From Pseudobdellovibrionaceae bacterium (GTDB lineage Bacteria; Bdellovibrionota; Bdellovibrionia; Bdellovibrionales; UBA1609), in contig CP060220.1 of the NCBI GenBank assembly GCA_023898385.1, positions 2,655,683 to 2,719,682 of the forward strand: a DNA stretch of 64,000 nt. Direction: 5' to 3'. The number at the start of each line of letters is the position of its first letter. Position 1 is the first letter of the stretch. The translations under genes were made by a program, and so were the position numbers. The notes under the pieces are model-generated. The model was not told where the DNA came from and searched no databases. It saw only the letters and a program-made list of their open reading frames with translations. Below, one piece after another: positions 1-64,000 of the stretch.

Positions 1-995
1 TTCCACTCATCCAGATCAAAGTTGTGAATCAAAACAATTTGAACGTGTTCTTTTTTTTCGTCGTCGTCTTCGGCTATGATTTTGTGGAGTTCGCCGTAAA
101 ATTTAAAAATTTCTTGGCGAATTTTTTCTTGGGCGACTTTAGAAATGGGAAAAATTCGATAGGCCCAGCCCCGCCGTGAAGAGGGAACTCCGTCTGCGGT
201 GTCAAACCGCTCAAGACATTTTTGGGTCCAATATCTAGCCAATTGAGCGGACTCTTCAATGGAATCTTCCATGTCCACGCGGCCGCGGCAGAGTTCGTAC
301 TTGCCATTTTTGAATTGAATAGATGCATTCGACTCTAGGAGTTGTAGTCCATCTATCACTTCGGTGGTTTCAACGTCGAGCGCATAAGCTAACCATTCAT
401 CGGAGTGGGTAGGTAATTTTTTATAGGCATCCAGGGTTAATAGGGCTTGCAGTGCCGAAAGCCACCCAATCGAGCCCTCTAGTTTTTTTTGTTTAAGGGT
501 TGTGGCGCTCCAAGCTGAGTACTCTTCCGGGGTCCACTGTGGGCAAATAGATTTTAAAAAAAACGGCAGCTGTTGAGTATTACATCCAAGAAATTGCAGC
601 ACCTGGTAAAACTCAACAGTTTGATCTTCAAGAAGCAGTCGGCGCGCTTTGGCGGAGGACATATCCATGTAGCGCGCAAATTCATCAACACTCATGTTGG
701 CAAACTTGGTTCGCAAACTATTGAGCACTTGTTGTCCGTCTAATGTTGAGTCCACTGAGAACGATAAGATTTTTTGCAATATGGCATCAATAGGTATGGT
801 AAGGGCGCTGGCGATTTGAATAAATTCAGGCCATTTTAAGTTTTTGTATCCTGTTTCCCACTTGTGCCATCTCGGTGTGGTTGAATGGATAAGATTGTCC
901 ATTTGTTTTTGGGTACGTTCAGCGCGCCAGTGCCGAACCAGTTGGCGGCTAAGGCGTACAAAGTCGTCTGAGGATTTGGGCGCTGTATGACTCAC
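1..995 (-). CDS. Hypothetical protein, 3'-partial (runs off left edge); possible N-terminal XRE-like helix-turn-helix
   Basis: Absent from the ORF track because no stop lies in the window. Manual reverse-strand translation is open for >300 codons down to position 1 (..SRQLVRHWRAERTQKQMDNLIHSTTPRWHKWETGYKNLKWPEFIQIASALTIPIDAILQKIL..EDDDEKKEHVQIVLIHNFDLDEW). The N-terminal stretch has an HTH-like pattern. Start unresolved: GTG 995, ATG 902, or ATG 1067/1082, which would overlap the divergent gene. Confidence 0.6.
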   Translation of the reverse strand, partial: MSHTAPKSSDDFVRLSRQLVRHWRAERTQKQMDNLIHSTTPRWHKWETGYKNLKWPEFIQIASALTIPIDAILQKILSFSVDSTLDGQQVLNSLRTKFANMSVDEFARYMDMSSAKARRLLLEDQTVEFYQVLQFLGCNTQQLPFFLKSICPQWTPEEYSAWSATTLKQKKLEGSIGWLSALQALLTLDAYKKLPTHSDEWLAYALDVETTEVIDGLQLLESNASIQFKNGKYELCRGRVDMEDSIEESAQLARYWTQKCLERFDTADGVPSSRRGWAYRIFPISKVAQEKIRQEIFKFYGELHKIIAEDDDEKKEHVQIVLIHNFDLDEW

Positions 996-1065
996 GATCA
1001 AAGACCATATTCTTATTTTCGAGGGAAAACAAGGGAACCTTAAGTTGACGAAAATCGCGTAATCC

Positions 1066-1983
1066 ATGAATAATAATTCCATGAATCAAAAGGGATTTTC
1101 TCTCATCCAGGGTCTCGTGGCCGTAGGCATTATGTCGCTTGTGGCGATGAGTGTTGCCGGCCTGTTCACTCAGATGGCGGCGAATCAAAAACGCAACAAC
1201 ATCATTTTCATGCTTCAAAATAAAAAATTAAACTTAGAGCAATCTCTAAGAGATGATCGGACATGGCAAAAAATTCTGGCACACGATAACAATCAAGGGC
1301 AATTGCAGTGTCTTAGAAAAATGCAAGACTGCATGGAAACAGCAAAAGAATTACCAGACCCTCCTGGTGAACTTATCCCTATAATTGTGGATGGGAGCAA
1401 TCGTGTGTTAGTGGATAGCACCATCACAGGTAACAATATTGGTGGCATGACTTATCAAGGTACACTTTGCCATGAGTTTGTAGATAGAGACGTGTATTTT
1501 TCTGAGAATGGAAATGATCAATGCCCCTTGCGTCTAGAAGTGCGCTGGCGACCCATTTGCGATAAAGAGACAGATACTTCCTGTTTGAACCCACAGATAC
1601 AAATTACTGGTTCCTATAAGCATTCGCCCTATCAGATGGGCAAGTTGAATCTCAATTTTGTGCAATATCAAATAGAAGTGGTGCGGCCCGGGGTGACGGC
1701 AGAGATGATCCAACAAGCCATGCAAAAATATGTCGAAGAAAAGTCTTCCGTACAGCAAGCGAGCCCCGGACTTTCGAGTTCGCCGCAGTTGCCATCAGAG
1801 ACGGCATCAAATCAAACTCCTTCCATGACGGTGGATGATGCAAAAAAAATGTTAGAGTCAGATGCACTTAAAAAACAAGATCTACCGAAAGAATTCACAG
1901 AAGGAATGAATCGATTGCTAGAGGCGCAAAAACAACTTGAGCAATTACAAAAAGAGTTGAAGTCTCAACAAGAGGCTAATTAA
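1066..1983 (+). CDS. Prepilin-type N-terminal domain protein (pseudopilin-like), Gln/Glu/Lys-rich C-terminal tail
   Basis: N-terminus MNQKG|FSLIQGLVAVGIMSLVAMSVAGLF matches the type IV prepilin cleavage/methylation motif (G|F-x-L-I-x plus hydrophobic helix), with Q instead of the usual E5. The C-terminal third is low-complexity (LEAQKQLEQLQKELKSQQEAN). Confidence 0.55.
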   Translation: MNNNSMNQKGFSLIQGLVAVGIMSLVAMSVAGLFTQMAANQKRNNIIFMLQNKKLNLEQSLRDDRTWQKILAHDNNQGQLQCLRKMQDCMETAKELPDPPGELIPIIVDGSNRVLVDSTITGNNIGGMTYQGTLCHEFVDRDVYFSENGNDQCPLRLEVRWRPICDKETDTSCLNPQIQITGSYKHSPYQMGKLNLNFVQYQIEVVRPGVTAEMIQQAMQKYVEEKSSVQQASPGLSSSPQLPSETASNQTPSMTVDDAKKMLESDALKKQDLPKEFTEGMNRLLEAQKQLEQLQKELKSQQEAN

Positions 1984-2371
1984 CGATCTTTTCGCCATTT
2001 TCGGTACGTGGCTCTGGCGGTAGCACAAAGTGTAAAACCAGATAAAGCAATGCGGCTCCGCCAAAGGAGAGGATCGCTAGAGTCAGGGCGCCCACTCGAA
2101 TTAGGCCTAACTCCACATTGTACTGTCGAGCCAATCGAAGGCAGACGCCGAGAACTTTGGGCTGCTGTGATTCAGCAATCAAGTCTTCTCGAGGAAGGGC
2201 CATGGCCAAAACAAAATAGACCAAAACACCAGTAAAGGCAAAGAAGATACTGGCAAACCAAGCAATTCTAACCAGCGTGACGTCCACATCTAAAGCGCGA
2301 GCCACTCCGGCACAGACGCCAGCGATTTTTCCATCTTTAGCTCGCAACCACACAGGTTGAACGATACCCAT
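1976..2371 (-). CDS. PspC domain-containing membrane protein (two PspC-like repeats)
   Basis: KIAGVCAGVARALDVDVTLVRIAWFASIFFAFTGVLVYFVLAMALP, and a second copy KVLGVCLRLARQYNVELGLIRVGALTLAILSFGGAALLYLVLHFVLP. This is the classic PspC-domain pattern. Confidence 0.7.
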   Translation of the reverse strand: MGIVQPVWLRAKDGKIAGVCAGVARALDVDVTLVRIAWFASIFFAFTGVLVYFVLAMALPREDLIAESQQPKVLGVCLRLARQYNVELGLIRVGALTLAILSFGGAALLYLVLHFVLPPEPRTENGEKIVN

Positions 2372-2373
2372 AG

Positions 2374-3867
2374 CTAGACTCCTTCCGCAGCAGAAACCGC
2401 TTCATCAATATCAGAGGGTGGTTGAGTCGACAATACGTCGGCGGGAGAGCCCACATCAGCTGGATCTTGTTTCTTGAGGCCTTTACGCTTTTTTCGTTTT
2501 CGTTTTTTCTTACCAGAAGCGTTGAGCTCAACGGGAGTCTCGTCCGCCGCCGAGGTGACGGTGTCGTCAAGATCATCTTCAACCAAATCTTCGGGTTCAG
2601 CATTTACCGTGGCTGCCTCAAGAGCCAGGGCCTCACCACTGCGAATATTTAAATTCGTTGGCAAACTTTTTTTACTTTTGGCGCCAAGCTTTTCAAGTCG
2701 TTGGGCTTGCACTAAAACGCGGCTTTCTAATCGCGAAAGTCCCTTTTCGTATTCGTCGCGTGCTTTTTCAAGATGTTTTCCTATTCCCACATAGGCATCC
2801 ATAAAATCACAAATTCTTTTGTGCAGCTCTTTACCGGCGTCTGAAATGCGTTCGGCGTTCTCCGCCAGTCGCTCTTCATTCCATCCAAAACGAATAACTT
2901 TCAGCAAGCCGATCAGTGTGGGAGGAGTGGCAATAAGAATTTTCTTTTCAATGGCATATTCCATTAACTCTGGATCAGCTTCTAGAGCCGCGTAAAGAAA
3001 TGATTCGTTAGGAAGAAACATCACGGTAAAGTCTGGGGATTCTTTAAGCAAATCTGAGTAGGCCCGTGAAGATAGTTTTTTAATATGGTCTTTTACGTGG
3101 CGCCCATGGCGAGAGAGTTCTAGGTTTCTCTGTTCGTCTGTGTTGGCATCGAGATAGGCCATAAAGGCATCAATGGGTGTTTTGGCATCAACCACCACGA
3201 ATCGGCCGCCGGGCATTCTGACGGTCATGTCAGGGATTATGCGATCGCCGTCATCGGTGTTTTGAGTGTCTTGAAAGACGACGTCGGAATACTCAGACAT
3301 GCCTGCTAGTTCCACACAGTTTTTCAACTGCACCTCACCCCAGCGGCCTCGAACGTGCGGTCGCTTAAGGGCGTCTTTAAGGGCTCTAGTTTCTTCACTC
3401 AATAACCCGTTGATTTCAGCCACGCGCTTTATTTCTTGTTCCACCGAAGTGAAGGCCCGAACACGATTGGTTTCAATGTGCGTGACCTGTTCATGATATT
3501 TCTTGAGGGCCTCATTAAGCGGCTGAACAAGGTGATTGATCGCGGTTTGGCGTTTTTCAAGATCGCCCTTTGCCACTTGCACTTCTTGTTGCAACATGGT
3601 TTTTGCGAGATCCATAAATTGGCGATTGTTACCCTCTAAAGCGGATGCGGCTAAACTTTTAAACGTGTCGCTCAGTTGGGCCTTTGCGCTTTCGAAGGTT
3701 TTTCTCTCCGCATCGAGGGTCGACTTGGCGGCTTCCAGTTCGGCTTGAGTGCGGGCGAGATCAATTTTTATCTCGGTAAGAAGACGTTGATGACGTCGGT
3801 TAATGTACACAGCGGCCGTCAGGGCGAACAAAAACAAGACTAAAAATACCACGGAAATAGGATCCAT
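2374..3867 (-). CDS. rmuC: DNA recombination protein RmuC
   Basis: N-terminal TM helix, long coiled coil, then an RmuC nuclease-like core (GEVQLKNCVELAGMSEYSDVVFQ..PDMTVRMPGGRFVVVDAKTPIDAF..TVMFLPNESF). Unusual acidic then poly-basic tail (GKKKRKRKKRKGLKK). Confidence 0.85.
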   Translation of the reverse strand: MDPISVVFLVLFLFALTAAVYINRRHQRLLTEIKIDLARTQAELEAAKSTLDAERKTFESAKAQLSDTFKSLAASALEGNNRQFMDLAKTMLQQEVQVAKGDLEKRQTAINHLVQPLNEALKKYHEQVTHIETNRVRAFTSVEQEIKRVAEINGLLSEETRALKDALKRPHVRGRWGEVQLKNCVELAGMSEYSDVVFQDTQNTDDGDRIIPDMTVRMPGGRFVVVDAKTPIDAFMAYLDANTDEQRNLELSRHGRHVKDHIKKLSSRAYSDLLKESPDFTVMFLPNESFLYAALEADPELMEYAIEKKILIATPPTLIGLLKVIRFGWNEERLAENAERISDAGKELHKRICDFMDAYVGIGKHLEKARDEYEKGLSRLESRVLVQAQRLEKLGAKSKKSLPTNLNIRSGEALALEAATVNAEPEDLVEDDLDDTVTSAADETPVELNASGKKKRKRKKRKGLKKQDPADVGSPADVLSTQPPSDIDEAVSAAEGV

Positions 3868-4048
3868 CGAGTTCCCTTTGCTAGAGGATATCCGGTCAAA
3901 TATGCCATAAAATGGCCCGAAAAGGCCAAATAAGGCCGCCAGATCGCGTTAAAACCTCCTGAGAGTAAAACAGAAGGGGGTGGATATGGCATAAGCCTTG
4001 AATATTAAAGGGGATGTGAACCTGTTTTATGTGGGAAGGTGATTCACA

Positions 4049-4519
4049 GTGTCTAGGTTGAAATTGCGAGTTGTAGCTTTGGTATTGGTCGTATTGGCTC
4101 CAGCGTTGGAGTGTGCGGCGGTGGAATCGACCCCGGTGTTGCCTGAAGAATCCGTGTCCGTCCCCTTACTTTTTTCTCAGTGGAAGCGAGATCAAGTGAC
4201 CGAGGCCCACAACTATGCGGTTCGCGTTAGAAACCGCCTGCTCATTGCTGGGTCCCATGAGACGCGGGGCAGCCAAAGCCAAACGCTGGCAAGTTTGGAG
4301 CAAGAACTTGAGGCCGCCCAACAACGGCTGGCCATAGCTCAAGAGCTATCTCTTGATGACTACTTCGAAATTTATTTAAAACAATTCAAGAATGAGCCTC
4401 GGTCCCTGCAATTACTTGCAGAGCGCCTGCCGCCGGAAGAGGTTTTAAAGTTGCTCGCTCGCCTGTTGGACACCCCCATTCCCCAGCCGGAGCCTGAAAA
4501 AGTAGCCAACCGTCCATAG
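4049..4519 (+). CDS. Hypothetical secreted protein
   Basis: GTG start. Signal-peptide-like N-terminus (RLKLRVVALVLVVLAPALECAAV). No recognisable family. Confidence 0.5.
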   Translation: MSRLKLRVVALVLVVLAPALECAAVESTPVLPEESVSVPLLFSQWKRDQVTEAHNYAVRVRNRLLIAGSHETRGSQSQTLASLEQELEAAQQRLAIAQELSLDDYFEIYLKQFKNEPRSLQLLAERLPPEEVLKLLARLLDTPIPQPEPEKVANRP

Positions 4520-4602
4520 ATCCATAGAAAACCCTCGTTTAACCCTGTAAACGTTTGAAAAGCCTAATAATTTTACTAAATTTCGGTAATTTCTCTGGGT
4601 TA

Positions 4603-4632
4603 CCTTGACAGCAAATTAATAGCTTACATATT
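4603..4632 (+). promoter_or_regulatory. Candidate heat-shock (sigma-32-like) promoter of groES-groEL
   Basis: cCTTGAC (4604-4609), 13 nt, then cTTACATAT (4623-4631). This resembles the CTTGAA-N13-CCCCATNT architecture. No CIRCE inverted repeat seen between 4520 and 4687. Confidence 0.3.
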
Positions 4633-4687
4633 GGAGCGGTTTTGAATCGCTATTTTTTATTTGATGTCATTAATAGGAGGAATACTC

Positions 4688-6671
<1,984 letters not shown>

Positions 6672-6700
6672 TCAGGCCAGAAGCTCATCCATTAAGCTCT

Positions 6701-6736
6701 AAAAAACCCCAGCTCATTTTGGCTGGGGTTTTTTTA
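6701..6736. terminator. Rho-independent terminator shared by convergent groEL and the 6746-8362 gene
   Basis: aaaaaaCCCCAGCtcattttgGCTGGGGttttttta: 7-bp GC stem flanked by an A-tract and a T-tract. Confidence 0.8.
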
Positions 6737-6745
6737 TGGCAAAAA

Positions 6746-8362
6746 TCAAAACAGATAGTAAAGGCCTGCAGAAAAGGTGGTGTGCTTGCGGCTTGAAGAA
6801 TTAGCACTGCCGCTCGAGAATTTAGTGGAATACAGTTCCATATCCAATGAGCCAACGGCTCTGAGGTTAAGAGCCACCCGCCTTTGGACAAACACACTGA
6901 AATTGTTAATTGTGTTATCGCTTTTTCCGCTCGAGCTGGGGCTTTCGCTCAGTTGCGGATTTAGCAAAAAGAAAAGTTCAGAACCGAGGCTCCACGAGTG
7001 GTCTTCGGCGATGGGATAGGTGCCACGCACGCCCGCTTTAAATCCGGTGTATTTAAGTGTGGTTAGTCCTGGTGGTTGTGATTCATCTACAGCTAAACGG
7101 TAAGAGGCGAATCCAGCAAGTAGCTCCACATTAGGCCCCCATACGCTCGGGCCCATACGAATTCTGTAGCCCCCCAAGAGTTCATGGGAGCTGAGTGAGT
7201 AGGAAAGTTCTCCGGGGTCACCCCCACTTCTTGGGTTGTCAGTGGAGATAATTCCCTGTCGTAGCCGTGCGTGCATAGTCCACTTGGGGGTGATCCAAAG
7301 TTCAGCTTCAATATTGGCACTCATATAATAGGGATCTTTTGCATCGTAACTGTCACCAGGGACGGTCATGCTGCCAGCAAAGTATCCTAAGCCCAGTCGT
7401 GCCCCCACTTGCCCAAAGGTGGGTGGTTTTTGAGGTAACCACGGCGAGGGGTCTTTGCCAAAGCTGATAGGGCCATCGGGCCGCGACTCAAGGGAGTGCT
7501 CGTTTTGAACCGCATCTGACAGCATTCGATCGTCTGGGTAGGCAACAAAGTCAATGCCCGCAATCTTTGTGTCTTTCTGGATGGCCCCGCTTTCTTTTTC
7601 GGTGACGATTTTACCAAAACTCAAGCTATCTTCTATTTTTAAGAGGCGAATTTTCCCGATAATTTCTTTTTCAGAGTTTATTACAAAATCAAATTTTGGA
7701 TGGCGGTTGAGTTTTATCACTTGAACGGCAGATACCATCTGCCCCTCAATTACACCATCTTGTTTGCCAATATTAAGCGTGACTCGATTGTTGTGGCGAC
7801 TTAACACAAGGCCCGTGTAAGGCAGTTTAGAAAGAGCCTTTTGCAACAATAACTCGGCTTGTTCGTTGAGATGTTTCACTTCAAAGCGCGGAAAGTTTTT
7901 TAAGGTCTCTTGGGCATAGAGTTTCTTGTCGCTAGCAAGAAATAGATCCAGCTTCATATTGATCCCATTGGGTCCTTTTGTGACACGCATGACAACAAAG
8001 GCGTCTGTTCCCAATCGTTCGCTCAGTGCCGCTACTCGTTGCGGATCTCGCTCAAGGTCTTCAGGGGCAACAATCGGCCCAATCGTGTCTATTGATTTAA
8101 GGTCCCAATGGTGATTGCTTTGTAAAAGCTTCGATAGGTGGTTTTCAATAGGACGCGCATAAATGCCTTGTAAGTTATCTGTGAGCGGCAATAGTGCTAT
8201 GCTGTGCACAGTTACAATTCGATCCAATTCACCCGAATACGGGGTGATGCTTTCATCTAAAGTTTTTGCGCCCACAGCGGAGGCCAAGAAAATACAGACC
8301 AATGTCGAGGGGATCGCTGCAAAATGTAAAAATAGTCGTCCACGTTTTACTTTTATTTTCAT
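6746..8362 (-). CDS. Putative outer-membrane protein (N-terminal periplasmic domains plus C-terminal beta-barrel)
   Basis: Signal peptide. Alternating beta-strand pattern in the C-terminal ~230 aa, ending in the aromatic OMP signature ..FSAGLYYLF. Confidence 0.6.
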   Translation of the reverse strand: MKIKVKRGRLFLHFAAIPSTLVCIFLASAVGAKTLDESITPYSGELDRIVTVHSIALLPLTDNLQGIYARPIENHLSKLLQSNHHWDLKSIDTIGPIVAPEDLERDPQRVAALSERLGTDAFVVMRVTKGPNGINMKLDLFLASDKKLYAQETLKNFPRFEVKHLNEQAELLLQKALSKLPYTGLVLSRHNNRVTLNIGKQDGVIEGQMVSAVQVIKLNRHPKFDFVINSEKEIIGKIRLLKIEDSLSFGKIVTEKESGAIQKDTKIAGIDFVAYPDDRMLSDAVQNEHSLESRPDGPISFGKDPSPWLPQKPPTFGQVGARLGLGYFAGSMTVPGDSYDAKDPYYMSANIEAELWITPKWTMHARLRQGIISTDNPRSGGDPGELSYSLSSHELLGGYRIRMGPSVWGPNVELLAGFASYRLAVDESQPPGLTTLKYTGFKAGVRGTYPIAEDHSWSLGSELFFLLNPQLSESPSSSGKSDNTINNFSVFVQRRVALNLRAVGSLDMELYSTKFSSGSANSSSRKHTTFSAGLYYLF

Positions 8363-8407
8363 AATGCAATTTTCCTATTTTCAAAAGGGTAGGTCAATTT
8401 CCTTAAA

Positions 8408-9484
8408 GTGATCATAGCCTATTGCCGATATGAAACTGTGACATTTTCAAATTACATTATTCATTTTCTAGTTGTGTTGAGTTTTTGGTTTTACGCTCTC
8501 GACTTTAGTGTGGCTCAGATGGACCCAACTTCAACACTTTTGCTTCGGCAAACCACTCGTGGGTCGTCAGAAGACGCTTTTGATACCAGTCGATATGAAA
8601 TCGCGGATCCACCAGCAAGAGTGCAGCAACCACAGGAGCCGGTGAGAAAGCTGCAAACTCCTGAAGCAAAGAAGGAACAACCGGCTTCCACACAGAACGA
8701 TGCGGGAGTGCCAATGCAGGAGCCGGCCGAGTCATCGCCATCTGCAGAATTAACTCCGCTTAGCCCCGAGCCTGCAATGAACTTGCTCGATCTCGCGGTG
8801 GCACCAACCTATATGTATCACCACGCACAAAGTAGCTATTGGTACCGTGATCATTTTTCGTCAGGCGCAGGGCTTTCGGTGGATCTCAGTGTGTGGGTGG
8901 CACCAGAAATGGCTTTATCTACAGGTCTTCTCACAAGCCTCGGGCACTCCACATCGGGCTCGGTGACGGGTGATCGCAACGTGGCCTTTCAGCACGATTG
9001 GTTTACTGCGGGCTTAAAGTTTCGCAATCTATATGGGCCAACGGCGGCCCCGATTTATCTACTATACGGCATTGAATACGCTGAGTATCGAGTGAGCGTG
9101 GACAAGACAGAGACGCAGAGAATCAGTTCCCATTCAACAGGGCCGCGGGTATTTTTTGAACTCAATAGGCCTCAGTCGGCGGGCGTATACAGTTCGGTGG
9201 GGGTTGAATTTCTGCCAAGCCTCCTGCACAAAGAAGAGGCTACAGCGCTAGATCTGCAATCGGGCACCAGCGTAAAGGCCTTTGCCGTGGGTTTGTGGTT
9301 GGGGCGAACCTACCAGCTGAACAGCGACCACCAGGTGTTTTGGAAGCTATCTCATAAAGCTGAAAATATCGTTTTTTCAGGAACCGCCAATACGGTAGAC
9401 CCTATAAGTGGAGTGGCTCCAGAAAATGTGTCAGTCACCAATAGTTTCACTATGTTTCAGTTTGGCTTTGTTTGGGGAGACTGA
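8408..9484 (+). CDS. Hypothetical secreted/outer-membrane protein
   Basis: GTG start. Hydrophobic leader ending ..FSVAQ, a Pro/Glu/Gln-rich linker, then a beta-rich C-terminal half ending FQFGFVWGD. Start codon uncertain. Confidence 0.5.
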   Translation: MIIAYCRYETVTFSNYIIHFLVVLSFWFYALDFSVAQMDPTSTLLLRQTTRGSSEDAFDTSRYEIADPPARVQQPQEPVRKLQTPEAKKEQPASTQNDAGVPMQEPAESSPSAELTPLSPEPAMNLLDLAVAPTYMYHHAQSSYWYRDHFSSGAGLSVDLSVWVAPEMALSTGLLTSLGHSTSGSVTGDRNVAFQHDWFTAGLKFRNLYGPTAAPIYLLYGIEYAEYRVSVDKTETQRISSHSTGPRVFFELNRPQSAGVYSSVGVEFLPSLLHKEEATALDLQSGTSVKAFAVGLWLGRTYQLNSDHQVFWKLSHKAENIVFSGTANTVDPISGVAPENVSVTNSFTMFQFGFVWGD

Positions 9485-10174
9485 TCGCGACAGGGGCGCG
9501 GCAGCCTCGTCGCTCTCGCTTTCGGGTACATTCTTTGATTTTTTGACTCGCTTGTAAACTACGTACACTAAAATGAGGGCCACCACGACGCTAAAGATCA
9601 CAATATTGAACTCTTTCGCCACATCTAATAAAGAATCAAGTGTGGTGGGGTCTGTTTTCAATTGATTGCCAAACCACCATCCCAGCATGATCCACACCGG
9701 CACACTGATGAGTGCGGCAAAGCCATCCAACATAAAAAATACGACGGGTCGCACTCCCAAAATACCAGACGTTAAAAAAAGCGGTGAACGCAATCCCGGT
9801 AAAAACCGAGCTGTAAAGCAAATGAAATGGGAGTTTCCCAAAACTTTTTCGCGAGCGAGTGCGATTCTTTTTTCGTTAAAGATAGATCGAAAAATCGGGA
9901 GCTTAAAAACTCGGTAACCCATTTTTCGACCCATATAAAAAAGGGTGGCATCACCAATCATGACTCCCACAAAGCACGACAAAAACGCACCGGTGAGGGA
10001 AATATTACCTAGCCCAGCCAAAAGGCCAGCTGTAATGAGGGTGATGTCTTCCGGGATCGGGATGCCAAAACCACAAATCAAAAGAACGCCAATAATGATG
10101 CTGTAGGCTGTGAACCCGCTAAAGCCCTGCATGAAAAGGATCAGTTTTAATGATAGGGTGGGCGTGGGTTCCAT
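9431..10174 (-). CDS. DedA family inner-membrane protein
   Basis: GFGIPIPEDITLITAGLLAG..GDATLFYMGRKMG..FICFTARFLPGLRSPLFLTSG is a typical DedA/SNARE-associated pattern. Confidence 0.8.
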   Translation of the reverse strand: MEPTPTLSLKLILFMQGFSGFTAYSIIIGVLLICGFGIPIPEDITLITAGLLAGLGNISLTGAFLSCFVGVMIGDATLFYMGRKMGYRVFKLPIFRSIFNEKRIALAREKVLGNSHFICFTARFLPGLRSPLFLTSGILGVRPVVFFMLDGFAALISVPVWIMLGWWFGNQLKTDPTTLDSLLDVAKEFNIVIFSVVVALILVYVVYKRVKKSKNVPESESDEAAAPLSRSVSPNKAKLKHSETIGD

Positions 10175-10190
10175 ATGGTCCTATATCCAG

Positions 10191-10219
10191 TTGGGTCCGA
10201 TGCGGAAAAACAGTATAAT
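10191..10219 (+). promoter_or_regulatory. Candidate sigma-70 promoter; would give a leaderless mRNA for the response regulator
   Basis: TTGGGT (10191-10196), 17 nt, then perfect TATAAT (10214-10219). ATG 10227 lies 7 nt after the -10 box and has no Shine-Dalgarno. Confidence 0.4.
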
Positions 10220-10226
10220 ATCTTTC

Positions 10227-10607
10227 ATGGGAATAAAACTTGTTATAGTCGATGACGCCCCGTTTATCCGAGAAGTGGTGCGAGGGGTGATAGCTGGCAG
10301 TGAAATAGAGTGTATAGGGGAAGCTGCGGATGGTGAAGCGGCGGTTCGAATCGTGTTAGAGAGAAAGCCCGATGTTGTTTTGATGGATCTCGTGTTACCG
10401 GTAAAAAGTGGAATAGAAGCGGTTGAAGAAATATTGTCGGTGGCTTCTGGAGTTCGCATCGTGGCGTGTAGTACGATGAATCAAGAAGCGATGGTTTTAA
10501 AGGCTCTGAGCGTGGGCTGTTGTGACTATATAAGTAAACCATTTGAGGCAAAACGACTGCTTCAAGTTATAAGGGGCTGCGCGGGCAAGCGCCCAGCGCA
10601 GAAATAG
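10227..10607 (+). CDS. Single-domain response regulator (CheY-like receiver)
   Basis: KLVIVDDAPFIREVV..DVVLMDLVLPVKSG..ACSTMNQ..ISKPF contains all receiver-domain landmarks. The track ORF from 10110 overlaps the DedA gene, so the internal ATG 10227 is preferred. Confidence 0.85.
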   Translation: MGIKLVIVDDAPFIREVVRGVIAGSEIECIGEAADGEAAVRIVLERKPDVVLMDLVLPVKSGIEAVEEILSVASGVRIVACSTMNQEAMVLKALSVGCCDYISKPFEAKRLLQVIRGCAGKRPAQK

Positions 10608-10610
10608 AAT

Positions 10611-10973
10611 ATGTTTGGGTTAATATCATTTTCAAAGAGTCTTGCCATAACACTGATCATTGTTTTTTTGCTGCAAATTCGGGTGGGGAATAGCACGCTC
10701 GAAGAAAAGGCAATGTTCTGGATTCATGATTCATACATTATGGCCCCGGTACAGAAGGCGGCAGAAGGCGCGGTATTGATGATTCGAGATTCGTGGAATG
10801 CGCTGACGAAAAACATCAACACCAAATATGCCGATTCGGTCAAGCGAGAAAACCAACCTGGATTTCGTGATGTGAAAATCCATTTCGACCGCAGCAAGGC
10901 CTATCTTGAGGAACAGGCCCGCAAGGCCGCTGAACAGCTTCAGGAAAACTCTGAAGGATCAGAAGAACTATAA
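10611..10973 (+). CDS. Hypothetical membrane-anchored protein
   Basis: One N-terminal TM helix (LAITLIIVFLLQI), a soluble tail, and close spacing to the upstream gene. No family recognised. Confidence 0.45.
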   Translation: MFGLISFSKSLAITLIIVFLLQIRVGNSTLEEKAMFWIHDSYIMAPVQKAAEGAVLMIRDSWNALTKNINTKYADSVKRENQPGFRDVKIHFDRSKAYLEEQARKAAEQLQENSEGSEEL

Positions 10974-10984
10974 CTATAGGGCCA

Positions 10985-11194
10985 CTATTTTCGGCCGCTG
11001 CCCTGATAGCTTTTTCTAACAGGCCTTTCTTCCTGAGAAGACTTGTTTACCAAAGCCGCCACCCGCCGTTGTTGCTTGTCTTTGTTTTGGCTGATCTTGC
11101 CTTTATCTAATGGGCAATAGGCATTCGCGCTAGCAAAAGCCGACGAAACAGAAAAAACAAAGGAGGCTGCCAATATCCATTTAATTGCTTTCAT
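10985..11194 (-). CDS. Small secreted protein (69 aa), paralog of 11402-11701
   Basis: Start taken at ATG 11194 with an AAGGAGGG RBS. Signal peptide MKAIKWILAASFVFSVSSAFASA. Shares a C..VAALVN..G-x-G-(R)K C-terminal pattern with the neighbouring small ORF. Confidence 0.5.
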   Translation of the reverse strand: MKAIKWILAASFVFSVSSAFASANAYCPLDKGKISQNKDKQQRRVAALVNKSSQEERPVRKSYQGSGRK

Positions 11195-11401
11195 CTCGCC
11201 CTCCTTATAGGGAGATCTAAAGTTAATAGCATCTTTCAATTCATTATATAGCGAGATGTGTGCCAGGTTGGCGGCCTTGAAGCTCAAAAAAAACCAGTTA
11301 ATTTAGCTAGTTACGATGCTGCCCCAGAATAGATCGTCTAATCTTTTGACAGCTGGGTGCCATATTTGCGAATTCAAGCAACTTGGCGGGGGGCTTTGGT
11401 G

Positions 11402-11701
11402 CTACTTGCCCGCGCCTTTTTCAGATTGGGCACCAGACTCTGGAGAAGCGCCATTCCCGCCATTCACTAATGCCGCAACATATGAATTTACATTTCTGGC
11501 ACTTCGATTGATCGGTGGCGCACTGGTGCTATTAGATTGCTTAGATCCACACTCATAACAGTCAGCTGTGGCAGCAGTCTCTGAATCTGAATATTTAGTA
11601 TCATTGGGGTCACTATTTACGTCTGAACCTGCCGAAAAAGCGGGTAAACCAAAAAGGCTTAAAGTGAGAAAAAAACATATTAAACGCATCATATTGTTCA
11701 T
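11402..11701 (-). CDS. Small secreted protein (99 aa), paralog of 10985-11194
   Basis: Signal peptide MRLICFFLTLSLFGLPAFSA. C-terminal ..NSYVAALVNGGNGASPESGAQSEKGAGK. Lies immediately downstream of the YD-repeat gene. Confidence 0.5.
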   Translation of the reverse strand: MNNMMRLICFFLTLSLFGLPAFSAGSDVNSDPNDTKYSDSETAATADCYECGSKQSNSTSAPPINRSARNVNSYVAALVNGGNGASPESGAQSEKGAGK

Positions 11702-11704
11702 CCT

Positions 11705-13417
11705 TTAAATTTGTAGGTCACCAGTGGCGGGAGCAATAACCTCAAGCAGGTTGTTAAATACGTTGGCCACCTGTGTGGCCACGGTTATGCCCTGTTCACT
11801 CTTGACGTTTTGAATCTTACCATTTTTATCATATTCAATACTGATACTGCCCAGGCCGGGGCGATCTACTAAGGCGGGCTTGCCAAAGCGCTCCTCATAC
11901 ATAATTGTTACTAGCTTACGAGCTTGGTCTTCAATTAGATTGATGCGACCTTTGCGATCATAGCCAATCTTAATTTTTTGTCCGCTCGAGTTGCTTGCAA
12001 CCACAAGATTGCATTTTTTTGAATCATAAGCGAACTGAGTAGAAATTTCTTTCTGAAGCTTGCGCACAGGTGCCGAGGCTGTTTTTGATTTGCCACCGGC
12101 CTTGGCTTTGGATTCATAGACAAAGTACTTCGTTGAAACCTGTGACACTTTCGTGCATTTTGTTTCATATTTAAAGAACATCTCTCTCGAGGGTTCAGTC
12201 CGCACTTTAAGTAGACCGTTGTCGTAATATTGGTAGCGGGTTCGTTGGGCGTTCTTCAGCACAGAAGTAGGTTTGCCAAAAACATCGTGATAGTAGGTGT
12301 CAGTGACTTCACCATTATTGTCTGACTTGGCTCTGTGTAGATATCGACCGGTCCCGTCTGGCTTTTCGCGATACCAAAATTCATATGAACTTTTGTTGGT
12401 TACCTTTTTGCCGCAAGTTTTCACAACCAAAGATTTGTAGTAGTCTAAAGGCTCTTTTTCAGTATCTTTATATTCGTATTTTTCAACGCACTGGCTGCGA
12501 TCCGTAAAACTCACCACCCAGTCTTTGTCCTTGTTGTATTTGATGTCTTTGAATGTTTTGTCGGGGAACGAAATTTTAGTTAAATTGTGGTGGTCGTCGT
12601 ACTGATAAGAGTAGGTAGATCCCCAAGCATTAGTCATTCCGACCAGATCTTCCCCGTCATGCACATAGCTCACCTTAATGCCGTTGGGACCAACAATTGA
12701 CTGAACCTTTTTTGCAGCACCAGCAAGTTTAAACGAAAGTTTATTTCCATTGTTGTCTACAACACTATCGATTAAACCCGATTTTGGGTCGCGGTTAATG
12801 TTTAGAAAATTTCCGTTGCGATCTTTCATTTGAATAAGTAGGCCGGCAGTATTGAATACTTCGAGAGTCCCGTCTGGCAAGTAGCGGTAGTATTTGCCTT
12901 TGCTAAATTTGATTTTCTCGTTTTCTCTTCCAAGGGCAATATACATGGTGCCAGGTTTCAGTTTCGAGCCGAGATTCAATTGGCGAACAAACTCTTCTCG
13001 AAGGAAAGTGTCAGTTTGAAGATCCTTTTCCAGTTTAGTAAAAAAAGAAGGCGTCATTTTGGGATTTCTTTTTTTCACTTCTTTAACAACTTCAGAAATG
13101 GTTTTTTTAACCTTATCTGGGTCAAAATCACGGGCCAAATAATCCACTTCCTGGCCACCACCACATTGGGTGACTTTAACGTTCCCTTCAGCTGTGGTTT
13201 CGAGCTTGGTCTCGAAATCAGAACACCACCCAAAACCAAACATGCCATTAAAAAGGGTACGGCTGTTGTAAGTTCGTTGAATTCGAAGATCATAACCTGA
13301 GTTAGGTACAATCAGATCCAACCAAGTATCAGAAAAATTCGCATTGCGCATATCCACAATGCCAAAAGCCACAGATGGCATCCATGCCAAAACCAAAAGC
13401 CCAAAAAGCTTCCTCAT
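11705..13417 (-). CDS. Secreted YD-repeat (RHS-family) protein
   Basis: Signal peptide, then repeated YD-type units (YQYDDHHNLTKISFPD, RYQYYDNGLLKVRTEP, IGYDRKGRINLIEDQ, IEYDKNGKIQNV, DRNGNFLNINRDPKSGLIDSVVDNNGN). ATG 13417 preferred over the track's TTG 13420. No recognisable C-terminal toxin domain. Confidence 0.75.
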   Translation of the reverse strand: MRKLFGLLVLAWMPSVAFGIVDMRNANFSDTWLDLIVPNSGYDLRIQRTYNSRTLFNGMFGFGWCSDFETKLETTAEGNVKVTQCGGGQEVDYLARDFDPDKVKKTISEVVKEVKKRNPKMTPSFFTKLEKDLQTDTFLREEFVRQLNLGSKLKPGTMYIALGRENEKIKFSKGKYYRYLPDGTLEVFNTAGLLIQMKDRNGNFLNINRDPKSGLIDSVVDNNGNKLSFKLAGAAKKVQSIVGPNGIKVSYVHDGEDLVGMTNAWGSTYSYQYDDHHNLTKISFPDKTFKDIKYNKDKDWVVSFTDRSQCVEKYEYKDTEKEPLDYYKSLVVKTCGKKVTNKSSYEFWYREKPDGTGRYLHRAKSDNNGEVTDTYYHDVFGKPTSVLKNAQRTRYQYYDNGLLKVRTEPSREMFFKYETKCTKVSQVSTKYFVYESKAKAGGKSKTASAPVRKLQKEISTQFAYDSKKCNLVVASNSSGQKIKIGYDRKGRINLIEDQARKLVTIMYEERFGKPALVDRPGLGSISIEYDKNGKIQNVKSEQGITVATQVANVFNNLLEVIAPATGDLQI

Positions 13418-13444
13418 CAAACGCTCCTTGTGATGAAAATGCTA

Positions 13445-13627
13445 CCCGCCTTCGAGAGTGAACAGAGGCCAGCGGGGAAAGTGTGGGGCGCCAGCACCTC
13501 ACGATGTGCATGGCGTATCCGGGTTGCGGCACGCAAGCGACGCAATCCGAAGACGACATGCGGCCACTCGTGCCGTGCTGGCGCCCCACACTTTCCCCGC
13601 TGGCCTCTGTTCACTCTCGAAGGCGGG
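13445..13627. repeat. Foldback element A1: 53-bp perfect inverted arms plus 77-nt imperfect-hairpin core
   Basis: 13445-13497 is the exact reverse complement of 13575-13627. Core 13506-13565 matches 58/60 to the reverse complement of 22099-22158. Confidence 0.9.
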
Positions 13628-13631
13628 CGAA

Positions 13632-14510
13632 CTACACTTTTATTGTAACAATTTTTTTCATTGCAACTCCACCAATAACTTGGAGAGCTAACATAATAAA
13701 GAGAGCAACCCATCCTAAAGGCTTAGTGAACAAGGGCATCACGTAAGCAGGATCAATTGCAAGAAATACAACTAACAATAGAAACGGGACTAAAGTAATA
13801 ATAATTCCTTGTGTGACACCTTGAGCTGTCATGGCTTCGATTTTCTTTTCAACTTTTTGTCGCTCACGAACCGTGGTGTTAATGGTTTGAAAAGTTTCGG
13901 CGAGATTTCCGCCTGTTTCTTTAAGAATAATTACAGAAGTCACAAACATTTGCACATCTTGCCGGGGGATCCGGTCAGCCATTTCTACCAATGCTTCTTC
14001 AAGGGACATCCCCAGGCGAATTTTGTTCAGAACAAGTTTGAATTCTTGAGACAGGGGCCCTGAGAGATTGCCAACCACTCGCTCCATAGACTGAGTGATG
14101 CTTAAACCTGCACTCACACCGTTGGCCATAATGGTCATGCCATCCACCATTTGGTCGACCAGTCGATTGCATCGTTTTTGCCAAAGGTTATTGAGGTATG
14201 TTTTTGGAAGCTGGAGGCCCAGTAAAGTAATGGCGACAGCAAATATTAAGCCGGGCACAACATTGGGCCAAAGCAGTAGAAAAACCACCAGTCCCAGGCC
14301 AAACGAAAGCAGCAAAACTGTGATGGTGATTTTCTTTTTATCCACGTCGAGCATCATTCGATCCATAAGCTCCGTGATTTCTTCTCGCGTGCCGATGGTT
14401 CTCTTGTAGAAGAATCCTATAATCCGATCCGAGTAAAGATAGGATAAGATAAATACAACTATGGCAAAAGCCGGAATGACAAAAAACTCTTCGCTGAATA
14501 ATGCGGTCAC
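13632..14510 (-). CDS. tadB: Tad/Flp pilus assembly inner-membrane protein (T2SS-F family, TadB/TadC-type)
   Basis: 292 aa with a T2SSF domain pattern (MVDGMTIMANGVSAGLSITQSMERVV..LKETGGNLAETFQTINTTVRERQKVEKKIEAMTAQG) and TM helices. Overlaps cpaF by 4 nt. Confidence 0.85.
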   Translation of the reverse strand: MTALFSEEFFVIPAFAIVVFILSYLYSDRIIGFFYKRTIGTREEITELMDRMMLDVDKKKITITVLLLSFGLGLVVFLLLWPNVVPGLIFAVAITLLGLQLPKTYLNNLWQKRCNRLVDQMVDGMTIMANGVSAGLSITQSMERVVGNLSGPLSQEFKLVLNKIRLGMSLEEALVEMADRIPRQDVQMFVTSVIILKETGGNLAETFQTINTTVRERQKVEKKIEAMTAQGVTQGIIITLVPFLLLVVFLAIDPAYVMPLFTKPLGWVALFIMLALQVIGGVAMKKIVTIKV

Positions 14511-16831
14511 TTTTCGCCTCCGCTAGTGCCGTCGCCGGAGGCTTTTTTAAGAGGCTGAGGGCGAGGGCTAGAAGTGGTTGCGGTTTGTGTTCGTGGCCGC
14601 ACAGGTGTGGGGCCAGCTTTTGAGCCCGCCGCTGGAGAATTAGGGTCACTGGCCCCGCCGTTTGATGTGAATAAGTCTCGAGGGACCATTATGCCTCGTT
14701 GCTCAAATTTTTCAATAAAGGTGGGAATACGTCCCATGGCCTGAAACTGCCCAACCACTTTTCGATTTTTATCAAAACCGGTTTCTTTAAATCGGAAGAT
14801 CTCTTGCATGGTGACGGCCTCACCCTGCATGCCAACGATTTCCGTGATGCTGCTGATTTTACGGGAGCCGTCACTGAAACGCGTGATTTGTACGATAAGA
14901 TTGACGGCACTAGCAATTTGCTCTCGAATGGCTCGAGCCGGGAGGTCCATTCCAGCCATTAAACAAAGTGTTTCAAGGCGCGAAATCGCTTCACGAGGGT
15001 TGTTAGAGTGAACTGTGGTCATTGATCCATCGTGGCCTGTATTCATCGCAGCTAGCATATCAAGGGCCGCACCATCGCGAGTTTCTCCCACCACGATGCG
15101 ATCGGGACGCATTCGGAGAGAGTTTCTAATAAGGTCGCGAATTGAAATTTCTCCGGCCCCTTCCATGTTGGCTGGTCGGGTTTCTAGGCGAACCACGTGT
15201 TCTTGTTTCAACTGTAGTTCTGCGGCGTCTTCGACAGTGATGATTCGTTCATTGGTAGGTATAAATCCAGAAAGCACATTCAATAGGGTTGTTTTACCAG
15301 TACCTGTGCCGCCTGATATAATAATGTTCAAGCCTTGTTCCACGCAAATTCTCAAAAAATCAGCCATTCCTCGCGTCATTGATTTGAAACGATCTGTATA
15401 GTCCAAAATAGTTACCCGTTCAGATGGAAATTTTCGAATGGTAACGGCAGGTCCATCGATGGCCAGAGGTTCAATCACCGCATTCACTCGGCTTCCATCG
15501 GCCAGGCGAGCATCGACATAAGGAGTTTTCTCATCGATACGCCGACCTAAAGGAGTAACAATTCTCTCGATGACATTTTTAAGCTGCTGATTGGAAGTGA
15601 ATGTCACGGGGCTTAATTGAATCTTACCACTTTTTTCAATGTAAATTTGTTTCGCGCCATTCACCATGATTTCTGTAACTCGAGCATCTTCCAGCAACTC
15701 TTCGAGCGGGCCAAGGCCCAAGGCTTCATCCAAAACTTGTTTGATCACCTGACCTCGCTCCTCGCGTGACAAGTGAGAGGCCATTCGGTCTGTGAGTTGC
15801 GACACCACACGTGTGGTTTTGTCACGCAGCTCTTTTTCTTTACTGGGGTCACCCTTGGAACTTGTAAGGTCTTTTTTTAGGTCCATTTCGCGAATGAGTT
15901 GATGGTGAATTTGCGCCTTTAATAGACTTGGGGCGTCCATTTCATTTTTTTGCCCTTTAGCCTGTGATCCCGATGGGGCGGTGCTGTCGAGAGCGGGCAG
16001 GTCTGAGGTGGATTGTGTGCCTCGAAGATTTTTTGGCCTAGAAGTGGTTTTTAATTTTTGTAACAAGCCGCCTGTCAGCCGGCGGGCGACATCGCGATAC
16101 CCCTGCGCCATGGGGCTATTGGGGGTGGTTAACATAAAAGGAGCCGATCTTTGCAGCGAAGAGTACGCAGTGGCCTCATCGTTGGCAATGAGACCGATAA
16201 TAGGGCGATTTAGACTTTGTGCAATTGAGTTGGGATTCAATGCATTTCTACCCATCTTATTGATCACCACTTGAACCATTTCGGCCGGCACGGTGGCGGT
16301 CACTAGGTCGTGTAGCATTTTTTTGGTTTGATTGACCACGAGAACTTCTGGAGTTGATACCAAGAGAATGACACTGGCATTTTCAATCGCGGCCATCTGC
16401 AAGTCCTGTAGGTCATTTCCGATATCGGCAATGATAAACTTAAAATGTTGGCTCACTGAATATAATTGTTTTTTAAACAACTCCGGGGATGCGGCAAGAG
16501 TTTGATCGGGAGTTTGCACGGCGCCCAGGTAAGACAATCCTGAGGAATGACCTGTTAGGAGCGAGCTGAGAGTTTGCGCCGTGAGGGAGGCCTTAAATTG
16601 AGTGAGGTCGTTCACGGTTTTGTTCGGTCTCACACCAAGAATGACGTTTTGGTCTCCACAGCTTCTTGCGTCGAGATCAATAAGTAACGTTTTCGACCGC
16701 ATTTCTTGCATCAGAGTAATAGCAAGGTTAGCCGCAAAAACGCTTTTACCGACGCCACCTTTGCCGCCGGCCACTACAATGAGATGTGAGTTTTCGTGAA
16801 TCGCCAAAACACCACTCCTTTGGTTACTCAT
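14507..16831 (-). CDS. cpaF: Fusion ATPase: N-terminal MinD/ParA-like (TadZ/CpaE-type) domain plus C-terminal CpaF/TadA secretion ATPase
   Basis: N-terminal deviant Walker A VVAGGKGGVGKS with a MinD/CpaE-like fold to about aa 265. C-terminal CpaF core (ISGGTGTGKTTLLNVLS, VVGETRDGAALDMLAAMNTGHDGSMTTVHSN). Pro/Ser/Thr-rich tail. Confidence 0.9.
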   Translation of the reverse strand: MSNQRSGVLAIHENSHLIVVAGGKGGVGKSVFAANLAITLMQEMRSKTLLIDLDARSCGDQNVILGVRPNKTVNDLTQFKASLTAQTLSSLLTGHSSGLSYLGAVQTPDQTLAASPELFKKQLYSVSQHFKFIIADIGNDLQDLQMAAIENASVILLVSTPEVLVVNQTKKMLHDLVTATVPAEMVQVVINKMGRNALNPNSIAQSLNRPIIGLIANDEATAYSSLQRSAPFMLTTPNSPMAQGYRDVARRLTGGLLQKLKTTSRPKNLRGTQSTSDLPALDSTAPSGSQAKGQKNEMDAPSLLKAQIHHQLIREMDLKKDLTSSKGDPSKEKELRDKTTRVVSQLTDRMASHLSREERGQVIKQVLDEALGLGPLEELLEDARVTEIMVNGAKQIYIEKSGKIQLSPVTFTSNQQLKNVIERIVTPLGRRIDEKTPYVDARLADGSRVNAVIEPLAIDGPAVTIRKFPSERVTILDYTDRFKSMTRGMADFLRICVEQGLNIIISGGTGTGKTTLLNVLSGFIPTNERIITVEDAAELQLKQEHVVRLETRPANMEGAGEISIRDLIRNSLRMRPDRIVVGETRDGAALDMLAAMNTGHDGSMTTVHSNNPREAISRLETLCLMAGMDLPARAIREQIASAVNLIVQITRFSDGSRKISSITEIVGMQGEAVTMQEIFRFKETGFDKNRKVVGQFQAMGRIPTFIEKFEQRGIMVPRDLFTSNGGASDPNSPAAGSKAGPTPVRPRTQTATTSSPRPQPLKKASGDGTSGGEK

Positions 16832-16877
16832 CGGAATAGTGGAAAAAAATAATGAGTCTAAATTTTAGGCCGAGCCT

Positions 16878-18398
16878 TTAGTCGCGAATTCGAAACTTGC
16901 GCTTAATGCGGTCCGCACCGGCACTGGCCGAGCTCTTGATGATGGGAGTGACAAAGACCACAAACTGACTCTGGTTGCGGCGAAACGACTTAGAAGCATA
17001 CAGTGAAAACAGCGGGTTGGCGCTGGTATTTTCAGGTAATCGGTTAAAGTCAGTGCCGCTTTCATTAGAAATCAATCCACCCACGGCTGCGCTCATACCA
17101 CTTCGCACGACCACAGAGGTCTGAATTTCTCGACTATTAGTGAGGGGCCCCTTATTTGTAATACCAACTAAGCTTTTCACAGAAAAATTGAGGGCAAGGC
17201 TGACGCTGTCGGACCGAGATCCAATAATTGAAGGGGTCACTGTGGTGCGAATACCTGCATCTTCAAAACTTGTGGAGTTTTGTCCCTCAGAGGTCACTGT
17301 TTGGTACGGGATGCGTTGAACTGATTCGAGCTTTCCTTGTTTACCATCTTCTACAATTAGGCTTGAGCTTTGTAAAACGCGGGCGTGTCCGTGTTCTTTA
17401 GCCCAATTTAGCTTCGGAAGTAGATTTGAGATTGTACCAGTAATGCTAGAAACCACGCCGCCGGGTCCACGGTCTGTGAACTCAAGTTGGGTGTTATCGC
17501 CTATATCAGGAGTCCATTGAAAGCGAAAACCTTTGGTGTAGTCTTTTTTGAGCTCAACGTAATGCACGACAATTTGAATGATCTTATTGGGTGTCTGCTC
17601 GGGAGCCGGTTTTACCTGGATGAGATTTACAATGAGTTCACCACTTACTTGTTTAATCAGTTTATCCATTTCAGCCTGACGTACGACAACGTCAGGCATA
17701 TACGTACGAGCAATCTTAAAGGCTCGCTCCACTTCTTCAGGGCTATTGGCCATACCTTCTAATAAAAATCGTCCGTTCACAGCCGAAACAGTGATCTCAG
17801 GATTACCAATTTTTCGTTCAATAAATTGTGCGATTTTATTTTGGGCAATCACGCTTAGAGTCACAAGAGACGCGGCCAGGTCACCATATTGTTTTACCAC
17901 GCTATGGATGCGATCCATGTCTTTTGGCAATAAGACTTCGCCGTCAACGATGACCCGGTTATTGGCAATTTTAATTTTTACACCTTCAATTTCTGCAAGG
18001 AGCGCTCGAACTTCTCTGGCCACTTTTTGCAGATCCACCTTTTTCACATCCACCCGAATATCATAGATAACGGCGCCGGTGGTGGGATCTTTAATCAAGA
18101 TGGTACCTACGCCGATCTTTTGGGGCACTAGCCGGAGGATTTTTCGGTTTGAATCAAACTGAAGTTTCAAAAGGTTTTTGTATGATCCGCCCTTGTTAAA
18201 ACCGGCAGGGGCTAGGGGCACTCGAATATCACGATCAATGCCTACAAATAGAGAGACATACATCTTTTTTCGTTGGGCAGCTTCAGAAATAGTGGCCGGG
18301 CCGAACAAAAAGACCAAGCTCAACACGGCGAGGAGGGCCAATAGTGGTCCCCTGCGGGCATCGAGTGTGAAATAGTTTTTGCTCATCCAATTCGTCAT
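16878..18398 (-). CDS. cpaC: Tad secretin CpaC/RcpA
   Basis: Signal/TM N-terminus, a BON-like region, and a secretin C-domain (RIPYQTV.., TSVVVRSGMSAAVGGLISNES.., QFVVFVTPIIK). Confidence 0.9.
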   Translation of the reverse strand: MTNWMSKNYFTLDARRGPLLALLAVLSLVFLFGPATISEAAQRKKMYVSLFVGIDRDIRVPLAPAGFNKGGSYKNLLKLQFDSNRKILRLVPQKIGVGTILIKDPTTGAVIYDIRVDVKKVDLQKVAREVRALLAEIEGVKIKIANNRVIVDGEVLLPKDMDRIHSVVKQYGDLAASLVTLSVIAQNKIAQFIERKIGNPEITVSAVNGRFLLEGMANSPEEVERAFKIARTYMPDVVVRQAEMDKLIKQVSGELIVNLIQVKPAPEQTPNKIIQIVVHYVELKKDYTKGFRFQWTPDIGDNTQLEFTDRGPGGVVSSITGTISNLLPKLNWAKEHGHARVLQSSSLIVEDGKQGKLESVQRIPYQTVTSEGQNSTSFEDAGIRTTVTPSIIGSRSDSVSLALNFSVKSLVGITNKGPLTNSREIQTSVVVRSGMSAAVGGLISNESGTDFNRLPENTSANPLFSLYASKSFRRNQSQFVVFVTPIIKSSASAGADRIKRKFRIRD

Positions 18399-18414
18399 TT
18401 CTTATCCAGTTATC

Positions 18415-19290
18415 CTATATATCTTTAAAAGGGCCCGATCGCCGAGTTTTCTTTTGTTGCGGCACAGGCTGCGGTGCCACTCGCGCCGGCTCTCGCACAG
18501 TTTCACGAACTTTTTGTGGGGCCACTTGTCCAAGTACAGTTTGCAAATCTGATGAAGGAATAGGGCGATCTGCGTGATCGCTGGGATGCCTAAGAGTTAA
18601 AAACAATGAACCTGGAGAGGTTGATAGTATGTAAATCAAATTCTGAGCTTGTACAGGTGAGGCTTCCACAGTGACCGAGTTAAACGAAAGATCATCTCGA
18701 ATATTTCGAATATACTCATCTCGTCCTTGCTTTTCAAAAAGTCGGGGCAGTTCGTTGACCACGCGAACACCTGTGGCAAGAATAACCACATCTTGTAAAA
18801 TAGTCTTTATTTCTCGGCGTTGGTTGGCACCCTTGCCGATATCAACGGCGGCCACCACGTCAACTCGGTCACCGGGCTTGATCAGTTTTGCGACGCCACG
18901 CATGTCATCAATTGGAATAGTGACGGCCCGTTTGGATGGGGCCACTTGCATGGCGAGTCCAGTAACGGGGCCTGGTTCCATAATTTTACTGCGCAAGATT
19001 TGTTCTCCAGCTTTAATGGGAGCCAATGCAACTAAACCAACAGCATCTTCGGGGTCGGCTAGATGTTCCGGCTCCAAGTAGCTCACGGGTTTACTCACAA
19101 GCTCCAACATGGAAACATCAATTGTTTGCATTTCATTGATATCAGCTTTTGCCACAACGACTTTTTTCTGAGCTCCAAATTTCTTTGTAAGTTCAGCACT
19201 TTTTTCTTGAGTGTAACTATAAAGAAGAAACACGGCAAAAATGGCGGAAAAAACCGATATCCATAATGTCCTCGTTTCGTTCTGATTCAT
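18415..19290 (-). CDS. cpaB: Flp pilus assembly protein CpaB/RcpC
   Basis: N-terminal TM, SAF-like segment (VVVAKADINEMQTIDVSMLEL..APIKAGEQILRSKI), and RcpC region (RAVTIPIDDMRGVAKLIKPGDRVDVVAAV). Confidence 0.85.
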   Translation of the reverse strand: MNQNETRTLWISVFSAIFAVFLLYSYTQEKSAELTKKFGAQKKVVVAKADINEMQTIDVSMLELVSKPVSYLEPEHLADPEDAVGLVALAPIKAGEQILRSKIMEPGPVTGLAMQVAPSKRAVTIPIDDMRGVAKLIKPGDRVDVVAAVDIGKGANQRREIKTILQDVVILATGVRVVNELPRLFEKQGRDEYIRNIRDDLSFNSVTVEASPVQAQNLIYILSTSPGSLFLTLRHPSDHADRPIPSSDLQTVLGQVAPQKVRETVREPARVAPQPVPQQKKTRRSGPFKDI

Positions 19291-19304
19291 ACACTTACCC
19301 TTTT

Positions 19305-19817
19305 TTATTCACCACAATTTGCGGTGACACAAATGCCGTATCCCACCATCACCCACCCCGGGCTGACCTCGACAGCATTACCGCCATCTTTTCGGTAGGT
19401 TTCTTCAATTTCATAAATTCTTTCTGAATGATCTTTTGAAGTGCCCTTAATTTCTTTCTGAGAGCCTGGACCACGACCAAAGGCTAAGGGCCTCTCAGAG
19501 GCAAAAAAGTTTTGGTCATTACTTAGGTCGGCCTCCGACACCACAGCATGAAAGCGGTAACCTGTGGGTGCGTAGTTGAGCAGGTCACCCTGTCCTTGAT
19601 CTCGAAAAAAGCTTACGTTGGTTCGATTTCGAAAGGTTTCAAAGGCGTAGGTTCGCGCCCCGATGGAATGCAAAATTGCGGTGTGAACAAAACCAAACAG
19701 ACCAAGTCCATAGGTAATGAGAACAACGAAGACGACCACAAGAGGCAGGGCTTCAATAGTGGCAAGACCTTTTTGATTGTTGTGAACATGACAAGGGCGT
19801 TTAATCATTGTCAGCAC
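19305..19817 (-). CDS. TadE-like pseudopilin
   Basis: NQKG|LATIEALPLVVVFVVLITYGLGLF is a TadE-type N-terminal motif. Confidence 0.7.
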   Translation of the reverse strand: MLTMIKRPCHVHNNQKGLATIEALPLVVVFVVLITYGLGLFGFVHTAILHSIGARTYAFETFRNRTNVSFFRDQGQGDLLNYAPTGYRFHAVVSEADLSNDQNFFASERPLAFGRGPGSQKEIKGTSKDHSERIYEIEETYRKDGGNAVEVSPGWVMVGYGICVTANCGE

Positions 19818-20452
19818 CCGTTATCCGAAACAGGTTGATAACCCCGTCGGCTATATCGCCCGGCCTCTTTATAAGAGCCGCTGCCGATTTGTTGGATATG
19901 CTGCCAGCGCTGAGAATTAAAATAGTCACACTGTTTTTGCGTAACCTCCCGAGAAAGAAAGCTACCCACCTTAGTGGTAAAGCCGTCAGAATCATTGCTG
20001 TCGCCGGAGGTGGAGCCAAAAAACGGAATTTGAAAATCCAGGATGTGCGAGGTTAAAGTGATTTGGACGCCGTGAAACGCCTGTCTATCTGGCGGGCTGT
20101 GGTCTGTGTACTGCGAGGCTTCTTTTGCCGGTTCATCAATAATTTTTGCTTCTTTGCTAAGTGTGAACCACCCATTGTCTAGAACGCCGGAAAAAACACC
20201 ATTGTTTCTGAGTTGGGCATACTTTCTTTGAGCATAGTCAAATTGGGACTCGTGATCCTTGTGAGAGCCCAAATAGCTTCGAGCTGTAGCAAAAGTCATA
20301 TATTGAGCTATTTCTACTGTGGTGAGCGTGATTGCCAGTGAAAAAAGAATCACGGTTAAACCCAGTATCAGCGTCATGGCAAACAGGTAGTCAAGGGTGA
20401 TAAAGCCCCGTTGTTTTTTGAGTTTAGAGGGTTTAAGAGTGGACCACTTCAT
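19811..20452 (-). CDS. TadE/TadG-like pseudopilin
   Basis: KKQRG|FITLDYLFAMTLILGLTVILFSLAI is a prepilin-like leader plus hydrophobic helix (D at the usual E position). Operon position between other tad genes. Confidence 0.6.
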   Translation of the reverse strand: MKWSTLKPSKLKKQRGFITLDYLFAMTLILGLTVILFSLAITLTTVEIAQYMTFATARSYLGSHKDHESQFDYAQRKYAQLRNNGVFSGVLDNGWFTLSKEAKIIDEPAKEASQYTDHSPPDRQAFHGVQITLTSHILDFQIPFFGSTSGDSNDSDGFTTKVGSFLSREVTQKQCDYFNSQRWQHIQQIGSGSYKEAGRYSRRGYQPVSDNGC

Positions 20453-20700
20453 TATGGTTTCACCGTTAAGTGTCTTGCATGTTGATTGGGGTGTTTATTG
20501 TAGCTGCGCGAGGGCGGCTCCCATACGCCATTTTCAATCATTCCAGAAAGAGCCAACCATGGGCCATTGACGAGTTGGGCAATCAATTGATTTTGGCGAA
20601 ATGTTTGAGCAATAAAAAGCGTTAATCCAATGACTAAAACCATCATAAGTATAAGTTCAGTGGTCATTTGGCCCAGTTGATTTTTTTTGAGGGTCTTCAT
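20452..20700 (-). CDS. Flp-like minor pilin/pseudopilin (83 aa)
   Basis: Start at ATG 20700, in an ATGA overlap with the peptidase gene stop. MKTLKKNQLG|QMTTELILMMVLVIGLTLFIAQ resembles an Flp-type G|xxxxE leader. Confidence 0.6.
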   Translation of the reverse strand: MKTLKKNQLGQMTTELILMMVLVIGLTLFIAQTFRQNQLIAQLVNGPWLALSGMIENGVWEPPSRSYNKHPNQHARHLTVKP

Positions 20701-21206
20701 AGGCTGCCCCCGAACGGCCCAACTGCCAAATGCGTGAGCCACCCAAAAACCAAAGCCACGGTGAAGGGTATTTTGTGTAATGAAAGCTGTTTTCGGCTTT
20801 TATCAAAAGTGGCAATCTTGGCCGTGTTTTTTAAAAGTTGAATTAGGTCTTTTTGTAGAGTCACTCGAATTAAACCGAGAAGGGCGCCCCAAATAAAAGC
20901 ATACATCAGTACCCACAAAACGGCTGTGGCATCCGTAGCGAGGGCAAAGGCGAAGATTAATTTTACATCACCGCCGCCGATCATGCGGGCTAGAAAAAGA
21001 GGTATGGTTAACCCGATAGCCACAGTCAGTGAAAGCAGGGCGGTTTGCAGGCCAGCCATCCCATTGAATAAACCGGCAGAGCCAATAGCAATAACAGCGG
21101 CCGACAGTGTCAGCCAGTTATGAACTTTTTTTGATCTGAGGTCATCCACCAGGCCCGCAATTAGAATCAGGCTCGGCAAAAGGTAAGACAAGACAGCGAG
21201 GCTCAT
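20697..21206 (-). CDS. cpaA: A24-family prepilin peptidase (CpaA/TadV)
   Basis: Polytopic membrane protein with both catalytic Asp contexts (LIAGLVDDLRSKKVHNWL and MIGGGDVKL). GGAGAAGG RBS before ATG 21206. Confidence 0.85.
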   Translation of the reverse strand: MSLAVLSYLLPSLILIAGLVDDLRSKKVHNWLTLSAAVIAIGSAGLFNGMAGLQTALLSLTVAIGLTIPLFLARMIGGGDVKLIFAFALATDATAVLWVLMYAFIWGALLGLIRVTLQKDLIQLLKNTAKIATFDKSRKQLSLHKIPFTVALVFGWLTHLAVGPFGGSL

Positions 21207-21400
21207 CGTTGAACCTTCTCCCACCTGAGGCGCTGGCCATTGCGCAAAAAGCCGTGCCCCACGGAAATATTGCGTTCCATGCGCGCAGCTAAGCGGGGCG
21301 TGGCATTGCGAAAGGTTTCAATGGGTCCACTGTCACCAAAGAAAACCCCCAACATGATAAACGCATAAATAGATAATAAGAGTATAAACTCGGTACTCAT
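21203..21400 (-). CDS. Small membrane protein (65 aa) whose N-terminus resembles a processed Flp pilin
   Basis: MSTEFILLLSIYAFIMLGVFFG aligns with the post-cleavage part of Flp (AVEYILLLVVVVGIVIFFG). ATGA overlap with the cpaA start. Confidence 0.5.
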   Translation of the reverse strand: MSTEFILLLSIYAFIMLGVFFGDSGPIETFRNATPRLAARMERNISVGHGFLRNGQRLRWEKVQR

Positions 21401-21428
21401 AATAAGTGATTCCTGTAGGTATCAATAC

Positions 21429-21620
21429 TTATTCGCCGAGTGAGACGCCGCCGATACCACCACTGAGTTCATCCACCTTCCCTTTGATGACGGTTTTAAG
21501 TTGCGGACCAAAAAAGATAACGATGCCAACAACTACAACTAAAAGCAGGATGTATTCCACCGCACCTTGGCCGGACTCATCATTCCAAAGTTGTTTTGCA
21601 AATTTTTTGAGATTCTTCAT
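21429..21620 (-). CDS. flp: Flp family type IVb pilin
   Basis: 63 aa. MKNLKKFAKQLWNDESGQG|AVEYILLLVVVVGIVIFFG is the canonical Flp motif. AAGGGGA RBS. Confidence 0.9.
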   Translation of the reverse strand: MKNLKKFAKQLWNDESGQGAVEYILLLVVVVGIVIFFGPQLKTVIKGKVDELSGGIGGVSLGE

Positions 21621-22034
21621 GACAATTCCCCTTTATTGTTTCCTTCTTTTCGGCCAGGTGCCGAAAAAAATTAATATTTACCCCTGAAAAATCACGCGCT
21701 GTGGGAATATGAAATCACGTTACAGATATTCGTTTTAACAACTTCAGTTTAACATAACTCATTGAAATAGAAGCACTATAAATTAATACCGTAAAAAACT
21801 TCGACAGTGATGGCTTTCTCCTTAAAGGACTTACGGCCTGGGTCCTGTAAAAATATTGGGCGCTTCGTTCTTCTCTTCTCATGAGGCTTTAAATTGGTTT
21901 TTCCACTGGGCAGGACCCATAAGGGGGGCATTGGTTTGCTGGCCAATATGTTAAGATAATTATTGAGAGCTCCGATGAGTGGTTTGTTCGGCTGCTGGCT
22001 CATAGATGGGAACATGGACGGGACACAGACTGGG

Positions 22035-22221
22035 CACAGACGAAGGCACAGAGACCAAGACGATTGGATGCGGATGCCTGCGTCTGCCTGGCGCTTTCGG
22101 CCGCATGTCGTCTTCGGATTGCGTCACTGGCGTGCCGCAACCCGGATACGCCATGCACGACGCGAACGGCAGACGCAGGCATCCGCATCCAATCGTCTTG
22201 GTCTCTGTGCCTTCGTCTGTG
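22035..22221. repeat. Foldback element A2: 54-bp perfect inverted arms plus 79-nt core (inverted relative to A1)
   Basis: 22035-22088 is the exact reverse complement of 22168-22221. Core 22099-22158 matches the reverse complement of 13506-13565 at 58/60. Arms are unrelated to the A1 arms. Confidence 0.9.
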
Positions 22222-22254
22222 ATCTGGGTTTTTCTTCTTTTTAGGAGATGGTGA

Positions 22255-23103
22255 TTGGGTTTTCATAGGCGACATTTTAGACCATTGTCCTGCCAGGCTG
22301 GGCAGGGGGCGGTGGAGTACATTTTAATGTTGGTCATAGTGGTTTCCATCGTTATTGGTTTGATCTATCAATTTAATAAAGATTTTGAACGATATGCGAA
22401 CGCCTTTTTCGGGGATTATCTCACTTGTTTGATTGCTATGGGAGAGTTGCCTTCCTTGGGTGGTGGAGGTGGCAGCGAATCGGCTTGCCTTGCTGAATTG
22501 CAGGCCTTTAATCAGGCGGGTCAGCAAATGGCTTCGCGTGGAGCGGGTGCTGGAAATAAATCTGGTGAAAACGCAGAGGGTGAAGAGGGTGACGGCGAGG
22601 GTGAAGAGGGTTCGGGTGGTGACTCTAAGGCCAACAAGCGAAGTGGTGGTGGTGCCACAGCTGGTGGTGGTGTACGCAGCCGTCGTCGGGGTAATCGTTT
22701 TCGCGCTGGAAATAAATGGAAAGATCAAGAGGTGGCCTCGCAGAAATCAGGTAAAGAAGAAAGTGCCACGGCCGGGTATGTAAATGTTAATTCTCCCACT
22801 TCGGGTGGTAATGCGGAGCCTTTACGTCAAAATCGCATGTTGATTTCTCGTGGTGGCGCCAGTGAAAAAGAAGAAAAAGAAGCCAAAAGAGCTAAGCCTT
22901 TGGTGAAAACAGAAGAAGCCAGAGGGCGAGGTCAACGAATCAAAATCAATAGAACACTCGCCAGTGACCAGAAAGATCTCGACGTGGAGGCTGAATTCAC
23001 TCTGGGAGGTCTTGTGCGATTTTTGATCATCGTGGGGATACTCATTGCCTTGTTGATGTTTTTGGGTGGTCAAGCCCTTCAACTTTCTAAATCCATGGAA
23101 TAG
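22255..23103 (+). CDS. Flp-prepilin-like protein with ~230-aa Gly/Glu/Lys/Arg-rich extension and C-terminal TM helix
   Basis: TTG start with GGAG 6 nt upstream. ..SCQAGQG|AVEYILMLVIVVSIVIGLIY is nearly identical to the Flp leader and helix. The rest is low complexity (GEGEEGSGGDSKANKRSGGGATAGGG..) and ends with LVRFLIIVGILIALLMFLGG. Confidence 0.6.
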   Translation: MGFHRRHFRPLSCQAGQGAVEYILMLVIVVSIVIGLIYQFNKDFERYANAFFGDYLTCLIAMGELPSLGGGGGSESACLAELQAFNQAGQQMASRGAGAGNKSGENAEGEEGDGEGEEGSGGDSKANKRSGGGATAGGGVRSRRRGNRFRAGNKWKDQEVASQKSGKEESATAGYVNVNSPTSGGNAEPLRQNRMLISRGGASEKEEKEAKRAKPLVKTEEARGRGQRIKINRTLASDQKDLDVEAEFTLGGLVRFLIIVGILIALLMFLGGQALQLSKSME

Positions 23104-23134
23104 CAGGGAAAATTTTTTTGATGCTCGCCGACAA

Positions 23135-23704
23135 ATGGCGCCACGCATCTTCAAAAGTTTTCAGAAGGACGTTAGTCGTTTATTTTTTGGCACGGGAAAT
23201 ATACAACTAAAATCTAATAGAAGCGTACTGATTTGGGGAAATCAGTTGGGTAGTGACGTCGTCGGCATAGGGGGGATAATGCTGGGGCCGCAGGTCGTAG
23301 AAATTTGCCGGCAAGGCAAAGTCAGCATTGATACAGCCAATGAACGGGTGGCTGTGATTTGGCGTTTTACTAAAACTCAAAGTCAACTCGTGGACAGGCT
23401 TATTGCTCAATTGGAGGCGGTTAATCACGACCAGCTGGATCGGGTCAACGAACTTGAGACAGAGATCAATGATCTTATTAATCGTTGGCACTCAAAAATA
23501 CGTAAGTTGGGTGGTTGTCCCAAGGGTTTGTGGATGGCCGACTTCGACTCCGGAGATGGGTATTTCAGTTGGAAATTTCCGGAGCGTGAAATCCTCTATT
23601 GGCGGCCCTATGAAGACGGTTTCGCCGATCGAATGCCGGTCGAAAAGTGGTTGCGTCGCCGGAATCTCCAAGCCACAGCGTATGCGGCTTCGATTTTGCC
23701 GTAA
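23135..23704 (+). CDS. DUF2203-like protein
   Basis: C-terminal ..RKLGGCPKGLWMADFDSGDGYFSWKFPEREILYWRPYEDGFADR resembles the DUF2203 signature (v.g...GlvDF....G..v.LCW..gE..i.yWH....GfaGR). Start set at ATG 23135 to avoid overlap; uncertain. Confidence 0.5.
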   Translation: MAPRIFKSFQKDVSRLFFGTGNIQLKSNRSVLIWGNQLGSDVVGIGGIMLGPQVVEICRQGKVSIDTANERVAVIWRFTKTQSQLVDRLIAQLEAVNHDQLDRVNELETEINDLINRWHSKIRKLGGCPKGLWMADFDSGDGYFSWKFPEREILYWRPYEDGFADRMPVEKWLRRRNLQATAYAASILP

Positions 23705-23761
23705 AGTTTGCGCCTCTCTCATTTATCGCTTATAAGTTGGCCCTCACAAGGAGGGGCGTAA

Positions 23762-25387
23762 ATGAGAGTAGCCCTCGCTCAAATGAATTCGACGTTAGGT
23801 GATTTTGCAGGCAACAGGGATAAGATGTTGTCGCTTTGTCACAAAGCGATTTTAGACGAATGCGATCTCATAGTATTTCCAGAAGCCAGTTTGTTTGGGT
23901 ATCACCCGGTGGATCTTTTGGAGCGCCCGAGTATCGTTAAAGAACAGCTCAAAGAGCTGAAAGCCTTCCAGCAGAAAATGCCAAAAGGATTAGTGGCCCT
24001 CGTGGGGGCCATAACGATAAATCCGAAACAAGATGGTAAACCCTATTTCAACTCGGCTGTGCTAATGGAAAGAGGCAAGAAGCCGAAAGTTTTTGCCAAA
24101 CAACTGTTGCCCACATACGACGTATTTGATGAAGGTCGGCACATTGAGCCGGGAGCACTAAAAAACAACATTTTTCGCTTTAAGGGTCACAAAGTTTTGG
24201 TGACTGTTTGTGAAGACATCTGGGCCTGGCCGCTCAAAAAGCATCACGGATCAAATTACGCAAAAAATCCAATTAAAGAAATGAGATCGCGGGACGTAGA
24301 TCTTGTCATTAACCTTAGTGCCTCGCCGTTTACGGATAAGAAGCTAAAATCAAGACGATTTGTGACAAAGAAAACGGCAGAGCACCTGAAAGCACCGCTG
24401 ATTTATGTAAATTTGGTGGGCGCACAGGATGAAATTATTTTTGATGGAGGCAGTTTTGTTACCGAGCCCAAGGGCGGGGTATCGTTGCAATTGCCCCGTT
24501 TTGAAGAAAGCTATGCTGTATACGATACAAAATTGAAGACTCAATCACACCTGCACAAGGTAGACTCCAATGTGAATGAACTTAGGCGCAAGGCCATCGT
24601 ATTGGGAATCAAAGACTTTGCAGCAAAGGTGGGCCTACAAAAAGCACACCTCGGCCTTAGCGGTGGGATTGACTCGGCGGTAGTGGCCTGTTTAGCCGCC
24701 GAGGCTTTGGGCCCAGAAAATGTCACAGCAGTGGCAATGCCAGGCCCATATAGCACCGGTGAAAGCTTGCGTTTGGCAAAGGAGCTTGCCGACAATCTAA
24801 AGATGAAAATCTTTGAAGTGGGAATCGATCATTCATACAAGAACATTCTAGGAGATCTCAAGAATTGGATGCCCACAGATTCAATCACTGTGGCTCACGA
24901 GAACCTTCAGGCTCGACTTCGAATGGTGGTGTTGATGTCTTTTAGCAATGTGCACGGTAGCTTGTTGCTAAATACCAGTAACAAAAGTGAAATGGCTACG
25001 GGCTACTCGACGTTGTATGGGGATATGTCTGGTGGCTTATCGCCCATTGGTGATTTGCTAAAAACAGAAGTTTACGAGTTGGCACGGTATTACAATCAGT
25101 TGGGTTCTTTTATACCTGAATCGATCATATCGAGACCGCCATCAGCAGAGTTGCGACCCAACCAAACAGATCAGGATTCGCTTCCGCCTTATAGTGAACT
25201 AGACCCCGCAGTTGAAAAACTGGTGGAAAACTACCGATCACCGAAGTCGACTTTGGATCATCGCGTGTTGCAACTAATGATGAAAAGTGAATTCAAACGG
25301 TGGCAAGCACCGCCAATATTAAAAGTGTCCGATCATGCCTTTGGTCGGGGCCGACGTCTGCCGTTGGCCCATAAAGCCTGGTATTGA
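23762..25387 (+). CDS. nadE: Glutamine-dependent NAD+ synthetase
   Basis: N-terminal CN-hydrolase domain (MRVALAQMNSTLGDF..FPEASLFGY..VTVCEDIW) plus a C-terminal NAD synthetase domain (GLSGGIDSAVVA). Confidence 0.95.
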   Translation: MRVALAQMNSTLGDFAGNRDKMLSLCHKAILDECDLIVFPEASLFGYHPVDLLERPSIVKEQLKELKAFQQKMPKGLVALVGAITINPKQDGKPYFNSAVLMERGKKPKVFAKQLLPTYDVFDEGRHIEPGALKNNIFRFKGHKVLVTVCEDIWAWPLKKHHGSNYAKNPIKEMRSRDVDLVINLSASPFTDKKLKSRRFVTKKTAEHLKAPLIYVNLVGAQDEIIFDGGSFVTEPKGGVSLQLPRFEESYAVYDTKLKTQSHLHKVDSNVNELRRKAIVLGIKDFAAKVGLQKAHLGLSGGIDSAVVACLAAEALGPENVTAVAMPGPYSTGESLRLAKELADNLKMKIFEVGIDHSYKNILGDLKNWMPTDSITVAHENLQARLRMVVLMSFSNVHGSLLLNTSNKSEMATGYSTLYGDMSGGLSPIGDLLKTEVYELARYYNQLGSFIPESIISRPPSAELRPNQTDQDSLPPYSELDPAVEKLVENYRSPKSTLDHRVLQLMMKSEFKRWQAPPILKVSDHAFGRGRRLPLAHKAWY

Positions 25388-25392
25388 TTCAA

Positions 25393-26022
25393 TTACAAAA
25401 GGGCTAGTTGTTTAGGCTGAGGCTCTATTTGCGGAAATTTTAGCTCGGCCTTTCCGGTTAGCGCGATAAGATTTTCAAGGGGTGGCATGGCCCCGGGGCC
25501 ACTTATTTTTTCTATGATTTTTAGGAAGAGTTGACCACAGTATGAGGCGTCTTCTTCGGCCCGGTGAAATTGGCCCGACGGAATCTTTAGATGCTGCACC
25601 AGTGTGCCTAACTTATAGTTCGGCAGCCCAGGAAACACCTTTTTGCTGATACTGTAGGTATCAATGATGGTCCCTTTGGGGGCTTTGGCTTCATACTTTT
25701 CAATGTCCGCAGTGAGAAACTGGTAATCAAACACAGCGTTGTGGGCAATGATTATTGAATTGTCACAAAATTCAGCAAACGGCTCAAGCAGGGTTTCTAT
25801 TGTGGGTTTTCCCACAACCATGTCGTCAGTGATTCCGTTAACGGCAGAAGCGTCTTCTGGAATATGCATCTTTGGGTCTACCAACGTAGAAAACACAGCA
25901 TCCACGCCACCCACATCAAAGCGGATAGCACCAATTTCTACAATTCGGTCGACGCCAGCCAAGGTGCCCGTAGTTTCCAAGTCAAAAGCTACAAATGTCA
26001 TAGATTTTTTTTTACCGGACAT
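25393..26022 (-). CDS. DnaQ-family 3'-5' exonuclease (DNA polymerase III epsilon-like)
   Basis: Exo I FVAFDLETTG, Exo II IIIAHNAVFDYQFL, Exo III HRAEEDASYCGQLF. Confidence 0.85.
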   Translation of the reverse strand: MSGKKKSMTFVAFDLETTGTLAGVDRIVEIGAIRFDVGGVDAVFSTLVDPKMHIPEDASAVNGITDDMVVGKPTIETLLEPFAEFCDNSIIIAHNAVFDYQFLTADIEKYEAKAPKGTIIDTYSISKKVFPGLPNYKLGTLVQHLKIPSGQFHRAEEDASYCGQLFLKIIEKISGPGAMPPLENLIALTGKAELKFPQIEPQPKQLALL

Positions 26023-26057
26023 CTATGCTTGGTTCAAGGATGAGTTTTTTGCCAACG

Positions 26058-26330
26058 ATGACCTTTTTGCCCTGTGATAAGAGGGTATCTATAAAGCCTG
26101 GCCAAACCGTGCTCGATGTTGCGCTGAGTAATGGTGTGGAATTGGATCACTCCTGTGGTGGCATGGGAAGTTGTACCACCTGCCGTGTGTTTGTTGAATC
26201 ACCACTGGAAAATTTGAGCGAAAGAACCGATTTGGAAAGGGAAAGAGCCGAAGAGCGTGGATTTCTAGAAAACGAACGGCTCGCCTGTCAACTTGAAGCC
26301 ATGGATGAAATGGTGGTGCGCATCGATTAA
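26058..26330 (+). CDS. 2Fe-2S ferredoxin (adrenodoxin/Fdx-type)
   Basis: HSCGGMGSCTTCRV plus a distal ..ERLACQ.. cysteine. Start taken at ATG 26058 (MTFLPCDKRVSI..). The track start at 26025 abuts the divergent gene. Confidence 0.8.
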   Translation: MTFLPCDKRVSIKPGQTVLDVALSNGVELDHSCGGMGSCTTCRVFVESPLENLSERTDLERERAEERGFLENERLACQLEAMDEMVVRID

Positions 26331-26371
26331 AGGGTCTGCAAAAGGAGAACAGGCAACAAGAAGCCAGCGGT

Positions 26372-27589
26372 CTATTCTACATAAAATGGATTTGTGAATA
26401 TCCACGGCACCCAGAGATTGTTATCTGGAAAAGGAAACAGAGGTCGAACCCTTACCTCCACCCTATAAGTGCCCGGGCTTTCTAGGGCATGTTCCCAAGT
26501 CGGATTTTTACTCGAAGCAATTCGTTCACCATTTCTAAAAAGTACTATCTCAAATGGCACAACAGGTTTGTCGGGCAGGCGAACAACCAACGCCATCGTT
26601 TTTTGAAAGTTAACTATGCTGCCAATGGGATACACATTTTCATTCTTGGCCTTGATCACAGCATTAAAACCTTTGGGATTGGCCAAAATATCCATGCTCA
26701 TATAGAGCTGACCTTTTTCGATGGCCTGAACAATCTTCGCTCGATCATTTGCGGCATTTCCAGTGAGCTCAGATTTCAACAAAATGTGATTTTGAGCCAT
26801 CCGAAAAATTGTTTCGTATTGAGGAAACTTAAGGTCATTGCCTAAAGATTGAATCCTCTGTTCAGCATCAGAACCCAAATATCCAGACATGTGCCGAGTT
26901 TTTGTAAGTCGATCCCAAATGGGAATTTCATTAAGTCCCGACCGTGAGAACAGTCGGGCAACAGCTAAATCAGAATGAAATGGATAGATCAATAGCGACC
27001 ATAACAGAGAGCCTCTGGCGTGTTTCCACGTGTCTTGCCACACGCTTTTAAGATTCACAATTTCCATACCATCAAGACCGGGCGGATACGGGCCGGACCA
27101 AGCAAAACCGTCGATAGTTGGATGAGCTAACACAAAAAATCCCCGTTGAGCGCTTCTACTTTTTTGGCTCAACATATCAGCAAATAGAGCTTGAGATTGC
27201 CCAGGTCCAAGCAGGTGGTCGCGAGTGGTGGCATTAAGATTAAGCAGTCGCGAGTCTAAGTAGCTGTACTCACCATCTATAAAGACAAACAGTTTGTTGT
27301 GATACCCTTCAGCAGAGGTGTCGCGTTCAAACGCGTTAAAATCGGTAAGAAACAAAAAATCCAAGTCGGCTTCTTGGGCTGATTTAATAATATCGTCAAC
27401 GCTTCCCGTGCCAGTGCTGGCATCGGAGTGCACATTAATGACTCCGCGGTAATCATAAAATCCAGGAGGGTCTGCGACCTCAAGCGAAGGTGCTATTATT
27501 CTAAAATCAGACTGACTGATAAAAAGCCCATAGACAACATAAGCCACGATGGCAAAAAAGAATGTGAAAATGATTTTTCTTCTGATCAT
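26372..27589 (-). CDS. Membrane-anchored PHP-domain-like metallohydrolase (hypothetical)
   Basis: N-terminal TM helix. VINVHSDASTGTGSVDDIIKSAQEADLDFLFLTD resembles the first PHP motif. The rest is unassigned. Confidence 0.45.
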   Translation of the reverse strand: MIRRKIIFTFFFAIVAYVVYGLFISQSDFRIIAPSLEVADPPGFYDYRGVINVHSDASTGTGSVDDIIKSAQEADLDFLFLTDFNAFERDTSAEGYHNKLFVFIDGEYSYLDSRLLNLNATTRDHLLGPGQSQALFADMLSQKSRSAQRGFFVLAHPTIDGFAWSGPYPPGLDGMEIVNLKSVWQDTWKHARGSLLWSLLIYPFHSDLAVARLFSRSGLNEIPIWDRLTKTRHMSGYLGSDAEQRIQSLGNDLKFPQYETIFRMAQNHILLKSELTGNAANDRAKIVQAIEKGQLYMSMDILANPKGFNAVIKAKNENVYPIGSIVNFQKTMALVVRLPDKPVVPFEIVLFRNGERIASSKNPTWEHALESPGTYRVEVRVRPLFPFPDNNLWVPWIFTNPFYVE

Positions 27590-27597
27590 CGTTTAAT

Positions 27598-28626
27598 TTA
27601 CATCGGCGTCTTGCTGTAGCCAGGAAATACCACTTTCAGTTGTTGTCCGAGCTTTCCAGGTACGCCTCGATCTTTCCCGTTATGGATAAGGTTCACGGCA
27701 CCGCCATCACTAAAATCGATGGCGATTTTTTTATTGCCCTTAATGGCATGAACTTCCTCTGGCTTCAACTTGATGCGCTCAAGCGGTCCTCCATCCACAC
27801 GGAACAAAATATTCACGTGATCAAGGGCTTGGATAATGACCTCTTGGGGGTTGATGGGGAGCTTCGTAATTTCTTCGGCCATAGCGGATTGACGTTCAGC
27901 TGCTGGTAGCGAGTCTGTTTTTTGTTCTACAATTTTTTCTTGGTTATTCAGATCAGAAGCCGCTGGTTTCTCTTCTGGAGTTTTTTCTGCAACCGGGGGT
28001 GGTTCCGGTGGGGGTGCCGGACTCGTTTCGTTTGAGACTTCTTTGGGCACTGTGACGTCAGTTTCTTTTTCTATGGGCAGATCTTGTTTAACCGGTTCCT
28101 TGGGTGTTTCGGCTTCAAGAGTTTGCTCTGAAAATTCTGCGGGGGCAGTGTCTTCTGGAGGAGCATTTTCTGTAATAGGATTCACGGAGGTTGGGGCGAC
28201 TTGCCTTTCATTTTCGTACTTTTCTATGGTGTTTTTTATTCCGGCAATAATGAATATGAGTAAAATTACAGCTGCTGCGGCCAGGGCATTAGAAGCTTTG
28301 AGGCGACCCTGCAAAAAGGGAAGGCGCTCTAGCCAGGAAGGTTGGGGCGGAGGGGTCTCTTCGATTTGATGAGACGTCAAATGGTCATCCACGATACCCA
28401 TTTCTTGGTTGAATTCGCTCATGATTTTGTCGGCATCGAGCTTGAGGTAAGTGGCATAGGTTCGAACAAACCCACGCAAAAAAGTAAGAGGTGGCATATC
28501 ATCGGTAGCCCCCTCTTCCATGCGTTCAATGACTCGGGCACTGATTTTCGTTGCCATGGACACTTCACTAATAGAGATGCCCTGCTTTTTTCGTGTGCTT
28601 TTTAGGACTTGGCCCGTTTGCTTCAT
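27598..28626 (-). CDS. rodZ: RodZ-like cytoskeleton protein (HTH plus TM plus DUF4115-like C-terminus)
   Basis: N-terminal XRE HTH (LKSTRKKQGISISEVSMATKISARVIERMEEG..LRGFVRTYATYLKLD), a central TM helix, a Pro/Glu-rich linker, and a beta-rich C-terminal domain. Adjacent to the pilW-like gene, as in other Proteobacteria. Confidence 0.75.
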   Translation of the reverse strand: MKQTGQVLKSTRKKQGISISEVSMATKISARVIERMEEGATDDMPPLTFLRGFVRTYATYLKLDADKIMSEFNQEMGIVDDHLTSHQIEETPPPQPSWLERLPFLQGRLKASNALAAAAVILLIFIIAGIKNTIEKYENERQVAPTSVNPITENAPPEDTAPAEFSEQTLEAETPKEPVKQDLPIEKETDVTVPKEVSNETSPAPPPEPPPVAEKTPEEKPAASDLNNQEKIVEQKTDSLPAAERQSAMAEEITKLPINPQEVIIQALDHVNILFRVDGGPLERIKLKPEEVHAIKGNKKIAIDFSDGGAVNLIHNGKDRGVPGKLGQQLKVVFPGYSKTPM

Positions 28627-28637
28627 ACGTTTGAAAC

Positions 28638-29393
28638 CTATTTCATAAGCTCGATGATTCCTCGGGCTTGTTTTGAATAAATACCATCGGGTTGAGATTT
28701 CAGCAGTTCATTAAGGCGTGTGAGAGCTTCTTCTCGATTCCCAGATTGATAATAGCTAAGAGCACCATAGTACCGTGGCTCATCAAAGCGTGGATCTTTA
28801 CATAAACTGACGCTGCGATCAAATGCCTGGGCCGCGGCCATGTATTGTTTTTCTTCATAAAGAGTGCGCCCGTAATAATTATAGCTGATACAATTTTGAT
28901 CATTAATAGAAATGGCCTGTCGGATGGCTTCTTTGGCTTTTTCGAAATCTTGATTTTTAAAGTAGGCCATACCTAAATTGGACCAAGACCGATCAGGGAA
29001 AGCGTAGGTGAGGTCATTCACGCAGGTTTTTAACTCTTGTATGGCTTGTGGGTAGTCGCCTTGTTCAATCAGAATTCGGGCTAAATTGTTTCTTGCTTCA
29101 GTGTAGGCCGGATCGAGTTGTAAGGCTCGACGGGCATGGCGTTCGGCATCAACGAGTTTGTTTCGTACATAATAAGCCAGCGCCAAATTGTTTTGCACAA
29201 GCTTGTTGTCGGGATCTTGTTCGTGGGCGTTGAGCAGTTCTTTTAGAGCCAGAGGGTAATTGCCGTTGGCGAGATGAGCCGTTCCGATTTTTAGGTGAAG
29301 GTGGGCTCGCTCTTGGCGCTCCAACACCTGCTGTGAACCGCAACCGACCAAGTAACTAAATATGACTGATATCGCTCCGATTCTTGTCAACAT
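28638..29393 (-). CDS. pilW: TPR lipoprotein, PilW/PilF-like (type IV pilus biogenesis/stability)
   Basis: Lipobox-like YLVGC. About 250 aa of TPR repeats. Conserved neighbourhood with rodZ. Confidence 0.55.
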   Translation of the reverse strand: MLTRIGAISVIFSYLVGCGSQQVLERQERAHLHLKIGTAHLANGNYPLALKELLNAHEQDPDNKLVQNNLALAYYVRNKLVDAERHARRALQLDPAYTEARNNLARILIEQGDYPQAIQELKTCVNDLTYAFPDRSWSNLGMAYFKNQDFEKAKEAIRQAISINDQNCISYNYYGRTLYEEKQYMAAAQAFDRSVSLCKDPRFDEPRYYGALSYYQSGNREEALTRLNELLKSQPDGIYSKQARGIIELMK

Positions 29394-29510
29394 ACTAAAA
29401 AAACTAACAAATTTTTAATTGATGCGCAAAATCACTGACTGATGCGTTGAGTTAGTTTCGCGAAGGTGACCTCAAAACTCAGCGGCCATCAATCCCTTAC
29501 TTAGGGCTGT

Positions 29511-30641
29511 CTAAATATGTTTGAGCAACACGATAGACTCAATGTGGTCGGACTGAGGAAACATATCTATGGGCTGAAGACGAACCACATTGTATAGAGA
29601 TTTCAACTTACCTAAATCCCTCATAAGGGTGGACGGATTGCAGCTAACATAAATGATGATGGGCGGCTGCAATCGAAGCAACTCGTCCATCACTTGATTC
29701 TCGCAGCCCTGTCGGGGTGGGTCGAGCACCATCAACGCAGGACGGGGGTCTAGTGAGCCCAGAAAATCAGCTACATCGGCACATTCTAGGGTGGCCCGAG
29801 CCCCCAAAGAAGGGTCCATCCACTTACGTCCCATACTACAGCTAGTGTCGCTGAGCTCTACCCCGGTTACAGATATGTTGGGAAACGCCTTTGCCAGTGG
29901 CCAGGTGATGTTTCCAGCTCCGGCGTACAAATCAAAAATTTGTGAAAACTGATCAGAAGATTCCTGGGCCCACATCACTACGGTCTCGATGAGCTTTTCG
30001 TTCTGAGCTGCATTCACCTGGGCAAACAACAAGGTGCCTGGGTCTTTTTGTGTTTTTCGAATGTGGATTTTATTATCAAGCCCTCGGGCCACTTCAAAGC
30101 GTGTCATTTTGTCTTGGTTTTGAGTTTGAGATCGCACCTCGGGAAGGGCCTCAATAAGTGACTCTTCAGAAATCAAACAATCTTCTATGGGGATAAAGCT
30201 GTTGGTTCCGCGAGCATAGTAACCCACGAGGCCATTTACCGAGTGCAGTTGAATTCGGTTTCTGTACCTGAACTCGTTTGGCGACGGCAAAATGGGCAGT
30301 ACAGTCAAGGTCTGGTCAGGTAAGTTTCTAGATACAAAATCGTTAATGATCTGCTGTTTTTGGAACAGTTGCTCAGAGTATTCAACGTGTTGAAGGGGAC
30401 AGCCGCCACATTGATGGGCCACGGGACAAGGGGGTGTGCGTCGGTGCATCGAAGAAGAAATCACCTCAACAACCTTAGCTTCGGCAAAAGTTTTTTTGAC
30501 AGTGGTGATGCGAGCTTTGACGGTTTCTTCAGGAGCTGCGCCCTCTACAAATACAACAAAGCCGCGGTGTTTGCTAACGCCGCGGCCCCCATTGTAGGAT
30601 AGTTTTTCTACCCTCAACTCTAGTTCATCACCAACATTCAT
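29511..30641 (-). CDS. 23S rRNA (uracil-C5)-methyltransferase, RlmD/RumA family
   Basis: TRAM-like N-terminus, Fe-S cysteines (CPVAHQCGGCPLQH), and a SAM-MTase core (FDLYAGAGN, LDPPRQG, YVSCNP). Confidence 0.8.
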   Translation of the reverse strand: MNVGDELELRVEKLSYNGGRGVSKHRGFVVFVEGAAPEETVKARITTVKKTFAEAKVVEVISSSMHRRTPPCPVAHQCGGCPLQHVEYSEQLFQKQQIINDFVSRNLPDQTLTVLPILPSPNEFRYRNRIQLHSVNGLVGYYARGTNSFIPIEDCLISEESLIEALPEVRSQTQNQDKMTRFEVARGLDNKIHIRKTQKDPGTLLFAQVNAAQNEKLIETVVMWAQESSDQFSQIFDLYAGAGNITWPLAKAFPNISVTGVELSDTSCSMGRKWMDPSLGARATLECADVADFLGSLDPRPALMVLDPPRQGCENQVMDELLRLQPPIIIYVSCNPSTLMRDLGKLKSLYNVVRLQPIDMFPQSDHIESIVLLKHI

Positions 30642-31067
30642 TTATTTGTTTACGAGTTCGCTTTTTTCAAAAAACAACGACAGTTCGCGCTCGGCACTGG
30701 CGGGGCTATCGCTACCGTGAACGGCATTTTCACCCACATTGTCGCCGTAGAGGGCTCGAATGGTTCCAGGCGCGGCATCTGCCGGATTCGTGGCGCCCAT
30801 TATTTCGCGATTTTTACTAACGGCGTTTTCTCCATAAAGAGCCATCAGCATGACTGGTCCAGAAGTCATAAACTCAACAAGTTCGCCAAAAAATGGGCGT
30901 TCGCGATGTTCAGCATAGAACTCTTCACATTGACTTCGTTCTAGGCGAACGAGTTTAGCTGCCGCAATTTTAAGACCACTTTCTTCGAACTTATTGATAA
31001 TGGCACCCATGGCGTTTTTCTTTACGGCATTGGGTTTAATAATACTAAAGGTCATTTCCGCAGACAT
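30642..31067 (-). CDS. ndk: Nucleoside-diphosphate kinase
   Basis: [18 protein letters not shown] are canonical Ndk motifs; 141 aa. Confidence 0.97.
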
Positions 31068-31096
31068 GAATCTCTCCTAGTTATGCGCGTTTTTAC

Positions 31097-31966
31097 TCAA
31101 TTTAAACTGTCTTTCAGGGTTTTGCCGAGATCCGCCGGGCTGCGAGCAATTTTGCAACCAGCCGACTCCAGTGCCTCAAATTTTGCGGCGGCGGTTCCTT
31201 TGCCTCCGCTAATAATGGCCCCGGCATGACCCATTCGCTTTCCAGGAGGTGCCGTAGCACCGGCTATAAACGCTGTCACGGGTTTTTTAAATTCTCTTCT
31301 AATGTATTCAGCGGCATCCTCTTCGGCGGACCCACCAATTTCGCCAATCAGAATCACCGCTTCGGTGTCCGGGTCGGCATTATACAGTTCCAGTACATCA
31401 ATGAAATTAGTTCCATTGACGGGATCTCCACCAATTCCCACGCAAGTGCTTTGTCCCAAGCCAAGCTGGCTCAATTGCCATACGGCTTCGTAAGTGAGTG
31501 TTCCAGAGCGCGAGAGAACACCTATCTTGCCGGGTTTATGAATATGGCCTGGCATAATACCGATTTTACATTGGCCGGGTGTAATCACGCCGGGGCAGTT
31601 AGGTCCTACCAGGCGAGATTTTTTGCCCTCCATAAACCGTTTTACTTTAACCATGTCGAGCACCGGGATTCCCTCAGTGATACAAACAATCAATCCAATT
31701 CCTGCATCAACAGCTTCCATGATGGCGTCAGCGGCAAATGGTGGCGGTACATAGATCACGCTAGCTGTGGCACCAGTTTTTTCTACACACTCTTCTACAG
31801 TGTTAAATACAGGCAAATTAATGTGTTGAGTGCCACCCTTGCCAGGAGTGACTCCACCCACCATATTGGTGCCGTAGGCCACAGCTTGTTCTGAGTGAAA
31901 AGTACCGTTGGCCCCAGTAAACCCTTGGCACATCACCTTTGTGTTTTTATCAATAAGAATAGACAT
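31097..31966 (-). CDS. sucD: Succinyl-CoA synthetase alpha subunit
   Basis: [34 protein letters not shown] is the canonical sequence. Confidence 0.98.
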
Positions 31967-33135
31967 TAGTGGCCTCCTTTAATGGCCGCGAGAACTTTTT
32001 CTGCAGCATCGGTGAGATCATCAGCGGGAGTTATATTCAAGCCACTCTCAGAGAGGAGCTTTTTGCCCAGTTCAACGTTGGTGCCCTCTAGGCGAACAAC
32101 CAAGGGGAGCTCTAACCCGACTTCTTGGGTGGCCGCGATGACACCCTCGGCGATAATGTCGCATTTCATGATGCCGCCAAAAATGTTTACTAAGACGGCT
32201 TTCACGTTTGGATCTTTAAGAATGAGCTTAAAGGCCGCGGTGACTTTTTCTTTGTTGGCGCCTCCACCCACATCCAAAAAGTTGGCGGGCTCTCCGCCAT
32301 GTAGCTTAATGATGTCCATGGTGGCCATGGCTAGTCCCGCTCCGTTCACCATGCAGCCCACATTGCCATCCAGTTTAATGAACGCCAAATCGTATTCGCT
32401 GGCTTCCACCTCGGCCGGATCCTCTTCAGTGAGATCACGATACTCCACAACTTTGGGTTGACGATAAAGTGCATTGGAGTCGAAATTCATTTTTGCATCG
32501 AGCGTGATTACATCGCCGTCTTTTGTTGTGACCAAGGGATTGATCTCAGCCAACGAGCAGTCGCTAGCGACAAAGGCATTGTAGAGAGAAATAAAACTAT
32601 TCACTGCTTTATTCACAAGTTTGCCTTCCAGACCCACGGCAAAGGCAAGTTGTCGCGCTTGAAAGGGCATCAATCCGGTCACAGGATCCACTGTGACCCG
32701 ATGGATTCGCTCAGGTGTCTTGGCAGCCACCTCTTCAATATCCATTCCGCCTTCGGAGCTTGCCATCATGGTGATCCTGCTGGTTTCACGGTCTAAAAGA
32801 GCGGCTACGTAGTATTCTTTTTCAATGGCACAGCCTTCTTCAATGAGTATTTTGTGAACCGTTTTACCCTCAGGCCCTGTTTGATGAGTGACCAAATTCA
32901 TTCCCAAAATATTTTCAGCGTGTGTGCGAACCTCGTCCAATGATTTGGCCACTTTCACGCCACCACCTTTACCGCGACCACCGGCGTGGATTTGGGCTTT
33001 GACCACCCAAACGCTACCTCCGAGATTTTTTGCTGCTGATACGGCTTCATCTGCCGTCGTGGCTACTTGTCCTTTGAGGGTTGTCACCCCAAACTGGCGA
33101 AGAAGTTCTTTTGCTTGATACTCATGAATGTTCAT
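31966..33135 (-). CDS. sucC: Succinyl-CoA synthetase beta subunit
   Basis: [28 protein letters not shown].. is the canonical sequence. ATGA-type junction with sucD. Confidence 0.98.
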
Positions 33136-33146
33136 TCTGTTGCCTC

Positions 33147-34163
<1,017 letters not shown>

Positions 34164-34260
34164 TCAATGATTTGCTACATGCCACATTATTTGTCACAAT
34201 ATTCGCAGCGCATGTGATAGTAGTTCGTGAGTGAGTGGGGAATTGGGCGTGGCGTCAACG

Positions 34261-35010
34261 ATGATTCAGCTTCAAGATGTGTCCATTAGTTTTTCTGGAG
34301 AGACCCTCCTGTCAGGGGTCAACCTGTCGGTGGCTCCAGGAGAAGTGTTGGTGCTTGTTGGCCCAAGCGGGCACGGCAAATCCGTGCTGTTAAAGTTGAT
34401 GGCGGGGATTCTTAAACCTAGTTCGGGAAAGGTTTTTGTTGATGGTAAAGACATCAACGCCCTGCCGACCCGGGAGCACGAAGAGCTCGTCAAACGAATG
34501 GGCTTTCTATTTCAAAAAAATGCGCTGTTTGATTCCCTCACCTCGGGCGAAAATATTGCCTTCCCCATGCGTGAAACAACCAAGCGGACTGAAATTGAGA
34601 TACAGGAAAAAATAGACTGGTTTTTACATAGAGTTGCAATACCTCACGCCAAAGATCTTTACCCGGATGAAATTAGTGGAGGAATGCAAAAGCGGTTGGG
34701 CATTGCGCGGGCCTTGGTATTGAATCCAGAGATCATATTTTACGACGATCCCACCGCCGGGCTTGATCCCATCACCAGCCGGATGATTATTGATTTGATT
34801 TTGGAACTACAAAAAGACAACAATTCTACTGTGGTGGCAGTGACCAATGATATGAACCGGGCCTATCAGATGGCCGACAAGATAGCGATGGTTGTGGATC
34901 GTGAGGTGATTGTCACGGGTTCGGTCAAGGATACTCAAGCGCATCTGGATCCACGGGTGAAGCAATTTATTCGTGGTGACCTCAATGGACCGCTCACGGA
35001 GAGCCCGTGA
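34261..35010 (+). CDS. Mla/MCE-type ABC transporter ATPase 1 (degenerate catalytic residues)
   Basis: Walker A GPSGHGKS and an intact signature ISGGMQKR. However Walker B is IIFYDDPT (Asp in place of the catalytic Glu) and the H-loop is VTNDM (Asn in place of His). Confidence 0.85.
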   Translation: MIQLQDVSISFSGETLLSGVNLSVAPGEVLVLVGPSGHGKSVLLKLMAGILKPSSGKVFVDGKDINALPTREHEELVKRMGFLFQKNALFDSLTSGENIAFPMRETTKRTEIEIQEKIDWFLHRVAIPHAKDLYPDEISGGMQKRLGIARALVLNPEIIFYDDPTAGLDPITSRMIIDLILELQKDNNSTVVAVTNDMNRAYQMADKIAMVVDREVIVTGSVKDTQAHLDPRVKQFIRGDLNGPLTESP

Positions 35011-35741
35011 TTGAGTTCAAAAATTTAGTCAAAAATTTTGGCAGCAAAAAGGTTCTGAAGGATATCTCGTTTTCAGTGCCAAAGGGCGAGGTGCTCTTTA
35101 TCTTGGGAACCTCTGGGACCGGAAAATCAGTGCTACTGAAAACCTTGGTGGGTTTATTGCGTCCCACCAGTGGTGAAGTGTGGGTAGATGGCGAAGAGAT
35201 CAGTCATATATCTGAGGAAGCTTATTTAGAAATTCGAAAGAAGTGCGGGATGGTGTTTCAGCACCCGGCCTTATTTGATTCCCTCACTGTTTTTGAGAAC
35301 GTGGCTTTTGGGTTAAGGCGTCATTATAATTGGACTGAGGAGAAAATCCAAAAAAGAGTGCGAGAGTGCCTGGCACTTGTGCACCTTAAGGACGTAGAAC
35401 ATAGACTCCCTCAAGATATTTCCTATGGAATGCAAAAGCGGGTGAGTCTGGCTCGAACTGTCGCCGTTGGTCCGCAAGTGCTTCTCTATGACGAGCCCAC
35501 AACGGGCCTCGATCCAGTGACGACAAATGCTGTTAATCAGTTGATTCTCGAGTTGTCTAAACAGCTCCAAGTTACATCGATGGTCGTCAGTCATGATATG
35601 CACTGTGCATTGGATATAGCTGATCGCATTATTGTTTTGGATCAAGGTCAAATTGTAGAAGAAGGAACTCCCGCAGAACTCCAAAAAAGCAATCAACCAT
35701 TGGTGAAGGAGTTCTTATCTGAGGTGGTGGCCGGTGGTTAA
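35007..35741 (+). CDS. Mla/MCE-type ABC transporter ATPase 2 (degenerate signature)
   Basis: Walker A GTSGTGKS, Walker B LLYDEPT and H-loop VVSHD are canonical, but the signature motif is ISYGMQKR (SYGM instead of SGGM). Confidence 0.85.
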   Translation: MIEFKNLVKNFGSKKVLKDISFSVPKGEVLFILGTSGTGKSVLLKTLVGLLRPTSGEVWVDGEEISHISEEAYLEIRKKCGMVFQHPALFDSLTVFENVAFGLRRHYNWTEEKIQKRVRECLALVHLKDVEHRLPQDISYGMQKRVSLARTVAVGPQVLLYDEPTTGLDPVTTNAVNQLILELSKQLQVTSMVVSHDMHCALDIADRIIVLDQGQIVEEGTPAELQKSNQPLVKEFLSEVVAGG

Positions 35742-36510
35742 AGGTCTGACAAATGTGGTGACCGATATGGGTGGTGGCCTACTTTTTTTGGGTGATGTTT
35801 TTAGGGTCGCCGTAAAAAAGCCACCGAGTCTTCATATCGTTTCTGAACAAATTTGGCGCGTGACAACCCAAAGCGTATCAACCACGGCCATGGCTGGTTT
35901 TTTTGTGGGGGCGATCTCCACGGTGCAATTCACTTTGCAGGTAAAGGAGTTTGGGGCGCTTGGATATTTGGGTGGTCTCTCAACAAGCGGCACCATCCGA
36001 GAGGTGGGGCCACTCTTGATTGCCTTTATGTTGAGTGGAAAGGTGGGTGCCTTTACTTCAGCGGAGTTGGGGACGATGCGGGTGACCGAACAGATTGATG
36101 CCATTCGGTGTCTGGGCGCCAATCCCCTTCAAGAAATCATCTTGCCACGTTTTTTGGGTATTATAGTTTCCAGCTTCTTTTTGCTCGCAGCTGGGTTGAT
36201 GATGTCCATATTAGGTGGGCTATTGATGGGAATGGTTTTTTCAGGAATCAATCCCGATGAGTATTTGCGCCATATTCCGACCATTGTCACTTGGTCATCT
36301 ATCGTGAGTGGGCTGTTTAAATGTTTTGTATTTGCTTTCGTTTTGGCTTCCATCTGTACTTATAAAGGATACACGACCACCGGCGGCGCCAAGGGTGTTG
36401 GGCGGTCGGTGGTGAACACGGCAGTGGCGACCATGGTCGGGATTGTTGTTGCAGATTGGCTGACTAGTTTTATGGGTGAAATTGCAATGAGGTTGTTTCT
36501 CGGGGAGTGA
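35734..36510 (+). CDS. MlaE-family ABC permease 1
   Basis: MlaE/YrbE pattern (REVGPLLIAFMLSGKVGAFTSAELGTMRVTEQIDAIRCLGANP). Confidence 0.85.
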   Translation: MVKGLTNVVTDMGGGLLFLGDVFRVAVKKPPSLHIVSEQIWRVTTQSVSTTAMAGFFVGAISTVQFTLQVKEFGALGYLGGLSTSGTIREVGPLLIAFMLSGKVGAFTSAELGTMRVTEQIDAIRCLGANPLQEIILPRFLGIIVSSFFLLAAGLMMSILGGLLMGMVFSGINPDEYLRHIPTIVTWSSIVSGLFKCFVFAFVLASICTYKGYTTTGGAKGVGRSVVNTAVATMVGIVVADWLTSFMGEIAMRLFLGE

Positions 36511-37286
36511 CTTTGGTATCAGCGTTGGGAAATCACATCATCAATACTTTCTCTGCACTTGGAGAAATGGTGGACCTTGTCTCAAAGACAATAGCGTACA
36601 CAGTCAGGCCCCCATATAGATTTAAAGATATAGTGCACCAATTGCATTTCGTCGCCGTTGAGAGCGCACCCATTGTGATACTCTGTGTGTGTTTTGCGGC
36701 AGTTGTGACTATTATTGAAGCCTCATTCCACATGAAAATGGTGGTTCAAAATGATGCCCTTGTGCCGGGTTTTGCAGCACTTTTAATCTTGCGTGAACTG
36801 GGTGCTGTTGTTGCCGCGTTACTTGTGACATCACGAGTCGGGGCTGGCTTGGCCGCAGAAGTGGGTTCGATGCAAATAACAGAACAAATTGATGCCTTGC
36901 GGATGTTGGGAATCAACCCCATTCGATTTTTGGTGGTGCCACGATTCGTAGCCTGTGTGCTTGGTGGCTTTGTTCTTTCCATATTGGCCAATCTTATTTG
37001 TCTCTATGCCGCCATGTTGGTGAGTCAATTTATGTTGGGTTACTCACCAGGTGGTTTTTTAATGGGAATGCGAGCCTTCGTTGATTTTAAAGATCTCGTT
37101 TTTGCCGTGATCAAGGGCACTGTATTTGGAGCGGTGATTCCATTGTTCAGCTGCTACTATGGGTTTCGATGTCAGTCTGGAGCTGAGGGTGTGGGCTTGG
37201 CCACCACCCGAAGTGTAGTCGCTACATCCGTGGCCATTATTGTTTTGGATTTTTTATTGGGTTGGTTGTTTTCATACTTTTACTAA
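36507..37286 (+). CDS. MlaE-family ABC permease 2
   Basis: Paralogous MlaE pattern (RELGAVVAALLVTSRVGAGLAAEVGSMQITEQIDALRMLGINP). 4-nt overlap with permease 1. Confidence 0.85.
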   Translation: MTLVSALGNHIINTFSALGEMVDLVSKTIAYTVRPPYRFKDIVHQLHFVAVESAPIVILCVCFAAVVTIIEASFHMKMVVQNDALVPGFAALLILRELGAVVAALLVTSRVGAGLAAEVGSMQITEQIDALRMLGINPIRFLVVPRFVACVLGGFVLSILANLICLYAAMLVSQFMLGYSPGGFLMGMRAFVDFKDLVFAVIKGTVFGAVIPLFSCYYGFRCQSGAEGVGLATTRSVVATSVAIIVLDFLLGWLFSYFY

Positions 37287-37298
37287 GGAAGAGGAATA

Positions 37299-38072
37299 AT
37301 GAAACCAGAAACGAAAGTAGGCTTACTTTTTATATTATCAATGATCTTGGTGGTGGTTTTTGGCTATTACCTGGGCGTGCTTAATCCCTTCTCTAATAGC
37401 AGAGACGTATATGTGGGTTTCAATTTTGCCGGCGGCATAGAGGTGGGCTCACCCGTTCGGGTCATGGGTGTTAAAGTGGGCAAGGTGAAGGCCGTGGATT
37501 TCATGCCGCAGATGAAGGTGGGCGGCGAGGAAGTTAAGCTTCGCGTCAAAATCTCTGTGGATCGCATGGCGTGGGAATCCGTACGGGAGGACAGTCAATT
37601 TTACATTAACTTGGCTGGCGTCATCGGCGAGAAATTCTTAGAAATTACACCAGGTTCCATTGAACAGCCGGCTCTTAAAGCGGGCGCTACGGTGCGCGGC
37701 GTCGATCCGCCAAGGATTGACCAATTGATTTCTCAAAGTTACGGATTGGCGGGCAAGATATTGGAGTTTGTTGAGACAAATGAAGGGTCAGTGATCGACA
37801 CGATCAATACCCTTAATAAGTTGGTGGTCAATTTTGATCAACTGTTGAAGCAGTTGGAGTCTACCAGCAGTAAGGCAGATCTTATAAAGCTGCTACGCAA
37901 TATGACGGTGCTTACCGATGACCTTGTGTATTTCACCGGTGAGCTTCGTGGTCCGGAGGGGCAGAAAACTTTGAAGCTCGTCAATCAGTTGATTTGGCGG
38001 CTAGATGAACTTGATGCGAAGGCCATCAAAAAGTTTCTGCAAGACGAGGGCATTAAAGCTAAATTATTTTAG
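37299..38072 (+). CDS. MlaD/MCE-domain substrate-binding protein
   Basis: N-terminal TM then an MCE domain (YVGFNFAGGIEVGSPVRVMGVKVGKVKAV). Extended helical C-terminus. Confidence 0.8.
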   Translation: MKPETKVGLLFILSMILVVVFGYYLGVLNPFSNSRDVYVGFNFAGGIEVGSPVRVMGVKVGKVKAVDFMPQMKVGGEEVKLRVKISVDRMAWESVREDSQFYINLAGVIGEKFLEITPGSIEQPALKAGATVRGVDPPRIDQLISQSYGLAGKILEFVETNEGSVIDTINTLNKLVVNFDQLLKQLESTSSKADLIKLLRNMTVLTDDLVYFTGELRGPEGQKTLKLVNQLIWRLDELDAKAIKKFLQDEGIKAKLF

Positions 38073-38105
38073 CGCAAATGGGGCAATAGCGTAGGGGAGG
38101 TTAGT

Positions 38106-38720
38106 TTGATTAGGCGAGTTGTAGTTTCGATATCTATATGTATGGCGGTTTTTTCTTTAGCCAATGGGGCTAATGCGGCCATTTTAGTGGAAGAGGCGGG
38201 GCAATCGCTTTATTCAGCATCCGAAACAAAAATTTCTTCGGATGTCCTCGACTTTAGGTCCCATCGGCGGGTGGGATTTGGTTGGGCCGCAGCAGGAGCA
38301 CTGGGGCTTTTGGGTTTGCAGTTGGAGTTGAACTTCACTCCAGATGTGAGTGTTGTTGGTGGATTCGGAATATCCCGCGGCTTTCAGGCGTTCTCATTTC
38401 AGGTAAAAAGAGTGTTAGCTGGAAAATGGTTTGCTCCTTATGTCGCTGGCGGATTTGCCCGCTGGTACAATGTGGGACACAACGGAGCCATGGTAGATTC
38501 TAGCCCCGACTTTCTTAGCCAAAGATTTTTATCTGAGACCGAGCGTCAGACGGGTCAGTTTGGTGAAAACATGATATTCCCATCGGCGGGTATTCAATAT
38601 CTACAATTATCTGGTGATTGGGCCGGAGCTTCTTTGTATGCCGAGGTGATGATGATGATTGATATGGATGACTTTGTCGCCGCTCCCACAGCCGGTTTGG
38701 GAATGATGTACTACTTTTAA
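38106..38720 (+). CDS. Small outer-membrane beta-barrel protein (hypothetical)
   Basis: Signal peptide ending ANA. Gly/aromatic-rich alternating strands. C-terminal ..GLGMMYYF OMP signature. Confidence 0.55.
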   Translation: MIRRVVVSISICMAVFSLANGANAAILVEEAGQSLYSASETKISSDVLDFRSHRRVGFGWAAAGALGLLGLQLELNFTPDVSVVGGFGISRGFQAFSFQVKRVLAGKWFAPYVAGGFARWYNVGHNGAMVDSSPDFLSQRFLSETERQTGQFGENMIFPSAGIQYLQLSGDWAGASLYAEVMMMIDMDDFVAAPTAGLGMMYYF

Positions 38721-38748
38721 CTGGATCGTATTCGTCGCAGTTTTGGGT

Positions 38749-38783
38749 AAAAAAAAACCCTCGGCAAAGCCGAGGGTTTTTTT
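38749..38783. terminator. Bidirectional rho-independent terminator
   Basis: aaaaaaaaaCCCTCGGCaaaGCCGAGGGttttttt lies between convergent genes. Confidence 0.85.
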
Positions 38784-38801
38784 GTCTTAAGTAGTAATAA
38801 A

Positions 38802-39011
38802 TTACTTCTTACGACGAGCAGTTTTCTTAGCTGCTTTCTTGCGAGTGGCTTTTTTAGCAGCCTTCTTGCGAGTAGCTTTTTTAGCTGTTTTCTTTGCAGC
38901 TTTTTTGCGAGTAGCTTTTTTAGCTGTTTTCTTAGCTGCTTTTTTACGAGTAGCTTTCTTTGCAGTTGTAGTTGTCTTCTTAGCGGCTTTTTTTCTTTTC
39001 TTCGCTGCCAT
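38802..39011 (-). CDS. Histone H1-like lysine/alanine-rich DNA-binding protein (70 aa)
   Basis: ATG 39011 with an AGGAGG RBS. MAAKKRKKAAKKTTTTAKKATRKKAAKKTAKKATRKK.. is built from 39-bp (13-aa) tandem units. Confidence 0.75.
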   Translation of the reverse strand: MAAKKRKKAAKKTTTTAKKATRKKAAKKTAKKATRKKAAKKTAKKATRKKAAKKATRKKAAKKTARRKK

Positions 39012-39151
39012 GTATATCCTCCTGGGATGTGTTCTTTGTTGTTTACCAAAGTTGGTTACATCTAAAAGTGTACCCACGTGACTCTATTCGTCAATCAAAA
39101 ATATTTCTTTAGCTTTTTTTTTGCATGAAGGGTGTTTTGTGGAGGTGAACA

Positions 39152-39898
39152 GTGAGTTGGATAATTCTCATTCAAATTGTATCCGGATACTGTTTTTTTG
39201 TCCGAACATTAGACAATTTCGCACGAGAACTGGAAATTTCAGCAAGTATGCTGACAAAATTTGGCACTGCATATTCCGTATGGGTTATTTTAGGAGTCAA
39301 AATTTTGTCTTTATCATCTTCATCACTTGCATGTTGGATTCTGGTACCCACCCTCTTACCCTTTGTTATCAAGGCATTCCGAGTTTGGTGGTGGAAAAAA
39401 AACTTAGCTAAGCAGTTTTATTTATTCATCAATGAAATTGTTTTGAACATGCACTCGGGGATGTCTTTGCGGCAATCAATGCGGATGATTTTGCCACAAA
39501 CGCACCCCAGATTTCGCAAAAGATTGGAAAAATTGACGGAATTTGTTGTTTTTTCGCCACACATTTCGCCAAAAACTTTTCTGCCCGAAGAGTGTGAATT
39601 GATCTCTGTACTAAAAAAAATAGATCAAGAGACTCATTCGGGACTTCAGCACATCGAAAATTACCGGAGAAAACTAAAAATCACTTTAGATTTTCGACAT
39701 AGGTCCGGACAAATTTTGGGTCAAATTCGTCTTCAAGCCATCATCTTGAGTGTTTTGTATTCCATCTTGTTGGCCTATTCGATTCAGCAACGATCGTTTT
39801 TTGAATATTTGGAGCTCACTTTTCTATCCATTGGACTCTTCATGTTTGGTTTATTGTGGATATTTTGGGCAGGTCGGAGAATTAAATGGAAGATTTAG
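39152..39898 (+). CDS. T2SS-F family (TadB-like) membrane protein, divergent
   Basis: GTG start with a GGAGG RBS. TM helices flank a T2SSF-like loop (FINEIVLNMHSGMSLRQSMRMIL..HSGLQHIENYRRKLKITLDFRHRSGQILGQIRLQAIIL). Confidence 0.5.
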   Translation: MSWIILIQIVSGYCFFVRTLDNFARELEISASMLTKFGTAYSVWVILGVKILSLSSSSLACWILVPTLLPFVIKAFRVWWWKKNLAKQFYLFINEIVLNMHSGMSLRQSMRMILPQTHPRFRKRLEKLTEFVVFSPHISPKTFLPEECELISVLKKIDQETHSGLQHIENYRRKLKITLDFRHRSGQILGQIRLQAIILSVLYSILLAYSIQQRSFFEYLELTFLSIGLFMFGLLWIFWAGRRIKWKI

Positions 39899-40317
39899 CG
39901 CCGCCACTGAAGTTCGTACTCGCTCTTCGCGTGGGCCTTGAGAGCGGAAACAGCGTGAGTTCCACGATTCAGAGATACACGAAGGCCCACCGAGATGACT
40001 TTTCTCAGGCGCTGGAGAGGATGTTGTTCGATAGGAACCGCGGTATTGAAAATCCGGATTGGATAAATTCAATGCCGAGTGTCTACCGGCGAGCGATTGT
40101 TCGATTGATCATCCGGGGACTGCACGGGCAGCCGATTCTCACTGAAGTTGCGGCCATTGAAGCGGAACTTGTTGCGGCCTGTGATATTGAAATTGAATCC
40201 ACTTTGCAACGACTTCCCGTGATCACTTTGATTCCATTGTTGCTGATTCAGTTTCCAGCATTTTTGATCTTACTCATCGGCCCACTTCTGGGCCAACTCA
40301 TTAAGGGGTTACAATAA
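39886..40317 (+). CDS. T2SS-F family (TadC-like) membrane protein, short and divergent
   Basis: LALRVGLESGNSVSSTIQRY..RLIIRGLHGQPILTEVAAIEAELVAACDIEIESTLQRLPVITLIPLLLIQFPAFLILLIGP matches T2SSF domain logic. Overlaps the upstream gene by 13 nt. Confidence 0.5.
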   Translation: MEDLAPPLKFVLALRVGLESGNSVSSTIQRYTKAHRDDFSQALERMLFDRNRGIENPDWINSMPSVYRRAIVRLIIRGLHGQPILTEVAAIEAELVAACDIEIESTLQRLPVITLIPLLLIQFPAFLILLIGPLLGQLIKGLQ

Positions 40318-40712
40318 TGGATACATATAAAATTTCAATTTTCTTCGGTGCTGTGTTGTTGTTGGTTGGCTCGTTCACGCGGGCTGAAATCCCTGAAAAA
40401 TCTGAAATTGATACCAATCAATTGGTTGCCATTCGTGCCCTACAGCAGGAGAAGCTCGCCAGCGAAGAGATTAAAATTTGGCAACGGGCCTGTAAAAATC
40501 AAAAAGACCTTGGGTTCCCCCCAACCTTTTGTTATGCGGCCCCAGAAGCCAATCATTACGAACTGGATCGACGGTGTATCGCTACAGCAAAAAAGCTGTC
40601 CTCTGAGAAACTGATCTATCGATTTTTGCAAGCACCCAAAGTCTCAGATTTGTGTCGGCGACATCTGGAGGCGCGGCGTAAGATTCTTGTGTACAAGAAA
40701 TTATTGCCTTAA
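40317..40712 (+). CDS. Secreted four-cysteine protein (hypothetical)
   Basis: Signal peptide. TAATG overlap with the upstream gene. No family recognised. Confidence 0.5.
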   Translation: MDTYKISIFFGAVLLLVGSFTRAEIPEKSEIDTNQLVAIRALQQEKLASEEIKIWQRACKNQKDLGFPPTFCYAAPEANHYELDRRCIATAKKLSSEKLIYRFLQAPKVSDLCRRHLEARRKILVYKKLLP

Positions 40713-40744
40713 TTTTTGGCAGTAATCTTGAAAGTAATAAGGTT

Positions 40745-41818
40745 ATGAGAACGTCAATGGTTCCAGAGAAAATGCCTTATCAACTTGAAAAATGGCTCGG
40801 ACAGGGCACGAGCGCTACTGTGTTTCTAGCTAGCCGAGTGGACGAGGTGTCCGGAGCGCGACAGCAGGTGGCCATCAAGTTTCTTAATTCCGAGAAGTTG
40901 GTCGAGGCATGGAGACAAGAGCTTCAAAGTTTGCAACAAGTGGATTCCCCCTATTGCCTCCGCTTGTTGGGATTTGAGCGCTTTTCCGGCAAGCCAGCAA
41001 TCATCTTGGAATATGTAGAGGGATTAAGTCTTCGGCAATTGGCAGAATGGGGGCCCCTATCTGAGGATCTAATGGTAGAAATCATCGCTCAAGCTCAACA
41101 GGGGCTTAAAGACTTAAATCAAAGAGGACTTAATCACGGAGATTTGAGCCCCGCTAATATGATGATAAATACATCGGGGCAGGTGAAACTTTTAGATTTT
41201 GGATTGGCAAACAGTTCACCCCAAGGACGACAATTTACTCCACCCTTCGCGGCCCCTGAAGTTTTATATGGCGAACCTCACAACTTGTATGCCGACTATT
41301 TCAGCCTGGGCCTGGTTATGTCGTTTCTGGGTTTTTCTCAAAAAAAACTTACAGGATTGTTACACCCCGAGCCTCATCGGCGCACGGGTTTAGCCAGCGA
41401 ATCTTGTCAGGAACTGCGTCAGGTCTTGGGAGAACTAGTAAAAAGTAGAATGCAGGAACTTGCAGACAGAGAAGCCAAAACCAAGGTCCAAGAACAGCAA
41501 AGATCTCATCCTTATTACGCCTTTGGAGTGCTTACATCTATTATATATATTTTTTTAGTTATGGTGCCGGGATCGCAGTCCTGGTCCATGGTCGTGCCTG
41601 GCGAAGGCCAGGCACGGCTTTCCGTATATACAAATGAATGGACCGAAGTCTATTTAGATGGCCAGCGTCTTGGTTACTCACCTATTAAAAACCTTGCCAT
41701 CAAACCGGGTGCCCATCGTCTGAATTGGAATCGGAAAAATAACTCTGGCGAGTCTACGCTGACCATTTTGCCCGAAGAGAGTCTAGTTCTGGGCGATCAA
41801 GATTTTGTTGGTTTCTAG
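40745..41818 (+). CDS. Ser/Thr protein kinase with TM helix and PEGA-like C-terminal domain
   Basis: Gly-loop LGQGTSATVF, VAIKF, catalytic loop HGDLSPANMMI (atypical vs HRDLKPxN), DFG, APE. Then a TM helix (YAFGVLTSIIYIFLVMV) and a PEGA-like segment (RLSVYTNEWTEVYLDGQRLGYSP). Confidence 0.8.
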   Translation: MRTSMVPEKMPYQLEKWLGQGTSATVFLASRVDEVSGARQQVAIKFLNSEKLVEAWRQELQSLQQVDSPYCLRLLGFERFSGKPAIILEYVEGLSLRQLAEWGPLSEDLMVEIIAQAQQGLKDLNQRGLNHGDLSPANMMINTSGQVKLLDFGLANSSPQGRQFTPPFAAPEVLYGEPHNLYADYFSLGLVMSFLGFSQKKLTGLLHPEPHRRTGLASESCQELRQVLGELVKSRMQELADREAKTKVQEQQRSHPYYAFGVLTSIIYIFLVMVPGSQSWSMVVPGEGQARLSVYTNEWTEVYLDGQRLGYSPIKNLAIKPGAHRLNWNRKNNSGESTLTILPEESLVLGDQDFVGF

Positions 41819-41883
41819 AATTATGTATTTAATCGAGGCGAAGTTTCACCTCTTTGACTAAGTCCTGGGGTCCACCTATTGTG

Positions 41884-42045
41884 AAGGCACGCTTCGAAGA
41901 AGCCAACCGCCGCGGGAGCCCACCTGCAAAAAGGCTCAGACATTCGTTCGGCAGCAGTGCTCGCTTTTAGCGAGCACTGCACCGATCCGAACTCGCTTTT
42001 TGCAGATGGGCTCCCGCGGCGGTTGGCTTCTTCGAAGCGTGCCTT
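41884..42045. repeat. Foldback element B1: 50-nt arms (49/50 complementary) plus nested-hairpin core
   Basis: 41884-41933 pairs with 41996-42045 with one mismatch. Segment 41928-42009 is 82/82 identical to 42920-43001. The inner hairpin is gcagtgctcgc-tttta-gcgagcactgc. Confidence 0.9.
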
Positions 42046-42057
42046 TAGATTTTACTT

Positions 42058-42888
42058 TTGGAGTTGTTCTTGGATATTTTTCAGTCGATTTTTTTAGGGA
42101 TCGTTCAGGGTCTTACTGAGTTTTTGCCCATTTCTAGTTCTGGGCACTTGGTAATTTTTCAAGAATTGCTAGGCGTGGAGCAGCACAGTATTGCTTTTGA
42201 TGTAGCGGCTCATTTGGGGACCGTCTTGACGGTCATCACGCTCTATTTTGCAACTGTGCGCCAGATGCTTTGGGAGGTGATCACTTATCCTTCTCATCGA
42301 CGGTTCACTCCTGGCATCAAGCTGATGTTATTGATCGTCGTGGGGAGTGTTCCAACAGCCATCATTGGTCTGAGTCTTAAGGATATGTTTGAGTCGTTGT
42401 TTTCTAATTTGTTGGCTGTGGGTATTTTTTTGACAATCACGGGTTTGATTTTGTTTTTAACTCGAAACAAGGCTCGCATTTCACGGCATATTGATGTGCA
42501 TAGCCTCGAAGACGTAAAGGCCATGCACTACTGGCAGGCAGCACTTATTGGTGTGGCGCAAGGTATGGCTATCGCGCCTGGAATTAGTCGTTCGGGATCG
42601 ACCATAGCAGCGGGCTTGGCACTGGGAATCGATCGAAAAACCACGGCGCTTTTTAGTTTTATGTTGTCATTGCCGGCAATTATGGGCGCTGGATTATTGC
42701 AGTTGCGTCATATTACCAGTTGGGATCACCAAGTGTTGTTGAGCTTAGGTGTGGGCTTTTTGACGGCCTATTTATCGGGTTTGATGGGCTTATGGGGAAT
42801 TTTGTATTTTGTAAAAAAAGGCCGACTTGAATATTTTAGTTATTATCTTTGGGTTGTTGGGCCGGCAGTTATATTCTGGAGCCTATGA
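42058..42888 (+). CDS. uppP: Undecaprenyl-diphosphate phosphatase
   Basis: IVQGLTEFLPISSSGHLVI.., ..GISRSGSTI.. are canonical UppP/BacA motifs. TTG start with no in-frame ATG nearby and no obvious SD. Confidence 0.9.
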   Translation: MELFLDIFQSIFLGIVQGLTEFLPISSSGHLVIFQELLGVEQHSIAFDVAAHLGTVLTVITLYFATVRQMLWEVITYPSHRRFTPGIKLMLLIVVGSVPTAIIGLSLKDMFESLFSNLLAVGIFLTITGLILFLTRNKARISRHIDVHSLEDVKAMHYWQAALIGVAQGMAIAPGISRSGSTIAAGLALGIDRKTTALFSFMLSLPAIMGAGLLQLRHITSWDHQVLLSLGVGFLTAYLSGLMGLWGILYFVKKGRLEYFSYYLWVVGPAVIFWSL

Positions 42889-42889
42889 G

Positions 42890-43023
42890 CCACCAGCCGC
42901 CGCGCCGGAACCCATCTGAAAAAAGGCTCAGACATTCGTTCGGCAGCAGTGCTCGCTTTTAGCGAGCACTGCACCGATCCGAACTCGCTTTTTGCAGATG
43001 GATTCTGGCGCGGCGGCTGGCGG
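42890..43023. repeat. Foldback element B2: 36-nt arms (32/36 complementary) plus the same core as B1, same orientation
   Basis: 42890-42925 pairs with 42988-43023. The core is identical to B1. Starts 1 nt after the uppP stop codon. Confidence 0.9.
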
Positions 43024-43076
43024 ATCATGGGCATCCAAAGGGAATCCGATACCTTTTGGATGGGGAGGGGAAAGAT

Positions 43077-43286
43077 ATGGAAACTACAAAATCATGGAAC
43101 TTGCAAAAAGAACAATTGGAAGTTCTCGAACAACTTGTTGAAGAGCTCATGAAAGACGAGCCCTGTGAGGATACGGTCAAGTCGTATATGGGTCAGACAG
43201 GGATTCCCTATACATCTGATCCCATTGAGCGTATTAACGTTGTGTTGAGAGCCTTGAATTTTTCAGAACCAGAGAGAGAAGTTTAG
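43077..43286 (+). CDS. Small acidic hypothetical protein (69 aa)
   Basis: ATG 43077 preceded by GGAGGGG. METTKSWNLQKEQLEVLEQLVEELMKDEP.. Stop lies 2 nt before the next gene. Confidence 0.45.
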   Translation: METTKSWNLQKEQLEVLEQLVEELMKDEPCEDTVKSYMGQTGIPYTSDPIERINVVLRALNFSEPEREV

Positions 43287-43288
43287 TT

Positions 43289-44446
43289 ATGACTGATAGG
43301 GACAATCAAAGTTTAGGATTTGAGACCCGGGCCATTCATGCCGGTCAAAAACCAGATCCCACAACCGGCGCCATTATGACTCCCATTTATTTATCAAGCA
43401 CATTTGTGCAGGAGTCACCCGGCCATCATACAGGATTTGAATACAGCCGCACCGGAAATCCCACTCGCACCGCTTATGAAGCATGTATTGCAAGCCTTGA
43501 AGGTGGACGATTTGGGTTTGCATTCGCTTCAGGTTGTGCCGCTTCAACAACAGTGATGCATATTCTTAAGGCCGGCGACCACGTGGTGGCCTGTGACGAC
43601 ATATATGGGGGAAGCTTTCGGCTTTTTGATAAAATCATTCGAAACAACGGCATCGATTTTAGTTTTGTGGACCTCACCGATGTAAACCAATTTGCCGCAG
43701 CCATTAAGCCTGAGACTCGTCTGGTTTGGATCGAGTCGCCGACAAATCCCATGTTAAAACTCATGGACATCAAAAAATTGTCGGAGATGGCGCACAAACA
43801 CAATATTTTGGTGGCTGTTGATAATACATTTATGAGCCCCTATTTTCAAAAACCATTGAGCCTTGGGGCCGATATAGTGGTTCACTCGGCGACAAAGTTT
43901 ATTAATGGACACAGCGATATAGTAGGCGGCGTGATTGTGACCGATCGTGATGATCTGGCCGAGAAAATCGCCTTTTTGAGTAATTCTATGGGACCGGTAG
44001 CGGCGACATTTGATTCTTATATGTGTTTGCGAAGTTTGAAAACTTTGGCTGTGCGGATGCGAGCGCATCAAGAAAATGCCATAGCCATAGCCCAATTTTT
44101 AGAGGGCCATCCCAAAATAGAAAAAGTCATTTACCCAGGACTGGCCAGTCATCCCCAACATGGTTTAGCTAAAGAGCAGATGTCAGGTTATGGGGGCATG
44201 ATCAGTGCCTATTTAAAGGGAGGATTGTCAGAGGCACGAGCCTTTTTGGAAAAGGTAAAAATCTTCAGCTTGGCGGAGAGTTTAGGCGGAGTGGAGTCCC
44301 TTGTGGAGCACCCTGCGATTATGACCCACGCCAGTGTGCCCGCAGAAACTCGACGGGCCCTGGGCATTGCCGACAACTTTGTGCGATTGAGTGTGGGTAT
44401 TGAGACCCAGGATGACCTGATAAAGGATCTTGAACAGGCACTATGA
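43289..44446 (+). CDS. Cystathionine gamma-synthase/gamma-lyase family PLP enzyme
   Basis: Cys/Met-metabolism PLP family: ..YSRTGNPT.., ..VVHSATKFINGHSD.. (PLP lysine), 385 aa. Confidence 0.9.
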   Translation: MTDRDNQSLGFETRAIHAGQKPDPTTGAIMTPIYLSSTFVQESPGHHTGFEYSRTGNPTRTAYEACIASLEGGRFGFAFASGCAASTTVMHILKAGDHVVACDDIYGGSFRLFDKIIRNNGIDFSFVDLTDVNQFAAAIKPETRLVWIESPTNPMLKLMDIKKLSEMAHKHNILVAVDNTFMSPYFQKPLSLGADIVVHSATKFINGHSDIVGGVIVTDRDDLAEKIAFLSNSMGPVAATFDSYMCLRSLKTLAVRMRAHQENAIAIAQFLEGHPKIEKVIYPGLASHPQHGLAKEQMSGYGGMISAYLKGGLSEARAFLEKVKIFSLAESLGGVESLVEHPAIMTHASVPAETRRALGIADNFVRLSVGIETQDDLIKDLEQAL

Positions 44447-44520
44447 CGCAGCTACTAAATGGCTATAAATTGACTTTTTAGCCAACGAGCGGGTAGAGAT
44501 AGGCCTTTGCGAAAATTTAT

Positions 44521-44596
<76 letters not shown>

Positions 44597-44601
44597 AAAA
44601 T

Positions 44602-44630
44602 AAAAAAGCCCGAGTGGGCTTTTTTTATTT
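44602..44630 (+). terminator. Rho-independent terminator after tRNA-Phe
   Basis: aaaaaAGCCCgagtGGGCTttttttattttt. Confidence 0.75.
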
Positions 44631-44749
44631 TTGATGGTTTGGCCGAAGCCAAACCATGATGGTCTCCGACCTTCTCCTCGCTTTGCTCGTCGTGCGGTCT
44701 CGACCACAAGCTGCATCAAAATGCTTTGCATTTTGCCGCAGTCTTGAAA

Positions 44750-44772
44750 GGTTCAATTCCGTCCCGAGCCAC
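44750..44772 (+). repeat. Direct repeat of the tRNA-Phe 3' end (att-like scar)
   Basis: ggttcaattccgtcccgagccac is identical (23/23) to 44572-44594 inside the tRNA. It is followed at 44814-44846 by a second, similar terminator hairpin (aaaaAGCCCtttGGGCTttttttg). Confidence 0.85.
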
Positions 44773-44942
44773 TCGTGATCTTTATACAGTACATTTTTTT
44801 GTTTGGGTCACTCAAAAAGCCCTTTGGGCTTTTTTTGTTTTTTTGGATTGAGTTTATTCCCTTTCATTTAACTTATGCCACTAGTGCGATGACGACCCCG
44901 GGGTTGAATTCTTGCGCAAAGTGTCGTAGTTGTTTCAGCCTT

Positions 44943-45953
44943 ATGGATTTATTGGCTGAAGTTCGACGTAATCCTTTCTTGTTGGCTCCTATGGCTGGAA
45001 TTACCGACTGTGCCTTTCGCAGTTTTATGCGGGAGATGGGCTGTGGTGCGGTGGTGACGGAGTTGGTGTCGGCAACGGGGTTGCAGTTTAACTCTGAGAA
45101 AACTCGAAAGCTGATGGCGTTTGCTGAAGACCAGCACCCCGTGGGGGTTCAGATTTTTGGTGATGATCCTTCTCACTTGGCAGAAGCCGCCATTCAGGTG
45201 GAGGCCGCCGGTGCTGATTTTGTGGATCTTAATTTTGGTTGCCCGGTTCCGAAAGTGGTGAAGAAGGGGGCTGGGGCTGCCACGTTAAAAGATCTCGTTC
45301 ATATGCGAGAAATTCTTCGCGCTATTAAAAAGTCAGTATCCATTCCTGTCACCATTAAGATTCGCACTGGTTGGGATGAAAAAAGCAAAAATGCAATCGA
45401 TGTGGCTCAGCTGGCTTTTGATGAAGGTATAACCTGGGTGGCAATTCATGGGCGGACGCGAGCAGCCGGTTACTCTGGGTTAGCTGATTGGGATTATATT
45501 TCAGAGGTAAAGGCAAAAAGCCCCCTTCCCATTATAGGAAACGGCGATATTCGGTCTGCCGAGCAGGCCTTAGAAAGATTAAATCAATCGGGGTGTGATG
45601 GCGTGATGATCGGGCGGGGTTGTCTAAAAAATCCGTGGGTCTTTAGAGAGGCTATGGACCTTTATCAAGAACGACCCAGTCAGTACGAGCGAGACTTTAC
45701 TTGGCTTTTCGGCACTCTTCACCAGCAATTGTTGAAATACGCTGATGACCGCATTGTGCCACTGCAAATTAAAAAGTTAGCGGCTTGGTATTCTGCTGGC
45801 TATCCTGCATCTGCGCAGTTCCGAAAAGAGATTTTTCAGCAGAAGGATCAAAGTTCAGTTTTTTCTATGGTGACTGACTATTTTTCCACAATTGCACATC
45901 TTCCCGCACCCGACACAAGTGGTGAAGCGTTTTTAATGGGTGGACACGGCTGA
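44943..45953 (+). CDS. tRNA-dihydrouridine synthase (DusB-like)
   Basis: LAPMAGITDCAFRSF.., DLNFGCPVPKVVKKGAGAA.., IHGRTR. The track start at 44775 reads through the tRNA-fragment repeat and a terminator. ATG 44943 preferred, ATG 44889 possible. Confidence 0.85.
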   Translation: MDLLAEVRRNPFLLAPMAGITDCAFRSFMREMGCGAVVTELVSATGLQFNSEKTRKLMAFAEDQHPVGVQIFGDDPSHLAEAAIQVEAAGADFVDLNFGCPVPKVVKKGAGAATLKDLVHMREILRAIKKSVSIPVTIKIRTGWDEKSKNAIDVAQLAFDEGITWVAIHGRTRAAGYSGLADWDYISEVKAKSPLPIIGNGDIRSAEQALERLNQSGCDGVMIGRGCLKNPWVFREAMDLYQERPSQYERDFTWLFGTLHQQLLKYADDRIVPLQIKKLAAWYSAGYPASAQFRKEIFQQKDQSSVFSMVTDYFSTIAHLPAPDTSGEAFLMGGHG

Positions 45954-45976
45954 TTCTACAGGCGTAACCTATCATC

Positions 45977-46891
45977 ATGAAAAATGTGATTGAGGCAAAG
46001 AATCTCACCAAATCTTTTGGACCCCATCGAGCCGTAAATGGTCTCAATTTAGAAATCCGAGAAGGTGAATGCTTTGGGTTGCTGGGGCCAAATGGTGCAG
46101 GAAAATCCTCAGCTATGCGGATGTTCTATTGCGTGTCGCCGATTACATCGGGAGAGCTTTACGTTCTGGGTTTGGACGTAAAAAGAACTCCAAAAAAAAT
46201 CAAATCGTCTATCGGAGTAGTGCCACAAGAAGATGGGCTCGATCCCGATTTTAGCGTTTTAGATAATCTCCTCGTATTTTCTAGATATTTGGGGCTCGAT
46301 CCGAAAAAAGCAAGAGTCAGAGCCAACGAACTACTGAGGCTCATGCACCTAGAAGACTATGCAGATCATCCTGTGGATCACCTCAGTGGAGGAATGCGCC
46401 GCAGGCTAACCATCGCAAGGGCGCTTCTGAATGAACCAAAGATGTTGTTTTTGGATGAGCCCACAACAGGGCTCGATCCTCAGGCACGCTACTGGATCTG
46501 GGAGTTTTTAAAGGATCTTCGTTCAAAGGGCACAAGCGTCCTCTTGACGACCCACTATATGGAAGAGGCAGAAACTCTTTGCGACCGCCTGGTGATTATG
46601 GACAAAGGCCGAGTGTTAGCGCAGGGGACGCCCCGGGATCTCATATTGGAACTTGTTGGCCACGAAGTGATTGAGTTTGAAATTCCCATAGTAGATCAAA
46701 ATTACTATTTAAGTCAGCTCAAGGATAAATTCGCCTATCAGATATTAAATCAACGAGTGCGACTCTTTGTAAAAGGGGCAAAAGACAAACAAATGGCCCT
46801 TACAATTATCAATAGTGATAAGATTATTATTCGAAAATCTACTTTAGATGATGTGTTTTTAAAGCTAGCTGGACATGAACTCCGCAACTAG
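45977..46891 (+). CDS. ABC-2-type exporter ATP-binding protein
   Basis: GLLGPNGAGKSS, LSGGMRRRLTIARAL, LFLDEPTTGLD, and a DrrA/NodI-like C-terminal extension. Confidence 0.85.
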   Translation: MKNVIEAKNLTKSFGPHRAVNGLNLEIREGECFGLLGPNGAGKSSAMRMFYCVSPITSGELYVLGLDVKRTPKKIKSSIGVVPQEDGLDPDFSVLDNLLVFSRYLGLDPKKARVRANELLRLMHLEDYADHPVDHLSGGMRRRLTIARALLNEPKMLFLDEPTTGLDPQARYWIWEFLKDLRSKGTSVLLTTHYMEEAETLCDRLVIMDKGRVLAQGTPRDLILELVGHEVIEFEIPIVDQNYYLSQLKDKFAYQILNQRVRLFVKGAKDKQMALTIINSDKIIIRKSTLDDVFLKLAGHELRN

Positions 46892-46900
46892 GAAAACGAA

Positions 46901-47710
46901 ATGGTCTTAAAGAAAACTTTTCCTATCGTGTTTGATTTATTCACCTTTCCCGACTGGGGACGGGGAGTATTAAGCGTTTGGTGGAGAAATTTTCTCTATT
47001 TTCGGTATACTCTTTTAGTTTCTTTCTTTTGGATCATTATAGAACCTGTTCTTTATTTGGGCGCAATCGGCTACGGCATTGGCGTAATGGTGGAACGAGT
47101 AGACGGAATGCCTTATCTGCAGTTTTATGCACCAGCATTGATGGCTATTACGGGAATGTTTGTGGCTTATTTTGAAGGGACCTATGGAAGCTTTACTAAG
47201 CTAACGAGACAAAATACCTATGGTACGATTCTGCTTACGCCCATATCAGCACAAGAAATCGCATTGGGTGAAATACTGTGGGCCGCAAGTAAAGGATTTT
47301 TCAGCGTGATAGGAGTGACGCTTGTGATGGCTGCCATTGGACTTATAAAAACCTGGATGGTGATTCCGGCTCTGGCGATCAATGCCCTCGTCTGCTGGCT
47401 GTTTGGTGCATTTGGGGTACTAATGGCAGCGTACGCGAAAACCTATGATAGCTTTATTTATTCTCAGTCGGCAGCGATTGTACCCATGGCCTTATTCAGT
47501 GGCACCTACTTTCCACTCACTCAATTGCCCGTGGTGGCACAAAAAGCGGCCCTACTGTTGCCTCTCACACATGGGGTGGCGGCAAGTCGAGCCTTGATGT
47601 CAGGGGTGCCCACTCCATCGGTGGCGTTGAACGCGGCTGTGCTGATTACACTTACAGTTCTTGTTACAAATTGGGCTGTGGCACAAATGCAGCGGCGAAT
47701 TGTATCGTAA
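46901..47710 (+). CDS. ABC-2 family transporter permease
   Basis: Six predicted TM segments. Paired with the upstream ATPase; NodJ/DrrB-like organisation. Confidence 0.75.
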   Translation: MVLKKTFPIVFDLFTFPDWGRGVLSVWWRNFLYFRYTLLVSFFWIIIEPVLYLGAIGYGIGVMVERVDGMPYLQFYAPALMAITGMFVAYFEGTYGSFTKLTRQNTYGTILLTPISAQEIALGEILWAASKGFFSVIGVTLVMAAIGLIKTWMVIPALAINALVCWLFGAFGVLMAAYAKTYDSFIYSQSAAIVPMALFSGTYFPLTQLPVVAQKAALLLPLTHGVAASRALMSGVPTPSVALNAAVLITLTVLVTNWAVAQMQRRIVS

Positions 47711-47714
47711 CAAA

Positions 47715-48713
47715 TTAGCCATTCGATGAATTGAGAAGGCCGTTATTTTTCATCCAATCCACACTTTGTTTGATTGCATAGGCTGCCGGCTTGGGGTTAA
47801 ATCCCAACTCGGCTTTAGCTTTACTGGCGTCAAACCAATGATACAGTGTGGAGGCCCAGGCATTTTCAGAGTTGATTGGCCCCTTTTTGTCCTTTTTTTC
47901 TAAATAGTCCCCATAGCGTCCTATGGCATGCACCAGCCAACCAGGTAGTTTAATTCGCGGCGGAGCCACCCCGGCTTCATGAGCTATGAGTCGAAAGACA
48001 TCTTTAATAAGTAGGTTTTCGCCAGCCAAGATGTACCGTTCACCACTTCTGCCGAGATCTATTGAAGCTACAATGGCGTCAACAACATCTTCAACAGAGA
48101 TGACGTTGACACCTCCAGGAGGATAAAATGGGAATTTCCCCTGAGCGACTTTGACTTGCACCTTGCGGCTGCCCTTTTTGGCATCTCCGGGTCCATAAAT
48201 TGTTGAGGGGTTTAGGGCCACAGCCTGAATTCGATTTTTTCTCGCGGCCTCAAGAACAATCTCTTCAGCCTTTCTTTTTGTTTCAAAATAACCAAGATCA
48301 AGATGGCTTAAGTTATAATCAGAATTTTCATCGAGGGGAGCCTTTCCATCAAAGCTTGCACCCACAGCCACAACTGAACTTAAGTAAACAAGTTTTTTGA
48401 CTCCATGTTTAGCACATGATTCCACAATATTATTTGTTCCCACTACATTTGCCAAAATCATGGCGGGCCTCATTGCGCGGGAGTAACCAACCAATCCTGC
48501 TAAATGGAAAACAAGATCTTGATTGGTCACAGCTTGGTCGACAGCTCCAGAATCAGATACGTCTCCAAGGGTGTGTTCAACCCGGAGGTTTTTTATTTCA
48601 TCAAGATCACTGCGCTCTCGACGTAAGACTCGAACTTCATGACCTTCGTCCAGAAGTCTGCGAGTCAGCCACGATCCAACAAAACCCGTCGCTCCAGTGA
48701 CTAACACTTTCAT
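47715..48713 (-). CDS. NAD-dependent epimerase/dehydratase family (extended SDR)
   Basis: MKVLVTGATGFVGSWL Rossmann motif. YxxxK-region context (YFETKRKAE). Confidence 0.8.
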   Translation of the reverse strand: MKVLVTGATGFVGSWLTRRLLDEGHEVRVLRRERSDLDEIKNLRVEHTLGDVSDSGAVDQAVTNQDLVFHLAGLVGYSRAMRPAMILANVVGTNNIVESCAKHGVKKLVYLSSVVAVGASFDGKAPLDENSDYNLSHLDLGYFETKRKAEEIVLEAARKNRIQAVALNPSTIYGPGDAKKGSRKVQVKVAQGKFPFYPPGGVNVISVEDVVDAIVASIDLGRSGERYILAGENLLIKDVFRLIAHEAGVAPPRIKLPGWLVHAIGRYGDYLEKKDKKGPINSENAWASTLYHWFDASKAKAELGFNPKPAAYAIKQSVDWMKNNGLLNSSNG

Positions 48714-48820
48714 GGTCTAATTCCTTGGTTATTTGCGAAATCACTTCACATCTGCAGTTCAGTTGATAACATTTATTAATAGAAGTCGGAACGAAATTCA
48801 TTCAGACCAAGAGGACCAAT

Positions 48821-49288
48821 ATGAGCACCAAAAAGATGCTACAAAACTTGTATCTATTCAAGGGGTTAGGCGAAGACCAGATGCAAAAGATTGATTCGAT
48901 CGCCAACCTTGAAACTTTTGTTCCTGGTGACGATATTTTTGGACAAGGTGATCCCGCCACGGCTCTATATATGATTCAATTTGGAAGTGTTCGAATTCTT
49001 CAAAAAACTGCAGGTGGTGACAGTATCGAAGTGGCCTCGCTAGGTACCGGGTCTCATTTTGGCGAAATGGCGTTTCTTGACGGTGAGCCGCGATCAGCTT
49101 CGGCCACGCCCATTGAAAAATCAGATATCGTGGTTTTAGACTATGCCAAGCTTGATGAAGTATTGAGCGACGACTTTTCTATTGCTGTTCATTTTTATAA
49201 ACAACTAGCCCACTTCTTGGCTGGTCGTTTAAGGATCACAACTAACGATTTGAGTTTTGCTAGAAGTCAAAACCTAAGTCACTTCTAG
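48821..49288 (+). CDS. Cyclic-nucleotide-binding domain protein
   Basis: cNMP-binding fold: LFKGLGEDQMQKI..FGQGDPATALYMIQFGSVRI..GSHFGEMAFLDGEPRSASA. Confidence 0.8.
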   Translation: MSTKKMLQNLYLFKGLGEDQMQKIDSIANLETFVPGDDIFGQGDPATALYMIQFGSVRILQKTAGGDSIEVASLGTGSHFGEMAFLDGEPRSASATPIEKSDIVVLDYAKLDEVLSDDFSIAVHFYKQLAHFLAGRLRITTNDLSFARSQNLSHF

Positions 49289-49302
49289 TCAACGGGTAGC
49301 CC

Positions 49303-50073
49303 ATGGATATTTCAAGCTTCCTTGGTATCGCAGTCGCCCTTTTCGGAATAGTGGTGGGTAATGCCATAGAGGGGGGTCACTTTGGTTCCCTTATTCAATT
49401 TACTGCGTTTATTATTGTATTTGGTGGCACTCTAGGTGCCACTATGTTGGCCAACAGGGCGAGTGACCTAAAGCTAGGTTTGAAGCTCCTTGGCTGGGGA
49501 TTTCGCGCTGATAACGATGAACTTCGCACAAGGGTGGCTGGTGAAATCGTTGATGTGGCAAACTTCGTTCGAAAAGAATCAATGCTGGCAGCCGAAGGGC
49601 GTGTGGGGAGCCTCACACATCCCTTCATGAGAAAAGTATTTAAACTGATGGTTGATGGGACAGAAGCGAATACCTTGCGTGATATTTTTGAAAAAGAAAT
49701 GGAAACAGAAGAAGATCAGTGGATAGCTGGTGCAAAAGTTTGGATGGATGCCGGTGGGTATGCGCCAACCATAGGTATTCTTGGAGCCGTTTTAGGGTTG
49801 ATTCATGTCATGGGTAATCTGACAAATACGTCAGAACTTGGTAAAGGAATTGCAGTTGCATTTGTAGCGACAATTTATGGGGTTGGATCTGCGAATTTAC
49901 TATTTTTACCCATTGCCAATAAAATACAAAGAAAAGCCAAGGCTGAAACTCGCACCAAAGAAATGATCTTAGAAGGAGCTATCTCCATAGTTTCCGGTAT
50001 GCACCCTCGCTTGATTCAAGAAAAAATGGATGGATTTCTTGAGACAGCAAGTCGATTGCCTTTGGTGAGATAA
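49303..50073 (+). CDS. motA: Flagellar motor stator protein MotA/PomA
   Basis: 256 aa with the MotA pattern, including the C-terminal ..YGVGSANLLFLPIANKI.. plug/channel region. Confidence 0.85.
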   Translation: MDISSFLGIAVALFGIVVGNAIEGGHFGSLIQFTAFIIVFGGTLGATMLANRASDLKLGLKLLGWGFRADNDELRTRVAGEIVDVANFVRKESMLAAEGRVGSLTHPFMRKVFKLMVDGTEANTLRDIFEKEMETEEDQWIAGAKVWMDAGGYAPTIGILGAVLGLIHVMGNLTNTSELGKGIAVAFVATIYGVGSANLLFLPIANKIQRKAKAETRTKEMILEGAISIVSGMHPRLIQEKMDGFLETASRLPLVR

Positions 50074-50077
50074 AAAA

Positions 50078-50827
50078 ATGGCACGTCGTCGAAAAAAAAC
50101 CGAAGACCACGAGAATCATGAGCGTTGGCTCGTATCATATGCCGATTTCATAACCTTGTTATTTGCGTTTTTCGTCGTGATGTATGCCATTTCTAGTCAC
50201 GACTTGAAAAAGGCCGAGAGTTTTGAGCAATCTATTCGTGAACATCTGACAAAGTTTGGTGGTGGCCAGGGCAAAGCCGGAGGGTTAAATCGTTCCACAA
50301 AAGAAAGTTCTCCAGTTGAGCCACCCATTCCCCAACATCAAACACCGGGTGATATGCAGAAGGTGCAATTCAAAGTGGAGACCTACCTTGAAGAAAATAT
50401 GTCGCCTGATGAGCTAGAGCGTGTCGTTAAGGACATTCGCTCAGACAACCTGGGTGTGCGCATATCCGTAGCAGCGGATGAAATTTTTCCTCAGGGCTCA
50501 TACCGATTCAAATCGGATGCTGTTTCTACTTTGAACAAAATTGGCCGTCTGCTACACGATGCCGGCAAAAAAGTCATTGTTGAGGGTCACACAGACCTTA
50601 TTGGTAAAAACAAAGATCTTATTCCAACGCCTTGGGAGTTATCGTCAATGCAGGCCACAACCGTTGCAAGATTTCTAATTAAGTTCCATGATATCAGTGG
50701 AAAAATGGTTTCTGCTGTGGCGTACGGCGATGAGCGGCCCCTTTTTCCGGATTCTGAAAATGAGGCCTATAGAGCTCGAAATCGGCGAATAGACTTTCTC
50801 GTGGTGACGGAGAGCTCACCACTCTAA
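50078..50827 (+). CDS. motB: Flagellar motor stator protein MotB (OmpA-like C-domain)
   Basis: HERWLVSYADFITLLFAFFVVMYA (conserved Asp in the TM helix). C-terminal OmpA-like ..GHTD..ELS..RA..V..NRRIDF. Confidence 0.85.
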   Translation: MARRRKKTEDHENHERWLVSYADFITLLFAFFVVMYAISSHDLKKAESFEQSIREHLTKFGGGQGKAGGLNRSTKESSPVEPPIPQHQTPGDMQKVQFKVETYLEENMSPDELERVVKDIRSDNLGVRISVAADEIFPQGSYRFKSDAVSTLNKIGRLLHDAGKKVIVEGHTDLIGKNKDLIPTPWELSSMQATTVARFLIKFHDISGKMVSAVAYGDERPLFPDSENEAYRARNRRIDFLVVTESSPL

Positions 50828-50834
50828 GTCATAT

Positions 50835-51584
50835 CTATTCGCGGATTATAGTGACTGATTTAATGACAACGTCTTCAGCGGGCTTGTCATTAATTCCTGT
50901 TTTCACAGAACCAATCTTTTTAACCACATCCATTCCCTCAACAATTTCGCCAAAAATGGAATAACCGGCTTTTGGCCTTTGTGCATCCAAGTGGGGGACG
51001 GCGCCTAAAGTAATAAAGAACTGGCTGCCATTCGTATTTGGTCCTCGATTGGCCATCGACAAAATGCCTTCTTTGTCATGCCGAAGGTTTGGGTGAAACT
51101 CGTCTTCAAAAGTATATCCCGGTCCGCCACGTCCTGTACCCATTGGGCATCCACCTTGGATCATAAAGCCATCAATAATTCGGTGGAACGTGAGGCCGTC
51201 ATAGAATCGACGCTTTGTTGGTTTGTTGGTTTCAGGATCAGTAAACTCTTTTGTTCCTTCAGCTAATCCGACAAAGTTATCAACGGTTTTTGGGGCGCGT
51301 TTAAAATGAAGGCGGGCTTTAAATTGGCCCATACTGGTATCAAACAATGCAAACATACGCTTGGTCCTTTGTGTTTTCTGAGTTTTTTGTACAATTTTTG
51401 GAGAAGTTTTCTTGCTAGAATCTGTTTCGCCGGCGGCTTCTGATTTGGTGGAGGGCTCTGCAACCACGGGCGAAGTCTCTGGTTGAGTGAGCTTGCCTTC
51501 TTGTGCTCTTGCAAAACTAAACATCAAAAAAGCACTTAAATAAATAATCAGGGCCAGTCCCCATGGGTTCTTGCGGGAAAACAT
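50835..51584 (-). CDS. Periplasmic cyclophilin-type peptidyl-prolyl isomerase
   Basis: Signal peptide, a low-complexity linker, then FHRIIDGFMIQGGCP..LSMANRGPNTNGSQFFIT. Confidence 0.9.
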   Translation of the reverse strand: MFSRKNPWGLALIIYLSAFLMFSFARAQEGKLTQPETSPVVAEPSTKSEAAGETDSSKKTSPKIVQKTQKTQRTKRMFALFDTSMGQFKARLHFKRAPKTVDNFVGLAEGTKEFTDPETNKPTKRRFYDGLTFHRIIDGFMIQGGCPMGTGRGGPGYTFEDEFHPNLRHDKEGILSMANRGPNTNGSQFFITLGAVPHLDAQRPKAGYSIFGEIVEGMDVVKKIGSVKTGINDKPAEDVVIKSVTIIRE

Positions 51585-51773
51585 AGTTTTATCTCCTTAG
51601 AAGTCGTGCTGAGATAGCAAAAGTATCGAGGTCTCCACCTGGGGTCAAGAAAGGGACGGAGGGGATCAAAAAAAGTGGTATGACAGTCTTGAGGGAGACC
51701 CAGCCATTATACCGCCTTGCATCGAATGATTGGCCAAAACGGCTGCAAAATCAGTGGGGTTCCTGAGCTGTGA

Positions 51774-54230
51774 TCAGCGCAGTGGAATCAGGATTTCTGC
51801 TGAGTGGACCAAGACGTCCCGCAGCTGATGAGAAATTTGATCCTGTGCGCCGTTAAGGTATTTGCATAAACGGATGTAACTCTCCGATGTCCAATTGATA
51901 CGGCTGCCACTGGCCTGGGAGAAAATTTGATAAAGCTGTTCAATCAACCGCAAATAAGAATAGTGCTCGGCCAACTGTCGACCCTGCTTCTCGTCAAGAC
52001 AATGACCCCCAACGAGAGCGTCAATCAGGGCGGTGACACTTCCCGATTTTAGTTTCTGCCCTGTTTTTAAGCAGGCAATCTGCACTGCAAACTCAATATC
52101 CACAATGCCGCCGGCTTCATATTTGAGATCAATGGAGTTTTCAGAGGAAGGTTTTAAGATTTTTTTTCTAATATCAGTAAGTTCCTCAAGTTCAGACTGA
52201 TCGAGCCCGCGCTCCACACATAGGGTTCGAAGAGCGTTGTCTCGGCCAGATCCATCGAGCCGGCGGGCTCGCAAGTACGACTGTCGTTCCCAGGCGGCCG
52301 CCTTCTCCTTGATGTACTCTTCGAGATCTTTTTCCGGAACAAGCAGTGGTCCAGCGCTTCCGGATGGGCGCAACCGTAGGTCAATGGGATAGAGTTGGCC
52401 GCCCCGGTGAGGGTCAGTTAGGCGAGATATAAAACGTCTGGCAACTTTATTGTCGTCGTCGTTGGGGGCAGTTGGAGTGACAAAAACAAAATCAAGATCT
52501 GATTTTAATCCTAGTTCTCGACTGCCCCATTTTCCCAAACACAATATATCAACGCGAGCATCGGGAAAGTCTTCCTTTAGGCGTCCCAACAACAGGGAGC
52601 AGATCTCATCAGCGGCGGCCGTCATTTGCATAGAAAAAGAATTCAAATCTTTAGATTTTAACAGCTGGTTGGCGGCGATAATTTCGGTCAGCTTTTTTCT
52701 ATCCGTTAATTCTTCAAGCAACTGTTCGAAATCAGAAGATAAAACATCCTGACGTCGGAGGATAAAACCATCTAAAATCTCGGGTCGAGAGGCCACCAGA
52801 TGACCCAGGTAGGGCGAAGTACTAAACAATACACATAAATCACTCATGAGTGCGCGTTCTCGTAGCAAGAGAGTAAAAAATGAAGCCTTGGCCCGAGTGT
52901 TTTTAATAAAATCAATGAGGAGCTTAAGCCCCAAATTCAAGTCGACCCCGACATTCGCCAACTCTCCTATAAAATGATATAGAAGTTGCCGACGGATCTT
53001 CTCATCTCGTTGGCCAGAAGTGGACTTTGCAGTGAGTTGAATAAGCTTTGGCCAATCATTTTCGACCACAGTTTGATCAAAGCCCAATGACTTAAGCCAT
53101 TGTTGTTGTGATTCGAGTGTAGTCGGTAGGGCCTCCCTGTCGATCTCGATTTTACCCAGTAACTCGCTCACCGTTGAGTCAACAAACTGCATTTTGTTGG
53201 CAACCTGTGTGGGAGTATTTTCTTCAATGATTTTGGGGTAGGGCACCTTAAGCGAGTGAGTTTGTCGGTCATTGATGCTCTGAATACCATTTTCAAGTTC
53301 ACGCAGGTCCCAGTAATACTTAAGAAGTTTCCGCAATGTGTCCTCTGGCATAAGCTGATTTTCAATCAAACGGGCCACAGCCAAATCTGTTGACTGTAGT
53401 CGAAGCGTGGCGATTTTACCTCCGTGAATCACTTGTAAGGCGTGAATGAACAGCTCAATATCGCGGATACCGCCGACTCCCAGTTTGAGATTGAGTTGTC
53501 CTTGATTCTTGTTCTGCTGGTAATCTTGAATAAACCCGCGCAGGTGCTTAAGGTCATCAAACAAGGTGTAGTCTAGAAACCGACGATAGCAAAAGTCATC
53601 GGCCATGCTGCGAACCTCATCAAGCAACGGCTGTGGTCCGCATAAGGGACGGAGTCGAACAAGGGCCAGTCTTTCCCAAGTCGCACCTTGAGTCCAATAG
53701 TAATCTTCAAACTGGGACCGGGAAGACACAAGCGGGCCTAATTTTCCTCCGGGCCGGAGGTCTGCATCCACGCGCAAACAGAAGCCATAATTGTTGGTGT
53801 GGCTTAGCGATTGAATAATTTTTTGAACCAATGCGAGATCTTCACCAGAGGCTGGTTTGGCGCTAACAAACATCAGATCCACGTCCGAGGATAAATTCAG
53901 CTCGCACGCCCCAAGCTTTCCAACGGCAAAAATCCCAAGGTTTGTATTCTCCAAGCCGCCATTCTTTGTCCAGACTTGGTTGATTAAAGTGTCTGCAGCA
54001 TGGCTCCAATATTGGCATACATCAGAAGCCGTTGCCGTTTTAAGTAAGGTGGCCATTGCGGCTCTCAGCCAATGATGATGCCGCTGCCATCTCAGTGAAT
54101 ACTCCCAACCCTCGTTGCACGGGTTATTCACGATGTTCAAATACCGATCTACGGCGGGGGAATACTGTCGAACCAGTAGGATCTGTTCCGCGGAGTATTC
54201 TTCAAGCGCTGGAATTTTCTCGCCAGACAT
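51774..54230 (-). CDS. glnE: Glutamine synthetase adenylyltransferase/adenylyl-removing enzyme (GlnE)
   Basis: Two nucleotidyltransferase modules (GKLGACELNLSSDVDLMFV and LGKWGSRELGLKSDLDFVFV). ATG 54230 preferred (TAATG junction with the tolB stop) over the track start at 54251. Confidence 0.85.
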   Translation of the reverse strand: MSGEKIPALEEYSAEQILLVRQYSPAVDRYLNIVNNPCNEGWEYSLRWQRHHHWLRAAMATLLKTATASDVCQYWSHAADTLINQVWTKNGGLENTNLGIFAVGKLGACELNLSSDVDLMFVSAKPASGEDLALVQKIIQSLSHTNNYGFCLRVDADLRPGGKLGPLVSSRSQFEDYYWTQGATWERLALVRLRPLCGPQPLLDEVRSMADDFCYRRFLDYTLFDDLKHLRGFIQDYQQNKNQGQLNLKLGVGGIRDIELFIHALQVIHGGKIATLRLQSTDLAVARLIENQLMPEDTLRKLLKYYWDLRELENGIQSINDRQTHSLKVPYPKIIEENTPTQVANKMQFVDSTVSELLGKIEIDREALPTTLESQQQWLKSLGFDQTVVENDWPKLIQLTAKSTSGQRDEKIRRQLLYHFIGELANVGVDLNLGLKLLIDFIKNTRAKASFFTLLLRERALMSDLCVLFSTSPYLGHLVASRPEILDGFILRRQDVLSSDFEQLLEELTDRKKLTEIIAANQLLKSKDLNSFSMQMTAAADEICSLLLGRLKEDFPDARVDILCLGKWGSRELGLKSDLDFVFVTPTAPNDDDNKVARRFISRLTDPHRGGQLYPIDLRLRPSGSAGPLLVPEKDLEEYIKEKAAAWERQSYLRARRLDGSGRDNALRTLCVERGLDQSELEELTDIRKKILKPSSENSIDLKYEAGGIVDIEFAVQIACLKTGQKLKSGSVTALIDALVGGHCLDEKQGRQLAEHYSYLRLIEQLYQIFSQASGSRINWTSESYIRLCKYLNGAQDQISHQLRDVLVHSAEILIPLR

Positions 54231-55615
54231 TACTGTAAAAACGGCGACCACTTCGGCCGAAAGTACTCATTTTTGTCAAATGTAATGCGACGTTCGTTTG
54301 TACCATCTACGTTCACGATATAGATCTGGTATTTTCCTGTGCGATCGCTTGAAAACATAATATGGCGTCCATCAGGAGAAAAACTGGGGTCTTCGTTGTT
54401 GGCCCAACTTCCATTTGTCCTTCTGGCAGAGGTGAGGCGAGACAAACCGGTACCATCTTTCTTCATTACAAAAATATCAAAATGCCCTTTGTCTTGTCCG
54501 GCGAATGCGATCATCTTGCCATCCGGCGACCAGGCGGGGCTTGAGTTGTAAACACCAGCGAACGTGAGACGCTTCATCGTCGAGCCATCCGTATTCATGG
54601 TATAAATCATAGGCCGACCGCTTCGGGTCGATGAAAAGGCAATGCTACTGTTGTCCGCTGAAATAGCAGGCTCCATATTTAGCGCATTGTAAGGGCCGAA
54701 AGTGATCTGGGTGTAATTCTCACCGTCACCGGTCAAACGAAAGATATCGGGATTGCCCTTAAAGGTCATTGTCAGAAGCAAGTTGTTACCATCAGGTAAA
54801 AACGCAGCACCTGTATTGTTTCCTTTGCGAGTCGAAACCAGCCATCTTTTGCCGGTGGGGAGCTCGTAAGTCAGTAGGTCCCAGTTGCGGGTTTGGTTTC
54901 GACCGCGTTGTAATAGTGCGCTATAGGCGATCTTTTTTCCATCAGGTGACCAAGCGGGCGATGTGGCAATGGTGCGGTGGTCGGTGATTTTCCGCTCATT
55001 TTGGCCGTCCCAATCCATTACGTAGATTTCTTTGAAATGGCTGCCATCATTTCGTCGCGAGACCACCATTTGCGTGGTAAACATCCCCGGCTTATTGGTG
55101 AGTTTCTCTACTAGATCATTAGCAAAACTATGCGCCATCTTTCTGGCGGCAAAGATAGGTCCCTCGTAAGTCTTGCCGAACACCAATTTGGCTTGGGGGA
55201 CGTAATAAACATAGATTTCGAGATTGAGCTTGTCTCCGATTACTTTGTATCCGCCTCGAATCAAAAACTCAGTGCCTATGGATTTCCAACTCTGAAAATC
55301 AAAACCGTTAGGCGCGCCCGGGGCAGGTCGCAAGCCGACTTTTGTGGTGTCTTCAAGATACGCATCTTGACTAATAAATGTGAAAAGCGATGAGACGCTC
55401 AAATCATTGCTAACCACATTGAACAAGGTCTGACCGGCACGAAGATGTTCGCTGTTTTTTTGACTGCCGTAGTACTGAAACGGCGGGAGTGCCACGAGGC
55501 TTTTTTTCACCTTGGCAGCGCCCACATCGATATAAATCTTATTTTGTGCAAGGCTCAAAGAGGATACAAAAACAAAAACCAATATGGCAGACACTTTAGA
55601 TATTAAATTGAACAT
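54230..55615 (-). CDS. tolB: Tol-Pal system beta-propeller protein TolB
   Basis: Signal peptide, a TolB N-domain, and repeated WD-like blades (SPAWSPDGKKIAYS, SPAWSPDGKMIAFA, PSFSPDGRHIMFSS). Confidence 0.9.
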   Translation of the reverse strand: MFNLISKVSAILVFVFVSSLSLAQNKIYIDVGAAKVKKSLVALPPFQYYGSQKNSEHLRAGQTLFNVVSNDLSVSSLFTFISQDAYLEDTTKVGLRPAPGAPNGFDFQSWKSIGTEFLIRGGYKVIGDKLNLEIYVYYVPQAKLVFGKTYEGPIFAARKMAHSFANDLVEKLTNKPGMFTTQMVVSRRNDGSHFKEIYVMDWDGQNERKITDHRTIATSPAWSPDGKKIAYSALLQRGRNQTRNWDLLTYELPTGKRWLVSTRKGNNTGAAFLPDGNNLLLTMTFKGNPDIFRLTGDGENYTQITFGPYNALNMEPAISADNSSIAFSSTRSGRPMIYTMNTDGSTMKRLTFAGVYNSSPAWSPDGKMIAFAGQDKGHFDIFVMKKDGTGLSRLTSARRTNGSWANNEDPSFSPDGRHIMFSSDRTGKYQIYIVNVDGTNERRITFDKNEYFRPKWSPFLQ

Positions 55616-55630
55616 TAGGCTCTCCCTTTT

Positions 55631-56368
55631 TTATTCTGGAAAGTTTAAAACAAGCGCACCTTGTTGTAGGGCACCACGTAGTCGATCAGGCGGTGCCGGA
55701 AAAGGGGAGCTGGCTTCAATTGTACTTAAAACGATCTCATCAAATACTGAATTTCCTGACGAGATCAAAATTTGTTTGCCGGTGACATACCCTCGCTCAT
55801 CCAAACTCACAGTGGCCTGGGCCTTTAGATCTGCATCGGCAAGCCATTGCGGGAGGTCCCAGTTTTCGCGGATTCGCACTTTTATCTGAGAATAGTAGTC
55901 ATCAAACTGAATGCGAGTTAATCCGGTGAAGCTGTCGCCACTTGAAATAATATTACCGGCATAGGTCGGTGGGGGAGGCGAATTTTTAGGTTTCGATTCG
56001 AGGCTTTTGGCGATGTCATCAATGGCAGACTCGGTTTTCAGCTTTTTGATCGCCTCTTCGAGAGTTGATTGTTTAGATTTTTTATTATCAATTTTTTTCT
56101 TTGGTTTCGGGGTGTCTTTTGCTACGGGCTTAGCGAGGGGCTTTGGTTGGGGCTTGGCATTCACTTCTGGCTTCACATCGGGAGCCATTTTTTCAGGGAG
56201 TGCCACCATGTCCACACGAATAGCGTTTTGAATGATTAGATCTTTACTTGGAAACCAAAGTGTCTTTACCGTAAAAACTACAAAAAGCGCGAGGTGAAAA
56301 CCGACGGACAGGACTATGAACTGCTGAAAGCGATCATCGAATGGAGAGTGTTGGCTGACAGCACTCAA
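55631..56368 (-). CDS. tolA: TolA/TonB-like energy transducer
   Basis: N-terminal TM helix, a Lys/Pro-rich linker, and a TonB_C-like C-terminus. Position between tolR and tolB. Confidence 0.7.
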   Translation of the reverse strand: MSAVSQHSPFDDRFQQFIVLSVGFHLALFVVFTVKTLWFPSKDLIIQNAIRVDMVALPEKMAPDVKPEVNAKPQPKPLAKPVAKDTPKPKKKIDNKKSKQSTLEEAIKKLKTESAIDDIAKSLESKPKNSPPPPTYAGNIISSGDSFTGLTRIQFDDYYSQIKVRIRENWDLPQWLADADLKAQATVSLDERGYVTGKQILISSGNSVFDEIVLSTIEASSPFPAPPDRLRGALQQGALVLNFPE

Positions 56369-56790
56369 AGTGACGACCCCTTCGGGAGCGTAACAAGTCC
56401 AATTTGTGAAATTCCAGCCGATTTGATTTCGCCCATGGCTTGGGCGACTATGCCGTAGCTGACACTTTTGTCGGCCTGGATGAATATTTCTTTGTTTTTT
56501 CTTGTCGCAAAAATGGCCTTCAACTTACTCGAGAGTTGAGGCATATCAATCTGGTTTTTCCCCACAAAGATTCGGCCATTTTTTTTAATTTCTAAAATAA
56601 AAGGCTCATCACTTGGCGATGTTCCTGTGGCCGCTGTTTCGGGGAGATCTACATCGATCCCCTGTTGCATCATGGGGGCAGTGACCATAAAAATAACAAG
56701 TAGAACTAACATCACATCAACAAATGGCGTGACGTTGATTTCACTCATTACCACTCGACTGCTTTTATTTGATGGTTGTGCCATGCCCAT
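56365..56790 (-). CDS. tolR: ExbD/TolR family protein
   Basis: EINVTPFVDVMLVLLVIFMVT is the canonical ExbD/TolR N-terminus. Confidence 0.85.
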   Translation of the reverse strand: MGMAQPSNKSSRVVMSEINVTPFVDVMLVLLVIFMVTAPMMQQGIDVDLPETAATGTSPSDEPFILEIKKNGRIFVGKNQIDMPQLSSKLKAIFATRKNKEIFIQADKSVSYGIVAQAMGEIKSAGISQIGLVTLPKGSSL

Positions 56791-56823
56791 AGTGTAACTC
56801 TCCGCTCGGTTTTGCAGACTGGA

Positions 56824-57573
56824 CTAGCGGTCTTTAAAGAAATTTCGCTTTGCCACGTTTAGAAAATCTGCGGCAAAATTATTTAGGTCCATTTCTTGTT
56901 TACGCAATTTACTGATGTAGTGATTGTATCCCACAGTGGCCGGAATCGCCGCAGCCAAGCCCACGGCTGTAGCGATAAGGGCTTCAGAAATCCCAGGTGC
57001 CACGACGGCAAGGCTTGCCATTTTCGTTGCACCAATTTTTTGAAAGGCCCCCATAATTCCCCAAACAGTGCCAAACAATCCAATAAAGGGCCCCGTGCTA
57101 CCGGTGGTGGCTAAGATAGAAAGGCGAGACTCAAAGTTGGCAATCTCAAGGTCAATGGCTTTTCGCAAGGCCCGGTCCAAGTTGTCTATTCCAGAAAGCA
57201 AAGGAGCAGAAGACTCATCTCCATCGTCTTTTGATCGAGCCAATTTAGATCCGGCCATCTTTTGCAGTTCTTGATAGCCGGTTTTAAATACACTGGCCGC
57301 CGGACTCTGGGCATGATCCCCTACGGAACGATTGATGTCATCCAGAGAGGGCGCGCGCCAAAAAACATCAAAGAACGGTTCATTGGCATCTTCGGCGGCA
57401 TCAAACTGCTTTTTCTTTAAAAAGATAATGGCCCAGCAGACCACTGACATGGTCACGAGGGTAATCAGCGTTAGCTGAACAATGGGGCTGGCAGACATAA
57501 TAGCATGCCAAGCAGTTACGTTTACGGAAAGTGAAGCTTCATTTACGGTGTCGGCCCAGGCGTAGTTCATCAT
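56824..57573 (-). CDS. tolQ: MotA/TolQ/ExbB proton-channel protein
   Basis: ..ATTGSTGPFIGLFGTVWGIMGAF..VAPGISEALIATAVGL.. is the canonical pattern. Confidence 0.85.
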   Translation of the reverse strand: MMNYAWADTVNEASLSVNVTAWHAIMSASPIVQLTLITLVTMSVVCWAIIFLKKKQFDAAEDANEPFFDVFWRAPSLDDINRSVGDHAQSPAASVFKTGYQELQKMAGSKLARSKDDGDESSAPLLSGIDNLDRALRKAIDLEIANFESRLSILATTGSTGPFIGLFGTVWGIMGAFQKIGATKMASLAVVAPGISEALIATAVGLAAAIPATVGYNHYISKLRKQEMDLNNFAADFLNVAKRNFFKDR

Positions 57574-57636
57574 AGATTAAAAGGCTAATGCCAATTAAAG
57601 GATTATTCAATCCCTGTGGTTAATTGATGAATCTCA

Positions 57637-58548
57637 TCATTTTACTGTATCTGCTTGACCGAGTTGTTCAGTGTGTTTTTGAACCTGGGCCAGGAGATCC
57701 TTAGTGGGGCGATCAGTCAAAATCCCTGACGCGTACTGAGCAAGGGGGCTAGATAGAAATTCTGGCCAAGAGGATGCCAAAAGCACAAGCTTAATCTGTC
57801 GTCTGTGGAGCTCCTTTGCCATATCCTCCGTAACAGCACCCACCGCGGTGACCTTTAGCGGTGAAATCACTAAATCTGGCCGCAACGACATAACTGATGT
57901 CATGTTCAACGCTGAAAACACACGGGCTTTCATCGTATTTGTTGGGTCAGAGGTGTACAGCCAACGAGGTTTTTTATCTTTAATGTAGGCAATGGGTTGG
58001 GGTCGGGGGCTGGTGATGACCACCCGGTCCTCAAGGCCGTGTTGATCAATCAAGGCCATCAACTGATCAAGAGCCACAGGAGAAAAGTCCTGAACATCAA
58101 GTACAAACACGGCTTGTGGTAACAGCAAAAACAGTTCTTCAGGAGTGGGATAGGCGCCTGTATCAGAATACAAAGGTGAGTTTCCAGGCACACCTGGACG
58201 TAGGTCGTGTAACTTCATTTGCCTCAAAGGTTGATTTTCATCAGTTCGTGCATCTGGATGGATGACCCAATGATTGTCGGCCGTCAGCCAAAGCCGGGCT
58301 TCTAGCCAGACCTTTGCCGAGACAGAATAGGCGTCCTGGAATGCGGCCAGTGTGTAAGGGGCATGTTTAGCACCGCTTCCGCCGGCAGCAATCACTAAGC
58401 TTTGTTGCTTAAGTAGGGGGTGGTCGAAGGCCGTGAACTCCTGCTGCAAACCCAGGTAGCGCAGGACAAATAGGGTCATGCCCCCCCAGAGAATGGCGAT
58501 GGCACTAATCATCAAAAGGCGAACAACAGGACGAATCATGCTAGGCAA
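57637..58548 (-). CDS. Glycerophosphodiester-phosphodiesterase-like protein, catalytic residues apparently lost
   Basis: Membrane anchor. VIAAGGSGAKHAPYTLAAFQDAY..WLEARLWLTADNHWVIHPD aligns by eye with the GDPD motif iaHRG..PENTl.Af..A..ElDv..T.D...vv.HD, with HRG changed to AGG and HD changed to HP. Confidence 0.45.
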   Translation of the reverse strand: MPSMIRPVVRLLMISAIAILWGGMTLFVLRYLGLQQEFTAFDHPLLKQQSLVIAAGGSGAKHAPYTLAAFQDAYSVSAKVWLEARLWLTADNHWVIHPDARTDENQPLRQMKLHDLRPGVPGNSPLYSDTGAYPTPEELFLLLPQAVFVLDVQDFSPVALDQLMALIDQHGLEDRVVITSPRPQPIAYIKDKKPRWLYTSDPTNTMKARVFSALNMTSVMSLRPDLVISPLKVTAVGAVTEDMAKELHRRQIKLVLLASSWPEFLSSPLAQYASGILTDRPTKDLLAQVQKHTEQLGQADTVK

Positions 58549-58751
58549 CCTACTGATATCCTTGGCTTTTGTCTAGACAATAGGGTCGTCAATTTGATTT
58601 GATAAATAGGGTAAAAATTAACTTAATTAGGTTGAAATAAGGCCCATTTTCAGTTAATTTTCTTTTACGAATCTGGTATTCAAACCCAATTGTTTCAACC
58701 ACTTGAAATGTAAAGTCAGGATTTAAGTATCAGATCACGGGTAGGTCGAAA

Positions 58752-59225
58752 ATGAACCGGATTAATCGAAAAGTTGAATATGCACTAATGGCCCTCAAAT
58801 TTATGAGTGGCAAATACGCGGGCCAGTTGACTACGGTCAAAGAAATCTGTGATGCCACCGGCAGTCCCTTTGATGCCACAGCGCGGGTCATGCAAGTCAT
58901 GGTTCATCATAAATTGCTGCAATCAGAGCAGGGTGCCCACGGTGGATACTTATTGATTAAAGATCTCAACAAGGTCTCGTTTTTTGAGCTCGTAGAAATG
59001 ATACTTGGACCGCTAGGAATCACAAAGTGTTTGCATTCGTCTGAGTGTGATCTCATTGAAACTTGTAATGTTTTGCCCACGGTATCAGTCCTTAATAATA
59101 GATTGGCTGAATTTTATAAAAGTCTGACTCTGGCGGAACTTTTACAACTTGACCAACGAGAGGTTAAATCTACACCTCAAGCAACAAATCAGGGGGAAGT
59201 GTTGGAGGAGGTTAAGCCTCAATGA
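58752..59225 (+). CDS. Rrf2-family transcriptional regulator (IscR/SufR-like)
   Basis: [18 protein letters not shown].. winged-helix start. A Cys triad (C..C-x5-C: [14 protein letters not shown]). 4-nt overlap with sufB. Confidence 0.8.
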
Positions 59226-60670
59226 GCGCCAAAACCCCGGGCGAAGCCGTAGACCGCGATTACAAATACGGATTTTATACTGATATTGAAGTGGATGAAG
59301 TTCCAAAGGGTCTGAGTGAAGAAATCATTCGAATGATTTCTGCAAAAAAACAAGAGCCCGAGTGGATGCTAAAGATCCGGCTCCGCGCCTTCGAGACGTG
59401 GAAAAAAATGACCGAACCCCAATGGGCACACGTGGATTATGAGCCCATAGATTATCAAGAGATTAGATACTACTCGGCACCCAAGAAAGAAAGCGATGAC
59501 GGTGGTCCAAAGAGCTTAGATGATTTAGACCCTGAATTACTAAAAACATTTGAACGTTTGGGAATACCGCTGGCAGAACAAAAGAGAATCTCTGGCGTTG
59601 CGATAGATGTAGTATTTGATAGTGTATCTGTGGGCACCACACATCAAGAGGAGCTGGCAAAACACGGTGTGATTTTCTGCTCTATTTCGGAGGCCATTAA
59701 AGAGCATCCTGAGCTTGTGAAAAAATATCTAGGCTCAGTTGTACCCATGGCGGACAATTTCTTTTCAAGCTTAAACACGGCAGTATTTACTGACGGCTCG
59801 TTTTGCTACATTCCAAAAGGCGTTCGGTGCCCTATCGACCTATCTACATATTTTCGAATCAACGCTAAAGATACCGGGCAATTTGAGCGAACACTTGTCA
59901 TTGCTGATGAGGGAAGTTTCGTAAATTACCTAGAGGGCTGTACGGCACCCATGCGCGATGAAAATCAGCTTCATGCGGCAGTGGTGGAGTTGGTCGCACT
60001 TGAGGGCGCTGAGATAAATTATTCTACTGTACAAAACTGGTATTCCGGAGACAAAGAGGGGCGCGGAGGCATTTATAATTTTGTTACCAAGCGGGGAAAA
60101 TGCGCAGGCAAAAACTCTAAGATTTCTTGGACACAAGTGGAGTCTGGCTCAGCGATCACCTGGAAGTATCCCAGCGTTATCTTACAGGGCGACAACTCTG
60201 TGGGTGCCTTTTACTCAGTGGCGTTGACCCACGATAAAATGCAGGCAGACACTGGCACTAAGATGATTCATTTGGGGAAGAATACAAAAAGCACTATTAT
60301 ATCAAAGGGTATTTCAGCAGATCATTCTAGTAACGCCTACCGCGGACTCGTAAAAATAATGCCAAAGGCAGAAGGGGCTCGCAACTATTCCCAATGTGAC
60401 TCCATGCTTGTAGGTGATCGTGCTAGCGCTCATACATATCCCTATCTTGAGGTGAAAAATAAATCGGCAATTATTGAACACGAGGCTTCGACTTCGCGGA
60501 TCAGTGCGGATCAGTTGTTCTATCTGCAGTCAAGGGGTCTTGATACTGAACAATCGGTTGCCATGTTAGTTAATGGATTTTGCAAAGATGTATTTAAGCA
60601 CTTACCACTCGAATTTTCAGTCGAGGCGGTGAAGCTTATTGAAATGAAACTAGAAAATAGTATTGGATAA
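59222..60670 (+). CDS. sufB: Fe-S cluster assembly protein SufB
   Basis: 482 aa with canonical SufB sequence throughout. Confidence 0.97.
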
Positions 60671-60685
60671 AAGGTCACAGTTGTA

Positions 60686-61456
60686 ATGTTAAAAATCAAA
60701 AATTTACACGCCGATATCGATGGATCTGAAGTGTTAAAGGGTTTGGGCTTAGAAATTAACCCGGGCGAAGTTCACGCCATTATGGGTCCTAATGGGTCTG
60801 GAAAAAGTACCCTGTCAAAAGTGCTGGCGGGTCATCCGGCCTATGAAGTAACTGCCGGAAGCGTGGAATATGAAATTAACTTTAAATACAAAAACTTGTT
60901 GGAAATGGCTCCAGACGAGAGAGCCAAAGAGGGCATTTTTTTGGCGTTTCAATATCCCGTAGAAGTTCCTGGAGTGAGCAATTTTTCATTTTTAAAATCG
61001 TCATTCAATGCGATTTGCAAACACCAAGGCGTTGCCGAAATGAGCGATTCTGAATTCAGGATGTTTGTTTATGAAAAGGCCAAGCTTGTTCAAATGGACC
61101 CTCACTTTTTAGATCGTTCAGTCAACGAAGGGTTTTCGGGGGGCGAGAAAAAACGAAATGAAATTCTGCAAATGGCGGTGCTAAATCCCCGATTATCGCT
61201 GCTCGACGAGATAGACTCTGGCTTAGATATTGATGCATTAAAAATTGTCGCTAATGGCGTAAATAAGCTTAGAACCAGCGACAACGCCGTATTGATGATC
61301 ACTCATTATCAACGGCTTCTTAACTACATTGAACCCGATTTTGTTCATGTGTTGGCGGGTGGAAAAATAGTCGAATCGGGTGACAAATCGCTGGCTCTGA
61401 AGCTTGAAAAACAAGGGTATGATTGGATTGCAAGCCCTGCGGCCACAGTTCAATAA
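60686..61456 (+). CDS. sufC: Fe-S cluster assembly ATPase SufC
   Basis: [47 protein letters not shown]. Confidence 0.97.
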
Positions 61457-61470
61457 AGTTGGTGCCTGAT

Positions 61471-62766
61471 ATGCAATTGGTGAACTTTAGAGAAGCTAAA
61501 TATCAACAAGCCGAACAGCAAGGGTGGCCTGGGCGAAAAGACGAGCAGTGGAAATACACTAATCTTAAGGGCCTACAGTCAGTGGATTTGAATTATCGTC
61601 TCAGTCCACCGGAAAAGTCAGACATAGAAGCTGTCCGAAAGCATGTTCAAGGCATGCGGCTCAAAGATGCCAACGCTGTGGTTTTTGTTAACGGAAAGTA
61701 TGTGAGTGAGTTGAGTGCGCGATCGTCCAATGAACTTGAGATCTCAACATATCAGTCTTGGCTGGAAAATAAAAAAAATGAGCCGCGATTTATTCAGATT
61801 CAGTCCAAATTTGACAGAGTTAGCTTTAGAGAAAAACACCACAACATGTTTGTGGACTTAAACGCGGCGACTTTTCAAGACGGCGTAATGATTGAGGTGC
61901 GGCCCCATAAAGTAGTGAAAGGCCTCATCCAAGTGATGCATTTTTTCACGGGTTCATTGTCATCGGGAGTTGGCAGCCTGCGAACGATTGTTCCACGCCA
62001 CACTTATCTTCTCGGCCGAGGCTCACAAGCGTGTGTAATGGAGCAATACTATTCTGTGGCCGAAGCCCCCTACTTTACCAATGCCGTGAGCGATATGGTG
62101 TTAGAAAGCGGATCTTCATTAGAATTTGTGAAGGCCCAACACAACAGTGTAAATAGTTACCATATTCATCAAGTCAGAGCCTTTTTGGGTCGGGACAGCC
62201 AGTTATATTCTTACGAATTGACTCTCCAAGGGGGAGTGACGCGAAATAATTTAAACGTGGCTTTAACAGAAGAAGGGGCCGGTGCCATGGTGAATGGTCT
62301 GTTTTTGGCCAAAGGCTCTGAACATGTAGACAACCATACGCTCTTGCATCACGACTGTGGCCACACTTCAAGTCACCAATTGTATAAGGGCGTTCTTTCT
62401 GGCACTTCTCGGGGCGTTTTCAATGGCAAAATTTTAATATCAGAAAATGCGCAAAAGGTGGATTCAAGTCAGTTGAGTAAAAATTTGTTGTTAAGTGGCG
62501 ACGCCGAGATTGATGCAAAGCCAGAGTTAGAAGTATACGCCGATGACGTTAAAGCCAATCACGGCGCTACGGTGGGACAAATTGATGCCGAGCAATTGTT
62601 TTATTTAATGAGTCGCGGAATATCAAAACCAAATGCAATGACCATGTTAATGGAGGGGTTTGTCAAAGAATCAACGTCAAACCTGCAGACGACGTCTTTA
62701 AGAAAATTGGTAGACCAATTTGTCAAAAAAGGCTTTCAACAATTTACAGTGGGGACGACGGACTAA
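61471..62766 (+). CDS. sufD: Fe-S cluster assembly protein SufD
   Basis: SufD beta-helix C-terminal pattern (..DAKPELEVYADDVKANHGATVGQIDAEQLFYLMSRGI..). ATG 61471 preferred over the track start, which overlaps sufC. Confidence 0.9.
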   Translation: MQLVNFREAKYQQAEQQGWPGRKDEQWKYTNLKGLQSVDLNYRLSPPEKSDIEAVRKHVQGMRLKDANAVVFVNGKYVSELSARSSNELEISTYQSWLENKKNEPRFIQIQSKFDRVSFREKHHNMFVDLNAATFQDGVMIEVRPHKVVKGLIQVMHFFTGSLSSGVGSLRTIVPRHTYLLGRGSQACVMEQYYSVAEAPYFTNAVSDMVLESGSSLEFVKAQHNSVNSYHIHQVRAFLGRDSQLYSYELTLQGGVTRNNLNVALTEEGAGAMVNGLFLAKGSEHVDNHTLLHHDCGHTSSHQLYKGVLSGTSRGVFNGKILISENAQKVDSSQLSKNLLLSGDAEIDAKPELEVYADDVKANHGATVGQIDAEQLFYLMSRGISKPNAMTMLMEGFVKESTSNLQTTSLRKLVDQFVKKGFQQFTVGTTD

Positions 62767-63989
62767 TGGAAGACGCTACGACCATGTCGCAGATTAAAGA
62801 GATGTTCCCATTGGCTGTTCATGAGGTGAACGGGCAGCCGCTTGTTTACCTTGACAGTGCGGCAACCACCTTGAAGCCTGAAGTTGTCATAGATCGCATG
62901 GAGCAATTTTATCGTTACCAAACGGCCAATGTACATAGAGGCGCCCATTTTCTAAGTGATCGTGCCACAGAAATGTTTGAACAAGCTCGAAGTGCCATAG
63001 CGTCGTTTATTAATGCCAATTCATCGTCTGAGATCGTGTTCACTCGAGGAACAACAGAATCGATTAATTTGGTAGCCCAATCTTTTGGTCGGTCTCAGCT
63101 CAAGCCGGGTGACGAGATTATTCTCACCGAAATGGAGCACCATTCTAATATTGTGCCCTGGCAGTTAGTGGCAGAGGCTACTGGGGCGGTCATTAAAGTG
63201 ATTCCTGTTGATGACAGCGGCGACTTGGTTTTGACGGAGTACGAAAAGCTTTTGTCGCGTCGGACGAAAATAGTATCAGTTGTGGTGTGTTCAAACAGCT
63301 TGGGCACTGTGAACCCAGTAAAGGCTATTATCGAGAAGGCCAAGACCGTGAACGCCACAGTCGTCTTAGATGCAGCCCAATCGATTTCTGCGTTGCCCAC
63401 AGATGTGCAAGATCTAGATTGTGATTTTCTCGCCTTTTCAGGACACAAAATATTTGGTCCCTATGGCATTGGCGTGTTGTATGGCAAAGAGGAACTATTG
63501 AATCGCATGCCTCCCTATCAGGGTGGCGGTTCTATGATCGACACGGTGTCTTTTAAAAAGACGACATTTTTACAGGCGCCAACACGATTTGAGGCGGGAA
63601 CTCCCAATATTTCAGGGGCCATCGGTTTGGGTACAGCCATTGAGTTTGTGAACTCAATAGGTCTTGGGCGAATTAAACAGCATGAAGAGGCCCTTCTCAG
63701 TTATGCTACAAAAAGAGTTTCAGAGATCCCAGGATTGTCTGTTATCGGGACGTCGCCATCAAAAGCAAATATACTGTCGTTTCTAATCGATGAAATACAT
63801 CCTGCAGATGTGGCAAGTCTTCTGGACCAGCAGGGTGTGGCCGTTCGTTCTGGCCACCATTGCTGTCAGCCTTTGATGGAGAGGTTTAAAATTCGTGGGA
63901 CCTTGCGGGCTTCATTTTCGGTGTATAACAACGCTTCTGATGTGGATGTTTTAGTGGCGGCACTGAAAAAGGCAAAGGAGTTTTTCTAG
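62766..63989 (+). CDS. sufS: Cysteine desulfurase SufS (group II)
   Basis: ..FSGHKIFGPYGIG.. (PLP Lys) and ..RSGHHCCQP.. (active-site Cys). TAATG junction with sufD. A further ORF (ATG 63990, AAGGAG RBS) begins at the window edge. Confidence 0.95.
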   Translation: MEDATTMSQIKEMFPLAVHEVNGQPLVYLDSAATTLKPEVVIDRMEQFYRYQTANVHRGAHFLSDRATEMFEQARSAIASFINANSSSEIVFTRGTTESINLVAQSFGRSQLKPGDEIILTEMEHHSNIVPWQLVAEATGAVIKVIPVDDSGDLVLTEYEKLLSRRTKIVSVVVCSNSLGTVNPVKAIIEKAKTVNATVVLDAAQSISALPTDVQDLDCDFLAFSGHKIFGPYGIGVLYGKEELLNRMPPYQGGGSMIDTVSFKKTTFLQAPTRFEAGTPNISGAIGLGTAIEFVNSIGLGRIKQHEEALLSYATKRVSEIPGLSVIGTSPSKANILSFLIDEIHPADVASLLDQQGVAVRSGHHCCQPLMERFKIRGTLRASFSVYNNASDVDVLVAALKKAKEFF

Positions 63990-64000
63990 ATGAAAGCAGT

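Follow-up and report, generated by a model that had tools for sequence, protein, structure and literature searches.

Correia elements of Neisseria and ERIC sequences are short non-autonomous insertions in intergenic spacers that are transcribed into long hairpins, possible targets of RNase III. In the attC sites of integrons it is the structure rather than the sequence that is conserved. Compensatory changes across the hairpin are common in REPINs, whose relevant form is thought to be a hairpin of either single-stranded DNA or RNA (PMC3116915). Template switching makes perfect stems and multibase compensatory changes in one step, and it expands or homogenises the arms of inverted repeats (PMC8794818; also PMC13100816 and PMC8604942).

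The region 42890-43023 of the 64-kb stretch of DNA analysed here (the window) is the homologous portion of a longer palindrome, B2, whose stem can be drawn over the whole interval listed in Table 1. A direct copy, B1, is found 992 bp upstream. The best explanation is that B1 and B2 are copies of one palindromic insertion element, GC-rich and non-coding, in the genome of an uncultured member of the Pseudobdellovibrionaceae, and that they form, together with the two other giant hairpins of the window, a small set made up of families A and B; the explanation developed below has, taken as a whole, about an even chance of being right.

Table 1. Positions in the window of the giant hairpins, of their parts and of the gene bracketed by B1 and B2.
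Feature	Position	Strand	Remarks
A1 giant hairpin	13445..13627	-	60-nt arms, 97% complementary; core in minus orientation
A2 giant hairpin	22035..22221	+	54-nt arms, 100% complementary; 60-nt core
B1 giant hairpin element	41884..42045	+	162 nt; 50-nt arms, 98% complementary; 62-nt spacer
Identical 82-bp block, B1 copy	41928..42009	+	off-centre: extends 6 nt into the left arm and 14 nt into the right arm
uppP (undecaprenyl-diphosphate phosphatase)	42070..42888	+	PF02673; TTG start at 42070; bracketed by B1 and B2
B2 giant hairpin element	42878..43036	+	~159 nt; arms 42881-42925 and 42988-43032, 45 nt, 87% complementary
B2 inner left arm	42890..42925	+	homologue of B1 41900-41933; holds the mirrored differences, including a CC insertion
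Identical 82-bp block, B2 copy	42920..43001	+	apical 12-bp stem GCAGTGCTCGCT/AGCGAGCACTGC; lower stems with bulges
B2 inner right arm	42988..43023	+	homologue of B1 41996-42029; holds the complementary changes, including a GG insertion
B2 outer right arm	43022..43036	+	without counterpart in B1

The four elements follow a common plan in which a conserved, imperfect apical core of 60-82 nt is carried by GC-rich basal arms of 45-60 bp. The GC content of the arms is 59-68%, against 42-49% for the window, and their complementarity amounts to 87% in B2 and 97-100% in A1, A2 and B1. All four are predicted to form highly stable RNA folds (dG -112 to -167 kcal/mol, z -13 to -19), the values being -138 kcal/mol for B1 (z = -17.8 against dinucleotide shuffles) and -112 kcal/mol for B2 (z = -13.4). 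Folding of the two B elements as single-stranded DNA gives z = -11 to -16 for either strand.

The cores of A1 and A2, which are imperfect and 60 nt long, are identical at 58/60 positions, and one of the two differences converts a G·U of the sense strand to A-U. The arms around them show no detectable homology between A1 and A2 (p = 0.13-0.20; shared k-mers at chance level) and no detectable similarity to the arms of the B elements. A weak similarity that depends on orientation is found between the A and B cores (score 22 versus a shuffle mean of 11, p = 0.016). A GAAGGC(AC) or GCCAAC-like motif, considered as a shared terminal motif of the A1, A2 and B1 arms, occurs at chance level. The sequences just 3' of the hairpins are pairwise alike, possibly by chance or as a short tail of the element: A1 TAGCATTTTCA (13420-13444, minus strand) resembles B1 TAGATTTTAC (42046-42060), and A2 ATCTGGG (22222-22235) resembles B2 ATCATGGG (43023-43036).

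In the MAFFT alignment of B1 and B2 the inner arms are common to both copies and the outer arms are unrelated. The outer right arm of B2 corresponds, with some divergence, to the reverse complement of the native uppP 3' end: in the fold it pairs with 42878-42891, making 13 pairs over ~16 positions, and the stem at its base takes in the stop codon of uppP (42886-42888). The carboxyl terminus of UppP (...FWSL) is typical of the family, which shows that the left side of the B2 outer stem is native sequence.

Pfam annotation of the window gives Tad pilus genes, housekeeping genes and a protein of the RHS type; it reveals no transposase, integrase, reverse transcriptase or element-linked nuclease in the 64 kb. 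The two A copies are inverted, ~8.5 kb apart, and flank an 8.4-kb Tad/Flp pilus operon. The window has two Tad/Flp pilus loci, at 11705-21620 and 39152-40317. The first codes for a fused CpaE-CpaF ATPase (774 aa), a fusion kept across Bdellovibrionales-type relatives, and after this locus comes an RHS/DUF6531 protein whose synteny is conserved. A Lys/Ala-rich, histone-H1-like basic protein (…AAKKTAKKATRKKAAKK…) is encoded on the minus strand at 38802-39077, with tandem repeats of 27/12-nt period at 38817-38965. A tRNA-Phe(GAA) gene at 44521-44596 is directly followed by an AT-rich, terminator-like inverted repeat (44586-44642).

All four hairpins occupy spacers and precede a start codon by 23-44 nt; the genes on the two sides are co-directional at A1, B1 and B2 and divergent at A2. 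In 4/4 elements the core points the way in which the neighbouring downstream gene is transcribed, and its orientation is independent of the leading strand, A1 being reversed although GC skew is positive throughout the window. B1 lies between a Ser/Thr kinase gene, which ends at 41818, and uppP. A sigma-70-like match at 41854-41882 (TTGACT, 17 nt, TATTGT) stops 2 nt short of the B1 stem, so that B1 could form the 5' leader of a uppP transcript; such matches are not above chance in the region.

UppP and the fused CpaE-CpaF ATPase are 100% identical to proteins assigned to a Pseudobdellovibrionaceae metagenome-assembled genome; the nearest relatives share only 62% identity in UppP and 69-71% in the ATPase. 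The gene order kinase-uppP-small ORF-metB is kept in four relatives, showing that uppP is native at its present position. In those four the spacer between kinase and uppP ranges from an overlap to 30 nt and the one between uppP and the next gene from 32 to 92 nt; these spacers are AT-rich (25-48% GC) and contain no large hairpin. The spacer between tadB and the RHS gene measures only 24-38 nt in three relatives, and the flanking coding sequence is conserved at the nucleotide level. The conserved end of tadB reads TTGTTACAAT[A/T]AAAGT..., and in the window its stop codon is followed by TTCG, the 183 nt of A1, 27 nt and the next start codon. By this comparison, A1 is a precise insertion of 183 nt placed 4 nt past the tadB stop codon, with both arms being extra DNA. 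The short, hairpin-free spacers of the relatives show the hairpins to be lineage-specific insertions into very short native spacers. At A1 a fold-back model, in which the arms are inverted copies of native flank, is rejected on the grounds that the native spacer has only ~31 nt. No consistent target-site duplication is seen at the flanks of the four elements, only A2 having a possible CTGGG on both sides, and no excision polymorphism of the hairpins was found.

One relative (~67% CpaEF identity) has a hairpin of its own, ~95 nt long, at L037:9860-9952 and also at L038:4456-4548. It consists of a 30-bp stem and a small apical hairpin, followed by a U-tract, and sits between the secretin gene and cpaEF, where the window has a spacer of 46 nt; it is unrelated to the A and B elements. 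Long-stem hairpins in spacers may be a wider habit of this clade.

The conserved gene order bears directly on a reading of B1 and B2 as integron attC-like sites that make uppP a mobile gene cassette. Two direct, homologous, imperfect palindromes bracket a single gene, attC sites conserve structure over sequence, and the GCCAAC...GTTGGC of B1 resembles the RYYYAAC/GTTRRRY core sites at 6/7 positions on each side. B2, however, has GCCAGCC/GGCTGGC at that place and no GTT core site, the same gene order is found without hairpins in distant relatives, there is no integrase in the window, and a conserved centre between variable ends is the reverse of attC. The missing core sites and the conserved synteny effectively refute the cassette, to which we attach a negligible probability.

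Further copies were sought with the B-core pattern CATTCGTTCGG-N(25-45)-CCGATCCGAAC in GTDB representative genomes, JGI metagenomes and IMG/VR. The GTDB genomes gave 7 matches, all by chance and in GC-rich coding DNA. Of 7 matches in the JGI metagenomes only those on contigs L014 and L018 are real, and these are the same two loci of the same organism. IMG/VR gave one chance match for the B core, and the A core, sought there too, gave none. Peptides from six-frame translation of the two cores had no match at E <= 10 among 5.8 billion proteins, and blastn of all four elements found none among 50,697 phage and 72,556 plasmid records. The 64-kb window is free of further large inverted repeats and of cores or arms standing alone, no hairpin occurs in the 10 kb past its right end (contig L020), and ~90 kb of relatives' DNA contain neither an A or B core nor a giant hairpin. 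The copies seen are two per family, close together.

Short-read contigs from independent samples of the same organism contain B2 whole and B1, A1 and A2 in part, which rules out an assembly artefact. Contigs L002, L014, L031, L033 and L034 begin or end inside hairpins, L034 running exactly from the right arm of A1 to the left arm of A2. The hairpins thus break short-read assemblies of this organism, and such elements are probably under-sampled in metagenome-assembled genomes. No strain-level variation was found within the hairpins across these samples; the differences are a SNP at 43041, just outside B2, a SNP at 45190 and, inside uppP, a 3-nt indel, which is a deletion of CAG (42538-42540) on JGI contig L014.

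The first-pass annotation of this DNA had described the inner arms of B1 and B2 as homologous, with a diverged block whose complements are carried by the right arms. Alignment and pair counts bear this out. In the MAFFT alignment of the two copies columns i and 135-i are partners, gaps occur at mirrored places and 36 arm pairs are defined, of which 27 are invariant (25 of them with letters in both copies). Both sides changed and kept Watson-Crick pairing in 4/36 pairs (columns 1, 2, 7 and 21). The CC inserted at columns 16-17 of the left arm has its exact mirror in the GG inserted at columns 118-119 of the right arm. A single change yields G·U (column 18) and four yield mismatches, in B2 at columns 3, 22 and 30 and in B1 at column 26. 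The arm sequences quoted by that annotation are correct save for one base, the left arm of B2 starting with ACCAGCC... and not GCCAGCC..., and its count for B2 of four mismatches in 36 positions, one being a G-T wobble, agrees with the four non-Watson-Crick positions found here, one of which is G·T.

The mirroring of the arms between B1 and B2 is real and beyond chance, as seen in a single pair of sequences. When independent mutation of the arms is simulated, the probability of at least two compensated pairs among the clearly homologous columns 3-36 is 0.012-0.028, and adding columns 1-2 lowers it to P <= 6e-4; these values leave out the mirrored indel and have the one sequence pair B1/B2 underlying them. 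A shuffle control of the pair counts has, with two rows, a floor of 30/500. One-sided, uncompensated changes make up 5 of ~10 change events, one of the five being the G·U, which indicates that the pairing of B2 is decaying and is not strictly maintained.

Such mirrored changes had been read beforehand as the outcome either of selection for structure or of arm-to-arm copying. A structured cis-acting RNA (an RNase III site, an mRNA stabiliser or a long-stem terminator), with the basal pairing and the apical sequence under selection and the mirrored changes arising as compensatory substitutions, would agree with the location of the four elements in transcribed spacers, close to a start codon and sense to the downstream gene, and with the extreme stability of their RNA folds. 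The relative's hairpin with a 30-bp stem and a U-tract, which occupies a different spacer of this tad operon, can be counted on the same side. The match between core orientation and downstream gene in 4/4 elements, and not with the leading strand, could reflect a constraint at the RNA level, and the G·U to A-U difference in the A cores, on the sense strand, is a weak hint of RNA pairing.

Several observations speak against this RNA. At the gathering threshold Rfam 15 matches only tRNA in the window, so that no family is assigned to the elements, and in E-value mode only models of long-hairpin plant miRNA precursors appear, with 31-96 bits against thresholds of 100-268. A scan of 41500-43400 revealed no terminator-like site at B1 or B2. 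B2 is followed by AAAGGG, and B1, A1 and A2 only by interrupted U-rich stretches a few nt downstream, which are not the tract of an intrinsic terminator. The sense and antisense strands of all four elements fold equally well, the antisense strand of the B core being even more stable (-43.8 versus -37.8 kcal/mol), and the sense strand is not enriched in G·U. The four non-Watson-Crick positions of B2, for which RNA compatibility had been proposed as a check, give one G·U when read as sense RNA and two as antisense, with no preference for a strand. No G·U occurs in the arms of A2 (54 bp) and B1 (50 bp) nor in the 58 arm pairs formed in A1; stems of 49-58 Watson-Crick pairs with zero G·U are unlike a balance of selection and mutation acting on RNA. 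The mirrored 2-nt indel would need two independent insertions under selection. Moreover, the elements are missing from all relatives examined, which argues against a conserved regulatory feature, and divergence under selection for pairing cannot give the unrelated arms of A1 and A2 beside a core that is 97% identical. Selection on an RNA structure is therefore an unlikely cause of the mirrored arms.

The combination of long stems with strict Watson-Crick pairing, a mirrored indel and unrelated perfect arms around a near-identical core argues for templated copying of the arms and not for an RNA selection-mutation balance. We hold with moderate confidence that the mirrored pattern fits arm-to-arm copying of DNA better than selection for RNA structure; of the two causes suggested beforehand, copying is favoured by the mirrored indel, the lack of G·U and the lack of strand preference, and RNA-structure selection, which is not supported, keeps a minor probability. 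The mirrored differences, including the 2-nt indel, would arise when, in the course of replication, an intramolecular template switch at a quasipalindrome makes one arm the template of the other. The same process may also lengthen the arms into the flank, as in the B2 outer arm that pairs with the uppP stop region. What is seen in the elements, namely mirrored changes with a mirrored indel and an arm that extends into the flank, is the pattern expected from template switching and not the event itself.

The explanation that we prefer, and on which our opinion is evenly balanced, is that the hairpins are non-coding palindromic insertions in which template switching maintains the symmetry of the arms and in which local homogenisation, or copying from a master, acts on the core. 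Being inside or just upstream of transcription units, in sense orientation, the elements would be transcribed into extremely stable hairpins. These would probably serve as targets of RNase III, blocks to exonucleases or terminator-like insulators; such a role would follow from the insertion and would not have caused the mirrored changes.

The core follows a different course from the arms. The longest block identical between B1 and B2 is exactly 82 bp, at the coordinates reported for it previously. The arms of the two copies differ at 14% of sites, and at that rate the probability of finding no difference in 82 nt is ~4e-6, which implies that the core is either constrained in sequence or homogenised. 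The earlier reading of a core that was homogenised or recently propagated is favoured by these figures, with sequence constraint as the alternative. As direct copies 992 bp apart, B1 and B2 are good substrates for gene conversion, and the 82-bp identity may be kept up by conversion between them or by a master copy that overwrites both. The stretch of right arm inside the identical block faces a mismatch in the left arm of B1 and of B2 alike, which is better accommodated by a third sequence that overwrote the two than by simple conversion from B1 to B2.

This mismatch would also fit a nested or mosaic origin, in which the 60-82-nt core is a tiny mobile unit that inserted at the centre of older palindromic repeats and the outer arms are the split halves of those repeats, a master core having overwritten both B copies. 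Such an origin would give the same core within the unrelated arms of A1 and A2 and the differing layers of the B elements, whose inner arms are common and whose outer arms are specific to each locus. Internal loops and mismatches do occur at the boundaries between core and arms, and the weak, orientation-specific similarity of the A and B cores (p = 0.016) can be added. There are, however, 0 solo arm palindromes or solo cores in the 64-kb window, in the 10 kb beyond it and in ~90 kb of relatives. The window has no candidate enzyme, and an autonomous, target-seeking unit of 60-80 nt is without verified precedent. We regard nested insertion as quite improbable.

The source of the arms of family A is a separate matter. 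A1 and A2 have unrelated arms, each 97-100% self-complementary, next to cores identical at 58/60 positions, which excludes compensatory drift from a common ancestor. Template switching accounts for the upkeep of symmetry and not for the source of these arms. Arms that are unique, GC-rich and unlike host DNA on a conserved apical module, in a host that by its source name belongs to a predatory clade, could be imagined as programmable hairpins: the arms would be acquired in the manner of spacers and give rise to long double-stranded RNA or small guide RNAs directed at nucleic acids of prey or of foreign origin, with the core as a handle for processing or loading. The arms, however, match nothing in the phage and plasmid records searched nor elsewhere in the window, no nuclease, Argonaute or Cas gene linked to the elements is present in the window, and the elements are scattered over operon spacers and form no array. 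A programmable system of this kind is very improbable.

Either nested insertion of the core into older palindromes or fold-back synthesis on a single-stranded intermediate would explain the architecture. A bolder proposal, to which we give only a small likelihood, joins the latter to the behaviour of the core: a conserved, imperfect apical module of 60-82 nt would be propagated or overwritten from a master, and each insertion would receive unique, perfectly self-complementary arms of its own, 45-60 bp long, from self-primed (fold-back) synthesis on the single-stranded intermediate, amounting to a new mode of transposition or a programmable source of long double-stranded RNA. If the copying of arms is confirmed, the preferred explanation would provide a natural example in bacteria of stem substitutions that look compensatory and yet are products of DNA copying without RNA selection, and this matters for the use of covariation as proof of a functional RNA.

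Among the described systems, integron attC sites share with B1 and B2 the imperfect palindromes that bracket a gene and the keeping of structure over sequence. They differ in that B2 is devoid of core sites, the window lacks an integrase, uppP is syntenic in relatives and the conservation is reversed.

Quasipalindrome or template-switch mutation (Ripley-type; Mönttinen & Löytynoja 2022, PMC8794818) resembles the elements in its multibase compensatory changes made in one step, mirrored indels, perfect stems free of G·U and extension of arms. It is a process and not an element, known here from its pattern only, and it leaves unexplained the insertion, the conserved asymmetric core and the unrelated arms of A1 and A2. 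Fold-back priming and palindrome-centred inverted duplication (E. coli, PMC3315005; yeast, PMC10622511) have in common with the elements an axis formed by an imperfect inverted repeat with new perfect arms on both sides. They copy native flank, usually over kilobases, while at A1 both arms are foreign to the site.

REPINs, which are REP doublets mobilised by RAYT (PMC3116915), are likewise intergenic non-coding hairpin repeats on a scale of ~100 nt. They have conserved ends (the REP 16-mers), a variable spacer and tens to hundreds of copies, in contrast to the A and B elements, where it is the centre that stays constant (82/82 in B, 58/60 in A), the arms vary and two copies per family are seen; no RAYT (Y1 HUH transposase) gene is present in the 64-kb window. 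Bacterial MITEs such as Correia and ERIC are also short intergenic insertions in operon spacers that yield long hairpins in mRNA. MITE families are defined by target-site duplications and by terminal inverted repeats common to their members; the arms of A1 and A2 have no sequence in common, and neither hallmark was found in the A and B elements. Their architecture, with a conserved asymmetric centre and long, perfect, unrelated arms, is the reverse of that of MITEs and REPINs and may reflect a mechanism, not described so far, by which palindromes are made or moved.
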